IMG/VR virus record: IMGVR_UViG_3300037882_003354
Coordinates: 1 to 64,000 of that record
DNA: 64,000 nucleotides
Strand: one strand, 5' to 3'
In this document: positions 1 to 64,000 of the stretch, in pieces
How the letters are laid out: the number at the start of each line of letters is the position of its first letter
Position numbering within the stretch: position 1 is the first letter of the stretch
The notes under the pieces: model-generated
The model's database searches: none
What the model was told of the DNA's origin: nothing
The model's input: only the letters and a program-made list of their open reading frames with translations
Translations under genes and position numbers: made by a program

Positions 1-15
1 GGCGGCAGCGGTCAA

Positions 16-381
16 TTGTTTGCCACCATTGGATTCAAGCGATCGTTCGGGTATTCTGCTGCACAAGATGCAGCCAGGGCAGTGGGCACCCAGACGGCAG
101 TATTGATGAATGAACAGCAGAATGGTTACACACAGACCATGCTCAGGCAACGCGACACACTCAGACAGTTGGTCAAGGCAGAAACGTTGGAAATGAGTTC
201 CATCAGATGGAACATTACACAACTCAGACAGACTCGTGTGAGTGTTCAGGGAATCGATACTGCGCTGGCGCAGAACACCCTGAGATCGGTCAATCTACAA
301 CTTTCAGTCATGCAAGCACAACTGGCCGGCACTCTGACCCGGCTGGACGGATACAAAAATCTGTTGTTGACCCTGTTGTAA
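16..381 (+). CDS. Hypothetical protein, possibly truncated at the window start
   Basis: 121-aa coiled-coil-like ORF; no recognisable motif. Confidence 0.45.
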   Translation: MFATIGFKRSFGYSAAQDAARAVGTQTAVLMNEQQNGYTQTMLRQRDTLRQLVKAETLEMSSIRWNITQLRQTRVSVQGIDTALAQNTLRSVNLQLSVMQAQLAGTLTRLDGYKNLLLTLL

Positions 382-394
382 TACACCCAGTAGA

Positions 395-423
395 TTGACT
401 TCATCATGTGATCATGCTATAAT
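395..423 (+). promoter_or_regulatory. Sigma70-type early promoter
   Basis: TTGACT-17 bp-TATAAT upstream of ORF 454. Confidence 0.75.
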
Positions 424-453
424 AGTAGCATGTTTATGCATGATTGGAGTTGA

Positions 454-1248
454 ATGATGAGCGAATTACGGAAAGCAGCGCAAGAGGCGCTGGAGGCGCT
501 GGAGTACCACGTTGAGCAGACGCGGCCCATACATCGCACCACAGACGCAATAACCGAACTCCGCGCTGCCCTCGCGCAGCCTGAGCAGGATTTGCAGTTG
601 GTTGCCAATTTTTTGAAAGAGTATGGATTGGAGGTTCTGGAGGTTATTGCTGCACTTAAAACACAGCCCGAGCCTGAACCCGTTGGTTGGCTGTACGAAT
701 CCCGAGCAGGAGTTCGCATCTTTCATCCGGCATCCGATGACAAGAGATTCCAAGCAGATTGGGAGGCTGCCCAGCAACACCCAGAGGCACACAAGATGAC
801 GCCCCTCTATACCCAGTCACCCCAGCACTTGCAGAGTTTTGCTCAAGACTGGGATGCCCCGGGCATGGAGGCATACGATGATCCGCCACTCGCGCCACCT
901 GAGCCGACACGCTCTCAGCAAATGCGCGATGCAGGATACACGCGCCGTCCACGGCAGTTGCCGAAAGAAGATGAGCCTGAGCCTGTGGCGTGGGGGTGTT
1001 TTAGGAACGGCGTTTTGCTAGACGACCTTGTTAGTGATGAAGCGTCGGTGGATTACTGGTGTGAATCTGATGAGCCAGAGATGCAGAAACTGGTCAAACG
1101 TGCGCTCTACACCGCCCCACCCCAGCGCAAGCCGCTGACGGATGAGGAAATCGTAAAGATTTGCATGGATTGTTGGCGGGTGACGCCGAGCGACATCTAC
1201 TTTGCCCGTGCCATTGAACGGGCGCATGGGATTGGGGGTGATGTATGA
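454..1248 (+). CDS. Mosaic phage hypothetical protein (AALAQPE / EPVAW / QRKPLTDEEI / FARAIE modules)
   Basis: 264-aa ORF; GGAG RBS; motifs common in proteobacterial phage accessory ORFs. Confidence 0.75.
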   Translation: MMSELRKAAQEALEALEYHVEQTRPIHRTTDAITELRAALAQPEQDLQLVANFLKEYGLEVLEVIAALKTQPEPEPVGWLYESRAGVRIFHPASDDKRFQADWEAAQQHPEAHKMTPLYTQSPQHLQSFAQDWDAPGMEAYDDPPLAPPEPTRSQQMRDAGYTRRPRQLPKEDEPEPVAWGCFRNGVLLDDLVSDEASVDYWCESDEPEMQKLVKRALYTAPPQRKPLTDEEIVKICMDCWRVTPSDIYFARAIERAHGIGGDV

Positions 1249-1315
1249 GTACTTCTGATTGGATTCTCCTATATTGCACTGTAGTTGCTTTTGGCTTGGG
1301 GATTTGGATAGCAAA

Positions 1316-1561
1316 ATGAAACCACTTTACAAAACAGTCAAAGTAGTGTATGATGCCCATAATGCAGAGTACAAAGTATATTATCGTAATTGGTTTCGTT
1401 GGCGTTTTGATCGTGGATATAATGTTAGCAAGTATATGTCTCCTAAGAGCGCAAGAGAGATGGCAATTGAACGTGCTGAGGCACTTTTGAATACCGTTGA
1501 AGTATTCCGTAAATCTTATTCTCTGCCATGGAAGCATATGAGGTCTTATGAATCAGAATGA
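1316..1561 (+). CDS. Hypothetical protein
   Basis: ORF 1259..1561, likely start MKPLYK; overlaps the next gene. Confidence 0.55.
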   Translation: MKPLYKTVKVVYDAHNAEYKVYYRNWFRWRFDRGYNVSKYMSPKSAREMAIERAEALLNTVEVFRKSYSLPWKHMRSYESE

Positions 1562-1811
1562 ATTAAGGCCAACAGAATCTGAAGTAATTATCGGCAGACT
1601 TCGAAAGAAGATTGTTAAGTTGATGGAACAGCGTGATAGGTACAAGAATGAACTGGTTCATTATCGTGAGGTACTTGACCATCATACTTTCCGTGAACGA
1701 GAATATAAAGATTATAATGCTAGAATCAAAGAACGTGAACGAGTTAAAGCATTGGAAACAAGAGTCAAAGAGCAGGAAGAACTTATTAAGTTGCTGAGGA
1801 AAGAACAATGA
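1548..1811 (+). CDS. Coiled-coil hypothetical protein
   Basis: 87 aa; coupled to neighbours. Confidence 0.65.
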   Translation: MNQNELRPTESEVIIGRLRKKIVKLMEQRDRYKNELVHYREVLDHHTFREREYKDYNARIKERERVKALETRVKEQEELIKLLRKEQ

Positions 1812-2011
1812 GTAAAACTACCCATAAACAACAAATAATTGATGCTGCTTTGGAAGGTCTACATCAGGGCGGATTCAGTCAAGAATATGCATACCTGTTT
1901 GCGAAATTACTTGACAGAGTGTACACTTCGGGATATAATGAAGGTAAGTGGTCGGGTCAACAAGAACAATACCTAGTGAACCTTGGCTCACAGATTTATA
2001 CGAGAGGTTGA
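1808..2011 (+). CDS. Hypothetical protein
   Basis: 67 aa; ATGA overlap. Confidence 0.6.
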   Translation: MSKTTHKQQIIDAALEGLHQGGFSQEYAYLFAKLLDRVYTSGYNEGKWSGQQEQYLVNLGSQIYTRG

Positions 2012-2012
2012 A

Positions 2013-2195
2013 ATGAATGAAGTATTTGTTGTTTTCTATGATGAGGTTTATTATGGCTACGGCGAGCGTGGTACCGAACAGCGTAGAATTGAAGGTGTTT
2101 TTGACACTGATGAAAAGGCACGTGCCAAGGTGCGAGAGTTAGAGAAACTACCACAGATCGCTTATGCTGACTTTGATGTTTTTGAGGTGTTGTGA
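2013..2195 (+). CDS. Small hypothetical protein
   Basis: MNEVFVVFY...IEGVFDTDEKA; GAGG RBS. Confidence 0.6.
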   Translation: MNEVFVVFYDEVYYGYGERGTEQRRIEGVFDTDEKARAKVRELEKLPQIAYADFDVFEVL

Positions 2196-2422
2196 TGAAC
2201 GAACGAATTCGAGAACTTGCTGAACAGGCAATCATACCATTTCAAGATGAAAATCTCATGAAGTGTTATCATTTTTCAAAAGAAAAGTTTGCCGAACTGA
2301 TTGTGAAGGAAACGATTAATGAAATGGTTTCCCAGCTGTGGAATTATGGTATAGATGAATCAAATAATCCATCGTTTTATAAAGCAATAGACAGGACCAA
2401 ACAACATTTCGGAGTTGAATGA
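2192..2422 (+). CDS. MNERI/KFAELIV/HFGVE family small protein
   Basis: All three family blocks present. Confidence 0.8.
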   Translation: MMNERIRELAEQAIIPFQDENLMKCYHFSKEKFAELIVKETINEMVSQLWNYGIDESNNPSFYKAIDRTKQHFGVE

Positions 2423-2766
2423 TGAAGGTCGGTGAACTTTACGAACACATTGGCAGGATTGTAACTTACGGTGATGCTGATGCCGAAGTGGTAATTCAGA
2501 TCAAACTTCCATATAATACTGTAGGCGGCAGTCCAGTAGTCAAGGTCAAGCAAGTTCAGATGGGATTTGACTGGGATAGCGGTAAATTCATCATTGTTCC
2601 TGAAGAAGACCTAACTCCAAGCGACCGAGACTTTGCCAAGCAGATGAAAGAGATGCAAGATCGGGCTGGCTGGGCAGACTATGAGAATCGCAATCTCAAG
2701 GCAGAAGTCAAGCAACTAAGAAAGAAACTAAAGGTGGAAAATGGATCCAATTCGCAAAGCGTTTGA
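2419..2766 (+). CDS. Hypothetical protein
   Basis: 115 aa; ATGA coupling. Confidence 0.65.
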   Translation: MMKVGELYEHIGRIVTYGDADAEVVIQIKLPYNTVGGSPVVKVKQVQMGFDWDSGKFIIVPEEDLTPSDRDFAKQMKEMQDRAGWADYENRNLKAEVKQLRKKLKVENGSNSQSV

Positions 2767-2995
2767 AGACGTAACTGCCCAGGCTTTCATGGGCGATGAT
2801 TGTGTGTATGATTATCAACGACTTAAAAAATTGTATCCACGAAAGCCCAGCGGCGAATACAACAACAGTGTCGTTGAAGATCATTGGCAGACTTTCCAAG
2901 AGGGTTGGGAAGAAGCTGTCAAATACTTGACAAATAGAGACAATCCATGCTATACTGATGTTGTTAGCAATGGTGGAATGGATCCTAGGAGTTGA
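2741..2995 (+). CDS. Hypothetical protein
   Basis: 84 aa. Confidence 0.6.
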   Translation: MDPIRKAFEDVTAQAFMGDDCVYDYQRLKKLYPRKPSGEYNNSVVEDHWQTFQEGWEEAVKYLTNRDNPCYTDVVSNGGMDPRS

Positions 2996-3328
2996 ATGAT
3001 GGGAACTAATATCAATCTCAAGCAAGAATTCAGGAATTACTTTGATGGACTAGAAGGATTCGCACTTCGTTCAGAAAGATTCTATGATGAATTCGAGTCT
3101 GGTGTTATGCGTGAGAAGCGTATTCTGGAATGGCTAGAAGCAGCATATATTGCTGGTGCTAGGAAAATGGCGCAGGATACTCTGGACACACTCGGTGATT
3201 ATGCCTGTGCCCTGTCTGGACTTAAGCCAGAGCTTATCAAGCCAGAAGAAATATACGATCGCGCACATAGCAATCTTATGGTGTATTATACCAAGGTATT
3301 GGATGATGCAGAAAGGATTGAAGAATGA
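2996..3328 (+). CDS. Hypothetical protein
   Basis: 110 aa; GGAG RBS. Confidence 0.65.
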   Translation: MMGTNINLKQEFRNYFDGLEGFALRSERFYDEFESGVMREKRILEWLEAAYIAGARKMAQDTLDTLGDYACALSGLKPELIKPEEIYDRAHSNLMVYYTKVLDDAERIEE

Positions 3329-3630
3329 GTAACCAACCAGAAGCCCTGCGGCTGGCTGATGCCATTGATCCGCTGATCCGCAATCGGCTCGACAACCTGA
3401 CCTGCGCTACTGCCGCCACCGAACTGCGGCGCCTACATCAGTCTGAGAGGGAAGGCTGGCGATATGCTGCGGAGCTTGAACAAGAACGCATCCACTTGAA
3501 CGCGGTGAATCAAGAACTGCTAAATGCACTACACTGCATCAGTCTCGCGTCACAAGATTCTGGTAGCACAAGGGAGGGCATGGGGTTATATGCCCGTGCC
3601 GCCATCGCCAAAGCGGAGGAGCAAGCATGA
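3325..3630 (+). CDS. Phage hypothetical protein (QPEALRLAD...ARAAIAKA)
   Basis: 101 aa; coupled. Confidence 0.7.
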   Translation: MSNQPEALRLADAIDPLIRNRLDNLTCATAATELRRLHQSEREGWRYAAELEQERIHLNAVNQELLNALHCISLASQDSGSTREGMGLYARAAIAKAEEQA

Positions 3631-3893
3631 ATAGGGAAGAACTGATCCGCATGGCGCGGGAGGCTGACCAATACGCTGACGACCACGCCCCGGCATGGAC
3701 TCAAACTCCGCAAGAATGGCAGGAGTTGCGCGATCACCGCTTTGCCACATTGGTCGCCGCTGCCGAGCGCGAAGCGTGTGCGAAGGTGTGTGATGAGTTT
3801 GCCGCGCATTACTGGGCTAAAGACGATGCTGTGGAGTCGGTGATCTACGAAGAATGCGCCGCCGCCATCCGCGCAAGGAGCAACAATGTTTAA
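3627..3893 (+). CDS. Phage hypothetical protein (IRMAREA...AEREACAKVC...AAAIRAR)
   Basis: Common phage small-ORF motifs. Confidence 0.75.
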   Translation: MNREELIRMAREADQYADDHAPAWTQTPQEWQELRDHRFATLVAAAEREACAKVCDEFAAHYWAKDDAVESVIYEECAAAIRARSNNV

Positions 3894-4716
3894 GCTGAAA
3901 GAATACCACAAAGACCAGCATTGGAGCCGTTATGCGCTCAATGTGTCTAATCCACATGAGTATTATGAATCTGGGCATTGTGCTACTCGCTATTGTATGT
4001 TAAATATCGCACTAGGCAAACACTCTTGGTGGTGGCAGATTCCCGAGTTCTTCAAGCCGCGCAAGAAGTGGGTTGATCTTTCTAAAGAATCTTGGTGCAA
4101 GTCTGAACAAAAGGGATATTGGGAACATATTCGCCGAGAGTACGGATTCACAATCTCTGACGACAACATTCACGTTCACTACGGCATTCAACCTGGATCT
4201 TGGTCTTCACGTGACAAGAAGAACTCTGACCATACCAAGCTGTTTGGAATTCCCTGGCTGCAGAAGCGATACGTTCATGAGAAGTTCTATAGGCCAGACT
4301 GGAAAGAGTTTGGTGTCTGTGAGCCCATGAAGAGTAGCAGGCTGGACTTTGATTTACTGCACAAAATCAAAGATATGGTTCCCAAGATCAAGTTTAGGTT
4401 CAATGACTACGATGGCGAAGAGATTGTTGCTACTTGCTACATCAGCGAAATGCGTCATGAACACGGCACTGGTTGGTTCAAGTGGTTGAAGTATTTTGTC
4501 GAGCCTCTAATTACTCGCCGTCTTGATCTTGAGTTCAGCAAAGAGATTGGATATGAAAAAGGTAGCTGGAAAGGCGGCACATTGGGTCACTCTGTTGAGA
4601 TTGCGTACGGAGAAGATCCACTGCAAGCATTCATTCGCTATGGTACCGCCGATGATCGCTACAAGAATCATGGAACAAAGAATCGTGGATTCACTAACAT
4701 CCAGAGAATTGAGTGA
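3886..4716 (+). CDS. Hypothetical protein
   Basis: 276-aa Trp/His-rich ORF; coupled. Confidence 0.75.
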   Translation: MFKLKEYHKDQHWSRYALNVSNPHEYYESGHCATRYCMLNIALGKHSWWWQIPEFFKPRKKWVDLSKESWCKSEQKGYWEHIRREYGFTISDDNIHVHYGIQPGSWSSRDKKNSDHTKLFGIPWLQKRYVHEKFYRPDWKEFGVCEPMKSSRLDFDLLHKIKDMVPKIKFRFNDYDGEEIVATCYISEMRHEHGTGWFKWLKYFVEPLITRRLDLEFSKEIGYEKGSWKGGTLGHSVEIAYGEDPLQAFIRYGTADDRYKNHGTKNRGFTNIQRIE

Positions 4717-4991
4717 TGGCTAAAACATTGTTTGTATGCTCGACATATGAACGAGCAAGATACCATTTCAACAAACTCTTGAAGTTATATGAGGATAATA
4801 ACATTTTGGGTATTGCATCCCCCTCACGCTTACGCATTGAAGTGAATTCTAATACTTACGAATTTATTTGGTCAGATGGCATTCGTGATAAGGTTGTGGG
4901 AAGAACATGTAGTAGTATAATCATTGATGAATATGCGACGATAACACCAGAACAATATTCACTTCTGCAATCACGAAAGAGGACGGAATGA
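4713..4991 (+). CDS. Small protein with a Walker-B-like motif
   Basis: GRTCSSIIIDEY resembles a terminase/helicase Walker B; no Walker A. Confidence 0.5.
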   Translation: MMAKTLFVCSTYERARYHFNKLLKLYEDNNILGIASPSRLRIEVNSNTYEFIWSDGIRDKVVGRTCSSIIIDEYATITPEQYSLLQSRKRTE

Positions 4992-5182
4992 TGTTAGTAA
5001 AACTTACAGATCAAGACTATGTGAATCCAGAAGATGTTTCAAGTGTCTATGTTCGTGAATACAATGAGCACGCCTTTGTGAAAATGCGTGATGGAACAGA
5101 ATACTCAGTCTATCCTCTTTATGGAATGATGAAACACGAGAATCTTAATAGAATTGTAAAATTAATAAATGGAGTTGACTAA
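4988..5182 (+). CDS. Hypothetical protein
   Basis: 64 aa; coupled. Confidence 0.6.
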   Translation: MMLVKLTDQDYVNPEDVSSVYVREYNEHAFVKMRDGTEYSVYPLYGMMKHENLNRIVKLINGVD

Positions 5183-5557
5183 ATGAGCAAGCTATCAGAT
5201 CAATTTACCACACAAGTTCAAGACTTCTACAGAGTTCCGAGGACTAAACCTACGCTTTCTAATTTCAGTGCCAAGACCGTGATCGATGGTTCTTCGCATG
5301 AATACTACCGTCAGCGTCAAGTCAAGGTTATTGCCAAGTTTGAATACACTGGGTGGATCAACGAAACAAAGACTCCCGGAGATGAGAACCAGAACTACTC
5401 TGCGTTCTTGAACACTGTCCGTCGACAAGTCATTGAAGAAGTATTCGGTGAGTTCCGACCATTCATTTATGAAATGAACACTGCGCTCTATGACGAGGAT
5501 CTAACTCGGATTAGGACTCTGCTAGCTAATTTAGAACAACAAATGTTTACGGTGTAA
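5183..5557 (+). CDS. Hypothetical protein
   Basis: 124 aa; GGAG RBS. Confidence 0.65.
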   Translation: MSKLSDQFTTQVQDFYRVPRTKPTLSNFSAKTVIDGSSHEYYRQRQVKVIAKFEYTGWINETKTPGDENQNYSAFLNTVRRQVIEEVFGEFRPFIYEMNTALYDEDLTRIRTLLANLEQQMFTV

Positions 5558-5581
5558 GGAATAGATAATGAGGAATAAGAA

Positions 5582-5839
5582 ATGAACGAACGAATCCTAG
5601 CAATATATCGTCAAAGCCATACTGAAGGTTATTTGGGTAAAGCATTTGATCCAGAAAAATTTGTTGAACTCATCAAGCAAGCAATTTATGATGATGTAAA
5701 ACAAGACCTGATCGAAGATTCTGAGATTAACATAGAGCCGGACAGTCCACAGCGTCAATATCTTAAAGGCTGCAATGGTGGAGTAACCGATGCTTTGTAT
5801 CGAATCAAAATGTTCGGGGTAGATGAGGAAGAACAATGA
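5582..5839 (+). CDS. MNERI family small protein
   Basis: MNERI...EKFVELI...MFGVDEE. Confidence 0.75.
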   Translation: MNERILAIYRQSHTEGYLGKAFDPEKFVELIKQAIYDDVKQDLIEDSEINIEPDSPQRQYLKGCNGGVTDALYRIKMFGVDEEEQ

Positions 5840-6117
5840 ACGAACGTATCCTAGAACTCGCCAAGCAAGCAGGTCTCAAGAAAGAACACGGTGCTGATCG
5901 TGAGTATATGGGTGACTTTGATTGGCGACAGTTCGCCGAGTTGATTGTTAGGGAATGTATTGAACAACTGGTCAAAGAAGGCGATGCTTGGGAACAATTC
6001 AGTCGCAATCCTCCCCAAGGTCAAGAGACCAATGCCAGTGCCGCATTGTTTGCCGCATACAGGTTGAAGGAAGATGCGGTATCTAGATTAGAAGAACATT
6101 TCGGAGTTGAAGAATGA
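5836..6117 (+). CDS. MNERI family small protein
   Basis: MNERILELAKQAG...FAELIVREC...EHFGVEE. Confidence 0.8.
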   Translation: MNERILELAKQAGLKKEHGADREYMGDFDWRQFAELIVRECIEQLVKEGDAWEQFSRNPPQGQETNASAALFAAYRLKEDAVSRLEEHFGVEE

Positions 6118-6272
6118 ACAATACTGATATTGTAGGTATAAAAACATACAATCCCAAATATGACGATAATCTAGTGCTGATCCAGCGAGATGGTGTATGT
6201 ATTAGTTTGGAAGAGTATGTATCTCAAAAAGTTGCCGAACAGATTAAAGAACATTTTGGAGTTGAAACATGA
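6114..6272 (+). CDS. 52-aa ORF ending KEHFGVET (not in the ORF track)
   Basis: Read manually: MNNTDIVGIK...IKEHFGVET; ATGA overlaps on both sides. Confidence 0.65.
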   Translation: MNNTDIVGIKTYNPKYDDNLVLIQRDGVCISLEEYVSQKVAEQIKEHFGVET

Positions 6273-6511
6273 ACGATTATGATATGAATATACACACAAA
6301 TCCTGATGCAAGAGCCTGGGCTAAATTCTTTACTGAAAAGTATAAAGTATGGTCGGAAGATGGTGTTGAATCTGATAGTGAGGCTTTAATGACTACATGG
6401 TTCGCCAATGCCATGATGGCGATGCACGATTATTTGGTATTGAAAGATAATCCAATCAATGGAGATCATGCTCAATATCTATTAGATAAAGAAAACGGAG
6501 TTGAAGAATGA
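6269..6511 (+). CDS. Hypothetical protein ending GVEE
   Basis: 80 aa; carries the junction motif. Confidence 0.7.
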   Translation: MNDYDMNIHTNPDARAWAKFFTEKYKVWSEDGVESDSEALMTTWFANAMMAMHDYLVLKDNPINGDHAQYLLDKENGVEE

Positions 6512-6768
6512 ATGAACGAACGCTAGAACTTGCCCTGCTGGCAGGTCTCAAGAAGGCGCACGGTGCTGACCGTGAGTATATCGGCGATTTTGATTGGCGA
6601 CATTTTGCTGAGTTGATTGTGAAAGAATGTGCTGAATTGTTTGTAGACCAAAGATACATGATCCTAAGTCCACATGAGCCATTTGCCAATGAAAGAGTTC
6701 GTGCGTTGAAAGAACACGACAAGGATACTGTTAAAAAGATTAAAGAACATTTCGGAGTTAAAGAATGA
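6508..6768 (+). CDS. MNERI family small protein
   Basis: N-half nearly identical to 5836..6117. Confidence 0.8.
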   Translation: MNERTLELALLAGLKKAHGADREYIGDFDWRHFAELIVKECAELFVDQRYMILSPHEPFANERVRALKEHDKDTVKKIKEHFGVKE

Positions 6769-6908
6769 AACGCAATTATCGTGGTTGGAGTATCTATATG
6801 TGTTCCGCCAGTAGATATTTTGCAGTTCGTCATGGTGTCCGTATGAATGCCAACACTGAGGAATTGTTGATTACCATGATTGATCTACGTCCAGTTTGGG
6901 GGAAATAA
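6765..6908 (+). CDS. 47-aa hypothetical protein (not in the ORF track)
   Basis: MKRNYRGWSIY...PVWGK; coupled on both sides. Confidence 0.55.
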   Translation: MKRNYRGWSIYMCSASRYFAVRHGVRMNANTEELLITMIDLRPVWGK

Positions 6909-7111
6909 TGAACGAACGAATTAAAGAAATTGCTGCACAGGCTGGACTAAGATTTACTCAACTAATGAGCAATCCAATGGTTCCTGTTGTAGATGGTAAA
7001 GAAACAGATTTGGAAAAGTTCGCCGAGTTGATCGTCAGGCAGTGTGCTGAGATTTGTTTGGAAGCAAACGACCATGATAATATCCTAAGATATTTTGGAG
7101 TTGACGAATGA
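6908..7111 (+). CDS. MNERI family small protein
   Basis: MNERIKE...KFAELIVRQC...YFGVDE. Confidence 0.8.
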   Translation: MNERIKEIAAQAGLRFTQLMSNPMVPVVDGKETDLEKFAELIVRQCAEICLEANDHDNILRYFGVDE

Positions 7112-7326
7112 ATTCCCGAATGCAAGATTTGATGTATGAATCGGGACTGACAGCACAGGGTTGTTGGGATCAAATGGATGAGTATGATCGAGCGGCAATT
7201 GAAAAATTTGCTCAGTTGATTGTTCGGGCGTGTGCCGACGTGGCTGCTACGGTTGTTGTCGAACACGAAGGGGTGGATTTTGGTCTGACGGCCGCCTGTC
7301 ATGAACATTTCGGAGTTGAAGAATGA
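7108..7326 (+). CDS. MNERI family small protein
   Basis: KFAQLIVRAC...EHFGVEE. Confidence 0.8.
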   Translation: MNSRMQDLMYESGLTAQGCWDQMDEYDRAAIEKFAQLIVRACADVAATVVVEHEGVDFGLTAACHEHFGVEE

Positions 7327-7703
7327 TTTCTGAACAACTTAGAAAATATATTGACATGGTCATTAAAGAAGAACAAGATGACGTGCTTCACGAAATGGCC
7401 AATTTGGGCAGTCATAATCACGGAATACCAGATGTTGTCATCTGGGTGGGAAAAGCAAATAAACAACATGGGTTGAGAATCAAAGTTTCCAATCTAAAAA
7501 ATCGTTGGAGCAACGATGACAATTTTGTAATTCAATTGCCACAGTTGGATCATGATCCCGATCAAGTTGCTCGATGGATCACAGTTGATGTGATGAAAAA
7601 AATCATGGACTGGGTCAAGTTGAATCAGCAAGTGTTACATGATTTTGAAACTGACAAGATCATGTATACAGACCAATTTATCAGTCAAATTTCCAAGGTA
7701 TAA
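7323..7703 (+). CDS. Phage hypothetical protein (LHEMANL...HGLRIKV)
   Basis: 126 aa; coupled. Confidence 0.7.
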   Translation: MISEQLRKYIDMVIKEEQDDVLHEMANLGSHNHGIPDVVIWVGKANKQHGLRIKVSNLKNRWSNDDNFVIQLPQLDHDPDQVARWITVDVMKKIMDWVKLNQQVLHDFETDKIMYTDQFISQISKV

Positions 7704-7704
7704 A

Positions 7705-7893
7705 ATGCACGAACGAATGCGAGAATTTGAGAAACAATGCTGGAATCATCAAGCCAATTGTTTGGATGCGAAAAAGTTCGCCCAGTTGATTGTGAAAGAA
7801 TGTGTTGGCATTGTAGCAGATGCTGTTGATCATCGTGAACCCGCAAGCACTTATGTAGGCAAAATTAAACAACATTTTGGAGTTGAAGAATGA
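7705..7893 (+). CDS. MNERI family small protein
   Basis: MHERMRE...KFAQLIVKEC...KQHFGVEE. Confidence 0.75.
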   Translation: MHERMREFEKQCWNHQANCLDAKKFAQLIVKECVGIVADAVDHREPASTYVGKIKQHFGVEE

Positions 7894-8123
7894 ACGAACA
7901 AATTCGATCACTTGCCATGCAGTCTGGTGCACGGGAAGCGAAAACCGTGCTCAACTCACCACCGGCGCTATCATTGAACGGGGATGAGATTGCAGAGTTC
8001 GCTCAGTTGATTGTGCGGGCATGTGCCCAGATCGGTGAATTAAAAGAACAAGGCCATGAAGATTATGACCCTGACATGTCAGTTGGCTGGTACATGCGGC
8101 AGCATTTTGGAGTTGAAGAATGA
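7890..8123 (+). CDS. MNERI family small protein
   Basis: FAQLIVRAC...QHFGVEE. Confidence 0.8.
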   Translation: MNEQIRSLAMQSGAREAKTVLNSPPALSLNGDEIAEFAQLIVRACAQIGELKEQGHEDYDPDMSVGWYMRQHFGVEE

Positions 8124-8302
8124 ACTATCCACAACTTGACCGTGACACACCGGAACAATGCCAAATGTTCGACCAGTATCTGAATGACACCGAAGAACTG
8201 GAAGATCGCAGCCGACGAGGTCGGGGATTGAGTTATGATGAAGCAGAATGGGAAGCATTTCAGTATGGGTGGAATGCTGCTCGTGCCCATTTTGGAATTT
8301 AA
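8120..8302 (+). CDS. Small protein ending HFGI
   Basis: 60 aa; last ORF of the array. Confidence 0.65.
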   Translation: MNYPQLDRDTPEQCQMFDQYLNDTEELEDRSRRGRGLSYDEAEWEAFQYGWNAARAHFGI

Positions 8303-8348
8303 AAATAATTGGTAATATTAGTATTAAATACTATTTTTGGAGAACCAC

Positions 8349-8570
8349 ATGCGATATTGGACCATAGCCACACCACATCCAGAGACAGACGAACCTGTCT
8401 ACGAAACATTAAGTGAAGATGAAATACTTGAGCAGTATTATCCTTACTGGTCTGGTAAGATGATCGAGAAGTATGGTCTAGAAGAATTCAACAAGACTTG
8501 GTCAAAGAAGGAATGTATAGAAGATTGGGTAACAATTCATTGGGCATGGAAGAGTTCTGAAAGTCATTGA
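8349..8570 (+). CDS. Hypothetical protein
   Basis: MRYWTI...IEDWVTIHWAW; GGAG RBS. Confidence 0.65.
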   Translation: MRYWTIATPHPETDEPVYETLSEDEILEQYYPYWSGKMIEKYGLEEFNKTWSKKECIEDWVTIHWAWKSSESH

Positions 8571-8595
8571 CACCGCCCTGTTTCTAGTGTATAAT
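8567..8595 (+). promoter_or_regulatory. Consensus sigma70 promoter
   Basis: TTGACA-17 bp-TATAAT. Confidence 0.85.
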
Positions 8596-8602
8596 ATATC
8601 AC

Positions 8603-9103
8603 ATGAGGTGGGCAATGTGCATGGCGGTGTTGGTGGCAGTCGCTGCATGTGCGTCGTATGGTAGTTCGTATGTCTTGGCTGATGTAACTGACGTGAACAA
8701 TCATGTCAATGACGCCATTGAATTTGGCACTGACCAGGACAATTGGGGTGTGCGAGATTATTGGACCAGTCCAGACGAGTTATTTGCCCTGGGCTCTGGT
8801 GATTGTGAAGACTATGCCATTGCCAAGTATTTTATTTTGTTAAAGCATGGAATAGATGCCCACCGTTTGAAATTATGGTATGTCCAAGCACCTGTTGGTG
8901 CACACATGGTGCTGGCATATGATTGGTATCCGGTATCGTCGACATATGATCCCTTGATTTTAGACAACATGGTACCAGTCATACTGCCATTGTCACAACG
9001 TAACGACCTAGTACTAATTTTTAGTTTCGATCAAGACACTCGAAACATAAAAAGATGGAACAATGTTTTAATCAAAGCAAGATCAGAAGGGTACATCCAA
9101 TGA
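8603..9103 (+). CDS. Transglutaminase-like cysteine peptidase (BTLCP/C93, LapG-like)
   Basis: Signal-like N-terminus; WGVRDYW, GDCEDYAIAKY, HMVL, LDN (Cys-His-Asp triad). Confidence 0.85.
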   Translation: MRWAMCMAVLVAVAACASYGSSYVLADVTDVNNHVNDAIEFGTDQDNWGVRDYWTSPDELFALGSGDCEDYAIAKYFILLKHGIDAHRLKLWYVQAPVGAHMVLAYDWYPVSSTYDPLILDNMVPVILPLSQRNDLVLIFSFDQDTRNIKRWNNVLIKARSEGYIQ

Positions 9104-9555
9104 AAAAGATTTACTACGAAAAAGTTGGCCGCCGGTATGTGCCCGTGGCAGAGTACGACAGCGATTTTTATGACAGTTTTAGACGTGGCAACCACCTGGT
9201 CATGTGCTACCCTGGTGGTACCAGCCGTCGATTTGACGTTGATCCAGACCATGCCGCCATGGTTGCTGCTGGGCGTGTGGCAGAAGATGCAATCAGTCAT
9301 GCATTGATAAAAGCCAGCGAGATGCGGCCGGCCCGAACACCCATCACAGAAGGCCAGCGAAAAGCATGGAAGAAGTTGGCACGGGAATTCGGTGACGATC
9401 TGGCCACATTAAATGTGGCCAGTGCCCGAGACATTGCCGAAGCAGGAGTCCAGGCTTTACAAACCCAGGCAGATGTGCTATTATCTAATCCAGCAGTTCG
9501 TAAAGCCTACGATCACTTTATGTTAATGTGTGAACTTACCAAGGAAAACAAATGA
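9100..9555 (+). CDS. Phage hypothetical protein
   Basis: MKKIYYEKVGRRYVPV; coupled. Confidence 0.7.
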   Translation: MKKIYYEKVGRRYVPVAEYDSDFYDSFRRGNHLVMCYPGGTSRRFDVDPDHAAMVAAGRVAEDAISHALIKASEMRPARTPITEGQRKAWKKLAREFGDDLATLNVASARDIAEAGVQALQTQADVLLSNPAVRKAYDHFMLMCELTKENK

Positions 9556-10079
9556 TCACTCTGAAAACTTTCATGGAAACTGTGGACTATCGGATCACTG
9601 AAGGTTCGGCCTATGGCTGGTCCTGCTATGGCGAGAACCCTTTCGGCCTGGATTCCTGGAAAGACCATTGGGAAAATAACTCACTGTCCATCGTGTTTGA
9701 CACCAAGACACAGACGGTGTACGAGGTCACGGCCTGCGATTACAAGAATAACCGCGCCTACCGGTTGGTGAACCCTGATCATGTTCAGGCAATTGAACAA
9801 GAAGCCCAGCGTCGTGGTGTGAATTATAAGTCGGCCTGGGACGATGTCAATTGGGTGGACCTGGACACTGATGAAGATTTCCTGGAAAAAGCCCAGGCCA
9901 TCTTCCGGGGCGAGGACTATGACACTCGTGTACAGGTTCCCCTGGATCTAGACGACAAAACGCTGTTCCAACTCATGCACATGGCACATGAATCGGATGT
10001 CACTCTGAACCAGAAGGTGGAAGAGATCCTGCGGGACGTCATTGAGCAACATAACAACACCATTGATTGGGTGATTTGA
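9552..10079 (+). CDS. Phage hypothetical protein
   Basis: 175 aa; AAGGA RBS. Confidence 0.75.
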   Translation: MITLKTFMETVDYRITEGSAYGWSCYGENPFGLDSWKDHWENNSLSIVFDTKTQTVYEVTACDYKNNRAYRLVNPDHVQAIEQEAQRRGVNYKSAWDDVNWVDLDTDEDFLEKAQAIFRGEDYDTRVQVPLDLDDKTLFQLMHMAHESDVTLNQKVEEILRDVIEQHNNTIDWVI

Positions 10080-10080
10080 C

Positions 10081-10506
10081 ATGAAAATTGGACTGAGTTT
10101 TTCCAGGTGTGTGCTGGACATTGTGGAGGAGCGTGTGGACATCAACGATGTGTTGATTGTCATTGCACGTACCAACTTTGATCCCAATGTTGACACAGAA
10201 TGGACAGACATTTGGAACGGATACCGACAGGCTGATCCATTTAGTTCGTCAGCCCCTGAATGGGAGCACCATGCAGAAGAAGATCAGGACAAGTTTCGTG
10301 CTGTGGCCATGATGTTGTATAATGATGGCAAGATGCATCAACCCAGGAAATTTGGTGCTCGTGCGGCCCGTCGGAGTGAATTTTGGCTGGAAACAGTATT
10401 ACCCAGTTCTGAACTGGAGCGAAATCCCATGGCCCGGCGGGCCTGGGAGACATTTCAGACTGTTGCTGGATTGGCCAGCGTCAGTCTCGATAAAGATTAT
10501 CAATAA
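10081..10506 (+). CDS. Phage hypothetical protein
   Basis: [15 protein letters not shown]; 141 aa. Confidence 0.75.
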
Positions 10507-10514
10507 GGAAAACG

Positions 10515-11108
10515 ATGTATTCAAATCTTGTACCCATGGTGGTAGAGCAATCGGCTCGCGGTGAGCGCGCCTTCGACATCTTCTCACGTCTGTTGAGCGA
10601 ACGAATTGTGTTCCTCAACGGGCAGGTGGACGAACAGTCGGCCAATCTGGTGGTGGCACAGATCTTGCACTTGGAGAGTTCAGATTCCGAGAAGGACATA
10701 CATTTGTACATCAACTCACCAGGCGGGGTCATCACGGCTGGCATGGCCATCTATGACGTCATGCAGTTTGTCAAGCCCGATGTGTGCACTTATGTCATGG
10801 GTCAGGCTTGTTCCATGGGCTCGTTCCTGGCGCAGGCTGGCACTCCGGGCAAGCGTTTTGTACTACCCAACTCCAGAACCATGATTCATCAGCCGTCGGG
10901 TGGTGCTCGTGGCATGGCCAGTGATATTGAAATTTCCTACAACGAAATCATGTACTGGAAGAAACGGCTGACTGAACTGTATGTCAAGCACAATACCCAG
11001 GGCAAGACCTACGAAGAATTTGAACGTAACATGGATCGTGACACCTTCCTGAGTGCCCAAGAGGCCCTGGACTTTGGGTTGTGCGACAAAATCATTCAGC
11101 AACGGTGA
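10515..11108 (+). CDS. clpP: ATP-dependent Clp protease proteolytic subunit
   Basis: [22 protein letters not shown] (catalytic Ser), [12 protein letters not shown]. Confidence 0.97.
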
Positions 11109-11167
11109 TGGGCTGGGGATTAAATTATGGTCGTTTAATGATTAAATAGCCCACAGGGGCTGGACCA

Positions 11168-11344
11168 TGTTATTGTACGTTTGGATACTCATGATTCTTT
11201 TGACCATATCGGTGATTGGCTGGGTCTGGGTATTTTTTACCATTCGCAGATTGATGATTGCCAACCATTGCGGTGCAGAAATAGTCACAGAAATCAAAGA
11301 AGACATCCAATCAATAAAAACTTCCTTGAAAGAACTAGAATAGT
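11168..11344 (+). CDS. Small membrane protein (not in the ORF track)
   Basis: MLLYVWILMILLTISVIGWVWVFF...LKELE: one TM helix plus coiled coil. Confidence 0.5.
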
Positions 11345-11401
11345 TATTGATATTTCCTGTACAGTGCCGTAAAATAAAAGAATTACACAAGGTATTAACA
11401 A

Positions 11402-11914
11402 ATGACAACACAGCCAGTGACTTATAAATTTACATCTACCAAAGAATACATTGATGCGTTTCCAGTAGCCTATCGACAGTGGCGTGCTGACAGCCATTGC
11501 AATTTGATTCATGGATACTCCTTCAGTATGAAGTTCTTCTTTGGTACGAATGATCTTGATGTTCGTAACTGGTCTGCGGATTACGGCGGATTGAAGGAAT
11601 TGAAGAATGTGTTGCAAGATAAGTTTGATCATTGTCTCTTAGTCAGTTCCGATGATCCAGAACTCGAAACATATAAACTCCTACAAGAAAAGAAGATGGC
11701 TAAACTAACCATTTTACCTAAACTTGGATGCGAAGGTTTAGCTGATATGTTATACAAATACATTAATGCTGTTTATATCCCAGATATGTGGGGACCGAGC
11801 GAAGCCGAAAGACTTTGGTGTTACCGTGTAGAAGTGAGAGAAACACAATCTAATATGGCTTTTAGAGAAGGCCACCGAGAGTGGAACGAAGATTTATTTG
11901 AAGGATTTGACTGA
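11402..11914 (+). CDS. queD: 6-carboxytetrahydropterin / 6-pyruvoyl-tetrahydropterin synthase
   Basis: HCNLIHGYS, DYGGLK, KFDH, VEVRET. Confidence 0.88.
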   Translation: MTTQPVTYKFTSTKEYIDAFPVAYRQWRADSHCNLIHGYSFSMKFFFGTNDLDVRNWSADYGGLKELKNVLQDKFDHCLLVSSDDPELETYKLLQEKKMAKLTILPKLGCEGLADMLYKYINAVYIPDMWGPSEAERLWCYRVEVRETQSNMAFREGHREWNEDLFEGFD

Positions 11915-11954
11915 TTTCATATAAATAAACATAGTTAGTAGCAAAGGACGAACT

Positions 11955-12815
11955 ATGTATTATGGATTTATTTATGAATGGACTAATGATCTTAATGGTA
12001 AAAAATATATTGGTTCACACGCAGGAACAATAGATGACGGTTATATCGGTTCGGGAAAAGTTTTCATAAGGGCTATAAAAAAGCATGGCATTGAAAATTT
12101 TACAAGAACCATCATTGAATATGTTGAAGTAAAAGATAGACAATATCTTTTAGAGCGTGAAAAGTTTCATTTAGATAAAGTGAATGCTTATTACTCTAAC
12201 GACTATTACAATGTTGCTAAAGATGTCATAGGTGGCGATACCAAAGCAGGATGGACTAACGAACGCCGTCAAGAGTTTAGCAATCAAATCAAGCAAGTTT
12301 GGGCCAAAAGAACGGAAGAAGAAAAAAAGACATTGTTTGATACCATTCGTAGTAAAACTAAAGAATGGTATCAAACTGAAGAAGGTGACCGATTTAAAGA
12401 AAAGTTGCGTTCCAATGTTCCTCGAATGGTCGAGGGTATCAAAGCCCGCGAGCCAGAAGATAGAAAGCGCAGTGCCCGTTTGGGCAAAGAGCGAATGGGT
12501 GCTGAACGTAGAAAAGAAGTTGCCCGCAAAGGCGTAGAAAATCGTAATCCCGAAACCGAAGCATTGGCAAGACAAAAGGCATTAGAAACCAGAGCAAATT
12601 GGTCAGAAGAAAAGCGTAAAGAAGTTTTCGAGAATAGCAGTAAAGGTAGAAAAGGTAAATGTATTGGTGCCAAAAATGGCAGGGCACGAAAGATTTACGC
12701 TGAGTCTAGAACATTTGACACATTGAAGGATGCCATGCTACAATTGAACATATCTGAATACAAACTGCAAAGTAGATTAAAAGATCCAAACAACAAAGAA
12801 TATTATTATCTATGA
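11955..12815 (+). CDS. Free-standing GIY-YIG (Seg-like) homing endonuclease
   Basis: GFIY...KKYIGSH, YIGSG, YYN; basic C-terminal region; AT-rich. Confidence 0.85.
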   Translation: MYYGFIYEWTNDLNGKKYIGSHAGTIDDGYIGSGKVFIRAIKKHGIENFTRTIIEYVEVKDRQYLLEREKFHLDKVNAYYSNDYYNVAKDVIGGDTKAGWTNERRQEFSNQIKQVWAKRTEEEKKTLFDTIRSKTKEWYQTEEGDRFKEKLRSNVPRMVEGIKAREPEDRKRSARLGKERMGAERRKEVARKGVENRNPETEALARQKALETRANWSEEKRKEVFENSSKGRKGKCIGAKNGRARKIYAESRTFDTLKDAMLQLNISEYKLQSRLKDPNNKEYYYL

Positions 12816-13063
12816 ATGAACGAATTAAAGCACTTGCCGAACAGGCTTGGGATGCCACAGCGGTGAGCCCAGACTTTAATCATCCTGTTTCATTTGCTGA
12901 AAAATTATCCGAGTTGATTGTGCAGGAATGTATCGACAAGATTGAAACATATCAGATTCCTGTTGGTAACAGTACCGCTGGTGAAATGGCCTGTGAATGG
13001 ACCTATGACGCATTGAAAGAAATTAGGGACGATATTAAAGAACATTTCGGAGTTAAAGTATGA
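12812..13063 (+). CDS. MNERI family small protein
   Basis: MNERIKALAEQA...ELIVQEC...KEHFGVKV. Confidence 0.8.
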   Translation: MNERIKALAEQAWDATAVSPDFNHPVSFAEKLSELIVQECIDKIETYQIPVGNSTAGEMACEWTYDALKEIRDDIKEHFGVKV

Positions 13064-13155
13064 GATACAAATTTAAGGTAGAAGTAAGAGAAACTCAATC
13101 AAACATGGCTTTCAGAGAAGGCCACAGAGAGTGGAACGAGGATTTGTTTGCGTGA
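13060..13155 (+). pseudogene. Displaced duplicate of the queD 3' end
   Basis: Encodes MRYKFKVEVRETQSNMAFREGHREWNEDLFA; 13078-13150 matches 11828-11900 with synonymous changes. Confidence 0.85.
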
Positions 13156-14330
13156 AAAAACATACGGCAGTTGTGGGAGCAGGTATCACTGGCATGACCG
13201 CAGCCTATTATTTGGCTCGAGCAGGACATCAGGTGACCGTATACGAGCAAGAACGATATCCTGCCATGCGAACCAGTTTTGCCAACGGTGGACAGATCAG
13301 CGTCAGTAACAGTGAAGTATGGAACACTTGGAGCAATGTTAAAAAGGGCTTCAAATGGATGCTGAAAAAAGACGCGCCATTGTTGGTCCGTCCTCGTCTG
13401 GATTGGGCACAGTGGGAATGGATGTTTAAATTTTTGTATTACACCGTGACCGGTGCTTATGAAAAGAACACCAGGGAAACCATACGACTGGGTCTGGATT
13501 CCAGGGACTTGTACCAGCAGATGATTAAAGACGAACTGCTGGAGTTTGATCAAAGTCGCAGTGGAATTTTACATTTTTATCGAGATCCACTGTATTTCCA
13601 GCATGCAATCAATGTAAAAGATCTCTATAACAGCAGCGGCGTAGAGTGGGACATATTGGAACCACTGCAGACCAAAAGCCTTGATCCTGCTCTGTGTGAT
13701 CTAACAGGCGTAGTAGGAGGTGCCTGGACTCCTGAAGATTGGACCGGTGACATACACAAATTTTGTGTGCAACTGGCACAAGTCTTAGAAGAAAAATATG
13801 GTGTTAGTTTTGTATATGGCTCAAATACTGATCTAGAGCAACTTGCTGTTGACCATGATCATGTGGTGGTTTCTGCAGGTGTGGGCAGCGTAAAATTAGC
13901 AGCCAGCATTGGGGATCATTTGCCCATCTATCCCATCAAGGGATATAGTATCACAATCCAGGTACGTGATCAAGATCTCATACATCTACCACGAGTGAGT
14001 TTGCTGGACGATCAGGCCAAGATTGTGACCTCCACACTGGGCAATAAATTTCGTGTGGCGGGCACTGCTGAGTTGGCTGGCGAGAATTATGACATCAGGG
14101 CAGACCGGATTGCTCCTCTGCTAAAATGGGTGCATGACAATTTCCCTGGTATAAACACTAGTGAATATTCCAGCTGGGCATGTCTTCGGCCCATGACTCC
14201 CAACATGCTGCCCATAGTAGAGCAGAGCCAGACCAATCACAAAGTATACTATCATACTGGTCACGGCCACTTGGGCTGGACCCTTAGTCCGGCCACGGCC
14301 AAACAACTGGTAGATAAGATGTCCAACTGA
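13152..14330 (+). CDS. dadA: FAD-dependent D-amino acid dehydrogenase
   Basis: VVGAGITG, TSFANGGQIS, YPIKGYSIT, RVAGTAE, WACLRPMTP, GHGHLGWT. Confidence 0.9.
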   Translation: MKKHTAVVGAGITGMTAAYYLARAGHQVTVYEQERYPAMRTSFANGGQISVSNSEVWNTWSNVKKGFKWMLKKDAPLLVRPRLDWAQWEWMFKFLYYTVTGAYEKNTRETIRLGLDSRDLYQQMIKDELLEFDQSRSGILHFYRDPLYFQHAINVKDLYNSSGVEWDILEPLQTKSLDPALCDLTGVVGGAWTPEDWTGDIHKFCVQLAQVLEEKYGVSFVYGSNTDLEQLAVDHDHVVVSAGVGSVKLAASIGDHLPIYPIKGYSITIQVRDQDLIHLPRVSLLDDQAKIVTSTLGNKFRVAGTAELAGENYDIRADRIAPLLKWVHDNFPGINTSEYSSWACLRPMTPNMLPIVEQSQTNHKVYYHTGHGHLGWTLSPATAKQLVDKMSN

Positions 14331-14516
14331 CATGAAGAAAATTTTAATGGCGGGTGGTGCAGGATTTTTTTGGGATAATCCAGGAAAATGCATCATGCTA
14401 GGGTTGATGCAGAAAGTCATTGACTTTGCGTCGTCTTCAAGTATAATAGTATACAAGCACTTGCCCATACAGGGTTACAATATACTACTAACTACTTTCC
14501 CACTAAAAAGAGAATT

Positions 14517-14987
14517 ATGGAAATCCAACCCAAACAACTAAATTTTGCCAATTGTGAAGCCGGTACAGAATATAGGTATAATGCCATCACAGCCCTGTTG
14601 CATGAGCATCAGTGCACTGTTGATTTTGTTAAACTTGACGGCGAGACTCGTACCATGCCCTGTACCCTGCGTTCCGATCTCATGCCAGTGGCCACACAGA
14701 TGATCAAAGAAGACATGGTGAACAAACCTGTAAACTATGAAACCATCACAGTCTGGTGCACTGACAAGCAGGCCTGGCGCGCCATGAAGACCATGAACGT
14801 GACCTCCATCAGGGTCGCACCCACTTCCTGGACGGTGACAGTAGAGCAAGATCCTGCAACTGGTGACATCCTGCTGCCCTTGCCACCTGATGTGCTGACC
14901 ATGCGTGGTTGGAACGAGGGAGACACCCTGGAATGGTCGGACAACGGCGACGGATCTTGGAGCCTGTCCAAAGTCCATGAACTGTAA
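14517..14987 (+). CDS. SH3/WYL-like domain fused to an AbrB-like domain
   Basis: VDFVKLDGETRTMPCTL...WRAM; then ILLPLPPD...GWNEGDTLEW. Confidence 0.55.
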   Translation: MEIQPKQLNFANCEAGTEYRYNAITALLHEHQCTVDFVKLDGETRTMPCTLRSDLMPVATQMIKEDMVNKPVNYETITVWCTDKQAWRAMKTMNVTSIRVAPTSWTVTVEQDPATGDILLPLPPDVLTMRGWNEGDTLEWSDNGDGSWSLSKVHEL

Positions 14988-15239
14988 TACTTGTCACAAA
15001 GAATACACCGTCCGGTGTGCACTAAAACAGGGCCGATGCCCACATCATGCACCATTAATTGAGGTAAAAAATATGATACAAATTTTTAAACCACTGCGAG
15101 AACGCATCAGCTATATCAAGAGTTTCACCGGCATTGTATGTGGAATCATACTATGTGTGAGCGGCTGGGGACTATTGGCTTACGTGCTGGGCGTCATGCT
15201 GATTCTAGCAGAGATCATCATTCTTTTGGAGAAATTGGA

Positions 15240-15422
15240 TTGAACTCAGTACAACAACGCATGGCAGAATTGATGGAGCCCATCAACCGTCAGATTATGA
15301 TGTGTGATTCCACACAAGAAATGCTCATGATTGCCAGTGCCATGATGGTCAGTGCCAAGGAAATTTTCGATAATCATATTGGTGTGCAGGGTCGTAAACA
15401 AATGTTCAAAGATCTGTCATGA
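15240..15422 (+). CDS. Hypothetical protein
   Basis: LNSVQQRMAELMEPI...; coupled to uvsE; start uncertain. Confidence 0.45.
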   Translation: MNSVQQRMAELMEPINRQIMMCDSTQEMLMIASAMMVSAKEIFDNHIGVQGRKQMFKDLS

Positions 15423-16453
15423 AAAACATCAAGCGTCTGGCTTTTGCCTGCAAGTGGATTGACTCCATGGACCAGGTGGACGCAATCAAGCCCACTGACG
15501 ACTGCAGAAAATACAACACCAGTACCACCACGGTGGCCTGGTTGAATCGGCAGCCACGGGATGTGGCAGTACAAAAACTCTGGGACCTGATGGTGAGCAA
15601 CATTGAGTCTGTTCGACTGTTGGTGGAGCGAGTGGGATTCCTGCAGCCGCACCTGCGCATGGTCCGACTGGGCTCAGATCTACTGCCAGTGTACACACAG
15701 GCAGATTGGTCCTGGTTTTGGAAGCGGCCGGATGTAATCGCATATTGTGAACAGCAGTTTGCCAGGATTGGCGCAATCGCTCGTGATCGTGATGTCAGGC
15801 TGTCCATGCATCCTGGACAATTTGTGGTGCTGGCCAGTGAAACTCCTGCCATTGTGGAACGCAGTATAGAAGAATTTGAGTATCATGCGGACATGGCACG
15901 TTGGATGGGTTTCGGTCGTGAGTTTCAGGACTTCAAGATCAATGTGCACATCTCAGGACGGCTGGGTCCTGCAGGTATTCGCACCGTATATCAACGCCTC
16001 ACTCCCGAGGCACGCAACTGTTTGGCTATTGAAAATGAGGAAATGACCCATGGATTGGATGATTGTCTCGCTATTTCTGATCTGGTGGCTATCACACTGG
16101 ACATACATCATAATTGGATTAAAACAGGAGAGTACATCTCCCCAACCGACCCTAGGATCGATCGTGTTATTCAGTCTTGGCGCGGTCGCCGGCCTACTAT
16201 GCATTATAGTATCAGCCGTGAAAATGTTCTCCTGGATCACAGCACTACTGTGATGCCTGATCTGGCCAGCCTGCTGGCATCAGGACACAACCGTCAGAAA
16301 CTCAGGGCGCACAGTGATACCTATTGGAATACCACGGCAAACGACTGGGCGCTGAGTTTCCTGGATCGATTCGATCTCATGTGTGAAAGTAAATCCAAGA
16401 ATCTTGCCAGCTTTGCACTGGCCAGTCGAGCCCAAGAATTAAACCTTCTTTGA
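15419..16453 (+). CDS. uvsE: UV DNA damage endonuclease (UvsE/UVDE)
   Basis: RLGSDLLP, RLSMHPGQFVVLAS, IENEE, LDIHH, LRAHSD, MCESKSKNLA. Confidence 0.9.
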   Translation: MKNIKRLAFACKWIDSMDQVDAIKPTDDCRKYNTSTTTVAWLNRQPRDVAVQKLWDLMVSNIESVRLLVERVGFLQPHLRMVRLGSDLLPVYTQADWSWFWKRPDVIAYCEQQFARIGAIARDRDVRLSMHPGQFVVLASETPAIVERSIEEFEYHADMARWMGFGREFQDFKINVHISGRLGPAGIRTVYQRLTPEARNCLAIENEEMTHGLDDCLAISDLVAITLDIHHNWIKTGEYISPTDPRIDRVIQSWRGRRPTMHYSISRENVLLDHSTTVMPDLASLLASGHNRQKLRAHSDTYWNTTANDWALSFLDRFDLMCESKSKNLASFALASRAQELNLL

Positions 16454-16747
16454 AGGTGCCTTGACTTTCTTTGCAGCCGGGGCCTTGACTCGGGCTGTAG
16501 TTGCTTTTGTGGTCTTCACTGGCGTTTTTGCCACAACCACTGGTGCCGACTTGGCTGTTCTGGGCTTGCGTGGTTTCTTGGCAGGCGCCACTTCCACCAC
16601 AGCTTCAGCAACTGGTGTTTCGATCTTGTAAGGGGCCTGGTCCCAGATCTCATCTAGGGTGGGCGCTGTTTGCTTGTACCTGTGGCCCACCCAGGCGGCG
16701 GCGCCTGCTGCCAGGGCAAGAATGGCGAGAATGATAATGATTTCCAT
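16439..16747 (-). CDS. Membrane-anchored Lys/Ala-rich protein
   Basis: Hydrophobic N-terminus; histone-like basic tail; AGGA RBS. Confidence 0.65.
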   Translation of the reverse strand: MEIIIILAILALAAGAAAWVGHRYKQTAPTLDEIWDQAPYKIETPVAEAVVEVAPAKKPRKPRTAKSAPVVVAKTPVKTTKATTARVKAPAAKKVKAPSKKV

Positions 16748-16802
16748 TTGGGGTTTCCTTTAAAGAAGTTTATGTGTTTATTTAACTCCGAATAAATACC
16801 AT

Positions 16803-17372
16803 GTGGAAAAAACATTACATGAGTTGAGCAAGATCATAACACTGGCTGAATCAACTAAAGAACAGTTGGTTCTGGCACCGTTACCCTATGCTCGCGATGA
16901 TCTTGACCCTGTATTGAGTGCGGAGTCCTTGGTCAACCACCATGACAAACTGGCACAAGCCTATGTCACCAGATATAACAATGGTGAGGGGGATGCAGAG
17001 TTCAATCAGGCCGGCGCATTTCTGCACAATATCTTTTTCCCACAACTACAGGCACCCATGGGCGGCAACAAACCACATGGCGCCAGTGCTGAGTTTATCG
17101 AGCGACATCACAGCAGTTTTGACCAATTGAAAAGCCATGTGGAGACCCAGGCCATGGGCATACAAGGCAGCGGGTGGGTTTACCTGGCTCGCAATGGTGA
17201 AGTAAAAACCATTAAAAATCATCAAATACGGCAGGACATCGTGCTGCTAATAGACTGGTGGGAGCATGCTTTTATCTTGGACTACGGCACTGACAAGGCA
17301 AAATACTTAAAAAACATATGGAGGATCATCAACTGGTCGGTTATCAACGACAGAATACACTTGAACAAGTGA
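16803..17372 (+). CDS. sod: Fe/Mn superoxide dismutase
   Basis: LPYARDDLDP, HHDK, FLHNIFF, QGSGW, DWWEHA. Confidence 0.92.
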   Translation: MEKTLHELSKIITLAESTKEQLVLAPLPYARDDLDPVLSAESLVNHHDKLAQAYVTRYNNGEGDAEFNQAGAFLHNIFFPQLQAPMGGNKPHGASAEFIERHHSSFDQLKSHVETQAMGIQGSGWVYLARNGEVKTIKNHQIRQDIVLLIDWWEHAFILDYGTDKAKYLKNIWRIINWSVINDRIHLNK

Positions 17373-17407
17373 TTCTGTAATACTGTTAAAATTATTGGAG
17401 TAATAAG

Positions 17408-17632
17408 ATGTCTAACCACGAAATAGGCGATGTTTCCCAAGTTGAAGACGTTGAAGAAGATGATGCATATGCCAAAGACGACTTTGGATTTATCATCGGA
17501 GCCGACGGAGATTTAAAGAGTATCATGTATCCCGAGCACTTGATGGGCGAACCTCCTGAAGAAATCAAGATGATTCTGGAGATTTTTGGCATTGACGACC
17601 TAGATCAGGTGGAAAACAGAGTGTTGCATTGA
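17408..17632 (+). CDS. Acidic hypothetical protein
   Basis: 74 aa; GGAG RBS. Confidence 0.65.
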   Translation: MSNHEIGDVSQVEDVEEDDAYAKDDFGFIIGADGDLKSIMYPEHLMGEPPEEIKMILEIFGIDDLDQVENRVLH

Positions 17633-17669
17633 TGCGTTTTGGGTAAATATCGGATAACCATTTACCCCA

Positions 17670-18824
17670 ATGACCTCACCCACTTGGATTACCCCGGCAG
17701 GATTTTTATTCACTGCCACTGAATTATTGATCACCGCCACCACGGTGATGGCCGTGGGCACACCCACATACACTCTGATAAGTGGTGCCCTGCCCCTGGG
17801 TCTGACATTATCCACTGCCGGCGTGATCTCGGGCATACCGTCGGGTGTGTTGGATGTCGGTCGCAGTGAATTCGTCATCCGAGCAGCCAACTCATCGGGC
17901 AAGACTGATCGCACATTTTATGTTGATGTTGCAGGGCCTGATGCACCCATCTGGCTAATACCCGCAGATTATTATCTGCCCGTGGGCATACGTGGCGAAT
18001 CATATGCTCTGAACAAGCAATGGGTAGATTATCAGCTGACCGCCCAGCCGGTGCAGGCCCCAATCAACACTCCGTTGAAGTATTACATAGCCAGGGGCGA
18101 TGGACTATTACCACCAGGTCTGACACTGAGTCAGACCGGCAGAATAACCGGCTACGTCAACGACCAGTTGTCCTACGAAGCTGACATTTCTGTACTGGGT
18201 GGATACGATGACGAGGCTTATGATAAATTTCCCTACGATCATGGTGGCAGTTACCTGGGATCCATCACCGATGCCAGCATGGCAGGCTTGCCCAAGATCT
18301 ATCAATTCATAGTCACTGCAAGTGACGGTGTGGCGCAAGAAAAAAGATTATTCAAGATTGTGGTCACTGACACTATCATTCTGACTTTCAATTTAAAGTC
18401 CATGCCTGAAGAGCTGACAACGTCAACCAGCGTGTTGTACGTACCATTGTCCACCAGCACAATATATGCACCATTACCGCAGTGGATCAATGGCTCAGAC
18501 CTAGGCACTGTGCGCGCTAACAACAACGTCAGCATCGATGTGTCGGCTTATGATCCATATAACTTGGTATTACGAGACAATCAAAATTTTACATCTGTTC
18601 CTGATGTGATCGTGGACATCGTAACACCTCCACCGCCACCGCCACCACCGCCTCCCCCACCGCCTCCCCCACCGCCACCGCCTCCTCCACCGCCTGTGAC
18701 CACGCTGGGTGTCTATGATGTCGGCATTTACGAACCGGGCATATACAATCAGACTGTGGTCTCAAGCGATGTGGTGTTCGAGGCTGGCATATACGAACCA
18801 GGCATCTACTACGATGCTGCATAA
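17670..18824 (+). CDS. Ig-like (He_PIG-type) virion structural protein, N-terminal part, with poly-Pro tail
   Basis: SGALPLGLTLS..GVISG and LPPGLTLSQTGRITG repeats; poly-Pro tract; YEPGIY x2. Confidence 0.75.
   Translation: MTSPTWITPAGFLFTATELLITATTVMAVGTPTYTLISGALPLGLTLSTAGVISGIPSGVLDVGRSEFVIRAANSSGKTDRTFYVDVAGPDAPIWLIPADYYLPVGIRGESYALNKQWVDYQLTAQPVQAPINTPLKYYIARGDGLLPPGLTLSQTGRITGYVNDQLSYEADISVLGGYDDEAYDKFPYDHGGSYLGSITDASMAGLPKIYQFIVTASDGVAQEKRLFKIVVTDTIILTFNLKSMPEELTTSTSVLYVPLSTSTIYAPLPQWINGSDLGTVRANNNVSIDVSAYDPYNLVLRDNQNFTSVPDVIVDIVTPPPPPPPPPPPPPPPPPPPPPPPVTTLGVYDVGIYEPGIYNQTVVSSDVVFEAGIYEPGIYYDAA
18626..18694 (+). repeat. Poly-proline coding tract
   Basis: Over 20 consecutive CCN codons. 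Confidence 0.9.
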
Positions 18825-18827
18825 ATA
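18821..18827 (+). promoter_or_regulatory. T4-like late promoter motif ATAAATA
   Basis: The motif recurs just upstream of many genes: + strand at 11921, 16792, 29901, 43124; - strand at ~40233, 44059, 45006, 61872. Confidence 0.6.
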
Positions 18828-18846
18828 CATAGAATAAGGAAATAAC

Positions 18847-19230
18847 ATGGGATATCTTTCACGAACTGAAAAAGGCAGCGCACTCAACATAAGTGAGCAC
18901 GATACCAATCTGGAATTGCTGGCCAAGGGTCGGGCACTTGATCCTGTGATCATTACTACTAGCACCACGTTAACAGCCACCCTGCATGAAAGTCGAGAAC
19001 TGTTTTGCAACAGTGACGACCCCATCACACTGACCATTGCGCTGGAAGCCAGCGGCGGCCCCACTGCGCTGGGTGCAAGATTTTTTGGTACCAACATCGG
19101 GGTGGGCGAGGTGACATTGCTGGCTGCTGGCACACTAAATGGCGATGCGCTGCTACCAGCCACCATCAGCCAATGGTCACCATTCGAAGCCATTAGAATT
19201 GACCCAGACATTTATGTGCGGAGAGCATGA
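18847..19230 (+). CDS. Tail-fibre adaptor-like protein
   Basis: N-terminal RTEKGSALN.SEHDTNL fibre-anchor-like motif; ITLTI...GEVTL beta domain. Confidence 0.6.
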   Translation: MGYLSRTEKGSALNISEHDTNLELLAKGRALDPVIITTSTTLTATLHESRELFCNSDDPITLTIALEASGGPTALGARFFGTNIGVGEVTLLAAGTLNGDALLPATISQWSPFEAIRIDPDIYVRRA

Positions 19231-19233
19231 TCC

Positions 19234-22200
19234 ATGCGCTCCCTATTTTTTAGAAGATCAGTTGCCCGAGCAAAGCAAGCCCCCACACTGAGGGAAGCGG
19301 CCAGGTTTTTACGCAATGCCACCCTGGCACCCAGCTATGCTGAAATACGCGCCCTGGTCAACAATCCCAGTGGTCTTGAGGCCACACTGACTTCCGGAAC
19401 CAACACTGTGGTGTTGACTGCGGGCACCACCAACGACTTGTATATAGGACAATTGTTGAAGAAAACCAGTGGCACTGGCGAATTTAACACCGACTGTTTC
19501 GTTGTTTTGATCAGTGATGCAAACACCTCCACATTCACAGTGAGTAATCCGCATGTGGCGTCAGGTGACATAGTGTTTAGTGGGGCCAACGATTTTACCA
19601 CTGATCATTTTTCCCGGTGGATAGACGCTCAGATGGCACTGTCATTCCCCAGAATCACCGCCACACAGCCGGCCAGGAGTGGCTGGGACGATGACTTCGT
19701 AGCATGTAGAGTCAATCCACTAGCTTTAGGTAGCACAGATGTTCTGTTGGCATCGGGCAATACCAGTCTGATGCGGGTGGGTGATTATTTATACTATACA
19801 CTTGGACAGGACAATTCCCATCTGGGCAGGTTTGGTGCTGGCGCTCGAGTTGCGTCGATAACTGACAACACCCGATTCACCACCACCGTGCCGCATGCGG
19901 CGTCAGGACAACTTGAGTTTTGGCACGGTAGTGGCATACAACAAACCATACGCATGCGTGAAACTTGCGGTGTCTTGGCACTAAACCGTGGAAACCTGGG
20001 AAGAACACTGAATTGGACCCAGTATCAAGAAGGCAGGAGACTAGCCGAAGCCTATAGATTTTACTTGCACCCTGATAAACTACGCATGCGTGTGATACGT
20101 GCTCTGTCGGAATTGTATTCTGTAGGTCCCACTATTCTTGACGGTGCAGAGGCCGCCAGGGGAACTGATTTTACTGACATGCTGTCAGCATCTGCATTTG
20201 GCAATTACGAAGATTTGATTTACAATGTGACCAAAAGTCTCATCATGGGACGATGGCTCAACCATGAAGGCAACAGGAAGGCCAGTGCGGCCAGCGAACC
20301 TGACGAAAATTATGCGCGAGAAATCATGCAACTGTACACCATTGGTCTATGGGAATTACATCTCAACGGTTCTAGAAAACTGGCCAGTGAGCTATCTCCC
20401 AATGACAGTCGTTATATTGCCCAGCCTGACCCGGGATGGGATGCACAAGTGCCCACCTACGGCTATGATGACATACGAGCCATGGCCAGAATACTCACCG
20501 GATATGTGAGTGCAAGTAGAAATCAAGTTTATTATCTGGGCAACCTTGACGACTCAGTCACGGTGACCATGGCCAGCACCACCACCTCACATGGATTGTT
20601 GCCTGGGGATGGAGTATACATTAGTTTCCCACCTTATGACGATGTCCGTTGGAAGGCCACGTTTACCAACAGCAGCACCACATGCACAGTGATCGATACT
20701 ATAGGTTACGGATCCATCCACGGTTTAAGTGCGAATATGGACATCCTGGATATGGACGCCAATCCTGACCGGGAATATACCATTACCTCAGTCAATACAT
20801 TGACAAATACGTTCACTGTTAACACTGCCAGCAATGTGACTGGTGCCCGCGTCATACAGCAAAAAACACCCCCTAATACGGGGTCGTATCTTCCAACATC
20901 AGCTATATTTTCAGTAGTCAGTACATCCAGCGATCGGGTGTTCACCTTTGATTATTCCACACTGCCAATTAAAGCGTCCAACATAAAAACTAGAATCAAA
21001 GGCCGTGGCGGCTACGCTTATATATCGTCAGAGATCATTGGTGGTATTGATCGGGGCATGATCATAGACCAGGACAGACACGAATATGCGTTGCCCAAGG
21101 TGGCCCTCAAGTGGATCACCAATGATCCGGACCAGATCGAGAATGATGCAGCCCTGGCTGGCTCATTATACATTCCCTCCAGAACAATATCATTGAATGC
21201 CACACTGGCAGCCAACACCAACACCGTTTTACTCAGAGATGTGTCATTCCGCGCCCCTGGTACGACCAACTTCGATGTAAATCGTGTCAACACCACAGAC
21301 GTGTTGTATGTGGGACAGCCACTGTACAAGATTAGTAATACTGGCGTATTTGGCACTGGCACTTTTGTAACCAGTATCAACAGCTCTTACGAATTCACAG
21401 TGAGCGTCAATCATAGAACTTCCGGTAACGTGACATTTACAGGCACCAGTACTGGATTCCAGGCCACGCTGGAGCAGGGTAGCAATACTGTTGTATTGAC
21501 ACCTGGTAAAGGCATACCACAAGGCCTGTATGTGGGGCAGGCCCTGTCCAAGATCAGCGGCACCGGCGTGTTTGGAACAGGCACAGTGGTCAGCTCCATA
21601 ATGATGGGCAGCACCACCACATTCCAGGTGAGTGTGCCGCATGAGACCTCGGGTGTTATATCTTTTCAAGGTCTAAACCCCCGCACCATGGTGGGACTGA
21701 CCGATCCAACACTTCTACAAAATTTAGCCGAACAAGAAGTCAGATGGGCCATGCGAGCACTAACCCGTCATCCCAGCACAGCACCCTATTTTGCCACCCG
21801 AATGATTCGCATGATGGTCACCAGTAATCCGTCTCCAGGCTACATTGCTCGAGTGGCATCTGTGTTTAGGAATGATGGACAGGGCGTGGTGGGCAATCTG
21901 GCAGCCGTGTTCAAGGCCATGTTGCTGGATCAAGAAGCTCGCGCACCAGCATCGAAAAATTTAATTGCCAGGGGTACCGACCCACATGACCTGGGCGCCA
22001 CTCTGGTGGGCGCCACACGCCGCCGCCCAGACCGCCTGGGCGGCAGGCTGGATGGTTATAACAGGCAGCATGGCACTGGCACTAGTCAATACACCCAGGC
22101 CTTTACCTACGCCACCGCGCTAAATCACGGTGTTAATTTTGGTCTGTTCACCACTGGTTCGGTATTTGGTCGGTATCCTGCAATATATTCACCAGCGGGG

Positions 22201-22566
22201 CCAGTTCAAGATGCAGGTAAAATTGCACCAGAATTATTCCTATATGATGAAAATGGCACCAGTCGTATCTACAATAGTTCTGAGGATTTCAATGTTATTA
22301 TAGTAGACATCATGGACCGAGAACAGGAGCATCTGCAATTGGCAACGTCCAATCCTAGTGCTGAGGCCAACATCGATGCTCTGATAGAAAAATATAACAT
22401 TCTGTTCACAGGTGGCACTGCTTCGCCTGCATATATAGCAGCATTGTCCAGTTTTATTAAAAATACCACCAATTTCAGTCGCAGCACGGTGTCCAGCCAA
22501 AAAAAGGCACTTCAAATGATCATGCACAGTCTGTACATCAGCCCTTATTCAGTAATCAGGACCTAA
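19234..22566 (+). CDS. DUF1800 family protein with beta-repeat insertions, no signal peptide
   Basis: EAARFL, DKLRMRV..ALSE, AFGNY, PDENYAREIMQLYTIGLWEL, HPSTAPY, VTSNPSPGYIARVA, GNLAAVFKAMLLD. Confidence 0.88.
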   Translation: MRSLFFRRSVARAKQAPTLREAARFLRNATLAPSYAEIRALVNNPSGLEATLTSGTNTVVLTAGTTNDLYIGQLLKKTSGTGEFNTDCFVVLISDANTSTFTVSNPHVASGDIVFSGANDFTTDHFSRWIDAQMALSFPRITATQPARSGWDDDFVACRVNPLALGSTDVLLASGNTSLMRVGDYLYYTLGQDNSHLGRFGAGARVASITDNTRFTTTVPHAASGQLEFWHGSGIQQTIRMRETCGVLALNRGNLGRTLNWTQYQEGRRLAEAYRFYLHPDKLRMRVIRALSELYSVGPTILDGAEAARGTDFTDMLSASAFGNYEDLIYNVTKSLIMGRWLNHEGNRKASAASEPDENYAREIMQLYTIGLWELHLNGSRKLASELSPNDSRYIAQPDPGWDAQVPTYGYDDIRAMARILTGYVSASRNQVYYLGNLDDSVTVTMASTTTSHGLLPGDGVYISFPPYDDVRWKATFTNSSTTCTVIDTIGYGSIHGLSANMDILDMDANPDREYTITSVNTLTNTFTVNTASNVTGARVIQQKTPPNTGSYLPTSAIFSVVSTSSDRVFTFDYSTLPIKASNIKTRIKGRGGYAYISSEIIGGIDRGMIIDQDRHEYALPKVALKWITNDPDQIENDAALAGSLYIPSRTISLNATLAANTNTVLLRDVSFRAPGTTNFDVNRVNTTDVLYVGQPLYKISNTGVFGTGTFVTSINSSYEFTVSVNHRTSGNVTFTGTSTGFQATLEQGSNTVVLTPGKGIPQGLYVGQALSKISGTGVFGTGTVVSSIMMGSTTTFQVSVPHETSGVISFQGLNPRTMVGLTDPTLLQNLAEQEVRWAMRALTRHPSTAPYFATRMIRMMVTSNPSPGYIARVASVFRNDGQGVVGNLAAVFKAMLLDQEARAPASKNLIARGTDPHDLGATLVGATRRRPDRLGGRLDGYNRQHGTGTSQYTQAFTYATALNHGVNFGLFTTGSVFGRYPAIYSPAGPVQDAGKIAPELFLYDENGTSRIYNSSEDFNVIIVDIMDREQEHLQLATSNPSAEANIDALIEKYNILFTGGTASPAYIAALSSFIKNTTNFSRSTVSSQKKALQMIMHSLYISPYSVIRT

Positions 22567-22570
22567 TCAA

Positions 22571-24373
22571 ATGGCATTATTACCAGCAGAGTTTACGCAA
22601 GCAATAAAAGCAGTTGACAAGCAAAAGTCAAACAACAAACGTGCCCTGGTGATTGTGTACCTGGGTGGTGGGTCGGATAACTTTAATTTTGTCAGCCCCA
22701 CCACTGGAACCAATCGCGTGAATTACGAAGCCGCTCGTGCAGAAACAAATAGAATTCCTGTTGATGCCACAGGCAATACCCAATTGATGCCCGGCTGGCA
22801 AATGCACCCGCAATGTTTCAAGCCGGTGTTAACTGGGGGATCGTACGCTTACCATTCACCCACCACAACAGTTGTCACATCCAACGCAGTGGCTCAGTTG
22901 ACCTCCAATCTTCGATTGGACACTGGGGATCAGGTGTACATTGATTTTAAAACTGTGAATACTGGAACGATTGCCACTAGCGGGGTGTTCACGGCCACGG
23001 TATTAACTTCCAGTACATTCATAATCGATAGATCGGTGGATGTTGATCAAACAGGTACGGCTGACATCACCATAAGAAAGAACACCTTCATGCGTTTGAT
23101 TGACCAGGGCAAGGCAGCAGTAATCATGAATGTGGGACCCTTGATGGAACCCACCAGTCGGGCAAATGTAGGCGGTGCTTATTATGGCCAACCGGCCTCA
23201 GTAAAATTGCCAGTGCAAATCGCCAGTCATTCAGATCAAAATGCTTTATGGCAGACCGGTGTTGCGCAAAACCCACAGTACACCACCGGTTGGGCAGGTC
23301 GGGCCATGGATTTGTTAAACCCAGTGTACAACTCCACGCTGACCAACGGAGAACCCACGGTGCTATATCCGTCATCCATCTCTTTCAGTGGAGTGGGTGT
23401 GGCATTTCGAGCCAATGATCAACACGCCGCTGGCATGTCCCCCACCGGATTGACCGGTCGCACGGGCAAAATTTTATCTAATGTAGCAAACACTGGTACC
23501 ATCAACTCATTTGGTTCCGGCACCCAGGGACAACTGTTGACTAATTTTAACAATGTGTTGTACACTGACACCACCTCATCCAATGCATTGATTAAAGAAT
23601 ATTTGGCGGCTCAACAGCGAAGTGATGTGGCGACCCAGGTGATATCAGCGGTATTGGCTACAACGAATACATTTAATACTGTACCGAGCGACAGATTTAG
23701 CGCAGGTGAGTCGATATATTCTTCATTAAAAACCACTACTCGATTGATCAAGGGCATGTTTGACACAACACCGTCGAGAGATTTACAACAAAACCGTCAG
23801 ATTTTCTTCATGACGCACGGCGGATTTGACCAACACGATGATTTGATTTTTGACCAAGACAAGCGACTGGCGCCACTCATGTCGGCATTAAGACAATTCT
23901 ATGATGCAACTGTGGATTTGGGCGTGCAAGATAATGTCACCCTGCTGGTGTATAGTGAATTCGGCAGAACATTATTGCAGAACGATGATGGAACTGACCA
24001 TGGTTGGGGAGGGCATGTGCTGGTCATGGGTGGCGCGGTGCAAGGTGTCAATGGAGTGGGCGGTCTCCCAGTATTTGGCACTCCCCCCACCATTGGCACT
24101 CGATCTGATCGATGGGGACCAGACTTCACAAATGATTTCCGAGGGCTACTATTACCATCCATGCCCACTGAAACATTGTATTCAACACTAATACAATGGA
24201 TGGGTATACCGGATGGTTGGTATGATTTGAATGGTGATCCCACAGTCAAGGGCGCACAAAATGCTGTCAACCCTGTGGAAGTAGTGTTACCCAACATGCC
24301 TAACTTTGACACGGCAGTGGACGGGTCGGGCAATCCCAGACTGAGAAAAATCACAGGACTCTTGAGTCCCTAA
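22571..24373 (+). CDS. DUF1501 family protein lacking a Tat signal
   Basis: ALVIVYLGGGSD, NVGPL, SHSDQ..WQ, GWAGR, GGFDQH, SEFGRTL, GTDHGWG. Confidence 0.9.
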   Translation: MALLPAEFTQAIKAVDKQKSNNKRALVIVYLGGGSDNFNFVSPTTGTNRVNYEAARAETNRIPVDATGNTQLMPGWQMHPQCFKPVLTGGSYAYHSPTTTVVTSNAVAQLTSNLRLDTGDQVYIDFKTVNTGTIATSGVFTATVLTSSTFIIDRSVDVDQTGTADITIRKNTFMRLIDQGKAAVIMNVGPLMEPTSRANVGGAYYGQPASVKLPVQIASHSDQNALWQTGVAQNPQYTTGWAGRAMDLLNPVYNSTLTNGEPTVLYPSSISFSGVGVAFRANDQHAAGMSPTGLTGRTGKILSNVANTGTINSFGSGTQGQLLTNFNNVLYTDTTSSNALIKEYLAAQQRSDVATQVISAVLATTNTFNTVPSDRFSAGESIYSSLKTTTRLIKGMFDTTPSRDLQQNRQIFFMTHGGFDQHDDLIFDQDKRLAPLMSALRQFYDATVDLGVQDNVTLLVYSEFGRTLLQNDDGTDHGWGGHVLVMGGAVQGVNGVGGLPVFGTPPTIGTRSDRWGPDFTNDFRGLLLPSMPTETLYSTLIQWMGIPDGWYDLNGDPTVKGAQNAVNPVEVVLPNMPNFDTAVDGSGNPRLRKITGLLSP

Positions 24374-24376
24374 ATC

Positions 24377-25729
24377 ATGGCCAATGTGACCACCAATCAG
24401 GGCGTGACTGTGTATACAGTCACAAGTTCCACAGACTCGGCCACCCGTATACCCGACAACCTGGTGTTGGATCCCCTGAAGGGCGTCATACACGGCAACA
24501 TACCCTATCAGCCGGCCTACGTCAAGAATTATGAACTGACGGTCAATGCCACCAAGTACATCACCACCTCGTCAGGCGCACCTCTTTACGTTGTCACCAC
24601 CACCAACACATTTACCCTGGCCATCAAGGGCGAAGTTGAAAGCACCATCGAATGGGTCACTGGCACTGATTTGGGATCCATTGAAACTGGCATCACCAGT
24701 GAACTGGCCGTGGCAGCCCGCCAGATAAATTCAGATTACACCATCAAATATCAGCTGGCCAGTGGCACACTTCCACCGGGGCTGGCCTTGGAAAGAGATG
24801 GCAGTCTGTCCGGCCGTGTGAATACTGGATCCACCACTGGCACCTACACATTCTCCGTCACAGCCAGCGATGTTTACCAGTTGAGTGCCGTACAACGAAC
24901 ATTCACAGTCAATGTCATACAACTAGATAACCGTGTGTACACTGAAGTTTACATGCGCCCGTTTCTGTCCCGACAAAAACGCGATGTCTACAGAGAATTT
25001 ATATCCAACGAGTTTACATTTCCACCCAACATGATGTATCGATATTTTGATGCCAACTTTGGGGTGAGACATGATCTCAGGATCACACTGGAATTTGGCA
25101 TAGAGAAGATAAACTTGCGTGATTATGTGCCAGCACTCAGGGAGAACTTCTATCGTAGGAGGTTTTATTTTGGCGACGTCAAAACGGCGGTGGCCAAGGA
25201 CACACACGGCAGGGTGTTATACGAACTGGTGTATGTGGATGTGGCCGACAGCCTGGTGAACAATTCTGGAGACAGTGTGTCATCCATGATCACATACAAT
25301 CATGGTGGCATGTATTACCCTGGCAGCGTGGCCAACATGAGACAACGATTACAAGGACTGGTACTTCCAGATGATCAATACATTGGTATCAACTACTTTA
25401 ATTTGCCACGATTCATGCAAACACCGCAAGTGGGCAGTTATCGCCCAGTGGAGTACATCAGTGTGATACCGCTTTGTTATGCGCTGCCCGGACAAGCAAG
25501 TAAAATCGTCAGCAGAATTCGACTGAGCAAGTTTGATTTTAAGTTGATAGATTTTGAAGTTGACCGATTGATTGTACAGAGCAGTGCTGATAACAACTCA
25601 GCTAAATATTTGATGTTCGACAGAGAGGATTTAGCCAATTCCATCAGCGACGATTATATTGTATACGGCGCTGACGCCGTGAGTATAAGCACCGTGCAGG
25701 ATGCGGTGCCATTAACCAGAGAAGAATAA
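24377..25729 (+). CDS. Ig-like virion structural protein, C-terminal part
   Basis: LDP..GVIHG.IPYQPA, SGTLPPGLAL..DGSLSG, YPGSVANMR, LCYALPG, FDFKLIDFEVDR. Confidence 0.75.
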   Translation: MANVTTNQGVTVYTVTSSTDSATRIPDNLVLDPLKGVIHGNIPYQPAYVKNYELTVNATKYITTSSGAPLYVVTTTNTFTLAIKGEVESTIEWVTGTDLGSIETGITSELAVAARQINSDYTIKYQLASGTLPPGLALERDGSLSGRVNTGSTTGTYTFSVTASDVYQLSAVQRTFTVNVIQLDNRVYTEVYMRPFLSRQKRDVYREFISNEFTFPPNMMYRYFDANFGVRHDLRITLEFGIEKINLRDYVPALRENFYRRRFYFGDVKTAVAKDTHGRVLYELVYVDVADSLVNNSGDSVSSMITYNHGGMYYPGSVANMRQRLQGLVLPDDQYIGINYFNLPRFMQTPQVGSYRPVEYISVIPLCYALPGQASKIVSRIRLSKFDFKLIDFEVDRLIVQSSADNNSAKYLMFDREDLANSISDDYIVYGADAVSISTVQDAVPLTREE

Positions 25730-27306
25730 TGACACAAATCACCAACTTGCCAGCATTGACCACCATAACCAATGCCATTGTGCTCCCCATTCAGGATCTC
25801 TCCTCACTACCCAACATCACCAAGAAGATGACCATACCACAGCTCAAACAGGCGCTGAGTGGTGCACAGGGATACAGCGGTTCATCAGGATATACAGGTT
25901 CTGCCAGCAATGTAATAGGACCACTAGGGTACACTGGCAGTCGAGGTTACACTGGCAGCACGGGTTATACTGGCAGCACAGGATATGCTGGCAGTCTGGG
26001 ATACACCGGCAGCATAGGTTACACGGGCAGCACGGGTTATACTGGCAGCCGGGGATACGCAGGTAGTCGTGGCAATCTGGGTTATACCGGATCCATAGGC
26101 TATACCGGAAGTTCAGGATATGTGGGATCGCAAGGAGAACCAGGATTAATAGGCGACGTGGGATACGACGGATCCCGGGGTGATCAGGGATACCAGGGCA
26201 GTCGTGGTGACCTGGGCTACACTGGCAGCATGGGATATACCGGATCAATTGGTTATACCGGCAGTCGGGGTGACTCTGGATATGACGGATCCAGGGGTGA
26301 CCTGGGCTACACTGGGTCAATTGGATATACTGGCAGTCAGGGCGATACAGGTTACGCAGGCAGTGCGGGGATTGACGGTGATGATGGTCTACCTGGTGCG
26401 CGCGGTCCGCAGGGGTACACCGGCAGTTATGGTTACACAGGTTCCAGTATAACTGGATATGCTGGCAGCCGTGGATATGCTGGCAGCCGTGGATATGCTG
26501 GCAGCCGTGGATATGCTGGATCAATAGGATATACTGGCAGTAGCGGCTATACTGGCAGTCGGGGATACACTGGATCAACGGGAGCAGGATACACCGGCAG
26601 TCGAGGCCTGGATGGAGCAGCAGTGGCCAGGGGTGACACTGGGTATACCGGCAGCCTGGGCAAATTTATCAGTAGCGACATTGATTGCGGGACACCCTAC
26701 GATGTCAGCAACACCAGAGTCCAACTGCGTCGTGGCACCGCCCAGCAGTGGACCACACTGCCGTCGCCAAATTCAGTTTTACGATCAGGTGAAATCGGAA
26801 TCGAAACCGACACTGGGGCAATCAAGGCTGGCAATGGCACAGCCTCCTGGAATACCTTGCCCTACACCAACAATGCACAGAACAGTCTGGCCACGCCCAG
26901 CAGCACCCGACCACCCACTGTGGACGCTGTGAATGCGGCGTTGGCGGTGCTGGCAACACCGGGTCAACTGTACATGGATTCAAACAACGACATCACTGAA
27001 ATTCGTACTCTTAGTGCATCGGATTTTGACGGGTATATTCGTCGTATCAATAGTGAGTATCCCATCACAGTCACCGTGCCCACAGTGGCTGACATGGGTC
27101 TTGAATCAGATCCAAATATCCTGCGCACCATTGTATTCCTGCACATGGCTCTTGGTGATTTGGAATTTTACGCCAGTGAGGGTGTTACAATCAATGGAGT
27201 GGCTGGTCCCAGTGTGGTCAACCCAGTGGGCGGTGCCGCTGTGGGCTATAAGTTTTATACACTCACACAGATGTCTGTGAATGGTGATGAATGGGCGCTA
27301 TCATGA
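25729..27306 (+). CDS. Collagen-like (GYTGS) tail fibre with an Mtd/hyaluronidase N-terminal-like domain
   Basis: About 260 aa of Gly-X-Y; QLRRGTA..W...GEIGIETDT..K.GNG..WNTLPY. Confidence 0.85.
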   Translation: MTQITNLPALTTITNAIVLPIQDLSSLPNITKKMTIPQLKQALSGAQGYSGSSGYTGSASNVIGPLGYTGSRGYTGSTGYTGSTGYAGSLGYTGSIGYTGSTGYTGSRGYAGSRGNLGYTGSIGYTGSSGYVGSQGEPGLIGDVGYDGSRGDQGYQGSRGDLGYTGSMGYTGSIGYTGSRGDSGYDGSRGDLGYTGSIGYTGSQGDTGYAGSAGIDGDDGLPGARGPQGYTGSYGYTGSSITGYAGSRGYAGSRGYAGSRGYAGSIGYTGSSGYTGSRGYTGSTGAGYTGSRGLDGAAVARGDTGYTGSLGKFISSDIDCGTPYDVSNTRVQLRRGTAQQWTTLPSPNSVLRSGEIGIETDTGAIKAGNGTASWNTLPYTNNAQNSLATPSSTRPPTVDAVNAALAVLATPGQLYMDSNNDITEIRTLSASDFDGYIRRINSEYPITVTVPTVADMGLESDPNILRTIVFLHMALGDLEFYASEGVTINGVAGPSVVNPVGGAAVGYKFYTLTQMSVNGDEWALS

Positions 27307-29873
27307 ATTTAGGTTCAGCAGCAGGGGATTTTACACCCCCCAACGTCATGCAATTTTCATTCACCACCACAGCCAGCTGTTCAACCAGTGCTGGCGTGTA
27401 TGATGCAAATGATCGATTGATTCGAACCCTGTGGAGCGGTGCAGCAGTGGGGGCAGGGCTGGTAACTAGATCCTGGGATGGACTGGATGATCAGGGGGAA
27501 TTTGTATCCAACACCGCCACCTACACCATTAAAGTTTTACAAAATAATGTACAGCATGTATACGACGGCGTGGTGGGCAATAGTTCCTGGCGGGACGACG
27601 ATCATCAAAACATGCACAGCCTTTTCGGCGGTGCCCCCTCATGTCTAGATGCAAATGGCAACCAGGTATTTTACACCGCCGCTTATAATGAAGGCCAAAG
27701 AATATTTGGTAGTTTTGACAGCACCCAATCTCAAATCAATACATACAGAGTTGCCTTCCAGGATTTCCTTACCAGTCCCTATAATTTTGCAGTTGACGAT
27801 CAACGGCTGTATTTTATAACTGCTGGCGGATTAGCTCTGGAAGGACAACTCAGTTACCCGCCGAAAACATTCATTTATGCAGTGGCCCTGGATGTCCCTG
27901 ACAATAATCAATCAAGAACTGGATTCTCATCCGGCACCTACCAGTGCCTGTATTATTATCCAGGACCCGAAACCTGTGCTAATCCTTTTCCCGGAATGAT
28001 CAACCTTGACGAGTATTACCCCACCGATCTTGAATCAGTGGGAACACCTGTGGACGTGCCGTCTGGTATTGCTGTGCAAAAAAATGGAACAGTATTGGCC
28101 GTGGCCTACCCCACTAGGGGAAAAATTCAGTTGTTTGACAAAATTACCGGAGTTGAATTACCCAGCATACTCACTCAATTGATTCCACAGGTATTGATTG
28201 ATCGAGTGTGGGACGGCAGCCGAGTGATACCCTGGATGCCCTATCAATTCCGTATGAATCAACTGGCCATGACCACCGCAGGTGATCTGTGGGTCATCAC
28301 TGGACCCACCACGGTGGCCAAATACACCAACCTCTCCACCACCGCCACCATGGTTACATCGTTTTCCATGAACACGCAGGATCCCGTGGCCATTGCAGTG
28401 GATCCAACCAATGGATCCATCTGGGTGATAGACGGTGGCACCAATCAACAGATTAAGAATTTCAGTGCTGCAGGGGTGCTGCTGAGAACCCTGGGAGTAG
28501 CTGGCGGTTCAATTGGCACCCCCAACTTAAATGATGATCAATTTAATTTCACCGTCCTTCAAACACGTCGAAATGCCGATACCCGTGATACAGAAATCTT
28601 GCTCTATCCCAAGGGCGCCCTAACGGTTGATGCAGGTGGCAATGTGTGGGTGTCAGATCCTGGCAACATACGCACTTTGAAATTTAGAAAGGGCACCTCC
28701 ACCGTCATAGACCGAATAACATATCTTGGTGCAACTTATCATGCTCATGTTGATGCTGGCAATCCCAGCCGAGTATTTTCCAGATTCACAGAGTATGCCG
28801 TGAAGTATGACAAACCATTGACCAATCCTGATTCATGGCGCGTCAGGTTAAATTGGTTGGGGGCTATCCCGCCAGAATGGATAAATCCATTAAGTTATGG
28901 TAGCTTCTATGGTTTTGCCGCTGGGTTTAAAAATGTTGTGACCTTGCGTAATGGTAGAACCTATGCACAATTGGGCTTGGGACAACCCCCGCAAGAACCG
29001 TACGGGAATAATCTTTATGTGATAGTAGAACTCCTGGGTAACGGGACCATCAGGCAGGTGCCTAACATAGTGGGTTCACCACTACGTACCAGTTCCACAG
29101 GCATCGGCCAATATCATCCCACGGCTCTCTTTGAATTACATGATTTGTGTAATGATGGCAGCATTGTATATGCAATAACTGAAGAAAACATCAGGCAAAC
29201 CGTCTACCGGCTACAATTGCAAGGCTTTGACAATTCAAATAACCCTGTATGGAATACCGTCCCCGAGGTAATTGCAACTGCTCCTCTGAATGTTACAGGC
29301 TGGGAGTTGGGGGCGCGAACACAGTTTGGGAATGTTCTTTTTCCAATCACATCCGGTGGTAAAGTGATATTTTATAATGCCATTCCTGACTACGCAGGCA
29401 TGCATCTGGGTGCGGTCAACCTGGGAGACACTGAATGGTCCTGGATGACCAGTCCCACTGGTGAAATCGATTTCAAGGGAACATTCGGTGGACGATTGAC
29501 GAATGGCAGGCCCAATGGTTTAAATTACACCGGCATTTATGCAAAAACATGGGAATCAAGTGTAATTTATGGATATCATGGTGAGGGATATAATAATTCT
29601 CAAGCTAACCAGTTTTACCATTTCCATGAATCAGGACTATTTATAAGTCAGTTTGGCGTGCCCGGCTATGTCGCACCACATGGTCGGAGAACCCCAGGTT
29701 GCATTGGCAATGCATTCAGCTGGAATCTGGCACATGTGGCTGGTTCACTGTATCTGTACAGCAATGACGAAAGCATGTTTGGGGGCATCAGCAGGTGGCG
29801 AATTGACCATCTGAACTCGGTGGTCATGCAAACTGGATCGGGTGGTCTGGGCAGCCGCATTAGCCTGACATAA
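27303..29873 (+). CDS. FlgD-Ig plus NHL/beta-propeller protein, putative receptor-binding or cargo protein
   Basis: SAGVYD..RLIRTLW...WDGLDDQG; PSGIAV, PVAIAVD, VWVSDPGN. Confidence 0.7.
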   Translation: MNLGSAAGDFTPPNVMQFSFTTTASCSTSAGVYDANDRLIRTLWSGAAVGAGLVTRSWDGLDDQGEFVSNTATYTIKVLQNNVQHVYDGVVGNSSWRDDDHQNMHSLFGGAPSCLDANGNQVFYTAAYNEGQRIFGSFDSTQSQINTYRVAFQDFLTSPYNFAVDDQRLYFITAGGLALEGQLSYPPKTFIYAVALDVPDNNQSRTGFSSGTYQCLYYYPGPETCANPFPGMINLDEYYPTDLESVGTPVDVPSGIAVQKNGTVLAVAYPTRGKIQLFDKITGVELPSILTQLIPQVLIDRVWDGSRVIPWMPYQFRMNQLAMTTAGDLWVITGPTTVAKYTNLSTTATMVTSFSMNTQDPVAIAVDPTNGSIWVIDGGTNQQIKNFSAAGVLLRTLGVAGGSIGTPNLNDDQFNFTVLQTRRNADTRDTEILLYPKGALTVDAGGNVWVSDPGNIRTLKFRKGTSTVIDRITYLGATYHAHVDAGNPSRVFSRFTEYAVKYDKPLTNPDSWRVRLNWLGAIPPEWINPLSYGSFYGFAAGFKNVVTLRNGRTYAQLGLGQPPQEPYGNNLYVIVELLGNGTIRQVPNIVGSPLRTSSTGIGQYHPTALFELHDLCNDGSIVYAITEENIRQTVYRLQLQGFDNSNNPVWNTVPEVIATAPLNVTGWELGARTQFGNVLFPITSGGKVIFYNAIPDYAGMHLGAVNLGDTEWSWMTSPTGEIDFKGTFGGRLTNGRPNGLNYTGIYAKTWESSVIYGYHGEGYNNSQANQFYHFHESGLFISQFGVPGYVAPHGRRTPGCIGNAFSWNLAHVAGSLYLYSNDESMFGGISRWRIDHLNSVVMQTGSGGLGSRISLT

Positions 29874-29939
29874 ATTTACTTCAAACAACCTGAAGAAATA
29901 ATAAATACATTATCGAACTTTTGACAGGGATATAACCAA

Positions 29940-31829
29940 ATGGCCATTAGACCAGACCTTACACTATTACCAATACTATCCGACCCCACCGAGGGCGGGA
30001 CAGTGTTCATTGTTCAGGATGCTGGCGTTAATCAGACATTGACTGTGGCAAGAACACGAGCGTTACTGTCCACTGTGGGACCCGCTGGGCCACGTGGGCC
30101 ACAGGGATACAGTGGATCAAGGGGTTACACAGGGTCAATTGGATACACTGGCAGTTCAGGCGGCAGCGGCACCGCTGGTTATACTGGCAGCATAGGCTAC
30201 GCCGGCAGCAGTGGCTATGTGGGCAGTCGTGGCAGTGAAGGGTATACTGGCAGTATAGGTTATACTGGCAGTCGTGGTTATACTGGCAGCAGTGGCTATG
30301 TGGGCAGCCAGGGTGAGGAAGGTCCCGAGGGACGCCCGGGTGAGAGAGGTTATTCAGGATCAGTAGGATACACCGGATCAGCGAGTGATGTGGCAGGCCC
30401 ATTAGGATACGCCGGCAGTATAGGCTACACTGGCAGTCGAGGCGACACCGGATATGTCGGATCCAGGGGGGACCTGGGTTACACTGGTAGTATAGGATAC
30501 ACTGGTAGTATAGGTTACACTGGTAGTCAAGGTTACACTGGTAGTCAAGGATACACTGGCAGTATAGGATACACTGGTTCAACTGGTGCTGGCTACGTGG
30601 GCAGCTCGGGATATGCAGGTAGCCAGGGCAGTCTGGGCTATACTGGCTCAATTGGTTACACTGGCAGTCGAGGAGACACTGGATATGACGGATCCAGGGG
30701 TGAACAGGGTTACGCAGGGTCCATTGGTTACACCGGCAGTTCAGGATATACAGGCAGTCAGGGTGATCTGGGATATACTGGCAGTATAGGCTACACTGGC
30801 AGTCAGGGTATACCAGGTGAAGCAGCCGCTCAGGGATACACAGGATCAATTGGTTATACAGGGTCAATTGGCTACACTGGATCAGAAGGTGTTGGGTACA
30901 CAGGATCGGGAGTACGAGGTTACACTGGATCAATTGGCTACACCGGCAGCATTGGCTACACAGGATCGGCCAGTACTGTGCGTGGGTACTTGGGCAGTGT
31001 GGGATATGCGGGATCAATTGGTACTGTGGGATACACTGGCAGCCGTGGCGATTCGGGATACATAGGTTCAGCAAGCATTGTTTCAGGTCCCAGGGGCCCA
31101 CAGGGCCCATCAGGATATGCGGGCAGTCGAGGTGATGTTGGATACGTGGGCAGCCGGGGATACACTGGCAGCATAGGTTATACTGGCAGTCAGGGATACA
31201 CTGGTTCGGTGGGAGCGGTGGGGTCCAGGGGCGATCAGGGATACTATGGATCAAAGGGTTACACTGGCAGTCAAGGATACACCGGCAGCAGAGGATACGA
31301 CGGCAGTCGGGGATACACTGGAAGCATAGGTTATACCGGCAGTGCAGGAAACGACGGGGAAGATGGACTTACTGTTCGTGGTCCGCAGGGATACACCGGC
31401 AGTGTAGGCTATACTGGCAGCATAGGTTACACAGGATCCAGGGGTGCGCAGGGAGCGCAGGGTGTTCAGGGTGTTCAGGGAGCGCAAGGTGCTCAGGGAG
31501 CGCAGGGTGCTCGCGGAGCCTCACCGTATGGATACGCTAATATAGCAGTAACATCTGGTAGAATTGGTATAGCTAATTACTCCAACAACGCGGGATTCCC
31601 CAACGACCGAAATTTCTTTGATGTACTGCCGCCTGGGGGCTATACCATGGCAGGCATCATAGGATTTACACTCAGCATTGGGGCGATTTATTTTAATGGC
31701 GATGTCGATGATAATGATGCCATACGGGCGGAATATTCTTATTTGAGTGATCGTGTTCGCTGTTGGGTCCAAGGTACTGAACAAGATGGGGCGCCAGTTG
31801 GTAATTGGTTCGCAATGTGGGGAGCATAG
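29940..31829 (+). CDS. Collagen-like (GYTGS) tail fibre 2
   Basis: About 480 aa of Gly-X-Y; small globular C-terminal tip. Confidence 0.85.
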   Translation: MAIRPDLTLLPILSDPTEGGTVFIVQDAGVNQTLTVARTRALLSTVGPAGPRGPQGYSGSRGYTGSIGYTGSSGGSGTAGYTGSIGYAGSSGYVGSRGSEGYTGSIGYTGSRGYTGSSGYVGSQGEEGPEGRPGERGYSGSVGYTGSASDVAGPLGYAGSIGYTGSRGDTGYVGSRGDLGYTGSIGYTGSIGYTGSQGYTGSQGYTGSIGYTGSTGAGYVGSSGYAGSQGSLGYTGSIGYTGSRGDTGYDGSRGEQGYAGSIGYTGSSGYTGSQGDLGYTGSIGYTGSQGIPGEAAAQGYTGSIGYTGSIGYTGSEGVGYTGSGVRGYTGSIGYTGSIGYTGSASTVRGYLGSVGYAGSIGTVGYTGSRGDSGYIGSASIVSGPRGPQGPSGYAGSRGDVGYVGSRGYTGSIGYTGSQGYTGSVGAVGSRGDQGYYGSKGYTGSQGYTGSRGYDGSRGYTGSIGYTGSAGNDGEDGLTVRGPQGYTGSVGYTGSIGYTGSRGAQGAQGVQGVQGAQGAQGAQGARGASPYGYANIAVTSGRIGIANYSNNAGFPNDRNFFDVLPPGGYTMAGIIGFTLSIGAIYFNGDVDDNDAIRAEYSYLSDRVRCWVQGTEQDGAPVGNWFAMWGA

Positions 31830-31835
31830 AAATTA

Positions 31836-32219
31836 ATGACAACATACAACTTATTACACGATACACTGACAGGGGTCATCAGTATTATAAACTATGAACC
31901 CAATGCACCTGCAGAATTCAATGTTTATCCAATCACTGAAGCAGAAAAACTTGGTATGGATACAGGTACACACTACTTTGATTTAACTACCAACACCATA
32001 CAGGCAAAACCCGCGGAAGTACTGCAGGCAGAACAAGATATAAAAGCCATTAAAATTGCCAATGCAGGATATAGAACATTTTTAGGATCTACCGATTGGC
32101 AAGTGTTACGTCACATCAGACAACAGTCGCTGGGCATGGCGACTTCGCTGACACAGCAAGAATATCTGGACCTGGAAAATCAAAGACACCAAGCAGCACT
32201 CAGTGTCATTCCAGAATAG
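31836..32219 (+). CDS. Tail fibre assembly chaperone-like protein
   Basis: FLGSTDWQVLRH..Q...L..QR motif directly after a fibre gene. Confidence 0.6.
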   Translation: MTTYNLLHDTLTGVISIINYEPNAPAEFNVYPITEAEKLGMDTGTHYFDLTTNTIQAKPAEVLQAEQDIKAIKIANAGYRTFLGSTDWQVLRHIRQQSLGMATSLTQQEYLDLENQRHQAALSVIPE

Positions 32220-32225
32220 CAGGTA

Positions 32226-32894
32226 TTACACAGATTCTGGAAACAGGATGTCTTGTACAAACTTGGTTATCTGAGCCTCAGGTACACCCATGCTGACCAT
32301 GCTGCGAACCACATGCGGGTTCTGCTTCTGGTAGTGGCAATACCTGTTCTGAGCCTGATGGAAGTCGGCACCGCTCTCCTGTGTCAGACCCACATGTTCC
32401 AGATAATAATCCAGGCTGTCCAAGGCCAGATCGCATAATGCAGTAATTTCGCTCTCTGTGCTGATGTTACCTGCTGCCACCATGGCAGGGCTGAATATGC
32501 TTCGTGCCCAGACGGGCAGTTCACGAGGTTTATTCCATGCATAGTCAGCAGTTTTATTAGCGAACCATTGCATCATCACATGCGAACTATCACCTGCCGA
32601 ACTGAAGTCGTGAAATGCACCAGTTATCTTATGGGCACCACACACTGCATCGAATCCCCAGATGGGGCTGGCATCATTAAAGTGTGGAAATATGGTGCAA
32701 TGTAGTATGTAGGTCTTGTGTGACTCTCGATGGTCCACCACCTCAATGTGCGCCCTGCGATACCTGTTGCTGGTGTACAGACTGTTATGCCATGCATACT
32801 CGTCAGTGGCCACTGGCAGTACATCGCCAGTGTCTTTGAATCTTTGTTCTATGTGACTGGCCAGTGCACTGATATGTGACCAGACGTCAACAGT
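32226..32894 (-). CDS. pcyX: Ferredoxin-dependent bilin reductase (PcyX/PcyA-like)
   Basis: RRAHIEVVD, LHCTIFP, PIWGFD, GAFHDFS, RELPVWA.IFS, QNRYC..QKQNPH. Confidence 0.85.
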   Translation of the reverse strand, partial: TVDVWSHISALASHIEQRFKDTGDVLPVATDEYAWHNSLYTSNRYRRAHIEVVDHRESHKTYILHCTIFPHFNDASPIWGFDAVCGAHKITGAFHDFSSAGDSSHVMMQWFANKTADYAWNKPRELPVWARSIFSPAMVAAGNISTESEITALCDLALDSLDYYLEHVGLTQESGADFHQAQNRYCHYQKQNPHVVRSMVSMGVPEAQITKFVQDILFPESV

Positions 32895-33414
32895 CATATT
32901 CGCGCAGTATTCTGATGGCCCAGTCAAATGCCACATTGGCTTCATCAGCCATGTCATCCGACAGCATGCCACGCATGGTCATCATGAGCGTCTGGACATT
33001 ATCAAAATCCAGATGTCTGTGTGGTGCATCTATAAGTTTCTTGATCATCTGTCCGCCAAACATGTCACCCATGTGCCAGGTGTACAAGTGCGCCAGCACT
33101 CTTTTGGCATCATCAAGACCATTGATATATTGTACGTATTCCCCAGTGATGGGACGAAAGAAATATGTGTCCTGACTGCCACTGATCATGTCATAAAAGT
33201 CGTCTCTGATCAGGTGGGCTCTGGCAATTCCCGGCAATTGATCCAAAAGTCCCATTTTACCAGCCTGGTCTTCAATGGCGTAATACCATTGAAATTTTTG
33301 ATAGGTGTAATCAGTCCATGTGTCTGGTCGCATGGTGCCCGCAAACACTGATCGCATGAAGGCAGTATTCTCAGCCAGGGCATGCCGCTCCTGGGTCAAT
33401 TCTTTTAGGCTCAT
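32887..33414 (-). CDS. hemO: Heme oxygenase
   Basis: LKELT..RH..AE (heme-ligand His); HLYTWHMGDMFGGQMIKK. Confidence 0.9.
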   Translation of the reverse strand: MSLKELTQERHALAENTAFMRSVFAGTMRPDTWTDYTYQKFQWYYAIEDQAGKMGLLDQLPGIARAHLIRDDFYDMISGSQDTYFFRPITGEYVQYINGLDDAKRVLAHLYTWHMGDMFGGQMIKKLIDAPHRHLDFDNVQTLMMTMRGMLSDDMADEANVAFDWAIRILREYDC

Positions 33415-33419
33415 TTATA

Positions 33420-33722
33420 TCACTCCGGCACCACTTGAATGAGCAGGGGAAACTCGTGTGCTCGGGCCATTTGTGTGCCGTCCAGTGCCTTTTGTTCGGC
33501 AATCTCACAACTATAAACACCCACCACTGCATTACCCTGATTGTGAATTTGCAATGTTAATGCAACCGCGGCTTCCGCAGAGTGTTTGAACACCTGCACC
33601 AGCATGGCCACCACAAATTCCACAGTGGTAAAATCATCGTTGCACACAATGACCTTGTACTTAATGGGTTCTTTAACACGTGAGACTGTGTGTGATTTCT
33701 TTTCTATTACGATGTCTGTCAT
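33420..33722 (-). CDS. clpS: Clp protease N-degron adaptor
   Basis: YKVIVCNDDFTTVEFVV, IHNQG..VVGVY..EIAE, FPL. Confidence 0.93.
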   Translation of the reverse strand: MTDIVIEKKSHTVSRVKEPIKYKVIVCNDDFTTVEFVVAMLVQVFKHSAEAAVALTLQIHNQGNAVVGVYSCEIAEQKALDGTQMARAHEFPLLIQVVPE

Positions 33723-33756
33723 AATTTTATTTAAGTGTGTGTTTGACTCTTGGTTC

Positions 33757-33781
33757 AAAAAGGGAGCAGTCTCCTGCTCCC
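33757..33781 (-). terminator. Intrinsic terminator after hsp20
   Basis: GGGAGCAG/CTGCTCCC hairpin plus U-tract on the - strand. Confidence 0.75.
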
Positions 33782-33788
33782 TGGTTGC

Positions 33789-34223
33789 TTACTCCGATTT
33801 CAACTGGAGTTGTCGCGGCTTCAGAGACTCCGGAATCCTGCGATAGAGTGTGATGCTGAGCACGCCGTTCTTCACAGTGCCCTCACCCACCTCCATGTGC
33901 TCTGCCAGTGTCCAACTACGGGTAAAATCCCGTGTGGATAGTCCACGATGCAGATACTGGATGGACTCATCGTCAGGTTTGGTCCGTTGTCCTTTGACCA
34001 CCAATTGATTTTGATCAATCTCAACAGTGATCTCATCTGGCAAAAATCCCGTCACAGCGATTTCCAACTCGTAAGAATCTTCATCGTGTTTGAGAATGTT
34101 GTAGGGTGGATAACTGTTGTTGGCTTGAGTTGCGTGACGATTCTGAAAATCGTCAAACAAGGTGTCAAAACCCAGCAGGGCTCGGTTGAGCGAATTGGTG
34201 TCAAATCTAACTAATTGTGTCAT
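33789..34223 (-). CDS. Small heat shock protein (Hsp20/IbpA-like)
   Basis: YPPYNI, EIAVTGF, YLHRGLS.RDF, NGVLSI. Confidence 0.93.
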   Translation of the reverse strand: MTQLVRFDTNSLNRALLGFDTLFDDFQNRHATQANNSYPPYNILKHDEDSYELEIAVTGFLPDEITVEIDQNQLVVKGQRTKPDDESIQYLHRGLSTRDFTRSWTLAEHMEVGEGTVKNGVLSITLYRRIPESLKPRQLQLKSE

Positions 34224-34306
34224 GATATTTTTCCTTATTAAGTGTTATCATTGTTTTGGGCCCTATGCCCTATGCAGAAGCCATTAGGTCTTCCACACAT
34301 TTATTT

Positions 34307-34335
34307 ATTATAATTAACTACTAGGTATATGTCAA
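34307..34335 (-). promoter_or_regulatory. Consensus sigma70 promoter
   Basis: TTGACA-17-TATAAT upstream of hsp20. Confidence 0.8.
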
Positions 34336-34348
34336 ATGGTTTAAAATA

Positions 34349-34627
34349 TTAATCTTTTGTCACATGATCAGCAATGGGGGACAGTTTGTCCAGATATTCT
34401 TCACGGTAGACACGCTGACTCTCCACGGGATCATATGTGACTTTGTGCTGTTCCTTCATCACACCAAGGATATGATGCTTGAGTTTGTCCACAATACGCC
34501 TGCCCATGTCTTCCATGACCAAGTTTATATCCATGCCAGTGGCAACTTTTTTTAGTGCCACGCCGTATTCGTATATACGCACCCGGTGGGCCCAGGATTC
34601 AAAAGTTTCGTCAGGCAACCTCTTCAC
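34349..34627 (-). CDS. Hypothetical protein
   Basis: 92 aa, helical. Confidence 0.6.
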   Translation of the reverse strand: MKRLPDETFESWAHRVRIYEYGVALKKVATGMDINLVMEDMGRRIVDKLKHHILGVMKEQHKVTYDPVESQRVYREEYLDKLSPIADHVTKD

Positions 34628-34649
34628 TGTATGAACATCTCAATTGTGG

Positions 34650-35459
34650 TTAAATTTCAAACGTGCACCCTGAATTGAAGCCACTGGTATCTTCGTGACC
34701 CACATACCCGCGTGGGTTACTCAGCACCCTGGTGGTACCAATCATATAATCCACGGGATCATGCATGTGGCCGTGGATCCAGTTCTTGATGTTGCCATGA
34801 TCCAGGATCAGTTCACTCAGATCGCTGACATAACCACCGTTCATCAAATGATCGCCCTTGTACTTTTCATGGGTGCTCATGTGACTGGGCCCATGATGCG
34901 TGATGATGACAAACGGCTTGTCTGCATGTTCTTTGAGCATGAGCCGGAAATATTGCAGAGTCTTATAGTGAACACCAGCAGTATGCTCCGGAGTCAGTTT
35001 ATGATAGACGTCTTTACCCACATAGTGGTTTTGAATGACTTTGTAATCACTCATGCAACCCCTCAGATGGTATGCAGTCAAACTGTCATTCTTGTTCAAG
35101 TCAGTCCACAAGGTGCTGCCCATGAACATGACGCCCTGATACTCCACCACTTGATTTTCCAGTATGGTGACGTTCCGGGGCATGATGCTCTTGAGTTGAT
35201 CGTGGGTCTTGTCCAACCGACCGTGGTAATGTTCATGATTTCCTAAAACATAGAACACCTGGTCATACTTGGCACACTCCCACTCAAAAAAGTCCCAGCA
35301 GGATTTGCCTGGCACAGGAGGATAAGGTCGAGTGCTGTGGAATGCCTTGGTGATGCTGCGGGCTTCGGCGATATCGCCAGCCAGAATCAACACCTCTCCA
35401 CCAGGGAGTTCCTGGTATTGAAATTCCAGGTGGAGGTCTGAGCAAACTGAAACTTTCAT
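34650..35459 (-). CDS. Calcineurin-like metallophosphoesterase
   Basis: SDLHLE, LAGDI, GNHEHY, THH.PS, HGHMH. Confidence 0.9.
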   Translation of the reverse strand: MKVSVCSDLHLEFQYQELPGGEVLILAGDIAEARSITKAFHSTRPYPPVPGKSCWDFFEWECAKYDQVFYVLGNHEHYHGRLDKTHDQLKSIMPRNVTILENQVVEYQGVMFMGSTLWTDLNKNDSLTAYHLRGCMSDYKVIQNHYVGKDVYHKLTPEHTAGVHYKTLQYFRLMLKEHADKPFVIITHHGPSHMSTHEKYKGDHLMNGGYVSDLSELILDHGNIKNWIHGHMHDPVDYMIGTTRVLSNPRGYVGHEDTSGFNSGCTFEI

Positions 35460-35479
35460 GATAATCCTTTCTATACACT

Positions 35480-35508
35480 AGTATAGTTGATTTATCCCGA
35501 AATGTCAA
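35480..35508 (-). promoter_or_regulatory. Sigma70 promoter
   Basis: TTGACA-17-TATACT. Confidence 0.75.
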
Positions 35509-35517
35509 TCAGTGCGA

Positions 35518-36048
35518 TTATCTGGGTCGGATCTTGAGTTTGGCATAGATGTTCTGCACACCCACACTCTGACGGATGGCATCTTGTAGTGCATCATGCT
35601 TGCTGTTCTTGGGCATGTCAGGATCGTAACCCAGATCAAACAGCGTACGAGTGTCTCGCAATTGCCAGAAATTCCAGGGCAGGGGCTTGCCCAATTGACG
35701 GTAGATGTTTTCGATGATCACCAGGTCAAAAGTTGCACCGTGTGACCAGAAGGCATCGCAGCCCCAGGCAAATTTATGGAACCGATCCATGGCATCCACC
35801 AGACTGATGCGATCGTCAGGACTGAATGCTTCATCCTGAATGTCGGCAGCTTGCCGACCCCACCAATCCAGAGTGTCGGGATCCACCTCTCTGCCCAGCG
35901 CATCTTGATCGTCTATGCTGATACGGAAATAAATTTTATCACTGTATCCGTTGCCATAGGGGTTGAAATGTACTGCGCCTAAACTCAAGACCACAGCGTT
36001 GGGGGAAACTGCCAAGGTTTCCATATCTAGCATCAAATGTTTGGCCAT
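35518..36048 (-). CDS. DEDDh 3'-5' exonuclease (Rv2179c-like)
   Basis: MLDMETL, SLGAV, GATFD, RDTRT, HDALQD. Confidence 0.88.
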   Translation of the reverse strand: MAKHLMLDMETLAVSPNAVVLSLGAVHFNPYGNGYSDKIYFRISIDDQDALGREVDPDTLDWWGRQAADIQDEAFSPDDRISLVDAMDRFHKFAWGCDAFWSHGATFDLVIIENIYRQLGKPLPWNFWQLRDTRTLFDLGYDPDMPKNSKHDALQDAIRQSVGVQNIYAKLKIRPR

Positions 36049-36084
36049 GCTGGCTTTCTATTAAAAATATAGTCTAATTAACAA

Positions 36085-37047
36085 TTAGTCTGTTGTCGAC
36101 TGCTTCTTTTTCATTGCCATCTTATATCTACGTTGCGCTAGTGCTTCAGGAGACAATTTACTACCCAATTTTCGCTTGCTCATAGCTTGTTTCTCCTCAA
36201 CAGTCCACTTTTTTCCATAATTGGGATTTTTTTCGCCATCCATGTCAGTACGCCCTTTAAATCTCAAACCCACTAATTTTTTAAAATTTTCACCTTTGGG
36301 ACGTTGACCATTCTTTCTTGCTGTTTCAATCTGACGTTGTTTTCCTTCTGGCGTGTATTCTTTATTTTTGTTAGCCTCGTGCATTCTTTGAATTTGCTCG
36401 GGAGTATAGAGTTCTTCCCAAGTCTTTCCTCGTTTTTTAGCTGCACATTTTTCTATAATTGCTGGATCTCGTTTAATCCCACGCAGCGCATCAGATGCGG
36501 CTTTTCGTTTGACGATCACTTCAGGTCGTTGATTGGCGATTCTTCTATTTTCTAATGTTTTAGCTTTACGAACCGGGTCATTCCAGAGTTCATCAACACT
36601 TTTTTTCCGATTAAGTTTACCCTCTTCAGAAATATTTTGTTTCTTACCCCATGCTGGACTCAGTGGACCTTTTAGGGTTTGGAGATGCGCCACTCTTTCC
36701 AATCTTACTGATTCGAACAATCTACTGTTAAGTTTATATCCAGGTTTGTTGTATGAACCGTCCTTCATAATACACATAGCATTAAATGCATGCACCATTT
36801 TATTATGATAACCTATGCTCACATTCATTTTCCATAATATAGCATGTGCTACATAATGTTCTCTTGCAGTAAGACGAACGATATTATTTCTCGTATCTGC
36901 TCCTCCCCAACTTTTAGGTATTATATGATGCCCTTCTGTGTAAACATCTTTGGGTAACGTACGAGTCTGTGCTTTTTTGATAAGCGACTCATACCATCTA
37001 CTATGCTTGGTATCTCTCAATTTTACTTTAAGCGGCCAATTGATCAT
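36085..37047 (-). CDS. HNH homing endonuclease with a basic DNA-binding tail
   Basis: EGHHIIPKSWGG...NIVRLTAREHYVAH; GEKNPNYGKK; AT-rich. Confidence 0.88.
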   Translation of the reverse strand: MINWPLKVKLRDTKHSRWYESLIKKAQTRTLPKDVYTEGHHIIPKSWGGADTRNNIVRLTAREHYVAHAILWKMNVSIGYHNKMVHAFNAMCIMKDGSYNKPGYKLNSRLFESVRLERVAHLQTLKGPLSPAWGKKQNISEEGKLNRKKSVDELWNDPVRKAKTLENRRIANQRPEVIVKRKAASDALRGIKRDPAIIEKCAAKKRGKTWEELYTPEQIQRMHEANKNKEYTPEGKQRQIETARKNGQRPKGENFKKLVGLRFKGRTDMDGEKNPNYGKKWTVEEKQAMSKRKLGSKLSPEALAQRRYKMAMKKKQSTTD

Positions 37048-37095
37048 GATATTTTTAATAATTTAAGTCTTATTATAGCATCAATCTCCATCATG

Positions 37096-37332
37096 TCAAT
37101 ATAATTTTTTAGGCAGCTCTTGTTCCCGCAATTGTTTGAGCCAGCGGGCTCGGGCAGCACCCTTTTTACGTTTACGTTCAGTGGTGGGCTTCTCATAGAA
37201 CATGCCGGATCTGACCACCTCCAGGGTGCCGTTGTCTTCAATCAATTGCTTGAATTTACGCATGGCCACCGTGAGTGGTAGATCCCCCACCGTTATGCTT
37301 GATCCGCGTGTGTTGATTTTATTCCGCTTCAT
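37096..37332 (-). CDS. rpsU: Ribosomal protein bS21
   Basis: AMRKFK...[16 protein letters not shown]. Confidence 0.88.
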
Positions 37333-38548
37333 CGTCTGAATTTTCTTCGAATGTCATGGCAGCTGGCTGGCCAGTCACAGTGTCTTTGTTTACACAGATG
37401 CTTTTAAGACCCCGCTCCACTAGATTGACGGCATCAAATTGATAGGGCAACAGCGCACGCTCTATGATGTTCTTCAGGCCACGAGCATTGGTCTTCAATT
37501 CCTTGGCACGTTCTGCTATGTGAGTCAAGGCTGACTCTTCAAAAATTAGATCAATACCATCCAGCTCAAACATGTATTGATACTGGCGGATCAGACTGTT
37601 CTTGGGTTCTTTCAGCACGGTCACCAGATCGTCCACAGACAGTTCATCCACATTGGTTATCAGACCAAAACGTCCAACAAATTCTGGAATGAAACCAAAC
37701 TGTATGATGTCCTTGGTGGTCACCTGCTGATAAACTTTACTGTTGTTTTCCAAGTTGGCCACTGATGCATGAAAACCAATGCTGCGACTTTCCAGACGCT
37801 TGCTGATGATTTTGTCCAGGCCCACAAATGCACCACCACAGATGAACAGCATGTTGCGAGTGTCAATTTCTTGCATGTCACCACCGGGATGTTTGCGCTT
37901 GCCCGAATGCGGTACTCTGACAATGCCTCCCTCGATCATTTTAAGCAGGGCCTGCTGTACACCCTCTCCACTGACGTCGCGAGTGATGCTCATGTTTTCA
38001 CCCTTGCGAGCAATCTTGTCGATTTCGTCGATGTAAACAATGCCTCGGCTGGCCCTTTCAACGTCACCGTCGGCAGCGTTGATCAATCTGAGTATGATGC
38101 TTTCCACATCGTCGCCCACATAGCCGGCTTCTGTGATGCCAGTGGCGTCGCAGATGGCGAATGGTAGATCCAGGTAGTCGGCTATCTTTCTGGCCATGAG
38201 AGTTTTCCCGCAGCCAGTGGGCCCCAACAGCAACACGTTGGTTTTTTCCAACTCAATGTCCTTGCTGGGATTGTTGATGCGTTTGAAATGCTGGCTCACA
38301 GCCACACTGAGCACTGTCTTGGCATCTTCTTGGCCCACCACATAGTCGTCCAGGTAGTCCTTGATGGCAGTGGGATTCAGGGTCCGTTTCTCTGTGGGGT
38401 CGGCTTTACCTTTTTCATCATCCAGGATGCCCACACACAGACTGATACAATCGTTACAAATGGCGGCGTGCTCGCCCACGATTAGTTTTTCCACGTCTTC
38501 TTTGCTTTTTCCGCAAAAATCACACACATGATTAAGTTGTTTAGCCAC
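37319..38548 (-). CDS. clpX: Clp protease ATP-binding subunit
   Basis: CDFCGK zinc-binding domain; GPTGCGKT; IDEIDK; [12 protein letters not shown]; RKHP; IGF loop. Confidence 0.97.
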
Positions 38549-38930
38549 CTAGTACTGTCTCCAAAAAACCCTCGATACTGCTCACTCGATTTTGACTGAT
38601 GTGACTGTATATCTCAGCCACCTGATCATTCTCTGTGTGATAATAAAAATCCTGTCGGCCCAGCAGGTAACCACTCAAGGATTGTGTGATTAAATTCAAG
38701 CTGTCCAGGTTCAAGTACTTGTGTTCACAGCGAGCGGCTGCATACAAAAACCATGATATATTGTGTTCACCGTCATATACATAGATGTTTAAATCCTGGT
38801 CAAAATTGGATTTAGCCAACCATTGACTGGCTGCATCTTGTTCTTGATCGCTCAGATGAACCAGTAGTATGCTGAGATCCCCTGTCTCAAAAAAATCAGG
38901 AGGCGTGATTAGTTTTATTGTTCCCTGCAT
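38541..38930 (-). CDS. Hypothetical protein
   Basis: 129 aa; coupled. Confidence 0.7.
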   Translation of the reverse strand: MQGTIKLITPPDFFETGDLSILLVHLSDQEQDAASQWLAKSNFDQDLNIYVYDGEHNISWFLYAAARCEHKYLNLDSLNLITQSLSGYLLGRQDFYYHTENDQVAEIYSHISQNRVSSIEGFLETVLGG

Positions 38931-38931
38931 G

Positions 38932-40227
38932 TCATATCCTTGATTTCACGGACTGTTGCAGCGATCGCGGCACTTCGTCCAGTTCTAAATGTCCTGACTT
39001 TACAAGTTCCACGATTTCGTCAATGTAATCTTCCAGTTTGGAAAGACTGATGTCCTGATAATGTTCCCTGCTGATGGATTCCATGGTGTTGGTCCATTGG
39101 TTGCTTTGTTGTTGTTCTTCATTTTGTACATAATCGTGCGTCAAAGGTTCTGTGCCAGTGGATTCAGAAACCACATCTCCTGCCTGCTCAGGGCGGTCAT
39201 CTTCCCGAACTTCAGGTGGGCATACCTGTGGGCCGGCATGTACCCAACCAGCAGGCATCTTCCAAAAACTATCTCCTTGAAAAAGATAGGGATGACGCTC
39301 CACCAGGGTGAGTTCTGGTTCAACCACAGGTGTCGCCACCGGGCCAGCATCTGCCAGAGTGGCATCTGGTTCAACCTCTTGATCTGTGACAGTGAGCGGC
39401 TGTGGGTCTATGACTGCTTGGGTCTCTGCAGGGCTGTCACCCTCCTCAATTCTTTTCTTGAAGTTCTGAAAACTCACCTGGCTGGCCAACAGCAATATTA
39501 TAGCCAGTGGGTCAAATACCACAATCAGAGTGATGATGATCCAGGTCACTGACTTTTCCATGATGGCTGTATCAGTGGCACCATAAAAGAATGCCGCGAT
39601 GTAACGAATGGGCCCCACTTCTGCATCAACTGCACGTACTTCGGCGGCAATGGGTGCCCGTTGCTGATTCAGTTCCTGTATGATCTGTTGTGAGCTAGTG
39701 ATTTCGGACATCAGTCTGCTGCGTTCCTTGGACTGTGATTTTCTCACAACCACAGCACGATTGGCACCTGTTTCAGTAGTACTACGAGACATCACTTGGT
39801 CCACTGCTGTGTCCATTTGCTGGAGTGCTCGTCGATTGGCATCAATATTTTCTTTTTCAGTCTGGATCTTTTCATCGTAGATGGCAATCCTGGACATGAC
39901 ATCTCCTGACACCAGACTCTGATCACTGTGTGCCTTGCTCAGGAATCCAAAAATGCCCAGACTGGTGATCAGCATCAATACTATGATGGCAATGATCAGG
40001 TATGCCTTGATGGTGTAGTGCGTAATGGACCAGTTTTGCTTGAGCCAGACTGTGGCAATGAGTTTGCTGATCTCCAGGGTGACACCCATGATGATGATGG
40101 GTATCACGGCGGCAGAGAAGATGGCAGTGAGCCCAGACACTGAATAATAGACTGCCACTGCGGATATGGATAGCCCACTCAACAGGGCCAGGTATGCAAT
40201 CAGTCTTTCATTAAATGTTGGTTTCAT
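38932..40227 (-). CDS. Multi-TM coiled-coil membrane protein
   Basis: Several TM helices; GIFGFLSKAH, EVGPIRYIA, VFDPLA. Confidence 0.8.
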   Translation of the reverse strand: MKPTFNERLIAYLALLSGLSISAVAVYYSVSGLTAIFSAAVIPIIIMGVTLEISKLIATVWLKQNWSITHYTIKAYLIIAIIVLMLITSLGIFGFLSKAHSDQSLVSGDVMSRIAIYDEKIQTEKENIDANRRALQQMDTAVDQVMSRSTTETGANRAVVVRKSQSKERSRLMSEITSSQQIIQELNQQRAPIAAEVRAVDAEVGPIRYIAAFFYGATDTAIMEKSVTWIIITLIVVFDPLAIILLLASQVSFQNFKKRIEEGDSPAETQAVIDPQPLTVTDQEVEPDATLADAGPVATPVVEPELTLVERHPYLFQGDSFWKMPAGWVHAGPQVCPPEVREDDRPEQAGDVVSESTGTEPLTHDYVQNEEQQQSNQWTNTMESISREHYQDISLSKLEDYIDEIVELVKSGHLELDEVPRSLQQSVKSRI

Positions 40228-40248
40228 AGTGTATTTATTACAAGCAAT

Positions 40249-40626
40249 TTATCGACGCATTTTACTAATGTCGATGGCATCTTGACGGGAGAATACAGGT
40301 ACTGCATTACTTTTATGAAGTGTGGAAATGCCAATGATCTTGTCACCAGTGTACACAGGTGCGGCTTTCTTGGTACAAGGCACCCAACCAGTATTCAGGC
40401 TGGGGATCTTGGGTTCTGCCAGGCGGCGGTTGGGTTCAGTCACCCAGACTTCAGCAGACATGGCGCGGCGTCGCCGCTTGTCTTCAGCCTCCACACCCCA
40501 CTTCTTTTGCAGAGCTTGCCACTCTCGATCCAATTGTGCTGCTCGTTGTTTGTCTGCAGACGATGCAAACTTGTGTTTGCCCTTTTTTTTACCCGTGGTA
40601 TTCAATGCTGGATGTGCTAGGCTCAT
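40249..40626 (-). CDS. Basic phage hypothetical protein
   Basis: YTGDKIIGISTLHKSNAVPVF; sigma70 promoter at 40655-40683 (TTGACC-17-TATAAT). Confidence 0.7.
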   Translation of the reverse strand: MSLAHPALNTTGKKKGKHKFASSADKQRAAQLDREWQALQKKWGVEAEDKRRRRAMSAEVWVTEPNRRLAEPKIPSLNTGWVPCTKKAAPVYTGDKIIGISTLHKSNAVPVFSRQDAIDISKMRR

Positions 40627-40709
40627 GTGCGGTGTCTCGGTTGATTGTTGTACTATTATACTGGATACTGGACACTGGGTCAATGTGTCACCAGGCGTAG
40701 CTCACAGGT

Positions 40710-40737
40710 AAAAATAGGACCCGAAGGTCCTATTTTA
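40710..40737. terminator. Bidirectional intrinsic terminator
   Basis: AAAATAGGACC-CGAA-GGTCCTATTTT. Confidence 0.85.
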
Positions 40738-40756
40738 TTATTTCACCCGACTATTC

Positions 40757-41203
40757 TCAGAAAGAATATTTAAGACCAGCGGTGATTCGATTGCCGTTAA
40801 AATCACGCACTCGTGATTGGCCACGCTGATAGGAATAATCCAAAGTGGCTTTGACTTGGTCAAACACTGGAATTTCAGCACCAACACCCACCAGTGCAGC
40901 GCCACCATCAGACACGATGCCGTTTTCAAGATATGCAAAACCCGCCTTGACCGACAGTTCAACTGGTCCAACTTTTGTCACCTGGTAACTGCCCAGCAGG
41001 CTCCAGCGACTCTGATCATTGTCACCAGTGGTGCTACGATCAAAACCACCAGTTACGCCAAATGCACCGAACCGCTCACCCAGAGTGACACCGACGGAAT
41101 TGCGTTCACTACCAAAATCTCGAGCAGCAGTCACGCCCATTTCCAGTGCGCTGGCAGCAGTTGCCGACAGTGCGATTAACGATGCAATTACAATTTTCTT
41201 CAT
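40757..41203 (-). CDS. Outer-membrane beta-barrel protein (OmpA/Ail-like)
   Basis: Sec signal; alternating beta strands; C-terminal GLKYSF. Confidence 0.85.
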   Translation of the reverse strand: MKKIVIASLIALSATAASALEMGVTAARDFGSERNSVGVTLGERFGAFGVTGGFDRSTTGDNDQSRWSLLGSYQVTKVGPVELSVKAGFAYLENGIVSDGGAALVGVGAEIPVFDQVKATLDYSYQRGQSRVRDFNGNRITAGLKYSF

Positions 41204-41344
41204 GTTTAAGTTTCCTTTGAAATAATGATCTCAATGATCATTGTATATTATGTATCCTTTTGCTGACAATAGCAAGCGGAATCGGAAAAAACTGGTTACG
41301 GGTTCCAGCGCAGCCCAATTAGTTGCTGCCGATTTGACATGACT

Positions 41345-41378
41345 ATAATAACATGCAGTTGTTACACCATTGTTAAAC
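41345..41378 (-). promoter_or_regulatory. Pho-box-like promoter
   Basis: GTTTAAC-AATG-GTGTAAC-10 nt-TATTAT, matching PhoB promoter geometry. Confidence 0.5.
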
Positions 41379-42368
41379 GAGATTTTCCTTGAAGATGTTC
41401 CAGCAATGGTCCCAACTCCATTGCCGACTGTGCCGCTCCACCTGCTGTCTGTCCAGGGTCAGGCACTGATTGATGGCCCTGCGGAGATCCTGGTCTAGAC
41501 ATCCAGTGACACCTGACTCAATGATGTCCAGAGGGCCAGGCACAGGATATGCAGCCACCGGTGTACCCACTGCAAGTGCCTCGATGATCACCACCCCAAA
41601 CGTATCGTGGCGGCTGGTGAACACAAATACATCTGCCTGTGCGTAATACCGTGCCAGGCTGGTGCCTGTTTTTGCTCCGGTAAAAATAACATCGGGGTAA
41701 CGACTTTTCAGCTGGTTCAAGTATGGACCATCGCCCACCACTATCTTGGTGGCACCCGGATAGTACAGATTGCAGAAGTCATCCAGACCCTTCTCCTTGC
41801 TGATGCGGCCCACGCTGAGTAATATGGGACGGCCAGCCACTGTGGTGCCGCGCAGACTACTCTGAAATACATCACGATCCACACCCCGCGTCCAGGGAAT
41901 GATGTCACCGTCAAATCCGTGAGATCTGAGATCATTGACCATGGTCTGGGTGGTGGTCAGTACCCGTCCACTATGCTTGTGAAACCAGCGCACATACCAA
42001 TAGGTCATGAACATGGGAATGCCATAGATCTTTTTTAGGAATTCGGGAAATTTAGTATGATAGGAAGTGTTATAGCGCCGGCCACACAGATCCATCCAGC
42101 AACGTGCCGCCAGGCCAATAGGCCCCTCCGTAGCAATATGTATGTGATCAGCCCCCACCGCCGCAATCTTCTTGCCAATGCGCCAGGGCCAACTGAGTTT
42201 AACTTCAGGATAACCAGGGGTACTAATATGAGGGAACTGCCGGGGATCAAGATAAACAATATCGTACCCGTCATGACCTGCGCATATCTCAATGTTTTTG
42301 AACGTGGTGACAACGCCATTTAGTTGGTCAGGTAGATTGTCTGTTATTACTAGTATCTTTTTTCTCAT
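41373..42368 (-). CDS. GT4 glycosyltransferase, Agt-like diacylglycerol glycosyltransferase
   Basis: ITD...QLNGVVTT, YPEVKL, HIATEGPIG, YHTKFPE, RGVD, VGRISKEK, DTFGVVIIEALA. Confidence 0.85.
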   Translation of the reverse strand: MRKKILVITDNLPDQLNGVVTTFKNIEICAGHDGYDIVYLDPRQFPHISTPGYPEVKLSWPWRIGKKIAAVGADHIHIATEGPIGLAARCWMDLCGRRYNTSYHTKFPEFLKKIYGIPMFMTYWYVRWFHKHSGRVLTTTQTMVNDLRSHGFDGDIIPWTRGVDRDVFQSSLRGTTVAGRPILLSVGRISKEKGLDDFCNLYYPGATKIVVGDGPYLNQLKSRYPDVIFTGAKTGTSLARYYAQADVFVFTSRHDTFGVVIIEALAVGTPVAAYPVPGPLDIIESGVTGCLDQDLRRAINQCLTLDRQQVERHSRQWSWDHCWNIFKENLV

Positions 42369-43125
42369 CTTGTTCTGTTGTCCAAGTTATGATTTCCCAT
42401 GTGCCGTCATGATGTTCCACCAGGGCTGTGCATGATTCCACCCAGTCGCCATCATTCATGTAGGTGACGCCGTCTATTTCTTTTATTTCAGCATGGTGTA
42501 TGTGACCACAGATGACCCCATCATATCCACGCTTCTTGCAGTAGGCAGCCAGATTTTTTTCAAATCGGAATATGAAATCCACTGCCTTCTTCACACGTTG
42601 CTTGAGATACTGGCTCAGGCTCCAGTAACCAAATCCCAGGCGATGACGCAGCCAATTGAATTTGGTATTGAAACTCAGCATGAAATCGTAGGCTTTGTCG
42701 CCCAGGAACACCAGCCAGGGCGCCAGTCTGGTGATGCCATCAAATAAATCTCCGTGGGTCACCAGATAATGCTTGCCGTCCAGTCCAATATGCTCCACTT
42801 GGTTGGCTATTTCGATATTGCCAAATCCAATGTCATAGGGCATGAGCGGTCTTAAGAATTCATCGTGGTTACCGGCAATATAAATTACTCGGGTGCCGCG
42901 CTTGGAATGTCCAAGTATGCGTCGAACCACATTGGTGTGGCTTTGTTTCCATCGCCATTTGTTTTGTTGAATCTTCCAAATGTCCAGGATGTCGCCCACC
43001 AGATAAAGCGTTTCGCAGGTGTTGTGTTTGAGAAAGTTGTTGAGTTTGTCTGCTTGACAATCTCTTGTACCTAAGTGCACATCACTGATTGCTATTGTCC
43101 TATATTTTTTTTTATTTTTTGGCAT
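42328..43125 (-). CDS. LpxH-family metallophosphoesterase, PlcP-like phospholipase C
   Basis: ISDVHLG, LVGDILD.W, GNHDE, HGDLFD, CGHIH, NDGDWVESCTALVE. Confidence 0.85.
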   Translation of the reverse strand: MPKNKKKYRTIAISDVHLGTRDCQADKLNNFLKHNTCETLYLVGDILDIWKIQQNKWRWKQSHTNVVRRILGHSKRGTRVIYIAGNHDEFLRPLMPYDIGFGNIEIANQVEHIGLDGKHYLVTHGDLFDGITRLAPWLVFLGDKAYDFMLSFNTKFNWLRHRLGFGYWSLSQYLKQRVKKAVDFIFRFEKNLAAYCKKRGYDGVICGHIHHAEIKEIDGVTYMNDGDWVESCTALVEHHDGTWEIITWTTEQDEKKDTSNNRQST

Positions 43126-43192
43126 AAATAAAGTTGTAGTTCGCGATACTGGAAATATCCAACTACCCTAATGCTTGAAAGGAGCAGTCAGC

Positions 43193-43879
43193 ATGAGTAT
43201 TTATAAAGAAGTTCGTTACAGGAATATTACAACTAACGGACATTATATCTATGCCTATTTAAGAGAAGACGGCACACCTTATTATATAGGTAAAGGGCAA
43301 CGATATAGAGCCTGGATGAATCATCGAGTGAATAACAAGGGTGTTCATACACCCACCGATTTATTTCGTGTAGTTATTATGGAAGAAAATCTAACCGACC
43401 TTGGAGCATCTGCTTTAGAAAGATTTTACATAAGATGGTATGGTCGTAAAGATTTAGGAACAGGAACACTACACAATAGGACCGATGGTGGTGATGGCGG
43501 TAGCAATGACTCGGAGGAAACTCGTCGCAAAAAAGCAAGGCCAGGAAAACTAAACGGAATGTATGGTAAGAAGCGTCCGCCAGAACTCATTGCCAAATTA
43601 GTTGCTGCAAGTGTTGCTAATTCAAAAGGTAAAACTTACGAAGAAATATACGGAGAAGAGCGGGCGCAGGAAATAAAACAGGCTCGTTCAGTAGCACTAC
43701 AAAAACCTAAGTCTGATGCTCACAAAGAAAAGTGTAGAGAAAACGGTATGAAGGGTGCCTTAAAGATTGGCGCCACACGTAAAGGAAAAACGGCAGAAGA
43801 AATCTACGGCCCAGAAAAAGCACGTTCTATGGTTGAAAAAAGATTAGCAACATTAGCCAAGAAAAGTACTACTAAATGA
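43193..43879 (+). CDS. GIY-YIG-like homing endonuclease
   Basis: [30 protein letters not shown]; [10 protein letters not shown] x2. Confidence 0.85.
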
Positions 43880-44054
43880 ACCAGTTGCATGTCTTGAGTA
43901 TTTTGATGATCCTGTCTTCACTAGTGTGATGCATTCTGGCAGCCATGGTGATGAATTCAGCACCGCGCGACCTATACTCATCGTTACCCTGCTGCCAGCA
44001 TTGGTACATGTTTTTTAATTCATCCGCAGTCATGCTACAATGAGTTTTCTGCAT
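43872..44054 (-). CDS. Small hypothetical protein
   Basis: 60 aa; ATAAATA upstream. Confidence 0.5.
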
Positions 44055-44098
44055 AGCAGTATTTATCGCTCTAGAGTGTATGTAATGTTACAGTTGGG

Positions 44099-44734
44099 TT
44101 AAATCTGTGTCACAGTGATTACCGCACTAGGAATAGCAGGTCTCACATACGGTACAGTCTGTGCGGCGGTAAATTCAAGTTTTATGTCATCAACACGACT
44201 TAGAGCAAACTTCAGTTGAATATAGTCGTTGGCGTTGATGTTGTGAAGTAACCACGGTTTATTAAAAGTCTGATATACTGGATTAACCCCCTGTCTCAGC
44301 GAAATCTTTACAGCAGATTCTGCGATATCATTGCCATTCCTTGCCAACCAAAGAAACACATTTCTTTCAGCATTGCCGGTTATTTTTACTATCATTTCCA
44401 ACATAACCAAATAATCACCAGCAGTGTCAATGTTTAATCGAGTGGGTTGACCTGATATTACAGTGACGCCCGAATCCCCAACATGTTGCGTGACATCTGT
44501 AAACCAATCAAACTCATATATAGTATCAGCGGCCACAGCCGTGACATCTGCCATTTTGTGAAAACAACCGTGAACACCTTGAACATTGCTACCAATTGGT
44601 AGGCCGCCGGCAGTAGATCCATTAGAAATTCTTAAATTTGTTGCGGCCGGATCATAAAATATCTCGCCTGTTCGGCCCACATAAGCACCTGCGGTGCCCG
44701 ATACTGCTTTATTTACGAGTTTCCTTACAGTCAT
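44099..44734 (-). CDS. Fibre/C1q-like hypothetical protein
   Basis: GEIFYD...LRISNG.T.GG anchor-like motif; AGDY..., ANDYIQL, PSAVITV. Confidence 0.65.
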   Translation of the reverse strand: MTVRKLVNKAVSGTAGAYVGRTGEIFYDPAATNLRISNGSTAGGLPIGSNVQGVHGCFHKMADVTAVAADTIYEFDWFTDVTQHVGDSGVTVISGQPTRLNIDTAGDYLVMLEMIVKITGNAERNVFLWLARNGNDIAESAVKISLRQGVNPVYQTFNKPWLLHNINANDYIQLKFALSRVDDIKLEFTAAQTVPYVRPAIPSAVITVTQI

Positions 44735-44767
44735 ATACTATCCTTTTATTCTATAATATATTTAGTC

Positions 44768-44794
44768 AAAAGAAAGGGCTACCGAAGTAGCCCT
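44768..44794 (-). terminator. Intrinsic terminator
   Basis: AGGGCTAC-TTCG-GTAGCCCT followed by a U-rich tract. Confidence 0.8.
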
Positions 44795-44818
44795 ACTGTG
44801 TGTAATGTTACAGTTGCG

Positions 44819-44977
44819 TTAAATCTGTACCAAAGTCCAGTTGACTGTAAATGGCTTGCCCTTGGCTTTGCGTTTTAAGATTTTTTCAAACTCAAGTTTC
44901 TTGAGTTGAGCAATCCGGTCGGCATTGTGTTCGAGACAGGCTTGATACAGTTTTTTTATCAGTTTACGTTGTTTCAT
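44819..44977 (-). CDS. 52-aa basic protein (not in the ORF track)
   Basis: [14 protein letters not shown]...WTLVQI. Confidence 0.55.
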
Positions 44978-45032
44978 GATTTGCCCCTTCGCTATAGTAT
45001 AAACTATTTATATAGAAGGAGCAAATTATTCA

Positions 45033-45182
45033 TCAAACCTTGGCAGGTTCGCTGGCAACAGGTGCTGCAGGTACTGTAGGCACCTCAAAGGCTGGTGCAG
45101 GTGCGGCCTCAGGTGCCTTGCCACAAGCGACAAGAGCAGCAGCGGCGATCAGGGTGGCGATAGTAGTTACAATTGATTTCAT
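45033..45182 (-). CDS. Small lipoprotein
   Basis: MKSIV...ALVACGK lipobox; Ala/Pro-rich; GGAG RBS. Confidence 0.7.
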   Translation of the reverse strand: MKSIVTTIATLIAAAALVACGKAPEAAPAPAFEVPTVPAAPVASEPAKV

Positions 45183-45267
45183 GTTTTCTCCAGGGTTATG
45201 AAATGTCACATGTATAATGTAGCATGATGTCATGATTAATGCTAGTGTTTTTTAAAATATTTTCATC

Positions 45268-45580
45268 AAAAGAATGGGCCCCGAGGAACCCATTCACTAT
45301 TTCCTGTTTCTAGGGATAGTTCCCCAATGATGGTTTAAGCGGCCATCAAATATGCATCATCATTAGCTGCATTTAAAGGTTTTGCTTGATTGACAGTCAT
45401 CGCCTACTGTGTTGCCTGCTCCACTATCTCGCGCAATCGAAAACCTGGTCATCCCCATCAAAAGCACTCCCACGGTTTATCTGTCCGTTGCCAGCATACT
45501 ATGTACCTGGATGAAAATGCTTTTGGTGGAGATGGGCGGAATCGAACCGCCGTCTTGCCCGCCTTTGTTTTGCCGGAATT
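45268..45580 (-). ncRNA. ssrA: Circularly permuted (two-piece) tmRNA gene
   Basis: Acceptor piece GGCGGTTCGATTCCGCCCATCTCCACCA ends at 45524 and precedes the coding piece starting GGGGATG at 45456; G3-U70 pair; tag ORF 45370-45335 AANDDAYLMAA*; terminator 45268-45295. Confidence 0.92.
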
Positions 45581-45602
45581 ACAACAATTAAGAATATTTA
45601 GT

Positions 45603-46094
45603 CTACACTGGTTTGCCGTCTGCGTCAACTTCCACCCAGGTGTAATCTCCCAACCACATGACTCGGGCAATGTACTCATATTCGTCAGGAATGAACCAAT
45701 GGTCAGGATCAGTGATCACCAGCCGAGTAATGTTTTTCCTGGAATCAAAAACCAACCAGTAGGGTCGGCCGTGGCACACCTGAAACTGGTATTCAGCAGC
45801 ATGCACCTGATCTGTGATCATCAAGCGACGCTGAATGGCCTGCGCCTGTCGTTCCAGCACCCGTACCATGTCCATGATTCTGTCATACTCTTGCTGTGCG
45901 TACATCCTGGCCACATTGAGCATGACGTCCTTCTGCTGGGTCACTGGCACCAGATCAAACTTAGGACCACCTGCTTCAGTGGGGTAGGGACTCACATTCC
46001 TGTTGAAGAACGTCACCATGGCACCGTCGATTCGGGCGTCGTAACTGGTCCGGCCCTTGGCCAGATTGGATTTTTCTTCAGGATCAGGGTTCAT
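45603..46094 (-). CDS. DUF2452-like protein
   Basis: YPTEAGGPKF..VPV; QQEYDRI. Confidence 0.65.
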   Translation of the reverse strand: MNPDPEEKSNLAKGRTSYDARIDGAMVTFFNRNVSPYPTEAGGPKFDLVPVTQQKDVMLNVARMYAQQEYDRIMDMVRVLERQAQAIQRRLMITDQVHAAEYQFQVCHGRPYWLVFDSRKNITRLVITDPDHWFIPDEYEYIARVMWLGDYTWVEVDADGKPV

Positions 46095-46209
46095 GAATTG
46101 TTCTATTCGGTTGGCGGACTCCCTGGGGCGGCTGGGTCCTCCGCCTAGACAAGTAGCCTCTCACTACCACAATTGGCTATGCCAATTTACCCCCAAAGAT
46201 CTAGTTTAT

Positions 46210-47106
46210 TTACGCATTGGCGAGATCGTACAATCCCGCAACACCAGGGCCCTTGCAGTTTTTATCATTCATGAATGTAAACACCTGCTTCCTGTTGCCA
46301 TCTTTGTTAAAACTAATATGGTGCCAGGGGTTTTTACTTCCGGTGGTTTTATATTCTAACAAGAACTGATCGAAGGCGATGTTATCCTTGATCCATTGTG
46401 CTCTGATGAAATAATCTGCCTTGGTGGCCTTGGAATATTGAATGTCGCAAGCCATGCCCAAGGGATGTTGACTGGTACCGTTGCCCTTGCGTAATCGAAA
46501 AGAGTTAGTCATAAAGGCATCGGGATACTCTGCTTTGATGGGGTCATAACAGTTGATCACCAGTAGTCTCAAGTTGTCCACCACTGATTGAACTGTGACA
46601 CCATTTTGTATGGCCACAGTGGCCACATCGTAGGGAAATGTCACACCCGGTGCCTTGGTCACAGTTTTGACGTAATACGTGATTCCAGTTGCTTCGCTGA
46701 TATATAGTACTGTGTCATCAACTGACGTGGCCAATGTCACACTGCCTGTGGTGGTGGCAGTGGTGGTGGCTGTGGAGGCCGGAGTGGTATCCACGTTGGT
46801 GGCACTGACGGCGGCATTGTCACCTGCACTGAGGTCAGCCTGAGTTATAGTACCAGCGGCAATCAATTTCTGTTGTTGTACTTGTACCTCTGCTTCATTG
46901 GTTTCCCCGTCTAATTCAGCAGTGGCTGCATCAACTTTGTATGATGGACTGTTGATCAATGCCAATGATGCGGCCTCTGAACCCTGCGGATCGTTCCATA
47001 ATGCCACAGGCACAAAGTTAGCGTATACATTGTCACTGTGATAGACATCGCTGACGGCCGGCAATCCGCTGTTTTTTTGCGCACCACCACCTTTAATATA
47101 GGGCAT
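46210..47106 (-). CDS. Peptidase M15 (Zn DD-peptidase fold) peptidoglycan hydrolase
   Basis: SFR...SQH..GMACD...WHHISF. Confidence 0.75.
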   Translation of the reverse strand: MPYIKGGGAQKNSGLPAVSDVYHSDNVYANFVPVALWNDPQGSEAASLALINSPSYKVDAATAELDGETNEAEVQVQQQKLIAAGTITQADLSAGDNAAVSATNVDTTPASTATTTATTTGSVTLATSVDDTVLYISEATGITYYVKTVTKAPGVTFPYDVATVAIQNGVTVQSVVDNLRLLVINCYDPIKAEYPDAFMTNSFRLRKGNGTSQHPLGMACDIQYSKATKADYFIRAQWIKDNIAFDQFLLEYKTTGSKNPWHHISFNKDGNRKQVFTFMNDKNCKGPGVAGLYDLANA

Positions 47107-47118
47107 GTTGTTATCCTG

Positions 47119-47412
47119 TTATCTCAGGGCAATGCCTGTGGTGCCGGTCAGGTACTGATCTGCGGCTTCTTTCTTGCTTATGACCATGACGAACACATGC
47201 TCTCGCTTGAGAGAAAATGTTTCAGTGTCACCCAGGAACAACCAGGGAATCATGCCCAGTCCATTGGCGCCCATGGTCAATGCCAGGGGGCGATTGATGG
47301 TGATGGTACCATCATCTTCACTCTCGTAACGTGCAATGATTTCATCACCATTGACCAATTTCATGCTGACCACCGATCCCGGTGTAATTTGCTTTTGTAA
47401 TAACATGTTCAT
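47119..47412 (-). CDS. Sm-like phage protein
   Basis: VSMKLVNGDEIIAR...RPLAL...GMIPW. Confidence 0.6.
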   Translation of the reverse strand: MNMLLQKQITPGSVVSMKLVNGDEIIARYESEDDGTITINRPLALTMGANGLGMIPWLFLGDTETFSLKREHVFVMVISKKEAADQYLTGTTGIALR

Positions 47413-47567
47413 CCTTTGTTGTTGGCTATTCTTACTATCTCGTTTCTACGTCGACCGTTCTCTCTTTCCAAGAAATCGGTTCGTTGAATTAATTTACTGC
47501 ACAGGTCCATCAATTGCCGGACCTGTTGTTCAAGTTTTGCAATTTTTTGATCACGTGGATCAGTCAT
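47409..47567 (-). CDS. Small coiled-coil protein
   Basis: MTDPRDQKIAKLEQQV; coupled on both sides. Confidence 0.55.
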   Translation of the reverse strand: MTDPRDQKIAKLEQQVRQLMDLCSKLIQRTDFLERENGRRRNEIVRIANNKG

Positions 47568-47958
47568 GTTTCTGATCCGTGGGAATTTCGCACAGTGCTT
47601 CCAGTGTCTTGTAGTGTGCGTATGCTTTCTGCAGACTCTGGAAGTGTTCCAGTTTCTTGGGGTCGGGTACCAGGATGGCCATTCTTTTTTCCATGCTTTC
47701 CATGAAATCTCGCATGCTGCGTCCATCAATGATCACATCCCGGTCTGCGCGGATTACGCCGTAATCTTTATTGAATGAGTTCGTATCAAAATAACCGTCG
47801 TACCCCAGCCCACCTGAACCACTGGAACCACCAGTGCCCAATGTGTTGATGGTAACATGACCACCAGCACCCACTGCTCCAGTGTTGGCAGCATAATTGC
47901 TTGATGAAGTACATGCACCAGGCGGATAAAAGACGTCTGTATTAATAATGGTGTTCAT
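47560..47958 (-). CDS. Hypothetical protein
   Basis: IDGRSM...EKRMAILVPD...LQKAY..YK.LE. Confidence 0.7.
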   Translation of the reverse strand: MNTIINTDVFYPPGACTSSSNYAANTGAVGAGGHVTINTLGTGGSSGSGGLGYDGYFDTNSFNKDYGVIRADRDVIIDGRSMRDFMESMEKRMAILVPDPKKLEHFQSLQKAYAHYKTLEALCEIPTDQKHD

Positions 47959-48011
47959 GTGTATATTTTAGTTTAAAGCACATTGCCTAGTCAATTAATA
48001 ACCAAGCATTC

Positions 48012-49382
48012 CTATACTAAGAACCCCAAATTAGGTTTCGAGAATCTTCCAATGTTGGGCACGACGGTGGACAAGTCTGAGGCAGGCACGCCAAACCAGG
48101 ATGCGAGGGTGGCCGCATATTCATCCACAGAGGTGGTGGGGATCAATCGACCCTGTCCAGCGTCCTCCGGACTACCTATAGCAACTGTTGGGAAATTACC
48201 GTAGATTCTATTTCCTAGAACTGCACCACCCATAATGAAGTGATGACTACCCCATCCGTGATCTGATCCTTGACCATTGCCCTGCAGGGCACGACCAAAC
48301 TCCGATGCTGTAAAGCTGGTCACACTTTCAGATATGCCCATGGCAACGGTCGCCTGATAGAACGCTGTCATGGCGTCGGAAAGTTCCTTCATTCTGACTG
48401 CATGATCATTTACGAGATTAGCGTGTAAATCGTTACCACCCATGTTAACAAAAAATATCTGTCTCTTTTGCGACAATCCACCTCTGGCACCAATCAAACG
48501 AGCCACCATCCTCAATTGCCTACCAAGATTTGTATCAGGGAATAGTGTACTTGCGGGTACATTAGATAAAGCATTAGTAACCAAGACCTCTGTGGAAATA
48601 GCTCTGGTTGACACTTTATTCAGCTCGTTTTCTAGTAGGCTACTTCGTGGATCCGTGATAAGTTTTCTCATAGCAGGACCAATAGATGGAGCATGATATG
48701 CTCCATTTGCTAAAGCATATACTTTGATCGCACCTCCCACGGAACACTGATACTGGATGGTGTTATTTCCGATTTGCATAGTATTATTACCAGCAACGGA
48801 TATTGCAATAGACACTCCACTGCCTGGATTGAATGCACTGTTGGTTAAGTCTCCGATACGTCCCAACCATCCCGTACTGGAGGCACGGTCTGGCAAGCCA
48901 GTTTGCCAGGCGCGAGTTTGATCTGAGTGGGAGAACAGTTGAAATGGTAGATCTACGCTGCCATTTTTGTACTGTGTTTTTGTTGTTGGAACGCAAAGTG
49001 GCCCAACATTGGCAAGTACGGCGAGATTTTCCTGATCGAATACGGATTTTAGGCCGCCCATCGATCCGTTGAATGCTAGAGTAGGACCATTCCATCCAGA
49101 AGGACTGATCTGCTGGAGACCAGAGACGGGCAGGGCAAGAGCTCCTCTGCCTTTGGCGTAGAGGTCGTACTCTGCCGCGCTGACGGGGACGATGGTGTTT
49201 GACTGATCGTTGCCGCCACCGAGGTAGATGCAAACCAGAGCCTTGTAGTCGCTGGCCTGCTGTGCGCTGGCTGCACCCATGGCAAGCAGGTTGGCCGCGA
49301 ATGGCGTCCCGGCCAGAGCACTAATTTTTGAAAATTTCTGGAGGAATTGACGGCGATTGGCTGCATTGAATGTGTTTGTCAT
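48012..49382 (-). CDS. DUF1501 family protein with a Tat signal
   Basis: NRRQFLQ + hydrophobic + ASA; DYKALVCIYLGGGND, SHSDQ, SEFGR, GSDHGWG, GRLIPTTSVD. Confidence 0.93.
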   Translation of the reverse strand: MTNTFNAANRRQFLQKFSKISALAGTPFAANLLAMGAASAQQASDYKALVCIYLGGGNDQSNTIVPVSAAEYDLYAKGRGALALPVSGLQQISPSGWNGPTLAFNGSMGGLKSVFDQENLAVLANVGPLCVPTTKTQYKNGSVDLPFQLFSHSDQTRAWQTGLPDRASSTGWLGRIGDLTNSAFNPGSGVSIAISVAGNNTMQIGNNTIQYQCSVGGAIKVYALANGAYHAPSIGPAMRKLITDPRSSLLENELNKVSTRAISTEVLVTNALSNVPASTLFPDTNLGRQLRMVARLIGARGGLSQKRQIFFVNMGGNDLHANLVNDHAVRMKELSDAMTAFYQATVAMGISESVTSFTASEFGRALQGNGQGSDHGWGSHHFIMGGAVLGNRIYGNFPTVAIGSPEDAGQGRLIPTTSVDEYAATLASWFGVPASDLSTVVPNIGRFSKPNLGFLV

Positions 49383-49390
49383 GGTGTCTC

Positions 49391-51571
49391 CTATTTTTGT
49401 GTGATAAATTCTGGTGACACCATAGTCAGCAACACAGCAGCGGCAACTCTAGTGTGACCTGAATCCCTAGTTGCCGGAATGGTGTTTATTACATTGATGA
49501 TCGTTTGTTTGGTGGAACTACTCATTCGACCTGCAGTGAGAAGCAAGTTCAAACGATCTACAAGTGCCACTGGGTTCGAGGCTAGGGCCATTTCCACGCT
49601 GTAGTCAGCACCGAGATAGTGATCAACCGAGCCATATTTAATGGCGACGTTATCTCTCCACCAATTGGTTTGCCGTTCCGCTATGTTAGTAATAAAGTTG
49701 TCATAGCCTGTTACTGTGGTTTCATGGGTTATAGCGAACTCCGGTGCTACCAGACCTCTATTCATGATTTCACCTGGTGGTGAATAAGTAGGGCTAAACC
49801 AGTTGAAAACGCTTGGGGCTCTTAGAGGGTTTTGGCCTATGCTTGATACAGGATCTTCGAGATTCCAGATCTTGTAATACCCACTGGTGGCCTTGACATC
49901 AAAGGCGCGCATGAAGTTAGCATATCTGATCATCGGCTCGCGAAGTTTCCCCCACAACGGATCCGACACCTTGGAGGTATCTCGAGCCTCTGGGTCGAGC
50001 AACACGGCCTTGATCACCGCTTTCATGTCACCGCGCACGCCTTGGCCATTGTTGTTGAAGGCTGCTGTCACCCTCGAAACATAGGCTGGGCTCGGATTGC
50101 TGGTGACGAAACGCTTGATCAACTGGCTGCCAATGAAGGGCCCCACGTTGGGGTGGTTGAACAGGGTGTCCAGCGCGATCTTCAGACTTTGCTCTCCAGT
50201 GGTGCCTGCCGGGATGACGACACCCCTGATGATATTCTTTTCACTGGTGCTATGGTACTGTGGGTAATTGATCATTTGCTTACTCCAACTGTTATAGGTC
50301 ACGCTGCTCCAACCATTCCAGTCACTAGCCCAACTCCAGCCCGTGAAAACCTTGGCCATACCCATCACGTCGATCTGGTCGTAGGTGGGTATGTCCTTAC
50401 CATACGCATCTTTTTTTCTTGATCCGTCTGGGTTCAGTTCCCACAGACCTATTGAAAATAACTGCATCATCTCACGTGCAAAATTTTCATCAGGAATTCT
50501 GCCTGTTATTGGATCTTCTTTTATGTTCTTAAAATGAGACAAATAATGGCCCATTGTTGGGTGAGTTGCCACTTGTTCCAGCAGGGTGCGATAATTACCA
50601 AATGCATTACGAGACAGCATATCAAGATAGCTAGCGTGTGCGTCCTTTTGTACCTCTACTGCACTATTGACCGTGCTGACAACGAAGATCTCGCTGAGCG
50701 CAAAGACTAAACGCTGACGCAATTGGTCAGGTCCGACAACAGCTTGTCGCCAGAAACTTTCCATTACTGCGTTGATGTGCTCAGAATTACAAGGGTTGCA
50801 TCCTGGTGGCCCCTTGCGCTCCATCACATAGGTCCAGTGGGTTTCCAGGCTGGGTGTCACAAACTGGTTTTCAATCCACGCGGCCGGGCCGGACTGGGCC
50901 ACCGATGAAATGCTGCTCATGTTGGGACCGAAACTCGCCTGCACGAGAAAGCGCGCCGCTTCAGCTGGAGTTACAGAAGGAGGAGCAGGTGCTGGTTCTG
51001 GCGCAGGTGCTGGAGCAGGTGCTGGAGCAGGTGCTGGAGCAGGTGCTGGAGCAGGTGCTGGAGATGTACCTGGAACAAATCCCACTGGGTAATAACAGGC
51101 TTTTACTGTTCCAACAATTGGGTCTCCAAACACCCAGTTATTACAGCCAACTATAGGTGTTGTGAAGGTCTTGGTGACAAATTTACCAGCAGCACCATAC
51201 GAAATACTAACGGGTGCGCCAGGTGAGCAGATTCCATTTTCAGTAGCACACGGAGTTGTTGAGAATCCTGTGGGAGCTGTAGTTAGCACCGTTACTTCTG
51301 TGTAGCAGGATTTAGTTTTCGTGGTGGTTAAACGACCAAACGTCTGGTCGCTGCAAACGAACGTGGCTTCCCGCATTGACTTCAGGCGAAATTTGCCAGC
51401 AGCTCCGTAAAGTACCCTCGAGGCCTTTGGAAGCGTGCAAGTCTGACCCTCGACCGCGCAGGGGGTAGACGAAAACGTCATGCCTGCAAGCCTGAATGTT
51501 TCCGCAGATACTACTGGTGCCGCGTATCCAGCCAACACCAGAGATAATGTTAAAAGTATTTTAAGTTTCAT
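49391..51571 (-). CDS. Secreted DUF1800 family protein with two Cys-rich N-terminal modules and a PA linker
   Basis: Sec signal; AARFLVQASFG, DQLRQR..FALSEIFVVS, PDENFAREMMQLFSIGL, HPNVGPF, KLREP. Confidence 0.93.
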   Translation of the reverse strand: MKLKILLTLSLVLAGYAAPVVSAETFRLAGMTFSSTPCAVEGQTCTLPKASRVLYGAAGKFRLKSMREATFVCSDQTFGRLTTTKTKSCYTEVTVLTTAPTGFSTTPCATENGICSPGAPVSISYGAAGKFVTKTFTTPIVGCNNWVFGDPIVGTVKACYYPVGFVPGTSPAPAPAPAPAPAPAPAPAPAPEPAPAPPSVTPAEAARFLVQASFGPNMSSISSVAQSGPAAWIENQFVTPSLETHWTYVMERKGPPGCNPCNSEHINAVMESFWRQAVVGPDQLRQRLVFALSEIFVVSTVNSAVEVQKDAHASYLDMLSRNAFGNYRTLLEQVATHPTMGHYLSHFKNIKEDPITGRIPDENFAREMMQLFSIGLWELNPDGSRKKDAYGKDIPTYDQIDVMGMAKVFTGWSWASDWNGWSSVTYNSWSKQMINYPQYHSTSEKNIIRGVVIPAGTTGEQSLKIALDTLFNHPNVGPFIGSQLIKRFVTSNPSPAYVSRVTAAFNNNGQGVRGDMKAVIKAVLLDPEARDTSKVSDPLWGKLREPMIRYANFMRAFDVKATSGYYKIWNLEDPVSSIGQNPLRAPSVFNWFSPTYSPPGEIMNRGLVAPEFAITHETTVTGYDNFITNIAERQTNWWRDNVAIKYGSVDHYLGADYSVEMALASNPVALVDRLNLLLTAGRMSSSTKQTIINVINTIPATRDSGHTRVAAAVLLTMVSPEFITQK

Positions 51572-53122
51572 GATTTAATATCCTTAATAACCAAGCATCT
51601 GATTTCCATCACCCAGATTGTTAGTATGACAATCTCTGCTGCGTTGATTGCAGTTCAACATCCAAGTATTTATCAAACCACTCCAACCATTCCACCAGTC
51701 TCCATGACCACTAAATCCACCAGGAGTTCCCATGGGATAGTTGTCTGAACTCAGTCTCCAGTAGGTGTCAATGCCAGGTTCTTTTACGGGGTAGTAGATA
51801 TTGAAAGCTATCTCAGTAAGAGGTACTGGATGTGTTGCTGGACAGCCAAAAGCAGGATAGGCCATGTGTGCCTTGTGGTCTGGACTGTCTAGATTAACTC
51901 CATCCCAACACTGTGGAAATTGCACACCCATTACCATTGTGCTTCCAACTGGACAATTGGGTATTGACTTGCCACGAGGTGGTGCAGTCATACCAGCGGG
52001 AACACCCTGACACTCATAGGTAACTTTTGACGAAGTGGCAGAATCCACAGCCTTCATGTTACCAGCAATCATTCTTAATCCTACTGGCAGTGGCTGAATT
52101 AAACTAGGTGGAATATAGCTATATCCAGTCTTGTAGTAAATTTGATTGCCCCTTGCCTGGATCGGAGTATTAGTACGAGTATCGATCATGGTGGGAACCC
52201 AATACGAACTACGATTGGCGATACCACCACCACAGGTGGAATTGCCTGTGTTGGTCAGACTGTCAGTGGTACTGAACGCATCTGCTCCGGTATTTCCAAA
52301 GAAGGTGTGGAGATGTGATGCTCCGTTCTGGCCAGGGTATATGATGGGATCGTTAAATCCCATGTGGCTGTAACCACACATCATTCTGAAAGCACCAATG
52401 TTACTAGTGGTAATATCGTCCGTTGCGTGAAATTTCAAACGTAAATCGCTAAAGCCAGAGGCTCTTTTGGGCACTTGATTGATGTCTACAACGGGCATAT
52501 CGCCCATTTTCATGCTGAGATTTTGTGCAGTGCTGGCTGGCGTAAACACCTGGCATTCCTTCAGGTCATTATGCCAATAACCCAAATAACCATGAGAGCA
52601 GGTTCCACCCAGTGTGTCCTGACGATAGAACCACTTGCCGAGTCCATCACCCCAACGGACCATTTTGGTGCCTTCAAATGAGTATGGTTGGTTAAGCAAA
52701 GCAACACGGCTCCAAGTGCCTGGTGGGATATCTGGCAGTACATTATGCGACATCATTGACATGGGTACCTCTGGCATGACAAGTGGTACCACAACAGGTA
52801 ATGCCGCTACTGGAATATAGCAATGCTTTATCTTGCCAGGGGCGGGATCACCACCAAAAGTAGTGTTGTTACAAGTGACAACTTGACCAGCTAGGAAAGT
52901 TTTGATCGTATACGGACCTGCAGGTACCAGATCAAATGCTACAACAGGGCCATATGCAATAATGGTATCAATACTAGGAGTACATTTACGACCCCATTCA
53001 TCACCACAACTAGCAATGGAAAACTCATGACCACCGTAACTAAACGTTGGTTTAACTGGAGCAGGTGCGGGAGCAGGTGCGGGAGCAGGTGCGGGAGCAG
53101 GTGCGGGAGCAGGTGCGGGAGC
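50984..53122 (-). repeat. 12-bp tandem repeats encoding (PA)n linkers at ~50984-51062 and ~53058-53122
   Basis: GGAGCAGGTGCT and GGAGCAGGTGCG arrays on the + strand. Confidence 0.85.
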
Positions 53123-53404
53123 CTCTATATAACAGGCTTTCTCTGATTTTGTTGTAGTCCTACCAAACGTCTTGTCGCTGCAAATGAAGGTACCTACCGG
53201 AATAGACTTCAGGCGAAACCTGCCAGCCACTCCGTAAAGCACCCTAGATTTATACGGAACAGTACATTGTTCACCCTCCACAGCACAAGGTGTAGATAAG
53301 AATGTCATCCCAGCTAACCTGAATGTTTCCGCAGATGCTGCGGGCATCGAGTAAGTCGCTAGCAGCAGAGGGATAGTTGATAAGATTGTTCTTAGTTTCA
53401 TGTT
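51584..53404 (-). CDS. Secreted DUF1996 domain protein
   Basis: DPIIYPG..GASHLHTFFGN, NRSSYWVP, GLRMIAG, FPQCWDGVNLDSPDHKAHMAY, HGDWWNGW. Confidence 0.88.
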   Translation of the reverse strand, partial: NMKLRTILSTIPLLLATYSMPAASAETFRLAGMTFLSTPCAVEGEQCTVPYKSRVLYGVAGRFRLKSIPVGTFICSDKTFGRTTTKSEKACYIEAPAPAPAPAPAPAPAPAPAPAPVKPTFSYGGHEFSIASCGDEWGRKCTPSIDTIIAYGPVVAFDLVPAGPYTIKTFLAGQVVTCNNTTFGGDPAPGKIKHCYIPVAALPVVVPLVMPEVPMSMMSHNVLPDIPPGTWSRVALLNQPYSFEGTKMVRWGDGLGKWFYRQDTLGGTCSHGYLGYWHNDLKECQVFTPASTAQNLSMKMGDMPVVDINQVPKRASGFSDLRLKFHATDDITTSNIGAFRMMCGYSHMGFNDPIIYPGQNGASHLHTFFGNTGADAFSTTDSLTNTGNSTCGGGIANRSSYWVPTMIDTRTNTPIQARGNQIYYKTGYSYIPPSLIQPLPVGLRMIAGNMKAVDSATSSKVTYECQGVPAGMTAPPRGKSIPNCPVGSTMVMGVQFPQCWDGVNLDSPDHKAHMAYPAFGCPATHPVPLTEIAFNIYYPVKEPGIDTYWRLSSDNYPMGTPGGFSGHGDWWNGWSGLINTWMLNCNQRSRDCHTNNLGDGNQMLGY

Positions 53405-53412
53405 AGTCCTCA

Positions 53413-53754
53413 TTAGGGCATGGTCTTTGATACTTCGTTTGAATAAGCACTTTCCATACCAGCACGATCAATGGCAGTCACAGCGAAGTAATATGTATAT
53501 CCTGTGGTGAGACCCACAACGGTATAATTAACCTTTCGAGAATACATACCACTGCCCGACGGCTGGTCATATGTGCCTGGTTTTGTTCCGTAGTACACAC
53601 GGTATCCACTGATTGCTTCAGCAGGTGCCACCCAGGTCAATGCAGCAGTATTAGGCGCATGGGGTCGTCGACGATGAGCATGGCTGGGGTCAGTGACCAT
53701 CAAACTGGTACTGACCAAAACCAGGCTTGCCATCAATCGTGTCCAGGATCTCAA
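53413..53754 (-). CDS. Secreted fibronectin type III protein
   Basis: LTW...GYRVYYG...YTVVGL..G.TYYFAVTA.D..G.ES.YSNEV. Confidence 0.85.
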   Translation of the reverse strand: MRSWTRLMASLVLVSTSLMVTDPSHAHRRRPHAPNTAALTWVAPAEAISGYRVYYGTKPGTYDQPSGSGMYSRKVNYTVVGLTTGYTYYFAVTAIDRAGMESAYSNEVSKTMP

Positions 53755-54002
53755 GGTGTGCTCTTGTTAACCACAGGATGGGACCGCAGGTGATGCTTTA
53801 ATTCGTTGTACCCACCAATCAACTGATCGCCCAGAAAAATTTGTGGCACTGAGCGTGCACCGGGTACCAGTTCCAAGAGTTCCTCTCGTGTGTGCCCACG
53901 ACCAATCACTCGCTCGTCAAATGGTATACCATGCTGTTCGAGTAAAAATTTAGCTTGGTCGCAAAAAACACATTGTTCTCGACTGTAAATTACGGCTTTC
54001 AT
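53751..54002 (-). CDS. Glutaredoxin
   Basis: CVFC, RSVPQIF, IGGY. Confidence 0.9.
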   Translation of the reverse strand: MKAVIYSREQCVFCDQAKFLLEQHGIPFDERVIGRGHTREELLELVPGARSVPQIFLGDQLIGGYNELKHHLRSHPVVNKSTP

Positions 54003-54017
54003 TTGTATTCCTTAAAG

Positions 54018-55106
54018 TCATAGATCCGGCAATTGGGCAAGATCAATTTCTGAACTCATGGCTCCGATGACATATGATGTACTTTCTGTTTCCTGCAGAG
54101 CCGATTGTTTTTTCCCCAGATTCAAATGTTTGTTAAACCAGGGAATGGGGCTGGATTTGGGATATTCCTCAGTGTATTTAATACCAATATCTTTCAGGCG
54201 AGTAAAAGCGGTATAGTCCACAAAGTCTTTGAGAATGGCGGCATTGAGACCGATCACAGGTCCTTTCTTGAACAAATAGTCAGCCCAGGCCTTTTCTTCT
54301 TGAATAACTTCCATGTACATAGCATATACTTCTTCACGGCATTCTTCAACTAAATTGGCAAAATCTTCATCATCTTTGGTGACATTGTTGATCAACCAGG
54401 CGGTCCATTCTGCATGCAGAATTTCGTCCTGCAAGATCAAACTGATGATGTTGCCATTACCAATGTAGATCTTGTTTTCCACCATGGCCAGGCTGGTGGC
54501 AAAGCTCACCATGAATCGGAAGGCTTCCAGTGCATAACTTGCATGCAGTGCCAGCCAGATGGCCCGTTTGTGATCATGCATGGAGATGTCTTGTCCCATG
54601 GCCCGGCGGCAGTTGAGATCGTGTAGTGCATCGTAATAACGGCCAATGTTGGCGGCCATGTCCACGATTTCCTTGGTGTCATGAATCTTGTTGAATTCTT
54701 CCTTGGGCACCGAGTACACGTTGCGAATGATGTGGCTGTAACTCTTGCTGTGGATGTTGGTCTCAAACATGCTCCAGATGAGCACCAGTGATTCCAGTTC
54801 TGGTATGCTGATCACTGGACTGAAGATCTGTACAGGTGCACGACCCTGAATGCTGTCCAGGGCAGTCTGTCGCAGCAGGTTGCTGGTGAAGATGTGTTTG
54901 ATGGCAGGTGTGGCATCCTTGTGATCCATCTTGTCCTTGGTCAGGCTGATTTCTTCGGGCACCCAGAAAAATCCTCGTTGTAATTCTTCGTACTTGGCAA
55001 TCTTGGGTTGACGGAATTCTTCATATCGTTGTACTGTGACCTCACCGTCCAGAAACATTTTACGCTTGAGGTAATTGGTGGGTTTAGATATATCGTAAGT
55101 GCTCAT
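54018..55106 (-). CDS. nrdB: Class Ia ribonucleotide reductase beta subunit
   Basis: FFWVPEE, LDSIQGR, ETNIHSKSY, LEAFRF, DEILH, QETE. Confidence 0.96.
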   Translation of the reverse strand: MSTYDISKPTNYLKRKMFLDGEVTVQRYEEFRQPKIAKYEELQRGFFWVPEEISLTKDKMDHKDATPAIKHIFTSNLLRQTALDSIQGRAPVQIFSPVISIPELESLVLIWSMFETNIHSKSYSHIIRNVYSVPKEEFNKIHDTKEIVDMAANIGRYYDALHDLNCRRAMGQDISMHDHKRAIWLALHASYALEAFRFMVSFATSLAMVENKIYIGNGNIISLILQDEILHAEWTAWLINNVTKDDEDFANLVEECREEVYAMYMEVIQEEKAWADYLFKKGPVIGLNAAILKDFVDYTAFTRLKDIGIKYTEEYPKSSPIPWFNKHLNLGKKQSALQETESTSYVIGAMSSEIDLAQLPDL

Positions 55107-55170
55107 ATTTTATCCTGTTTTGTTAATGTTGTATCGTTCCAAAAATTTCTAGTTTGTATTAAACTACCGG

Positions 55171-55806
55171 TCAGCAGTCTCCGGATTTTCCTGGGGAGGG
55201 GTCTCTAGTCCAAAAACCCAGTCTATCCTGCATGGGACTGGCATACCATGCCCAGTTGGGTGGAGGTGTTGTGTCTTGACCTGTCCAGACTGGAATGATT
55301 TCGTCTGCAGTATGATTGGCAAAGTCATCATTGTATCTAAAGTGTACTTCAATCACTTGATGGCCTATTACTTCTACATTGAACCAAGGATATCTGTCTG
55401 CCACACATTGTAATACCTGGGGCAATTTAAAATCTAGGTCAATTTTTGTCCAACGACTGAATCTGTCCAGGCGTGTGGGATCTGTTCTAAATCCTTCAAC
55501 TGCCAGTGTTTGCTTGCCCCAGTTGTAATCAAAACTCATGTGTGGTCCAGTGAACAGTTGACACCAGAAATAACCATCTGGAATTGAATCCGAGTCCAGA
55601 TATTGAATGGTAGCACCCACACTCATGGATTTTAGATTCATAATGGGACGCACCACATACTGCCCAGGCACTGCTGGTGGTATGCCTGCGGGCCCACACT
55701 CATGCCCCAATTTTTTTGATAAGATCAATTTATCCACACACCACAGATCATCTGAGTGTATGCTGTCAAATACATCTGCATCGCCAATCTGAGGTACTAT
55801 GATCAT
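55171..55806 (-). CDS. Phage hypothetical protein (possibly ATP-grasp-like)
   Basis: DKLILS..LG..CGPAG, YVVRPIMNL, IEVHFR. Confidence 0.7.
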   Translation of the reverse strand: MIIVPQIGDADVFDSIHSDDLWCVDKLILSKKLGHECGPAGIPPAVPGQYVVRPIMNLKSMSVGATIQYLDSDSIPDGYFWCQLFTGPHMSFDYNWGKQTLAVEGFRTDPTRLDRFSRWTKIDLDFKLPQVLQCVADRYPWFNVEVIGHQVIEVHFRYNDDFANHTADEIIPVWTGQDTTPPPNWAWYASPMQDRLGFWTRDPSPGKSGDC

Positions 55807-55810
55807 TTGA

Positions 55811-56461
55811 TTAGTATTTCCCGCTGGCTAAAATGATCTTGCAAATATGTGATAGGCGTTCAATATGCTCATAAGCACGCCAGGGGCTGGTGTCAATGGC
55901 CACAACTCCGTGCCCTTTAATACCAACTATGTCGTAGGCAATGTTGCCATTTTTATCCAACTGTAGATTTTCGTGGCAACGATCAGCAAGCTCTTGGCTG
56001 ATGGGAGGCACATCTCCCACGTTGGGAGCCACCCTGGTATAGCGATTGAGTTCTGGAAATGCACGACTGATGGTGCTCAAATCAATACCGGCATGCATGG
56101 CCGCAATACAGTAAGTGGGGTGAACATGCACCACCACCCTGACATCCTTTGCATATTGCCCCAATTCCCTTTGCAGTCCAAAGTGCAAGGGTAGTTCTCC
56201 ACTGGGCCGTAGATTTTTACTGATTTCAGTGTACTCCAGCTCCCTGCAGGAATAATGCAATCGAGGCGGCTGGTCGTAGAAACCCTGCTCAATGCCAATC
56301 TTCTTGAACTGATCAGGTTGTAGCGTTTGCTTGCGAACACCGCTGGGAGTAATGTAAAAGTGATCACGGTCGTGATGTCGTATGCTCACATTACCATCAC
56401 GGCTGGTGATCCAATTACGCTTGTATGCGTCTACTAATATATCACATATGGTTTCTAACAT
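55811..56461 (-). CDS. Class II aldolase/adducin family protein
   Basis: DGNVSIR, ITPSG, PSGELPLH, VVHVHP, GHGVVA. Confidence 0.88.
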   Translation of the reverse strand: MLETICDILVDAYKRNWITSRDGNVSIRHHDRDHFYITPSGVRKQTLQPDQFKKIGIEQGFYDQPPRLHYSCRELEYTEISKNLRPSGELPLHFGLQRELGQYAKDVRVVVHVHPTYCIAAMHAGIDLSTISRAFPELNRYTRVAPNVGDVPPISQELADRCHENLQLDKNGNIAYDIVGIKGHGVVAIDTSPWRAYEHIERLSHICKIILASGKY

Positions 56462-56479
56462 TAGAGTTTGTATAATTGT

Positions 56480-57109
56480 TTATGATATGCAATTTAATAA
56501 CTGCTCTTTTGACCAAAGACACATTTCTCGCTTGGGGTGCGGCCACATGGTATCATCAAATCTATACAATGGTTCAGGAAAGTTGTAGGGAGCGGCAAAC
56601 AGATTTAACAAATCAAAATGACCGTTAGGAATGCTGCGGTTTTCGCTCCACATAAATCCATCGTAGTTTATAGTATTAAAGTTATGTGAAGTAGTCAGTA
56701 TATACTTTACATCCGACTTTTTAAAGTTTAATAGCACTTTTTTAATATTTTCAGGCGTCAGGTGAAACAGTATATCTCTAACAATCCAAAGATCAGCAGA
56801 AGGAATAGGGTCTTCAGTTATATCTAAATGTACAAATGATCTTCCGCCCACATCTTTAAAGTTTTCGTTATGTCTATCAATTAGTCCTCTGACTATATCC
56901 CCACCTGTATATTTTATGTTAGGTTGGCCTTTTAGCAATGGGGTCATCCATACCATATCCCCACACGGTGCATCTAATACAGTTTTGATATCAAACTGGT
57001 CAAATATTACTGGTAGATTTTGACAAACGTTTAACGTATATTCAATAGTGGACCCTGGTCCACTTGATTCTATGTATCCTTGAAAAATCTGTTCTAATTC
57101 TTGATTCAT
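56480..57109 (-). CDS. Class I SAM-dependent methyltransferase
   Basis: SGPGS, VLDAPCGD..WM, YTGGDIV, RDILFHL; AT-rich. Confidence 0.8.
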   Translation of the reverse strand: MNQELEQIFQGYIESSGPGSTIEYTLNVCQNLPVIFDQFDIKTVLDAPCGDMVWMTPLLKGQPNIKYTGGDIVRGLIDRHNENFKDVGGRSFVHLDITEDPIPSADLWIVRDILFHLTPENIKKVLLNFKKSDVKYILTTSHNFNTINYDGFMWSENRSIPNGHFDLLNLFAAPYNFPEPLYRFDDTMWPHPKREMCLWSKEQLLNCIS

Positions 57110-57127
57110 TATTTTATTTTTCCTTTA

Positions 57128-59449
57128 TTATAATTTACAGGCGTCACAATCCGACTCATCATTTGCTGTAACTGGTTCAGATTCTGATGTATTCTTTGTG
57201 GTGGTTAAAACATGTTTAGAGTCGGTTTTAGAAAGAAGACTATAGTACATGGTTTTTAGCCCCCACTTGTAAGCCAACATGAGATTTCTGGCAATCAGAG
57301 TGCCTGGAACCTTGCCGTCTGCGAAGTGTTTGGGTGAATAGAACGTGTTGGTGCTCAGGCTCTGATCAATGTATGCAGCCAGCACAGCAGCAGTCTTCAG
57401 ATATCCCACGCAGTCTGTCTGATCCCACATGAGTTGGTATTTGTTCTTTAACTTCCGATATTCCGGAACAACCTGTACAAAACTACCAGCCTTGGATTCC
57501 TTGACTGAAATTAATTCCATGGGCATCTCAATGCCATTGGTGCTGTTCAATACTACGCTGGAACTTTCAACTGGAGCCACGGCCATCAATGTAGCATTAC
57601 GAATGCCATGCTGTTTCATTCGTGCTCGCAAGGGTTCCCAGTCCAGGCTGGGTGTGAAGTCGGTGAGTTCGTTGACTCCAGCGGCCCGTCGCTCCCAGGG
57701 AAATACTCCACGCCCGTAGTAAGTGTACTGACTGCGCTGGCATGACCCACGTTCCTGGGCCAGTTCCACACTGGCTTCGGTCAGGTAATAGGCCTGATGC
57801 TCCATCCAACGACGAACTTCTGCCAGTGCTTCAGGTGCACCGTACTTGAGACCACGCTTGGCATGCCAGTAGGCCAGATTGGTGATGCCCACGCCCAGGG
57901 GCTCAAAATCTTGATTGGCCAGTCGACTCTGAATGGACAGGAAATCCTGATAGTTCAACAAGTTGCTCAGGCTGCGCACCAGCACACGGCAGGCCTTGCG
58001 CATTTGTTGAGGGTTGGTAAACGACCCCCAATTCACACTGCCCAAAGTGCACAGGGCGATCCGGCCCTTAGGGTCTTCAATACGCTGAAATGGTCTGGTG
58101 GGAAGAAGTATTTCCTGGCAGAGGTTGCTCTGGTAGATGGGATCAGTGGTGGCATCAAATGGGCCTTGATTGATCACATTGTCAATGTTCACCAGATAGA
58201 TACGGCCAGTATCAGTCCGTTCTTTAAGAATACCGTTCTTGAAGATTTCTGCTGCTGGCAGTACTTTTTTCTTGATGTCTGTTCTGGCTTCGTATGCCAC
58301 ATACAGTTTTTCAAATTCGGCTGAATCACGATAGTATGCTTCGTACAAGTCAGGCACTTGATGCGGGTCAAACAATGTGATGTCGCCGCTATGCTTGTAT
58401 CGACGCCAGAACATGGCACTGACCACCACTGAGTAATCCATCTGACGCACACGAGTTTCGTCAGTGCCCTGATTGTTCTTGAGCACAATTAGATCTTCGA
58501 ATTGGTAGTGCCAGATGGGAAATGTCACCGTGCAACTGGCGTTGCGAATGCCACCCTGACTGCAACTGCGTAGATCACTGAACCACTTCTTCAAGAAGGG
58601 TATCATGCCCGTGTGTTTGATCTCTCCGTTGCGAATTGGGGCACCTAATGGGCGTAAACGGCCGATTTCCAGGCCGATTCCGGCTCGTTTGCTTGCATAT
58701 TTTGCCATCATTTCACCACTGGCAAAGATACTGTCCAGAGTATCGTCGCTGGTGATCAGCACACAACTGCTAAACTGCTTGGTGGTGGTGCCCAGGCCTG
58801 CCAGCACAGGGGTGGCCAGAGTAAAGTGCCCATCGCTGGCACATTCATAATATTCCTTGACCAATTTCAATCTGCTGTCCCGGGGCTCTGCATGAAAGGC
58901 AGTGGCAGCAGCCATGGCATATCTCACCTGCGGAGTTTCATAGATCTGTCCAGTGGCGCGATTTTGCACCAGGTATTTTTCTGATAGTTGTGCGATGGCA
59001 GCGTAGGTGTAAGTTTCATCTTTGTCATGATCAATGAACAGATCAATGATGTCCCATTCTGCTTCAGTGTACCAATCCAGCAGTTCGGGCGTGTACATGC
59101 CAGCCTCTACGTTTTTCTTCACAATGCTGTAAAGATTTGGTGGAGTGTATCCGCCGTACACCTCCTTGCGCAACATGCTGATGCGCTGTCTGCCGGCCAC
59201 ATACTGATAGTTGACATTGTTGATTTCTGGATTCTCTGACTCATCGATCAGATTGACCATGGCCTTGAGCAACAGCTCGTCAATGGTCTTGGTGGTCATG
59301 CCATCATGTATTTCGATCTGAGCTTTGATCTCAATCATGCTGGGGCTTACACCGTCTATACCACAGCAGGCGTTGGCCACCTGTCTTTGTATTTTACTAA
59401 TATCCAGTGGGACTCGTCCACCGTCACGCTTAACTACTGTAATTGTCAT
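57128..59449 (-). CDS. nrdA: Class Ia ribonucleotide reductase alpha subunit
   Basis: ATP cone VVKRDG; SSC; SNLCQE; AVAPVESSS; KTMYY; C-terminal CDAC. Confidence 0.97.
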   Translation of the reverse strand: MTITVVKRDGGRVPLDISKIQRQVANACCGIDGVSPSMIEIKAQIEIHDGMTTKTIDELLLKAMVNLIDESENPEINNVNYQYVAGRQRISMLRKEVYGGYTPPNLYSIVKKNVEAGMYTPELLDWYTEAEWDIIDLFIDHDKDETYTYAAIAQLSEKYLVQNRATGQIYETPQVRYAMAAATAFHAEPRDSRLKLVKEYYECASDGHFTLATPVLAGLGTTTKQFSSCVLITSDDTLDSIFASGEMMAKYASKRAGIGLEIGRLRPLGAPIRNGEIKHTGMIPFLKKWFSDLRSCSQGGIRNASCTVTFPIWHYQFEDLIVLKNNQGTDETRVRQMDYSVVVSAMFWRRYKHSGDITLFDPHQVPDLYEAYYRDSAEFEKLYVAYEARTDIKKKVLPAAEIFKNGILKERTDTGRIYLVNIDNVINQGPFDATTDPIYQSNLCQEILLPTRPFQRIEDPKGRIALCTLGSVNWGSFTNPQQMRKACRVLVRSLSNLLNYQDFLSIQSRLANQDFEPLGVGITNLAYWHAKRGLKYGAPEALAEVRRWMEHQAYYLTEASVELAQERGSCQRSQYTYYGRGVFPWERRAAGVNELTDFTPSLDWEPLRARMKQHGIRNATLMAVAPVESSSVVLNSTNGIEMPMELISVKESKAGSFVQVVPEYRKLKNKYQLMWDQTDCVGYLKTAAVLAAYIDQSLSTNTFYSPKHFADGKVPGTLIARNLMLAYKWGLKTMYYSLLSKTDSKHVLTTTKNTSESEPVTANDESDCDACKL

Positions 59450-59482
59450 TTAACGACCTTATTTTATATGCTGAGCATCTAT

Positions 59483-59917
59483 TTACCCAGGTTTTTTGAT
59501 TTCTATAAGATTCTCAAGTAAAAAAGTCGGTGGCAAGAGATCCATGGCAAGTGGCCCATCGTCATTGAAATTTATAACCCATTGATCATCAACACAAATT
59601 ATATTATACTGTCTAGTTCGAGCATTGTCTACTAGTGTCCTAATTTCAATTTTGGAGTTTTGATATCGTTGAGACAATTTCAAGGTCCAAGCAATCATCA
59701 GGGCCTTGGTGAAATCATCGTATTTGTTCCCCACAATGATGTCCCAGGGCGTGGGCCAACTTCTTTCATGATAAGGATCAATTTTGTTATTATAGGGAAC
59801 AAAGGGAGCAGCTTTCCAGAACTCCCAGACCTCCCGGAGGGCATCAGGTGTTTCAGACAATTGGGAACGCAACCACATCCATGCCGACAGGCGGTCATCT
59901 ATGGATCTATCAAACAT
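59483..59917 (-). CDS. Phage hypothetical protein
   Basis: RLSAW..LR...SWPTPWDI. Confidence 0.7.
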   Translation of the reverse strand: MFDRSIDDRLSAWMWLRSQLSETPDALREVWEFWKAAPFVPYNNKIDPYHERSWPTPWDIIVGNKYDDFTKALMIAWTLKLSQRYQNSKIEIRTLVDNARTRQYNIICVDDQWVINFNDDGPLAMDLLPPTFLLENLIEIKKPG

Positions 59918-59918
59918 A

Positions 59919-61847
59919 TTAGAGCAGTGTGTCTATCTGAAATTCCAGCAAGGTCTCAGTCAAGGCCGAGCTGTTGCTGCAGGTCAACTCCACATAATTA
60001 TTTCTTGGTAACGACACATTAAAATCTTGTGAAGGCGAATCGGCTCGTAATAATTTCCAAGTTTCACCAGGTGTGCTGAAAACAAATTCAGGATCCGCTG
60101 AGTCAGTGTTGAAAGTGTATATGGTGGCACTGGTCTGTGCAACAGCTATGATGGTGGCTGCATAACCAGCATACTCATTGTCCCCAGTCATGAAATAGGT
60201 GCCAGCGGCTATATCGGTGACGATAGTGGGGTCGAATGAGGGGAACTCACTGACGTCAATGGCGAACTGAGTGTCATCCAGACCACCCACAGTGGCAGTG
60301 GTCACGTTGTCAGTAATGACATACAATCCCTGTGTGAAATTGTAGGTATCAGTTATCACAGAATACCCTTCAGTGCTCAGATTCAAACTCAGGGTACCCT
60401 TTCTTGACAGTCCAAAATCGCTGAGTTGATACTTGATGGTGATCAATTGCCCCACATCGTTAAGGCAAATCTTGGCCACTGGTTGGTTTATTGATTCTGT
60501 GGCCAGGGTGGCAGTAAAGGCAGCACCGCTTCTGATGGATGTTCTGCCTATGATCAAGGGATTGTAATAAAAGGTGGTGCTCGTGGTGGCATTGGCCAGC
60601 GCCTGTCTGTTGAAATAATCAGCATCAGATTCGTTACCAGTGGCCTGGAATACTATGACCGCAGTGGCGCCAGTGCTAGTGGTGACGAAGTCATCCAGGC
60701 CCAGGCCATTGCCCACTTGGACAAAATTGTTTTCTTTGCTGATGTGATTGCTGGAAATACCGTTGGGGTTGGCACCCACAAATATGCCTTCTTGCACAAT
60801 GTTTTCAAATCTGTTCTTGGATATGATGCCATTCATGGGACCTGGTTGAGTGTCTTCAGTATGGAAGTCCACACCACGATACAGGTTGCTGAATATGTTA
60901 CGATCTATGATGGGGCGCATGACTGTGCCAGTGGCCAATATGCCCACGTACATGCCGTCAAATTTACAATCAGTGATCATGGGGTTATAGCACAGTGTGA
61001 CATCACTGGAGCCTTGTGTGGTGCCTGAGCCACGTATGGCGATACCATGGCCGTATGTGGTCAATCCATAGGTCCAGGTGGATGCGGCATCGAATGAACT
61101 CTGAAAATGCACACGAGTTATCTTGGCATCCAGCACATTGTCCAGTGACAACAGGGGATATATTGAAGTGGTGCCAGTGCTGTCGTACTGCAATGTCATG
61201 TTGGACATACTGACTTCACGAGCCCTGTTGATGCCCGACTGCATGTTGCCAGATTCAAAAACATTCTCCTGTGCGTCCACTGTTTTAAACATGGTGGCAG
61301 TGTTGGAGACCATGGTCAAGGTGGTGATACCCGGGCCTTCTCCGCGCAACGATGTGTATGGTGGCAATTCTATGGTGTTATTGATATAATAATTGCCTGC
61401 CGGAATCATGAGTTCGCGTCTGGCATCAGTTCTATTGGTGGGATTGAGAAATATATTGTCTATGGCCGATTGTAATATAGAAGTGATGTCAGTGGGCGTA
61501 GAGCTGGCCCGGACCCCATAGTCAGTCAAACTCACCAGTGCGTCCAACTTGATGCCCACCGTGGACACCACTGAGTTAATGTAGCTGACTCCGTCTCGGT
61601 ACTTGTAGGTGCTGGTGCTGGACACGGCTTCACCACCATATATGAATGCGAAGATGTTGTCCAGGTCTTTTTCTGTCAGAATTCTGGAGTTGGCGTCGCT
61701 GACTGCACCGTCTACTATGCGTTTACCTATGTAGAGATTTTCTGTGTCCTGTGACCAGCCAAATTCACCAGGCTCCAGCTGTGGGACTCCTGTCTGGTTC
61801 TCGCGACCACGTCTAACTTGAACCCTGCTTATTTGAATTACCGCCAT
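59919..61847 (-). CDS. Virion structural protein with a pectin-lyase-like beta-helix (tailspike-like)
   Basis: MAVIQISRVQVRRG..PQL..GEFGW..D...LYIG; DYGV, IPAGNYYI, LRGEG. Confidence 0.75.
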   Translation of the reverse strand: MAVIQISRVQVRRGRENQTGVPQLEPGEFGWSQDTENLYIGKRIVDGAVSDANSRILTEKDLDNIFAFIYGGEAVSSTSTYKYRDGVSYINSVVSTVGIKLDALVSLTDYGVRASSTPTDITSILQSAIDNIFLNPTNRTDARRELMIPAGNYYINNTIELPPYTSLRGEGPGITTLTMVSNTATMFKTVDAQENVFESGNMQSGINRAREVSMSNMTLQYDSTGTTSIYPLLSLDNVLDAKITRVHFQSSFDAASTWTYGLTTYGHGIAIRGSGTTQGSSDVTLCYNPMITDCKFDGMYVGILATGTVMRPIIDRNIFSNLYRGVDFHTEDTQPGPMNGIISKNRFENIVQEGIFVGANPNGISSNHISKENNFVQVGNGLGLDDFVTTSTGATAVIVFQATGNESDADYFNRQALANATTSTTFYYNPLIIGRTSIRSGAAFTATLATESINQPVAKICLNDVGQLITIKYQLSDFGLSRKGTLSLNLSTEGYSVITDTYNFTQGLYVITDNVTTATVGGLDDTQFAIDVSEFPSFDPTIVTDIAAGTYFMTGDNEYAGYAATIIAVAQTSATIYTFNTDSADPEFVFSTPGETWKLLRADSPSQDFNVSLPRNNYVELTCSNSSALTETLLEFQIDTLL

Positions 61848-61912
61848 GACAATATCCCCTCAATATAAGGATATTTATGCGGATTGAGTGAGCAATTGCC
61901 AGTGACCTTGCG

Positions 61913-62605
61913 TCACATGGAGTAGTATTCTTCCACTTTTTTCAGCCACATGTCCTGATACTTGTTGTAGTTGGCCGGAGTCAGATCAAATTGTTGATAC
62001 TGAAGATCTCTGCTGCACATGAAGATCACACCACGACGTATGTTGGTTCCATACACTTCGTTATGTGCTTCTGCGTAGGCCACCAGTTGTACGTAGTAGT
62101 CTTCCACCCATTCTGCCTTCTTGGGTTTGTTGGTTTGTTTGTGGTCAGCAATGGCTGGCTCACCGTCATACACACCCACCAGGTCTGTGGTGCCGCTGTA
62201 CAAGCCGGGAAAGTACAGGCTCTGCTCCATGGCCCAGACTTCATTCATTTTGCTCAATCCATGTTCAATGATGACATCAGCCATGCGATTGGCCTGTACA
62301 TGCACTGGATTGTTCCCCGGTTGTCGCTGCTCACCGATTAGGAATCGTTCCAGATTGGCGTGCATGGCACTTCCTACTCCGGCCGCTTCTGTGGTGATTT
62401 GTTGAGCTTTTTCCACTCCCACACGCTTCCGCCATTCGTTGAGTGCTGTCATGTCCTTGGTGGCACTCAGTATGGTGGTCACCGAGGGCAGTCGTTCACC
62501 GTCGGGTGTCAGATACACTCGCTTGCGTGTCACAGGATCATTGATCTGTTGACATTTTTTATATTGGAATCTTTCGACGAACGGTGGAGGATTGTAAGTG
62601 GTCAT
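61913..62605 (-). CDS. PD-(D/E)XK exonuclease
   Basis: PSVTTIL, WRKRVG, GSAMH, YSGTTD, DHK, QLVAY. Confidence 0.85.
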   Translation of the reverse strand: MTTYNPPPFVERFQYKKCQQINDPVTRKRVYLTPDGERLPSVTTILSATKDMTALNEWRKRVGVEKAQQITTEAAGVGSAMHANLERFLIGEQRQPGNNPVHVQANRMADVIIEHGLSKMNEVWAMEQSLYFPGLYSGTTDLVGVYDGEPAIADHKQTNKPKKAEWVEDYYVQLVAYAEAHNEVYGTNIRRGVIFMCSRDLQYQQFDLTPANYNKYQDMWLKKVEEYYSM

Positions 62606-62640
62606 ATACTGACTATAACATCAGTATTGGAATACTTCAA

Positions 62641-62979
62641 CTATTTTATTGCAGTTTTGGCGTTGCGGCTGGCCATTTGATCCACGCTGGGACCTGCTGG
62701 CGTTTGAGCAGCATCCGGCTTCTGATTGCTGGCAGTCTTGGTTTTCAGAACAACTGTGCCGTTGTCCAGTATGTCAGAGATGACATCACCTGCAGGATCC
62801 AGGGAGTTTTTCAGTGCTCTCAGGCCGTCAGGGGTGGATATGCCCAGTCCCAGTGGCTTGAGCATGTGCATGACCACTGGAAAGGGCAATTCAGAAGATT
62901 GGCCCTGCTGGTTGGCCTGGCCTTGAAGTACCGCCAGAACGTCTCTGGCGGACCCTTGATCTACTTCAAACAATCTCAT
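62641..62979 (-). CDS. Hypothetical protein, possibly an internal head protein
   Basis: MRLFEV start; coupled. Confidence 0.65.
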   Translation of the reverse strand: MRLFEVDQGSARDVLAVLQGQANQQGQSSELPFPVVMHMLKPLGLGISTPDGLRALKNSLDPAGDVISDILDNGTVVLKTKTASNQKPDAAQTPAGPSVDQMASRNAKTAIK

Positions 62980-64000
62980 CTGGCCAGTTTGCTCATGATG
63001 CTGTGACTTTCGGACAATTTTCTGGCGCGCTGCTGAGCCCGGCTTTCACGCATTTCGCGTCCACTGGTCTCATCGCCGCCAGCGGCAGCATCACTAGCAC
63101 CGAACTCATCGCCAGCTGGCGTTGGGTTCATCTCGTCTGGTGCACTCAGGTCCATGCCTGGCTCTTGACCACCCATGTCTGGTTCCATGCCCATGGGCTC
63201 TTCTGCGCCAGCCTCACCGGCCAGAGTGGCCACTGCGTTGCTGATGGCTTCACGTTGTTGTGTCAGTGTTTCCAGTGTGGCAGACAAGGCAGGTGCCACT
63301 GATTGTTTGAATGCCTCAGCTTCAGCAGCACCAAACTCTGAACGAATCTCGTCAGCCAATTCGATGATGGCCTTGGTCTGATACTGGCCCACACGTTGCA
63401 TCCAGCTGGTGAAGTCATTGACCATGTCACCGGCGGCGGTGATGGCTTTAGCCTTGGCTTCTTCATCTTCCATCAGGAAGAATTCAATACTTTCGTTGAC
63501 AAACTTGACGTTCTGCTTGAATACTGAACGTGATTCCTTGGCCTGCTGTTTCCACATGGCGGCGGCGGCCACTGCCTTGGGATCACGGGCACCGCTCTTG
63601 GCGGCTGCTTTCTCCACCTTGGCGAAACCCTTGCCTGGCTTGCCGATGTCGCCACCTGCCTTGGCCTTCTTGACCACAGCAGACTTTTCCTTGGCACTCA
63701 TACCAGCACTGGGCTTGGTTTCGGCAACGCTTTCACGTTCCATTCTGTCAGCATATGCCTGGTCGTCGGCTGCCTTTTCACGTGCCATTCTGGCCAGTGT
63801 GGCCTTGGCGCGCTCGTCACCTGCGGCGGCTTTCTTTTGCAATTCTTTTTCACGATGAGCCCTGAGCTCTCTGCCCTGCTGTGCATCTGGTGAGTTTGGA
63901 TTATATGCTTCCTTGACCTTCTTGGACTTCTTTTCTTCAGGCTCAGGTTGGTCTTTGGTGGCTTTCTTGGTGTAAACTGTGCCAGTAGTGGTGTTCTTCT
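62976..64000 (-). CDS. Acidic/helical protein, 5'-truncated; possible head core or internal protein
   Basis: Frame stays open to the window end; repeated x-x-E motifs (VKEA, VAET, AKES, VNES, MRES, LSES). Confidence 0.65.
   Translation of the reverse strand, partial: KNTTTGTVYTKKATKDQPEPEEKKSKKVKEAYNPNSPDAQQGRELRAHREKELQKKAAAGDERAKATLARMAREKAADDQAYADRMERESVAETKPSAGMSAKEKSAVVKKAKAGGDIGKPGKGFAKVEKAAAKSGARDPKAVAAAAMWKQQAKESRSVFKQNVKFVNESIEFFLMEDEEAKAKAITAAGDMVNDFTSWMQRVGQYQTKAIIELADEIRSEFGAAEAEAFKQSVAPALSATLETLTQQREAISNAVATLAGEAGAEEPMGMEPDMGGQEPGMDLSAPDEMNPTPAGDEFGASDAAAGGDETSGREMRESRAQQRARKLSESHSIMSKLAR

Follow-up and report, generated by a model that had tools for sequence, protein, structure and literature searches.

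What is the tightly packed row of very small genes near the start of this viral DNA, and how did its members come to share short DNA blocks separated by unrelated sequence? We examined a window of 64,000 nucleotides (positions 1 to 64,000 of IMG/VR record IMGVR_UViG_3300037882_003354), which belongs to the complete 322.5 kb genome of a T4-like jumbo phage from fresh water. The initial annotation had described about ten small ORFs between 2192 and 8302 that share up to three conserved DNA blocks (encoding MNERI, KFAELIV and HFGVEE), the last of which also carries the next gene's ribosome-binding site and an ATGA stop/start overlap. The array proved to be as described, and its extent greater than had been reported. 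By contrast, only part of the accompanying interpretation, a recombinase-free, integron-like cassette system, was upheld.

To determine whether the blocks exceed chance, we scanned the window for each of them. The N block gave 9 matches (0.4 expected), the M block 6 (0 expected) and the C block 9 (0 expected), all on the + strand, and in the whole genome the blocks occurred only between 2195 and 13063. A profile HMM built from the members identified nine full members of a small-protein family (about 76 aa), each arranged as N block, variable module, M block, variable module and C block, the last carrying GGAG and the ATGA overlap for the next gene. Member 1 (2195-2422, 75 aa; N block 2195-2208, M block 2285-2304, C block 2404-2425) is isolated from the main array, which spans 5582-8302. 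The main array begins with member 2 (5582-5839, 85 aa), in which both the M block (EKFVELIK) and the C end (MFGVDEEEQ) are diverged, followed by member 3 (5836-6117, 93 aa; M block 5929-5948, C block 6096-6117), member 4 (6508-6768, 86 aa; M block 6601-6620, C block 6747-6768), member 5 (6908-7111, 67 aa; M block 7016-7035, C block 7090-7111), member 6 (7108-7326, 72 aa; M block 7204-7223, C block 7305-7326), member 7 (7705-7893, 62 aa; M block 7774-7793, C block 7872-7893, with GGAG at 7879-7882 and ATG at 7890) and member 8 (7890-8123, 77 aa; M block 7995-8014, C block 8102-8123). Member 9 (12812-13063, 83 aa; M block 12902-12921, C block 13042-13063) lies outside the range initially annotated.

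The ATGA overlaps and the placement of GGAG 7 nt before each downstream ATG were confirmed, as was the claim that the ORFs at 6114, 6269, 6765 and 7323 start at such junctions. Three ORFs carry only a C-block-like end: 6114-6272 (52 aa, started at the junction, C block 6251-6272, HFGVET), 6269-6511 (80 aa, non-family, started at the junction, degenerate C block 6490-6511, NGVEE) and 8120-8302 (60 aa, started at the junction, ending in HFGI), which is the last gene of the array. Two further ORFs are cargo: 6765-6908 (47 aa), whose stop overlaps the next ATG by 1 nt, and 7323-7703 (126 aa). All of these genes lie on the + strand. The stretch 2419-5582, although inside the range initially annotated, is not family; it holds ten other small genes, including a gene at 3886-4716 (+) that lies in the same co-directional chain and matches the Pfam Acb3 family of CBASS inhibitors (PF25187, E 7e-45, 154 bits against a cutoff of 27).

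We next asked how widespread the family is. At least 120 viral contigs carry the exact 28-nt junction, and 476 family ORFs were found in 126 sequences, up to 14 in a row. A total of 9,848 clusters at 50% identity matched the family at E<=1e-3, none of them annotated, and all look-alikes in the ESM Atlas were viral and labelled hypothetical. By contrast, megablast, blastn and tblastn searches of 50,697 phage records found no close relative among isolated phages, and a search with the 40-nt junction gave only a chance hit. No hit reached a curated cutoff in Pfam, PHROGs gave none, and Foldseek searches of PDB and AFDB returned no fold match with E below 0.2. String searches of the literature for the motifs found nothing relevant.

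To investigate whether the blocks are conserved as DNA and not only as protein, we compared codon use in the M core with the background in the same genes. Codons that are rare elsewhere in these genes were retained in the block (AAG 86% vs 36%, TTC 77% vs 21%, GCC 86% vs 21%, GAG 89% vs 21%, TTG 87% vs 29%), whereas the adjacent V and R codons varied freely. The identical-codon fraction was 0.77-0.84 in the blocks of unrelated members, compared with 0.64-0.69 inside homologous modules, and intact C-block DNA was read out of frame in 12 of 296 cases. The codon statistics for the N and C blocks are partly biased, because most loci were retrieved with a pattern spanning that junction, and only the M block is unbiased; the binomial P values ignore shared ancestry, and the GGAG and ATG requirements alone explain part of the C-block conservation. 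The modules themselves evolve normally, under purifying selection (dN/dS 0.13, dS about 0.75).

The two variable modules reassort almost freely. Among 250 N types and 253 C types we observed 365 combinations; one N type paired with 11 unrelated C types, and one near-identical C type with 6 unrelated N types. Within the array, member 3 shares its N module with member 4, and the C module of member 4 is shared with L004:13142, L026 and L107 (L numbers denote other array-bearing loci), each behind a different N module. We initially took the 412 "full-length" homologues of member 3 as a sign of ordinary orthologues, but alignment showed that only the C module and the blocks are shared; this C module occurs in more than 60 metagenome proteins, each with an unrelated N module. 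Identity stepped sharply at -6 and +27 nt around the M block, the edges of a 33-nt island, and 59 of 100 module pairs with at least 90% nt identity lay in loci that are otherwise unalignable. The shuffling is read from mosaics in assembled contigs, with no recombination event observed directly.

Whole genes showed the same behavior at the C/N junction. For the cargo gene 7323-7703, DNA similarity to the window in relatives was confined to 7304-7718, that is, from the C block to the next N block. In L170, the same flanking genes enclose different content, and contigs from four independent studies broke at block edges and showed other arrangements. Most apparent joints in this mapping were other paralogues mapping to the blocks rather than deletions, and we used only the long multi-piece contigs as evidence. 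Identical cassette order across relatives and conservation at the amino-acid level only had been named beforehand as outcomes that would refute the initial annotation; neither was found.

Structure prediction was conducted to examine the proteins. AF2 models, the second of which was of member 8, reached pLDDT values of 80 and 83.5 with the same architecture, an acidic helical protein in which the constant segments form the predicted core. The N helix (MNERIKELAEQAG), the start of helix 2 (EKFAELIVREC) and the end of the last helix (IKEHFGVEE) are constant, and the variable modules are a loop or beta-hairpin and a helical-hairpin tip. A predicted homodimer gave an ipSAE of 0.59, against 0.02 for the best control, with block residues at the interface; in the tool's calibration this mark was reached by 20 of 30 proteins solved as pairs and 1 of 23 solved as single chains, counts that hold only roughly here because our own alignment was used.

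We then searched the genome for machinery that could act on the blocks. Genes for gp23 and UvsX/RecA were present, but no tyrosine recombinase (PF00589, no hit in the complete genome, with positive controls at 14 of 14), serine recombinase or resolvase, or reverse transcriptase (RVT_1) was found. Ten junctions folded with z scores from -1.4 to +1.8 and no shared hairpin. Sigma-70-like promoters were enriched around the main array (53 found against 29 +/- 5 expected), whereas terminator-like sites were not (11 against 10.7 expected). A perfect consensus site (12 of 12) lies upstream of the chain at 1911-1939 (+), with similar sites at 2927-2956 (11 of 12) and 8567-8595 (12 of 12), and no site of 10 of 12 or better lies inside 5582-8302 in this consensus scan, made without transcript data.

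Collectively, these findings suggest, with a probability of roughly 0.7, that the array belongs to a very large, unannotated family of small (median 76 aa) proteins of T4-like freshwater phages, whose coding blocks of about 14, 33 and 22 nt act as crossover points for the phage's general recombination, either UvsX-type or microhomology-mediated, in an apparently early, hyperplastic region. In this view, no site-specific enzyme is needed; N and C modules would reassort at the M block, and whole genes, including unrelated cargo genes, would be inserted, deleted and exchanged at the C/N junction, a ready-made unit of GGAG, 7-nt spacer, ATGA and an unstructured A-rich start that would keep them translationally coupled. 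Repeated exchange and conversion would keep the blocks identical at synonymous sites. T4 recombines at microhomologies of 6-10 bp (PMC9391042), although the blocks are short for classical homologous recombination. Our analysis establishes the anatomy, the nucleotide-level conservation, the mosaicism of modules and cassettes, purifying selection on the modules, the absence of dedicated recombinases and the T4-like host genomes, while the recombination pathway, polycistronic early expression and dimerization are inferred, as is the initial claim that anything recombined in at the junction is automatically expressed. The proposal that the family is a library of host-directed binders, for takeover or anti-defense, is the most weakly inferred; its anti-defense context rests on the single Acb3-like neighbor, and the cargo genes show no functional theme.

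A bolder reading, which we regard as doubtful although not excluded, is that the blocks are not a mere by-product of gene conversion but are maintained as recombination "sockets". T4-like freshwater phages would then share a community-wide, recombinase-independent combinatorial library, in which two independently swappable binding modules sit on a constant dimerizing scaffold and any cargo gene can be plugged in with built-in translational coupling, to inhibit rapidly changing host targets such as defense systems. Because the constant blocks form the predicted dimer interface, paralogues could also heterodimerize, which would multiply the specificities. Phage dark matter consists largely of small early ORFans whose origin and turnover are poorly understood, and this abundant family, with about 10,000 clusters at 50% identity, offers a concrete example in which one can read how such genes are built, exchanged and, by inference, kept expressed. 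It also provides an unannotated scaffold with natural libraries of modules to screen for anti-defense or host-takeover activities.

Among known systems, the promoter-early stem-loop (PeSL) cassettes of T4-type phages (Arbiol 2010, PMC2839356; Comeau 2014, PMC4122927) are also short conserved sequences repeated through hyperplastic regions, which serve as homologous-recombination points for inserting, deleting and swapping small ORFan genes and bring expression signals with them; here too, the end points of indels and replacements between related phages lay in the repeats. Recombination between neighboring PeSLs also forms mini-circles. However, PeSLs are intergenic, about 100 bp long, and consist of a sigma-70 promoter and a terminator stem-loop, whereas the blocks are coding (14-33 nt), hold no -35/-10 pair or stem-loop, supply translational rather than transcriptional signals and lie inside the genes, so that half-genes are shuffled as well. 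The gp38 tail-fiber adhesins (Trojet 2011, PMC3157838) likewise combine constant motifs forming the structural core with interchangeable variable segments drawn by recombination from a community-wide library, but gp38 is an unrelated virion adhesin with four segments and one copy per genome, without tandem arrays, a gene-junction role or reported nucleotide-level block freezing; moreover, our constant segments are helical rather than glycine-rich, and the locus looks like an early region rather than a tail-fiber locus. On the favored reading, the coding blocks of 14-33 nt act at once as structural core, translational-coupling junction and crossover site, and the array extends the PeSL and gp38 ideas from regulatory cassettes and adhesins to a whole class of accessory proteins, reaching inside the genes, with two-module combinatorial diversity and no dedicated enzyme.

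The comparison with integrons did not hold in any defining sense. Integron cassettes share one orientation and have a conserved sequence at every boundary, as in the array, and they are promoterless and expressed from upstream signals, which for the array is inferred from the consensus scan alone; but we found no IntI integrase, no attC-like folded imperfect inverted repeat and no attI/Pc platform; exchange also occurs inside the genes, and the assembled contigs, in which circles could not be sought, gave no evidence of circular cassette intermediates. In Rhs/CdiA polymorphic toxins, a short motif kept at the DNA level separates a constant part from swappable modules, and silent or orphan modules recombine in at that motif, but those are large delivered bacterial toxins with cognate immunity genes, whereas these are phage proteins of 60-100 aa with two variable modules and no immunity partner. 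Diversity-generating retroelements, too, are phage-encoded ways of diversifying a binding protein on a constant scaffold; here, however, there is no reverse transcriptase and no template/variable repeat pair, and the variants are unrelated modules under purifying selection rather than adenine-mutagenized copies.

Of the alternatives, the one that survives best, although unlikely, concerns function: the N block may be a T4-style capsid-targeting and protease leader, making the family packaged and injected internal proteins like T-even IPI-III rather than early cytoplasmic proteins. The host genomes are T4-like, the consensus MNERIKELAE has the length and (L/I)-x-E ending of the T4 capsid-targeting sequence, and T-even internal proteins are anti-defense factors (PMC9391042). 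However, only 67% of members have an (L/I)-x-E at either candidate position, whereas a cleavage site should be near-invariant; the N helix packs into the core and the dimer interface in the models, and the surroundings look like early genes with sigma-70-like promoters. Less likely still is a dedicated enzyme that recognizes the blocks, such as an unrecognized recombinase or the SegE-like GIY-YIG homing endonuclease at 11955-12815 (+), whose stop overlaps the start of member 9. The M and C blocks do share the DNA core TTCG..GAGTTGA with a 2-nt offset, which could be a common recognition site, but Seg-like genes occur in only 2 of 131 array-bearing sequences, the genome has no tyrosine or serine recombinase or reverse transcriptase, and crossovers spread over the whole 33-nt island rather than falling at one point.

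It is very unlikely that the blocks are frozen only by RNA-level or translation-level constraints (ribosome-binding site, start region, coupling hairpin or RNase processing at GGAG) beside modules that simply diverged. The junction does hold GGAG, optimal spacing, ATGA and an A-rich start, and 79% of members end in an ATGA overlap, but the M block lies mid-gene without an initiation role and shows the same codon freezing, the junctions have no conserved structure, and divergence cannot produce modules at 90-100% nt identity beside unrelated modules with step-like identity changes. Finally, although all the data are metagenome assemblies and repeats of 20-33 nt can confuse low-k de Bruijn graphs, chimeric assembly is the weakest alternative, since identical arrays of 3-14 genes were assembled independently from different samples (L004/L005, L007/L060, L044/L064, L021/L098 and L097/L102/L119), protein P0036 is on 19 contigs, Logan contigs from other studies span several blocks of the window's own arrangement (for example, 7491-8299 at about 98% identity), and the blocks are shorter than the final k-mers usually used.

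Two neighboring genes were also considered. The ORF at 3627-3893 was examined as a distant member, but its hhalign probability was 5% and it is not counted; gene 8603-9103 has only distant relatives and was of no use as a flank marker. Greedy ORF calling, which fails in the array because antisense ORFs are longer there, gave a rough figure of 8-16% for ATGA overlaps elsewhere in the genome.

The window is the first 64 kb of a virus record that is complete at 322,512 bp, and its 99-nt terminal overlap means that position 1 is arbitrary. It encodes a T4-type gp23 capsid protein (E 1.4e-81) and, at 45271-45642 on the minus strand, a tmRNA of the betaproteobacterial type (RF01850, 139.5 bits) for which ARAGORN gives the tag peptide AANDDAYLMAA, hinting at a betaproteobacterial host. 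Positions 1-15 kb form one co-directional chain of small genes on the plus strand. The initial annotation had described three DNA blocks (N, M and C) shared by small ORFs between 2192 and 8302, and we confirmed that this observation holds. Allowing up to 2, 3 and 3 mismatches, the N, M and C blocks gave 9, 6 and 9 matches, where about 0.4, 0 and 0 are expected, and genome-wide they occur only between 2195 and 13063. An HMM built from the members detected nine full members, of which eight lie in the range of the initial annotation and one lies at 12812-13063, whereas three ORFs carry only a C-block-like end. The C block ends each gene and places GGAG 7 nt before an ATG that overlaps the TGA stop. 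An additional 88-aa ORF at 3627-3893 on the plus strand (MNREELIRMAREA...RFATLVAAAEREACAKVC) resembles the N and M motifs of the family, with an hhalign probability of only 5% in the profile comparison.

To investigate how widespread the family is, we extended our analysis to sequence and profile databases. No matches were found in Pfam or PHROGs, and nothing was found among 50,697 isolated-phage records. By contrast, one member alone has 412 metagenome homologues, and the exact 28-nt C/N junction occurs in at least 120 IMG/VR contigs of 4-374 kb. A profile search of 1.84 billion representatives returned 9,848 clusters at E<=1e-3 and 2,497 at E<=1e-10, and the look-alikes in the ESM Atlas are all viral 'hypothetical proteins'. 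In 125 fetched loci (designated L with a number) plus the genome, we observed 476 members, up to 14 in a row. Some genomes hold two arrays: the loci L036 and L056 lie on the same 374-kb record, at 176-184 kb and 198-206 kb, so that one jumbo phage genome carries at least two separate family arrays about 20 kb apart. All three complete array-bearing records tested (171, 353 and 374 kb) have gp23, with two score classes, so at least two T4-like lineages carry the family.

We next determined whether the blocks are conserved at the nucleotide level, using the variable parts of the same genes as background. The M core, which was not used to retrieve any locus and is therefore unbiased, keeps codons that are otherwise rare: AAG for Lys in 86% against 36% in the background, TTC for Phe in 77% against 21%, GCC for Ala in 86% against 21%, GAG for Glu in 89% against 21%, and TTG for Leu in 87% against 29%. 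The next Val and Arg codons vary freely, so there is ordinary protein-level constraint plus an extra DNA-level constraint. The codon counts for the N and C blocks are partly biased by our retrieval pattern, and all P values ignore shared ancestry. Among members that share neither module, same-residue codons are identical in 77-84% of block positions, whereas the figure inside homologous modules is 64-69%. In 12 of 296 cases (among them L004:9984, L170:1371 and cases in L075, L013 and L021), the intact C-block DNA is read in another frame, so that the upstream gene ends in '...TFRS*' with a stop 4 nt before the next ATG; the DNA block therefore persists where the peptide does not. The M and C block consensus sequences (for example at 7774-7793 and 7872-7893) are also similar to each other at the DNA level with a 2-nt offset (GAAAAGTTCG-CC-GAGTTGA against GAACATTTCG-GAGTTGA), for which shuffles gave P of about 0.001-0.007. 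The M block might be a fossil gene junction, or both blocks might share one recognition core.

The variable modules between the blocks are shuffled. The 372 distinct members fall into 250 N-module and 253 C-module types, giving 365 combinations, in which 64 N types have more than one C partner and 74 C types have more than one N partner. One N type occurs with 11 unrelated C modules, and one C type at about 95% identity occurs behind 6 unrelated N modules. In the window, the members starting at 5836 and 6508 share the N module but not the C module, and the 61 closest 'homologues' of the member at 5836 share its C module and its blocks but have unrelated N modules. The DNA identity profile anchored on the M block is step-like: unrelated pairs are 68-90% identical from -6 to +26 nt and random (0.28) elsewhere, pairs that share only the C module become random exactly at the 5' edge, and pairs that share only the N module become random exactly at the 3' edge. 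Of 100 module pairs with at least 90% nucleotide identity, 59 sit in loci with less than 5% other alignable DNA, and those 59 pairs never share the other module. The modules are real coding sequence, with a dN/dS of 0.13 and a dS of about 0.75.

Whole genes are likewise exchanged at the junction. We found that 79% of members end in an ATGA overlap and that about half of these junctions lead into non-family ORFs. The cargo gene at 7323-7703 has relatives at about 80% nucleotide identity whose similarity to the window is confined to 7304-7718, that is from the C block to the next N block, and these relatives are flanked by family genes with different modules. The locus L170 keeps homologues of both genes flanking the main array, but three unrelated genes lie between them. 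Contigs of four independent freshwater studies stop matching at block edges, at 5930, 6118, 6908, 7013/7032, 7772 and 7892. Two longer contigs show other arrangements, with a 196-nt extra unit between two M blocks and the N half of the member at 5836 leading towards the C half of the member at 6908, whereas other contigs confirm the order of the window itself, for example over 7491-8299. Identical multi-gene arrays recur in different samples, which excludes chimeric assembly as the source. Cargo genes are mostly ORFans and show no functional theme.

With regard to mechanism, the genome has a UvsX/RecA homologue but, in searches of the complete record, no tyrosine recombinase, serine recombinase or reverse transcriptase. 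A SegE-like GIY-YIG homing endonuclease at 11955-12815 on the plus strand has a stop that overlaps the start of the isolated family member at 12812-13063, yet Seg-like endonucleases accompany only 2 of 131 arrays. The junctions have no conserved RNA structure. T4 is known to recombine at 6-10 bp microhomologies flanking accessory genes (PMC9391042). We therefore conclude, by inference, that general or microhomology recombination at the blocks does the shuffling; in this view, repeated exchange, together with the requirements for the RBS and start codon, would keep the blocks identical. While the block conservation and the mosaic structure of modules and genes were observed directly in the sequences, the recombination pathway, early expression and any function of the proteins are inferred. 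In a consensus scan, sigma-70-like promoters were enriched in 1-14.5 kb (53 found against 29 +/- 5 expected), with perfect sites at 1911 and 8567 and none of 10 of 12 or better inside 5582-8302, which fits an early polycistronic unit.

Two AF2 models (pLDDT 80 and 83.5) share one predicted architecture, consisting of an N helix (N block), a loop or beta-hairpin (N module), a long helix starting at the M block, a loop, and a last helix ending in the C block. A homodimer prediction passed its controls (ipSAE 0.59 against 0.02), with residues of all three blocks lying in the predicted interface. In the calibration of the method, that mark was reached by 20 of 30 proteins solved as pairs of one chain and by 1 of 23 solved as single chains, although these counts hold only roughly here because our own alignment was used, and the prediction is support for a dimer rather than proof. 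The proteins are acidic, with a median net charge of -6, and the fold searches returned no significant match. The only functional context is a 276-aa ORF at 3886-4716 on the plus strand, in the same coupled and presumably early gene chain as the array, which strongly matches the Pfam family Acb3 (CBASS inhibitor, E 7e-45); Acb3 inhibits CD-NTases according to bioRxiv 10.1101/2025.07.23.666291. A role of the family in host takeover or anti-defense is plausible, but rests on this context alone.

The system works like the previously described PeSL-mediated modular shuffling (PMC2839356, PMC4122927) and like gp38 module swapping (PMC3157838), but it fails defining features of both, as well as of integrons and DGRs. 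A literature search for the motifs found no paper mentioning them in the library searched. The initial annotation had interpreted the array as a recombinase-free, integron-like cassette system generating small early proteins for host takeover or anti-defense, and our results bear this out only in part: the shuffling and the absence of a recombinase are supported, the integron analogy holds only loosely, and the proposed function remains a hypothesis.

Just past the array, a cluster of auxiliary genes lies at 10515-17372, comprising a ClpP protease (10515-11108), a PTPS/QueD-like gene (11402-11914), a DAO-type FAD oxidoreductase (13131-14330), a UvdE UV endonuclease (15419-16453) and an Fe/Mn superoxide dismutase (16803-17372). 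A DAO homologue also follows a family gene in the locus L096. Long antisense ORFs (75-125 aa) run opposite the family genes on the minus strand at 6456-6833, 6958-7308, 7681-7932 and 8063-8290; they are probably a compositional by-product, but misled simple longest-ORF gene calling. Further downstream, at 17670-18824 on the plus strand, a 384-aa protein carries a He_PIG Ig-like domain and an uninterrupted run of about 27 prolines near its C terminus.

What the first reader, a model, noticed from the sequence alone, without database searches (positions are those of the whole stretch)
17670..25729. Ig-repeat structural gene apparently split by a ~5.6-kb cargo cassette
Seen: ORF 17670 leaves its Ig-type sequence after DLGTVRANNN...AYDPY and ends in poly-Pro plus YEPGIY repeats. 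ORF 24377 starts mid Ig-repeat (IPDNLVLDP..GVIHG.IPYQPA). Inference, from recalled single-gene homologues in large phages: these are two halves of one baseplate-region gene, with adaptor-DUF1800-DUF1501 inserted between them and a novel C-terminal tail gained by the first half.
Basis: inference. Interest (0 to 1): 0.6.

Follow-up and report, generated by a model that had tools for sequence, protein, structure and literature searches.

The report
Phage Ig-repeat gene split by cargo
In a freshwater jumbo phage, a virion Ig-repeat protein gene that is one gene in nearly all relatives has been cut in the middle of an Ig domain by a 5.8-kb insert carrying an adaptor and two enzyme-like genes, and both halves are still kept by selection.

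Summary
The observation and the core inference both hold. ORF 17670-18824 (384 aa) and ORF 24377-25729 (450 aa) are the two halves of one gene. In 67 of 80 related IMG/VR loci, and in over 100 database proteins of 660-790 aa, the same sequence is one open frame. None of those loci carries the intervening genes.

The break lies in the B-C loop of the third Ig domain. At most about 4 residues are lost.

The insert (about 18561-24400) gives the first half a new tail: a 22-aa linker, exactly 23 prolines and two GIYEPGIY motifs. It then encodes:
- a 127-aa protein with a tailspike-adaptor-like fold;
- a DUF1800 protein with four inserted beta modules;
- a DUF1501 protein without the Tat signal that its paralogue in the same genome keeps;
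- a new ATG for the second half.

Five independent assemblies and 13 studies of lake metagenomes hold this arrangement. Omega is 0.09-0.32 for every gene at dS up to 1.5, so this is neither decay nor an artefact. No homing endonuclease, intron or intein was found.

Reassembly of the halves by strand complementation has only weak support from the complex prediction (0.43 against 0.00). Display of the cargo on the virion is inferred, not shown.

I rate it a new variant of the phage "genes in pieces" kind.

The parts
17670..18560 (+). N-half, ancestral part (P0001 residues 1-297): Ig1, Ig2 and strands A-B of Ig3. The Ig3 fragment is about 18456-18560.
   Evidence: He_PIG 6.3e-12. Aligns to residues 1-316 of the single-gene homologue P0007. 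The Ig3 fragment is 31/35 identical between the window and L107, against 9/22 for the linker next to it.
18561..18824 (+). Gained C-terminal tail of the N-half: linker 18561-18626, 23 prolines 18627-18695, two GIYEPGIY motifs 18696-18821, then the stop.
   Evidence: No counterpart in intact homologues or elsewhere in the genome. No Pfam family. Conserved in L106, L107 and L098, with exactly 23 Pro in the window, L106 and L107 despite synonymous turnover.
18847..19230 (+). P0002, 127 aa: a stand-alone copy of a fibre N-terminal adaptor domain.
   Evidence: 48-51% identical to the first 135 residues of the collagen-like fibre P0265 in L106. The AF2 model (pLDDT 62.6) matches tailspike and fibre attachment domains: Pa223 capsid spike Z 9.0 (rmsd 2.5, 88 aligned) and CBA120 TSP4 N-terminal region Z 8.6 (rmsd 3.3, 92 aligned). 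After seven rows at Z 7.8-9.0, six of them from phage structures, the next row is Z 5.1. Omega 0.14-0.15.
19234..22566 (+). P0003, 1110 aa: DUF1800 protein with four inserted copies of a beta module of about 70 aa.
   Evidence: PF08811 2.8e-45 in two stretches. The module repeats occur only inside this gene. Omega 0.14-0.32.
22571..24373 (+). P0004, 600 aa: DUF1501 protein with no Tat signal and one inserted module.
   Evidence: PF07394 2.5e-22. The family motifs GGGSDxxN, SHSDQ and DHGWGGH are kept, but the N-terminus has no twin-arginine signal. The paralogue P0266 (48012-49382) and the bacterial homologues do have one. It sits on a very long branch in the family tree.
24377..24400 (+). New start codon and the first 8 residues (MANVTTNQ) of the C-half.
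   Evidence: Identical in L098, L099 and L101. Absent from intact homologues at this position.
24401..25729 (+). C-half, ancestral part (P0005 residues 9-450): Ig3 strands C-G (24401-24637), Ig4 (24638-24928) and the C-terminal domain (24929-25726).
   Evidence: Aligns to P0007 residues 321-702. He_PIG 3.6e-12 and phrog_13911. AF2 pLDDT 84.3. The C-domain resembles the 2H phosphoesterase fold: Usb1 Z 11.1, rmsd 3.7, 172 aligned. Omega 0.086-0.15.

Best explanation
SHOWN
- The window is the first 64 kb of a complete 322.5-kb freshwater jumbo phage.
- Its Ig-repeat virion structural gene is one gene in almost all relatives: Ig1-Ig2-Ig3-Ig4 plus a 2H-fold-like C-terminal domain.
- Here it was cut in the B-C loop of Ig3 by a segment of about 5.8 kb.
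- The 5' end of the segment is fused in frame to the upstream half. It gives that half a flexible linker, a 23-proline stretch and two GIYEPGIY motifs.
- The segment then carries three tightly packed genes: a fibre-type adaptor domain, a DUF1800 protein and a DUF1501 protein.
- Its 3' end supplies a new ATG for the downstream half.
- The arrangement is old and is kept by purifying selection on both halves and on the cargo.
- The insert carries no mobility gene, intron or intein.

INFERRED
1. The two halves still work together. Strands A-B of Ig3, left on the first half, complete the truncated Ig3 of the second half by non-covalent strand complementation. This ties the first half to the virion through the second half's C-terminal domain.
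2. The proline stretch, taken to act as a rigid rod, and the GIYEPGIY motifs form a docking arm for the adaptor domain encoded directly downstream. That adaptor brings in exchangeable cargo.
3. In the window the cargo is the enzyme pair DUF1800 + DUF1501. The DUF1501 protein has no Tat signal, so it would stay in the cytoplasm where virions assemble. A 97%-identical sister (L106) instead has a collagen-like fibre with the same adaptor domain at its N-terminus.

The confidence given covers the shown part together with the claim that both halves remain functional. On my own estimate, the three inferred steps are each below even odds.
For: One gene elsewhere:
- N and C parts share one frame in 77 of 80 IMG/VR loci. 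None has P0002, P0003, P0004 or the tail within 10 kb.
- P0007, P0008 and P0134 align across the break.
- Syntenic 'empty sites' exist: L003 has UvdE-SOD-..-702 aa-collagen fibre, and L109 has UvdE-74 aa-671 aa.
- DUF1501 is absent from five related jumbo records and from 50,697 GenBank phage records.

Real and old:
- The same order is found in L098 (Logan), L099 (ENA), L101 and L107 (JGI) and L106.
- The stretch is held in 20 runs from 13 studies.
- Contigs of two other studies bridge the right junction, and no insert-less joint was seen.
- Omega is 0.125-0.135 for the N-half, 0.086-0.15 for the C-half and 0.13-0.32 for the cargo, at dS up to 1.1-1.5.

Halves cooperate:
- The Ig3 fragment is 31/35 conserved, against 9/22 for the adjacent linker.
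- Natural short forms of the family begin exactly at strand A, so they have a whole Ig3.
- Complex prediction gave weak support: score 0.43, best control 0.00, partner pLDDT at least 59, runs agreeing in at least 83% of contacts. Passes at 0.60 or below were reached by only 5 of 78 solved complexes and by all 4 mismatched pairs that passed.

Docking arm and adaptor:
- The tail is followed by a P0002-type domain in both cargo contexts.
- The proline count is fixed at 23.
- The P0002 fold matches tailspike attachment domains at Z 8.6-9.0, with 5.1 for the next row after the seven at Z 7.8-9.0.

Cargo retained in the cell:
- P0004 lacks the Tat signal that the in-genome paralogue and bacterial homologues carry.
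Against: - No protein-level data exist. No RNA run holds the stretch.
- The complex verdict is only 'weak support', which the tool says is more often wrong than right unless the guess was likely beforehand.
- Natural 451-aa forms without Ig1-Ig2 (P0251, P0261) show that the C-part can work without the N-part.
- AF2 folds the truncated Ig3 of P0005 confidently on its own, pLDDT 86-90 for residues 11-40.
- Nothing links DUF1800 or DUF1501 physically to P0002 or to the tail.
- The P0002 model is of modest confidence (pLDDT 62.6, four sequences), and Pfam gives it no family.
- The left junction was not bridged by the listed Logan contigs, because the proline-coding repeat attracts unrelated contigs. 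It is covered only by the window, L106 and L107.
- What lies after the fibre gene in L106 is unknown.
Confidence: 0.7

Rival explanations
1. Fission by insertion is real, but the halves no longer interact. P0005 acts alone, like the natural 451-aa short forms. P0001 has become a separate protein. The cargo genes are ordinary late-expressed auxiliary genes and are not virion parts.
For: Short forms that begin at Ig3 and lack Ig1-Ig2 exist in syntenic relatives. L008 has the two parts as separate cistrons. AF2 folds P0005 confidently without the missing strands. The complex support is only weak. The phage has a second, clearly non-structural DUF1800/DUF1501/DUF1996 cluster.
Against: The 35-aa Ig3 fragment left on P0001 is about as conserved as the Ig2 stretch next to it (31/35 against 64/77 identical), while the adjacent linker decays. 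The short forms and P0010 of L008 all keep strands A-B, which P0005 lacks. The cargo DUF1501 has lost the Tat signal kept by its paralogue. The complex score exceeds all controls by 0.43.
Confidence: 0.25
2. The intervening segment is removed, or the halves are rejoined, to restore a single polypeptide. Candidate routes are a group I/II intron, a split intein ('fractured gene'), or DNA excision.
For: The break is clean, with at most about 4 residues missing.
Against: No Rfam family was found in 17000-26500 even at E up to 1. There is no intein or Hint family in either half or in the tail. The residue after the break is Asn, not Cys/Ser, and the 8-residue N-terminus of P0005 has no Asn followed by Cys/Ser/Thr. 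There are no flanking direct or inverted repeats and no recombinase. The three inner genes are under purifying selection. No insert-less joint was seen in four runs.
Confidence: 0.02
3. The split is an assembly chimera or a decaying pseudogene.
For: The record is a metagenome assembly. Only contigs, not raw reads, could be laid on it.
Against: Five other assemblies from different samples show the same junctions. Omega is 0.09-0.15 for both halves at dS above 1. Both ORFs are intact in all copies.
Confidence: 0.01
4. Two genes is the ancestral state, and the single genes elsewhere are fusions.
For: L008 has two cistrons, and the short forms lack the N-part.
Against: The cut lies inside a beta-sandwich domain, not between domains. 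Single genes are found at every depth of the family, from 27% to 62% identity. The split with cargo is confined to one shallow clade with P0005 identity of 78% or more. The cut in L008 is at a different position.
Confidence: 0.02

Closest known systems
Phage 'genes in pieces' made by homing-endonuclease insertion: Aeh1 nrdA split by mobE, T4 topoisomerase gene 39/60 split by mobA, gene 43A/43B of Aeromonas phage 25 (reviewed in PMC2988022)
   Same: A gene that is contiguous in related phages is cut inside a functionally important region into two cistrons. Both are kept and must reassemble.
   Different: The intervening DNA here is 5.8 kb with three cargo genes and no endonuclease. The host gene is a virion Ig-repeat protein, not an enzyme. 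The upstream half gained an 87-aa tail that is under selection. Reassembly has not been shown.
Fractured genes with split inteins and an intervening endonuclease (PMC2677866, listed)
   Same: The two halves of a gene are separated by inserted ORFs.
   Different: There are no intein halves, and the junction residues cannot support protein splicing.
Ig-repeat virion structural protein family: phrog_13911, the Asteriusvirus 797-aa protein WOL22857.1, the Ecwhy_1 'structural protein', and look-alikes in Klebsiella phage K64-1 and Agrobacterium phage Atu_ph07
   Same: He_PIG Ig domains followed by the same C-terminal domain of about 265 aa.
   Different: All of those are single polypeptides. Here the protein is encoded in two pieces that flank cargo.
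Branched tailspike systems with T4 gp10-like attachment domains, such as CBA120 TSP4 (7rej)
   Same: The P0002 model matches the N-terminal attachment region of TSP4 and other tailspikes (Z 8.6-9.0). The same domain heads a collagen-like fibre in L106.
   Different: P0002 is a free-standing 127-aa protein. It has no Pfam T4_gp9_10_N hit, and only a feature-based lead points to that family. Its partners are unknown.
Bacterial DUF1800-DUF1501 operon pairs (PMC5122149)
   Same: The two families are adjacent and in the same order. The DUF1501 motifs are conserved.
   Different: The DUF1501 protein has no Tat signal. Both proteins carry extra beta modules. Both sit inside a split phage structural gene.

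Membership tests
He_PIG Ig-repeat virion structural protein (phrog_13911-type) | He_PIG Ig domains | tested here: met
   PF05345 at 6.3e-12 for P0001 and 3.6e-12 for P0005.
He_PIG Ig-repeat virion structural protein (phrog_13911-type) | Conserved C-terminal domain of about 265 aa | tested here: met
   phrog_13911 at 2.2e-07. 24% identity to Asteriusvirus P0006 over 387 columns, 2e-12. 50-62% identity to more than 100 metagenomic proteins.
He_PIG Ig-repeat virion structural protein (phrog_13911-type) | Encoded as one polypeptide | tested here: not met
   Two ORFs lie 5.5 kb apart, whereas 77 of 80 relatives have one frame.
Genes in pieces by homing-endonuclease insertion | A gene contiguous in relatives is cut into two retained cistrons | tested here: met
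Genes in pieces by homing-endonuclease insertion | The intervening ORF is a homing endonuclease (HNH, GIY-YIG, LAGLIDADG and the like) | tested here: not met
   Pfam and PHROG scans of all sense ORFs and six antisense ORFs found only DUF1800 and DUF1501.
Genes in pieces by homing-endonuclease insertion | The split products reassemble into a working protein | tested here: inconclusive
   Complex prediction gave weak support: 0.43 against a best control of 0.00. The Ig3 fragment is conserved. No experiment has been done.
Split intein / fractured gene | Intein N- and C-fragments at the break, with a nucleophile at +1 and a terminal Asn | tested here: not met
   No intein family was found. The junction residues are Asn after the break and Gln-Gly at the restart.
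Group I/II intron | Intron RNA structure at the boundaries | tested here: not met
   No Rfam match at E up to 1 in 17000-26500.
DUF1800-DUF1501 pair | Adjacent PF08811 and PF07394 genes | tested here: met
   155.7 and 80 bits, both above the cut-offs.
DUF1800-DUF1501 pair | Tat signal on the DUF1501 protein | tested here: not met
   P0004 has no twin-arginine signal. The paralogue P0266 (RRQFL) and bacterial P0030 and P0062 have one.
T4 gp10-like / tailspike attachment domain (P0002) | Sequence membership in PF07880 | tested here: not met
   No Pfam hit at E 0.01. Only a feature-based lead at 0.94.
T4 gp10-like / tailspike attachment domain (P0002) | Fold of the attachment beta-sandwich | tested here: inconclusive
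   Seven rows at Z 7.8-9.0, six from phage structures (Pa223 spike, CBA120 TSP4, Solidus tailspike, KP1 baseplate), against 5.1 for the next row. The model pLDDT is only 62.6.
Moron (self-contained inserted transcription unit) | Own promoter and terminator flanking the insert | tested here: inconclusive
   The consensus scan shows no convincing sites at the borders. The genes are 3-22 nt apart and look co-transcribed. The phage's promoter type is unknown.

The most novel reading that the evidence does not exclude
The split is an adaptive design. A beta-sandwich domain divided between two polypeptides acts as a non-covalent clasp. The proline rod and the GIYEPGIY motifs form a docking arm. The gp10-like adaptor mounts exchangeable cargo on that arm: a collagen fibre in one strain, and a Tat-less DUF1800/DUF1501 enzyme pair in another. 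The jumbo phage would then carry these otherwise periplasmic bacterial enzymes on its tail. This would be the first functional context for the DUF1800/DUF1501 pair.
Probability: 0.22. Interest if true: 0.8.

Novelty: new variant of a known kind. Interest (0 to 1): 0.6.

Why it matters
- Known phage genes in pieces are enzymes split by selfish endonucleases. Here a virion protein is split inside a folded Ig domain by a cargo operon with no mobility gene. The upstream half gained a conserved proline stretch and a repeat tail, and the whole arrangement has survived divergence past synonymous saturation.
- It gives a natural, testable case of how a structural gene can be opened to take in new genes. 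If strand complementation holds, it is also a natural split-domain assembly tag.
- It places the widespread but unexplained DUF1800/DUF1501 pair in a phage tail-fibre operon, in a form without the export signal. That offers a new handle on their function.

Tried and rejected
- PHROG scans gave nothing for P0002, P0003 or P0004.
- Megablast of the region against GenBank phages found no match.
- Single-sequence scans of IMG/VR with P0002 and P0004 found no relatives.
- The word search with P0001 returned only intact or distant proteins, and not even P0001 itself. The orthologues came from the metagenome scan instead.
- The L100 record could not be searched for a downstream C-half because it is not held.
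- No flanking repeats were found at the junctions. The NLVL tetrapeptide on both sides (P0001 298-301, P0005 28-31) is only 9/12 identical at the DNA level, and I treat it as chance.
- The promoter and terminator scan was uninformative.
- Read laying had only Logan contigs, no raw reads and no RNA. The proline-coding repeat attracted unrelated contigs, so the left junction was not bridged there.
- The complex prediction for the two halves gave weak support only.
- The careful tree search for DUF1501 did not finish, so the quick tree was used.
- P0003 and P0004 have no solved relatives by sequence.
- The large representative-protein search was not used, as the operators advised. No other genetic code was used.
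- Read laying was kept to 6,000 letters.

Full report
**What the window is.** The window is the first 64 kb of a 322,512-bp IMG/VR virus record with direct terminal repeats, rated 100% complete. The region of the finding is a run of + strand genes: DAO oxidoreductase, UvdE, Fe/Mn superoxide dismutase, a 74-aa ORF, then the five ORFs in question. After them come collagen-like tail-fibre genes at 25729-27306 and 29940-31829 and an 860-aa protein.

**The observation.**
- P0001 (17670-18824, 384 aa) has two He_PIG Ig domains and begins a third. After ..VSAYDPY it leaves the family and ends in a 22-aa linker, 23 prolines and two GIYEPGIY motifs.
- P0002 (18847-19230, 127 aa) has no family.
- P0003 (19234-22566, 1110 aa) is a DUF1800 protein. 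Its domain is interrupted, and it carries four copies of a module of about 70 aa.
- P0004 (22571-24373, 600 aa) is a DUF1501 protein.
- P0005 (24377-25729, 450 aa) starts MANVTTNQ and continues in mid Ig domain. It then has a complete He_PIG domain and a C-terminal domain of about 265 aa that matches phrog_13911, 'virion structural protein'.

**One gene elsewhere.**
- tblastn found the C-part in a 797-aa Asteriusvirus protein, at its residues 402-780.
- In IMG/VR, L003 encodes a single 702-aa protein (P0007) and L007 a single 661-aa protein (P0008). P0001 residues 1-296 and P0005 residues 9-450 align to these end to end. Only about four residues of the B-C loop are unaccounted for.
- A profile scan gave 80 related loci. 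My tblastn of the N and C parts found them in the same open frame in 77, and 67 of these span from Ig1 to the C-domain. Ten more are shorter single-ORF forms.
- The three exceptions are L030 (a different N-terminus), L054 (a short form) and L059, which is the same locus as L008 (two cistrons).
- None of the 80 loci has any match to P0002, P0003, P0004 or the P0001 tail within 10 kb.
- In the big protein collection, every relative of P0005 at or below 62% identity is 660-790 aa, apart from a few short forms.
- L003 and L109 are syntenic 'empty sites': UvdE-(SOD)-small ORF-intact gene-fibre genes.
- DUF1501 is absent from five related jumbo-phage records, three of them at least 92% complete, and from 50,697 GenBank phage records.

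**Where the cut is.** In the AF2 model of P0005 (pLDDT 84.3, pTM 0.70), the first strand (residues 9-15) corresponds to strand C of the complete Ig4. Strands A, A' and B of Ig3 are the roughly 30 residues left at P0001 268-296. The insert is about 18561-24400. The first three to eight residues of P0005 are new, or remodelled from the old loop.

**Real, old and selected.**
- The same order is found in L098 (Logan run: tail end, 127 aa, DUF1800, DUF1501, 450 aa).
- It is also found in L099 (ENA), in L101 (JGI; P0152 is 78% identical to P0005 with the same MANVTTNQGVTVYTV start) and in L107 (JGI: second half of P0001, P0002, DUF1800).
- The stretch is held by 20 public runs from 13 studies, all lake or freshwater metagenomes.
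- Logan contigs of four studies cover the cassette. Contigs in two of the four bridge the right junction. No contig joins the two halves without the insert.
- These are contigs, not reads. The proline-coding repeat attracted unrelated contigs, so the left junction rests on the window, L106 and L107.
- Nei-Gojobori estimates:

| Gene | Omega |
|---|---|
| P0001 | 0.125-0.135 |
| P0002 | 0.14-0.15 |
| P0003 | 0.14-0.32 |
| P0004 | 0.13-0.27 |
| P0005 | 0.086-0.15 |

- Synonymous divergence reaches 1.1-1.5. Decay and artefact are excluded.

**Not a known mobile element.** There is no Rfam match at E up to 1 and no flanking repeats. No endonuclease, recombinase or intein family appears in any sense or antisense ORF or in the tail. 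The junction residues cannot support protein splicing. GC content does not differ from the flanks. The genes are 3-22 nt apart and look co-transcribed.

**The tail and the adaptor.**
- Between the window and L107 the Ig3 fragment is 31/35 identical, the linker 9/22, the prolines 23/23 with heavy synonymous change, and the GIYEPGIY part 31/42.
- L106 encodes a P0001 orthologue that is 97% identical, tail included. The next gene there is a fibre of at least 625 aa. Its first 135 residues are 48-51% identical to P0002, and collagen repeats follow.
- So the tail is followed by a P0002-type domain in two different cargo contexts.
- A loose end in run X2 at 18798 shows that the L106-type tail co-occurs with the cassette type.
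- The AF2 model of P0002 is modest (pLDDT 62.6). Even so, seven PDB matches at Z 7.8-9.0 stand well above the next row at Z 5.1, and six of the seven come from phage structures, five of them spike, tailspike or baseplate parts. They include:
  - Pa223 capsid spike, Z 9.0;
  - Solidus tailspike, Z 8.7;
  - CBA120 TSP4 N-terminal region, Z 8.6 and 8.1;
  - a KP1 baseplate chain, Z 7.8.
- A feature search gave a lead to T4_gp9_10_N clusters.

**The cargo.**
- P0004 keeps the family motifs but has no twin-arginine signal.
- The second DUF1501 of this genome (48012-49382, minus strand, next to DUF1800 and DUF1996) has RRQFL plus a hydrophobic stretch, as bacterial homologues do.
- In a quick tree the cargo copy sits on a very long branch. 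It is not sister to the in-genome paralogue, which groups with metagenomic sequences. Its origin is unresolved.
- The function of the pair is unknown in the literature I could search. They are described as operon partners, with DUF1501 exported by Tat (PMC5122149). They are also listed among genes next to orphan T6SS vgrG genes in one Xanthomonas strain (PMC6653060).

**How it most likely works.**
- Shown: fission by insertion, retention of all parts, and no splicing signals.
- Inferred:
  1. The halves reassemble by strand complementation of Ig3.
  2. The proline stretch, acting as a rigid rod, and the GIYEPGIY motifs form a docking arm for the adaptor.
  3. The Tat-less enzymes stay in the cytoplasm and travel with the virion.
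- For step 1, the complex test of P0005 1-95 with P0001 256-302 gave weak support. The score was 0.43 against a best control of 0.00, with partner pLDDT at least 59 and at least 83% of contacts shared between runs.
- The tool's own calibration tempers that result. Passes at or below 0.60 were reached by only 5 of 78 solved complexes and by all 4 mismatched pairs that passed.
- Against step 1:
  - natural 451-aa forms (P0251, P0261) live without Ig1-Ig2, although they begin exactly at strand A and so have a whole Ig3;
  - AF2 folds the truncated Ig3 confidently on its own.

**Comparison with what is known.**
- The closest kind is the phage 'genes in pieces': Aeh1 nrdA/mobE, T4 39/60/mobA and gene 43A/B (PMC2988022).
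- Shared features are a contiguous gene cut in a critical region and both cistrons retained.
- Differences are that there is no endonuclease, the insert is a three-gene cargo of 5.8 kb, the target is a structural protein, and the upstream half gained a selected tail.
- I therefore rate it a new variant of a known kind.

**The C-terminal domain of the host gene.** It resembles the 2H phosphoesterase fold: Usb1 Z 11.1 (rmsd 3.7, 172 aligned), and LigT and AKAP18 at Z 9.5-10. I see no conserved H-x-T/S motifs in alignments A3 and A4. It is probably a structural domain.

Noticed in passing
window 45271-45642 (-): The phage encodes a tmRNA of the betaproteobacterial type (RF01850, 139.5 bits; ARAGORN tag AANDDAYLMAA). 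This is a hint that the host is a freshwater betaproteobacterium.
   Followed up: partly
window 48012-53413 (-): There is a second cluster of DUF1501 (456 aa, with a Tat signal), DUF1800 (726 aa) and DUF1996 (609 aa). It is 34-47% identical to the cargo pair in conserved blocks and is not its sister in a quick tree.
   Followed up: partly
L008 10001-12815 (IMGVR_UViG_3300032240_001991, 326 kb): The same gene occurs as two adjacent cistrons with no insert. It is cut at the Ig2/Ig3 boundary (..TPTWL + 15 extra residues, stop, one base, ATG MSIIDLG..). The sister 328-kb contig L065 has one ORF. This looks like an independent fission rather than a simple frameshift.
   Followed up: partly
L100 10001-21122 (JGI 3300045678): P0136 (373 aa) has Ig1-Ig3 and stops at the start of Ig4 (..EVESSIEWVVKK). 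A Peptidase_S8/cadherin-like gene and a gene of over 3354 aa follow. No C-half lies within the locus. This may be a second split by cargo, or a truncation.
   Followed up: partly
L103 4062-5420, L104 10001-11356, L105 2046-3401: Natural 451-452-aa forms of the gene begin exactly at strand A of Ig3 and lack Ig1-Ig2. They sit directly after SOD and a 72-aa ORF, as P0001 does in the window.
   Followed up: yes
window 24929-25726 (P0005 residues 185-450): The C-terminal domain of the family resembles the 2H phosphoesterase fold (Usb1, LigT, AKAP18; Z 9.5-11.1) but has no conserved H-x-T/S motifs.
   Followed up: partly
L099 1-3550 against window 21550-25100: Divergence is mosaic. dS is 1.38-1.49 in DUF1800 and DUF1501 but 0.26 in the P0005 part of the same contig. 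P0005 residues 9-90 against L101 also have lower dS than the rest. Recombination breakpoints appear to lie near the right junction.
   Followed up: partly
window 18561-18572 and 24458-24469: The tetrapeptide NLVL follows the break in P0001 and recurs in P0005 residues 28-31. It is 9/12 identical at the DNA level. It is probably chance, but it could be a trace of the recombination that made the insert.
   Followed up: no
window 13131-17372: The host-like genes DAO-type FAD oxidoreductase, UvdE UV endonuclease and Fe/Mn superoxide dismutase lie just upstream. UvdE-SOD synteny is shared with L003, L103 and L104.
   Followed up: no
BFVD hit A0A2L0UZX3 (Agrobacterium phage Atu_ph07, 1251 aa): A protein annotated as extracellular serine proteinase resembles the P0005 model. 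In L100, L103 and L104 a Peptidase_S8 gene lies next to the Ig-repeat gene. The two may be fused in some jumbo phages.
   Followed up: no

Follow-up and report, generated by a model that had tools for sequence, protein, structure and literature searches.

A huge uncultured phage carries, at the head of its tail-fibre operon, an enlarged version of the bacterial DUF1800-DUF1501 pair, an exported two-protein module of unknown function, in a form that has lost its export signals. The same three-gene cassette recurs among virion genes of many unrelated uncultured phages and is therefore probably a new kind of particle-borne enzyme, a reading that we hold with no more than moderate confidence; the presence of the proteins in particles has not been shown. 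The window analysed here is a stretch of 64,000 nucleotides (IMG/VR record IMGVR_UViG_3300037882_003354, positions 1 to 64,000) of a 322-kb metagenomic assembly. In it the cassette consists of three same-strand ORFs separated by 3-4 nt (Table 1).

Table 1. Positions of the cassette, its inserts and other relevant features in the 64,000-nt window.
Position	Strand	Feature	Observations
17670-18824	+	Ig-like (He_PIG) protein directly upstream of the cassette	Pfam He_PIG E 6e-12; ends in short tandem repeats (GIYEPGIY); a link to the cassette is inferred only
18821-18827	+	ATAAATA motif, possible phage promoter element	Overlaps the stop codon of the upstream gene, 26 nt before the first start codon of the cassette; function not tested
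18847-19230	+	Small phage-only protein (127 aa), first gene of the cassette	No Pfam, PHROG, NCBIfam or PDB match; dN/dS 0.14 against locus L003
19234-22566	+	DUF1800 protein (1110 aa), phage type	PF08811 E 2.8e-45; all-alpha core split and extended by two large inserts; AlphaFold core helical, pLDDT 87-98
19381-19932	+	Insert 1 of DUF1800	Two copies of a ~70-aa repeat (residues 50-119 and 162-233), repeat HMM domain E-values 1e-31 to 1e-33; dN/dS 0.27
20527-21693	+	Insert 2 of DUF1800 (residues 432-820)	Domain with the motif TSHGLLPGDGVY; two more copies of the ~70-aa repeat (residues 656-739 and 744-814), whose matching 58-nt DNA segments are 78% identical; no Pfam match; dN/dS 0.29
22571-24373	+	DUF1501 protein (600 aa), phage type	PF07394 E 2.5e-22; alkaline-phosphatase-superfamily core
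22823-23095	+	Insert in DUF1501 (residues 85-175)	Motif (L..GD.VY) like that in DUF1800 insert 2, a weak similarity; pLDDT below 50; dN/dS 0.17
24377-25729	+	Ig-like (He_PIG) protein (450 aa), 3 nt after DUF1501	He_PIG E 3.6e-12; phrog_13911 'virion structural protein' E 2e-7; kept next to the cassette in the close relatives, 96% and 92% identical in L003 and L005
25729-27306	+	Collagen-repeat tail-fibre protein with an Mtd_N domain	Collagen E 4e-36, Mtd_N E 5e-12; many PHROG tail-fibre families; overlaps the previous gene by 1 nt
27291-29873	+	860-aa protein, last gene of the tightly packed run	Weak FlgD-Ig and NHL-repeat matches; overlaps the previous gene by 16 nt
48012-49382	-	Second, canonical DUF1501 (456 aa) with a Tat signal (NRRQFL)	Pfam E 1.6e-29; 74-77% identical to Burkholderiales MAG proteins and nested among them in the tree
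49391-51571	-	Second, canonical DUF1800 (726 aa) with a Sec signal	Pfam E 6e-92 over the full-length profile; two N-terminal Cys-containing domains joined by PAPAPA linkers; 73-81% identical to Burkholderiales MAG proteins
51584-53754	-	DUF1996 protein (609 aa) and a small fn3 protein, upstream of the canonical pair	DUF1996 protein has a Sec signal and the same N-terminal domain as the second DUF1800
59919-61847		Conventional beta-helix spike candidate	

Our results confirm the observation made in a preliminary description of this region, namely that a DUF1800-DUF1501 pair without export signals is present here, enlarged by inserts and with its core motifs intact. Assignment to the two Pfam families, which that description had put forward as the check its claim would have to survive, was clear: PF08811 scored 155.7 bits against a cut-off of 26.1, being matched in two stretches split by an insert, and PF07394 scored 80 bits against a cut-off of 27. 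The motifs PDENYAREIMQL (about residue 355 of DUF1800) and SHSDQ (219), SEFGR (462) and DHGWG (476) are all present, and the family-invariant residues D36, H220, Q223, D420, H422, D476 and H477 of DUF1501 are kept. Foldseek gave only weak PDB hits for DUF1501 (one at E<=0.001), the top-ranked of which are alkaline-phosphatase-superfamily chains (sulfatase, YejM, LtaS and NPP), while the DUF1800 core has no structural relative in the PDB. No nucleophile was assigned to DUF1501, so we name no chemistry for it.

Neither protein has an export signal. The phage-type DUF1501 starts 24 aa before the first core strand and has no RR motif, in contrast to full-length bacterial hits, of which 104 of 112 have a twin-arginine motif and in which the first core strand lies at a median offset of 47 aa. 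None of 13 viral DUF1501 has a Tat signal. DUF1800 likewise has no hydrophobic leader; proteins of the phage clade share an N-terminus of the form MS..AA.RRK...T..EA.RFL, whereas those outside the clade have Sec or lipoprotein leaders.

The ATAAATA motif, described previously as late-type, occurs in 15 copies in the window against 7.7 expected (0 of 100 shuffles reach 15). Ten of the 15 are intergenic and mostly lie 11-85 nt upstream of a start codon, but one of these precedes a homing endonuclease, so that the late-type designation is plausible but not shown. The enlargement by inserts is real, since DUF1800 residues ~46-235 and ~432-820 and DUF1501 residues ~85-175 are absent from bacterial and from compact phage relatives. 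The claim that the inserts are beta-rich is only weakly supported: AlphaFold models place almost only strands there, but at pLDDT mostly below 50, and the composition is 45-52% T+S+G+N+V. Resemblance of the inserts to beta-barrels of phage depolymerases is not significant (E 0.1-1). The inserts are under purifying selection, with dN/dS no higher than in the cores. The statement that the pair lies among structural genes is half right, because Ig-like, collagen/Mtd_N fibre and NHL proteins follow it and an Ig-like protein lies immediately upstream, yet further upstream are a superoxide dismutase, endonucleases, QueD and a head protease.

The interpretation offered previously, a pair domesticated in this phage as a virion-displayed complex acting on the host surface or matrix, is supported only in part. 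The pair is a genuine, intact phage version of the bacterial module, and it is co-packed with fibre genes, but it is not a one-off domestication. It belongs to a phage-only clade of both proteins, with SH-aLRT support of 99% for DUF1501 and 98-100% for DUF1800, and an AU test does not reject a single clade for all 13 viral DUF1501 (p 0.67). Members of this clade always lack signals and nearly always follow a conserved protein of ~125 aa; an HMM of this small family hits the ORF directly upstream of DUF1800 in 12 distinct phage-type loci and in no bacterial locus. The 127-aa gene is a conserved third member of the cassette and not just a neighbour, which the preliminary description missed, and the cassette is an old phage lineage spread across many phage types. 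The preliminary description also missed that the same window holds a second, canonical pair with Tat and Sec signals (48012-51571, minus strand), recently taken from Burkholderiales, being 74-81% identical to pairs in genomes of that group.

A survey of gene neighbourhoods in other viral contigs, which had been named in advance as a test, places the cassette among virion genes in T4-like, podovirus-like, lambda-like and jumbo contigs, sometimes beside fibre genes and sometimes in the head module. Loci are numbered with the prefix L. In the T4-like L006 the order is tail fibre, small gene, pair, then gp13, gp14, gp15 and gp16; in L013, major capsid protein, cassette and an internal virion protein; in L015, collagen fibre, cassette, large terminase and portal; and in L028, a GDSL tail protein, a 715-aa protein and the cassette. 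In L032 the cassette directly follows the portal gene, in L033 it lies immediately upstream of the S49 prohead protease, decoration protein and major capsid protein, and in L020 it lies between terminase and portal. In L032 and L033 it thus lies in the head module and not with fibres, so surface display is not general, and 'virion-displayed' is only one of several virion-related readings. In the window and L003 it is followed by a He_PIG protein and a collagen fibre. No other window gene is shared with those loci, so the cassette moves or persists as a unit. Gaps between genes range from -19 to +39 nt in nine loci. In L028 the small protein shares its first ~35 residues with the neighbouring 715-aa protein, as fibre anchors do, although in our window its N-terminus matches no other fibre.

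Neither family matched any of 50,697 GenBank phage records, except for one weak partial hit to the canonical DUF1501 in a 6.9-kb unannotated fragment, nor was there a hit to any PHROG (including its structural families), NCBIfam or PADLOC model, and the papers searched describe none in a phage. The only clear viral structural match to the DUF1501 model is a BFVD entry, UniProt A0A6J5M742, automatically named 'DUF1501 domain-containing protein [uncultured Caudovirales phage]' (E 4.4e-13, TM 0.54 normalised to the target), which has 489 aa, 17% identity and no insert; its genomic context was not examined.

The closest known systems are bacterial DUF1800-DUF1501 pairs, such as those in L004, in the Burkholderiales loci L022-L026 and in the window's own second pair, which have both Pfam families in the same order and with the same tight coupling, the same invariant DUF1501 residues and the PDENYARE motif. 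The phage-type pair differs from them in its lack of Tat and Sec signals, its conserved extra small gene upstream, its large inserts in both proteins, its virion-gene rather than housekeeping or EPS neighbours, and its separate, well-supported clade. The closest bacterial pair lies in an EPS cluster in L024, although this context rests on one or two bacterial loci, and the literature links the pair to bacterial chitin-synthase operons and to Tat export (PMC5122149). In Planctomycete and Verrucomicrobia modules (PMC3542564), also of unknown function, DUF1501 always works beside a large, modular partner that in Planctomycetes sometimes carries carbohydrate-binding domains; there the partner is a PSCyt/PSD1 protein instead of DUF1800, the modules are exported and no phage context has been reported. 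Phage tailspike and tail-fibre depolymerases (beta-helix lyases and hydrolases, endosialidases, SGNH esterases) are likewise encoded among fibre genes, made without signals and carried out of the cell on the particle to act on surface glycans, and the small inserted beta-barrel domains of endosialidases gave the best, though non-significant, local matches to the DUF1800 inserts. However, the cassette has no beta-helix or beta-propeller and no recognised N-terminal anchor, and a two-protein alkaline-phosphatase-superfamily plus all-alpha module is unlike any virion enzyme known to us or met in these searches. Head-module cargo and internal virion proteins (MuF-type cargo after the portal gene, T7-type internal proteins) resemble the cassette in position in L032, L033, L020 and L013, but show no sequence similarity to it, and in the window and several other loci the neighbours are fibres.

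Other explanations appear less likely. The head-module positions just mentioned, together with the abutting neck genes gp13 and gp14 in L006, would suit proteins packed inside the capsid, or at the portal or neck, and delivered with the DNA into the periplasm of the next host, where they would act in the same compartment as their exported bacterial relatives; loss of the signals fits delivery by ejection. We consider this unlikely, since ejection needs unfolding whereas the Tat dependence of the bacterial enzyme points to folding, and possibly cofactor loading, before transport, and since a 1110-aa protein with five or more extra domains is an unlikely ejection substrate. Furthermore, the neighbours in the window, L003, L015 and L028 are fibre or tail genes, and no T4-type LxE capsid-targeting motif is visible at the N-termini of the L006 proteins, as inferred by reading their sequences. 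It is equally unlikely, in our view, that the complex is a soluble late enzyme released at lysis to degrade or modify matrix or envelope polymers around the burst, helping progeny to escape or to reach new cells, with the small protein as a chaperone or third subunit. Signal loss, the evidence for late co-expression, the absence of a recognisable virion-anchor domain and the separate spike candidate in this phage are compatible with such a role, but a position inside head or tail gene blocks in many unrelated phages is unusual for free enzymes, extra domains were gained in both subunits, and the L028 small protein shares its N-terminus with a large neighbour.

A cytoplasmic takeover enzyme, hydrolysing a phosphate-ester-bearing intermediate of envelope-polymer synthesis or some other cytoplasmic substrate, is more doubtful still. 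Signal loss by itself predicts a cytoplasmic location, the catalytic-type residues are kept, and the window carries other metabolic genes (ribonucleotide reductase, QueD and superoxide dismutase). Against this, in the loci examined the cassette is never found among early or metabolic genes but always in virion-gene regions, and the exported host-type pair that the phage already carries next to its reductase genes shows what an auxiliary copy looks like, which is very different. Structural co-option without catalysis, with the fold as a mere scaffold or binding module on the particle, is suggested by the large non-enzymatic inserts and by a repeat family specific to these proteins; it is improbable, because every family-invariant residue of DUF1501 and the conserved DUF1800 motifs are retained across the whole phage clade at 30-45% identity, which would not be expected if catalysis had been given up. 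Finally, the families are otherwise bacterial and the contig is a metagenomic assembly, which would suit a chimera, raised beforehand as grounds for dismissal, or bacterial contamination of the viral contig. This is close to refuted: the order small gene, DUF1800, DUF1501, He_PIG, collagen fibre occurs in independent assemblies from other samples (L003, L005) at 87-96% and 72-92% protein identity, GC is 0.48-0.52, like the window as a whole at 0.47, the genes are packed 3-4 nt from phage fibre genes, and the same cassette appears in many other viral contigs.

Our analysis establishes family membership, the loss of both signals, a phage-only clade, the conserved third gene, tight packing with virion genes in several phage types, retention of the metal-site residues and purifying selection on the inserts. 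Late expression, complex formation, attachment to the particle, catalysis and the substrate are inferences, action on the host surface has not been shown, presence in the particle, catalysis and substrate are untested, and none of the three proteins has been placed in a particle, or on its surface, by proteomic or structural evidence. With these reservations, we read the phage-type DUF1501 protein as an alkaline-phosphatase-superfamily metallo-enzyme with its conserved residues intact, and the explanation we favour is that an old lineage of the pair, which in bacteria is exported through Tat (DUF1501) and Sec (DUF1800) and in at least some genomes sits in exopolysaccharide gene clusters, lost both signals, gained the small partner and settled among virion genes, acquiring in the jumbo and T4-like branches inserts in both large proteins that are modelled, at low confidence, as strand-rich. 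In this view the proteins would be made late in the cytoplasm together with fibre proteins, would fold there as Tat substrates do, and would leave the cell as part of the particle, with the small protein as the likely link to the virion. At the next host, they would act on a phosphate- or sulphate-ester-bearing envelope or matrix polymer.

The sequence examined belongs to IMG/VR contig IMGVR_UViG_3300037882_003354, which is 322,512 bp long, the size of a jumbo phage, and of which the first 64 kb were read here. Several lines point to a betaproteobacterial host, namely a full-length Betaproteobacteria-type tmRNA (Rfam RF01850) and a DUF1800-DUF1501 pair on the minus strand that is 74-81% identical to pairs in freshwater Burkholderiales genomes. 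Features of the window, and of the other loci to which we refer, are collected in the table.

Coordinates of the cassette, of the second pair and of other features in the window and in comparison loci (window positions unless a locus is named)
Position	Strand	Feature	Observation
11402-12815, 15419-16453 and 36085-37047		QueD-like 6-pyruvoyl-tetrahydropterin synthase and several homing or HNH endonuclease genes	QueD hints at 7-deazaguanine DNA modification; the endonuclease genes are scattered among the phage genes
16803-17372	+	Phage-encoded Fe/Mn superoxide dismutase	Sod_Fe_C E 2e-22; preceded by an ATAAATA motif
18700-18824; L006 ~9500-9562; L013 ~7700-7745; L014 ~7780-7835		C-terminal ends of the proteins encoded just upstream of the small cassette gene, in four lineages	Short tandem repeats GIYEPGIY.., DTFVSDTFVADVFV, YADNYADNYA and PLMVDGHPLMVDGFPL; may be a docking tail
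18821-18827		ATAAATA motif	
18847-19230	+	Small cassette protein	127 aa
19228-19230	+	TGA stop of the small gene	
19234-22566	+	DUF1800 protein	1110 aa
21305-21362 and 21527-21584		Matching 58-nt segments of the third and fourth copies of the ~70-aa repeat inside DUF1800	78% identical, which indicates a recent tandem duplication
22571-24373	+	DUF1501 protein	600 aa
25729-27306	+	Collagen-repeat fibre carrying an Mtd_N domain	Mtd_N: major tropism determinant of Bordetella phage BPP-1
45271-45642	-	Phage-encoded tmRNA	Rfam beta_tmRNA 139.5 bits, E 1e-43; also matches the permuted tmRNA model; ARAGORN tag peptide AANDDAYLMAA
45390-46148		252-aa ORF overlapping the tmRNA	Probably spurious
48012-53754	-	Second, canonical DUF1996-DUF1800-DUF1501 cluster, plus a small fn3 protein	All with Tat or Sec signals
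48012-49382	-	Canonical DUF1501	456 aa; Tat motif NRRQFL
49391-51571	-	Canonical DUF1800	726 aa; Sec signal; Pfam E 6e-92
51584-53413	-	DUF1996 protein	609 aa; Sec signal
53413-53754	-	Small fn3 protein	
49391-49700 and 53100-53413 region	-	N-termini of the 726-aa and 609-aa proteins	Shared ~75-aa Cys-containing domain (ETFRLAGMTF.STPCAVEG..CT), twice in each protein, joined by PAPAPA linkers; also at the N-terminus of the Burkholderiales DUF1800 proteins
59919-61847	-	642-aa protein with pectate-lyase-like beta-helix matches and a fibre-type N-terminus	ATAAATA 25 nt upstream; conventional tailspike or depolymerase candidate, far from the fibre operon
L019 5052-9797		Two ~750-aa proteins with similar N-terminal regions, followed by a signal-less DUF1501	Viral contig; the second ~750-aa protein is the DUF1800 protein; no small cassette gene detected
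L024 788-13858		Canonical pair embedded in an exopolysaccharide cluster	Burkholderiales MAG
L028 2788-2900 and 4956-5060		First ~35 residues of the small cassette protein and N-terminus of the neighbouring 715-aa protein	43% identity, as in alternative fibres that share an anchor

The observation made in the preliminary description, that a DUF1800-DUF1501 pair lacks export signals and keeps its core motifs, is borne out. Three plus-strand ORFs are packed 3-4 nt apart, and the core motifs read in the two large proteins (SHSDQ, SEFGR and DHGWG among them) are all present. Failure of the Pfam profiles had been named beforehand as grounds for abandoning the assignment, and both profiles match well above their gathering scores: PF08811 (DUF1800) with 155.7 bits against 26.1 (E 2.8e-45), in two stretches either side of the second insert, and PF07394 (DUF1501) with 80 bits against 27 (E 2.5e-22) over residues 24-503. 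The ATAAATA motif that had been called late-type is about twice as frequent in the window as in shuffles (15 copies against 7.7), and ten of the 15 copies are intergenic, mostly 11-85 nt upstream of a start codon; one precedes a homing endonuclease, so that calling it a late promoter is reasonable but untested, and terminator and sigma-70 promoter scans were uninformative. The run of genes from 18847 to 29873 has gaps of +4 to -16 nt and continues beyond the pair through a He_PIG Ig-like protein, which also gives a weak match to a PHROG virion structural family, a collagen/Mtd_N tail fibre and an NHL-repeat protein, and a second collagen fibre follows after another ATAAATA. Upstream the picture is mixed, with an Ig-like protein, then a superoxide dismutase, endonucleases, QueD and a head maturation protease.

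Because the 127-aa and 1110-aa ORFs share a frame, read-through of the intervening TGA was considered, but it was set aside since an ATG follows 3 nt later and a GGAG lies upstream, and since the homologous genes are in different frames or overlap in three other phage loci (L013, L015 and L033). A diversity-generating retroelement was likewise considered because of the Mtd_N domain, but no template/variable repeat pair was found in 17-34 kb of the window, only collagen-codon repeats.

The loss of export signals stands in contrast to the bacterial members of both families. Of 112 full-length bacterial DUF1501 hits, 104 have a twin-arginine motif in the first 40 residues, with the first core strand starting at a median of residue 47, and the other eight look like truncated gene calls. 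The window protein starts 24 residues before that strand and has no such motif, and the same holds for all 13 DUF1501 proteins from viral-type loci. Bacterial DUF1800 proteins have Sec or lipoprotein leaders, whereas the phage-type ones share a short basic N-terminus (MS..AA.RRK...T..EA.RFL) and have no hydrophobic leader; these judgements come from inspection of motifs and a simple count of hydrophobic runs, not from a dedicated signal predictor. Members outside the phage-type clade have leaders or lipoboxes.

Our results indicate an old phage lineage rather than a domestication in this one phage. Close relatives of both proteins at 70-90% identity occur with the same gene order in independent assemblies, L003 from a Logan run and L005 from ENA, which argues against a chimeric assembly, a possibility named at the outset as one that would overturn the reading; GC content, 0.48-0.52 for the cassette against 0.47 for the window, argues against it as well. 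L003 and L005, like the T4-like L006, come from freshwater sites. The exhaustive search with DUF1800 found a graded series of relatives at about 45% identity, whose contigs are phage, and a scan of IMG/VR with DUF1501 patterns gave ten further loci, while a scan of viral contigs with the small-protein alignment recovered only two loci because the degenerate patterns were too narrow; no metagenome-wide scan was made. In maximum-likelihood trees the window's DUF1501 lies in a clade of eight signal-less viral sequences (99% SH-aLRT), and its DUF1800 lies in a clade of eight (98%) nested in a clade of 22 (100%), the larger of which holds every viral-type sequence except two long branches. The unlabelled metagenomic members of that clade have the phage-type N-terminus, and those that we looked up lie on phage-like contigs. 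These are quick-search trees in which the bacterial rows are the nearest hits to the window protein, so the clade is well supported but not exhaustively tested. An AU test does not reject a single origin for all 13 viral DUF1501 (p 0.67).

The 127-aa protein, described beforehand as fibre-adaptor-like, is a third member of the cassette. It has no match in Pfam, PHROGs, NCBIfam or the PDB, and its structure was not predicted. Homologues with 29-44% identity and ten invariant residues sit directly upstream of DUF1800 in the other phage-type loci, and an HMM of the family finds it in 12 distinct loci, but in none of the bacterial loci (L004 and L022-L026) and in none of the four most divergent viral loci. 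The cassette genes are separated by -19 to +39 nt in nine loci, and no other window gene is shared with these loci, so the three genes persist or move as a unit.

A survey of gene neighbourhoods in viral sequences had been proposed as a check on the virion reading, and in the loci surveyed the cassette is always among virion genes. In L006, a T4-like contig of 59 kb, a Peptidase_S74 fibre, a fibre-assembly-like protein and a 1263-aa tail fibre precede the cassette, which is followed by T4 gp13, gp14, two gp15 and gp16. In the podovirus-like L013 the order is portal, major head protein and a 293-aa protein, then the cassette, with an internal virion protein further on, and in L015 it is a collagen-like fibre, the cassette, then large terminase and portal. 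In L020 terminase and a fibre-like protein are followed by the pair, then by portal, major head protein and an internal virion protein. The cassette follows a GDSL-type tail protein and a 715-aa protein in L028, and terminase and a Mu-type portal in L032, whereas in the lambda-like L033 it comes before S49 prohead protease, decoration protein, major capsid protein E and, later, the tape measure. It therefore lies on the fibre side in some lineages and inside the head block in others, and since GC content of these contigs runs from 0.37 to 0.65, the hosts are diverse.

Both large proteins keep the conserved residues of their families. All invariant columns of a 70-sequence DUF1800 alignment are present in the window protein, including the PDENYARE.MQL block (P356-L367, with N359, R362, E363 and Q366) and S864, P866 and Y870. 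DUF1501 keeps every invariant column of a 42-sequence alignment, that is the putative metal-site residues D36, H220, Q223, D420, H422, D476 and H477 in the GGxD, SHxDQ, GGFDxH and DHGWG motifs. Its AlphaFold model (mean pLDDT 71.9, core mostly 80-95) gives only weak Foldseek hits in the PDB, one of them at E<=0.001 (3.7e-4, TM about 0.2), and the top-ranked are alkaline-phosphatase-superfamily chains: sulfatases, YejM/PbgA, LtaS and NPP. The arrangement of Asp and His residues resembles the metal sites of that superfamily, but no nucleophile was assigned, because S219 is invariant and T195 is not, and the fold comparison thus neither secures nor excludes membership. The DUF1800 core is modelled confidently as all-alpha (pLDDT 87-98). 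Foldseek of that model against the PDB gave no hit at E<=0.001, and single-sequence and profile searches of PDB sequences found no relative of DUF1800, DUF1501 or the small protein.

Compared with compact phage versions (about 560-600 and 430-480 aa) and with bacterial ones, the window proteins carry extra segments, at residues 46-235 and 432-820 of DUF1800 and residues 85-175 of DUF1501. Compact trios occur in L010 and L013, with the small protein at about 130-150 aa and the two large ones at about 600 and 480 aa. DUF1800 holds four copies of a ~70-aa repeat, of which one copy is detectable in the T4-like relatives and none elsewhere in the window. A second small domain with the motif HGL..GD.VY occurs in DUF1800 insert 2 and in the DUF1501 inserts, although the pairwise similarity is short (E 2e-5 with the L006 insert and 0.05 within the window). 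The inserts, described beforehand as beta-rich, are rich in T, S, G, N and V (45-52%) and are modelled almost entirely as strands, but at low confidence; local beta-barrel matches to phage proteins are not significant, and Pfam searches at E up to 10 with the inserts alone gave only sub-threshold TOBE_2 and Lsm_C hints. They evolve under purifying selection, with dN/dS against L003 of 0.17-0.29, compared with 0.32-0.39 for the cores.

The preliminary description did not mention the second pair, which is of a different origin. Its two DUF genes are 73-81% identical to Burkholderiales pairs and nest among them in both trees with 100% support, yet their GC is 0.49, against 0.57 in the bacterial copies, so they are settled phage genes. 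They sit a few kb from the ribonucleotide reductase genes, are only about 30% identical to the fibre-operon pair, and look like a recently acquired auxiliary copy, having high identity to host genes, host-type targeting signals and a location outside virion modules. The pair at 19234-24373 has none of these properties, being at most 36% (DUF1501) and about 40% (DUF1800) identical to relatives outside the phage-type clade, devoid of signals and placed beside fibre genes. The phage therefore holds a recent host-type exported copy and an old phage-type copy. In the Burkholderiales genome fragment L024, the pair closest to the second pair lies in an exopolysaccharide cluster with an epimerase, ManC, Ugd, an EpsI-like DUF3485, a Wzx-type flippase and three glycosyltransferases (WecG, GT2 and GT4), which is suggestive but rests on one or two loci.

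No function is assigned to either family in the papers that we found, which note the operon pairing, the Tat motif and co-transfer with bacterial chitin synthase genes (PMC5122149), and modular partners in Planctomycetes that sometimes carry carbohydrate-binding domains (PMC3542564). Full-text searches found no paper that describes these families in a phage, the one co-occurrence being a weak CDD hit of a 61-aa Pseudomonas phage ORF. Megablast of the region and tblastn of both phage-type proteins matched none of 50,697 GenBank phage records, and the canonical DUF1501 gave one weak partial hit, in an unannotated 6.9-kb fragment. PHROGs and NCBIfam gave nothing for the three cassette proteins, PADLOC gave no hits for any of the seven proteins tested, which does not support a defence or counter-defence role, and BFVD holds a single automatically named DUF1501 from an uncultured phage. 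Since the proteins belong to known families, and carrying enzymes on particles is a known strategy, we do not regard the cassette as categorically new, but as a phage-type version that differs from the bacterial pair in its lost signals, its small third gene and its place among virion genes.

The interpretation offered beforehand, a virion-displayed two-protein enzyme or binding complex acting on the host surface or matrix, is supported only in part. It is well supported that this is a phage-adapted, signal-less, three-gene version of the module, expressed with virion genes. That the products are part of the particle is about as likely as not, even when the head-internal variant, by itself unlikely, is included; only gene neighbourhood supports it, as there are no proteomic data and no PHROG hit to the cassette proteins, and no isolate exists. 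In favour of an external location in this phage are the fibre operon, the Ig-like neighbours and the added strand-rich domains, and a Tat substrate is expected to fold before it leaves the cytoplasm, which suits assembly onto a particle better than ejection through a tail. However, the head-module position in L032 and L033 keeps the internal-cargo reading in play, and we cannot rule out a free late enzyme or a cytoplasmic role. A conventional tailspike depolymerase is not indicated, since the Pfam and AlphaFold results point to an all-alpha DUF1800 core and a DUF1501 resembling the alkaline-phosphatase type, with no beta-helix found. Whereas the family membership, the missing signals, the phage clade and the conserved third gene rest on the sequences themselves, a substrate in the form of an envelope or matrix polymer bearing phosphate or sulphate esters is inference, based on the fold and the few bacterial contexts.

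A more far-reaching reading, which we consider doubtful though of high interest if true, is that the cassette would be a previously unrecognised class of particle-borne enzyme complex, made of an alkaline-phosphatase-superfamily enzyme, its all-alpha DUF1800 partner and a small adaptor, spread across jumbo, T4-like, podovirus-like and lambda-like phages, in which carriage on the virion has replaced Tat/Sec export. This jumbo phage would then attack the same envelope or matrix polymer from two sides, the particle-borne complex acting from outside at adsorption and the freshly acquired exported host-type pair acting from the periplasm during infection, and together they would give the first experimental handle on what DUF1800 and DUF1501 do.

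DUF1800 and DUF1501 are large, widespread families, the exhaustive search having found 4622 DUF1800 relatives among clusters at 50% identity. A phage lineage that has stripped off the export signals, added a small partner and placed the pair among virion genes gives a natural experiment on where the enzyme has to be in order to work, compact and signal-free versions that should be easy to express, and a biological read-out (adsorption, halo formation, host range) for the substrate. If the complex is on the particle, it adds a new enzyme class to the set of phage receptor-destroying or matrix-degrading activities, which is currently dominated by beta-helix lyases and hydrolases, sialidases and esterases. 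The presence of an exported host-type pair and a phage-type pair in one genome is also a clear example of the same module being acquired twice for different uses.
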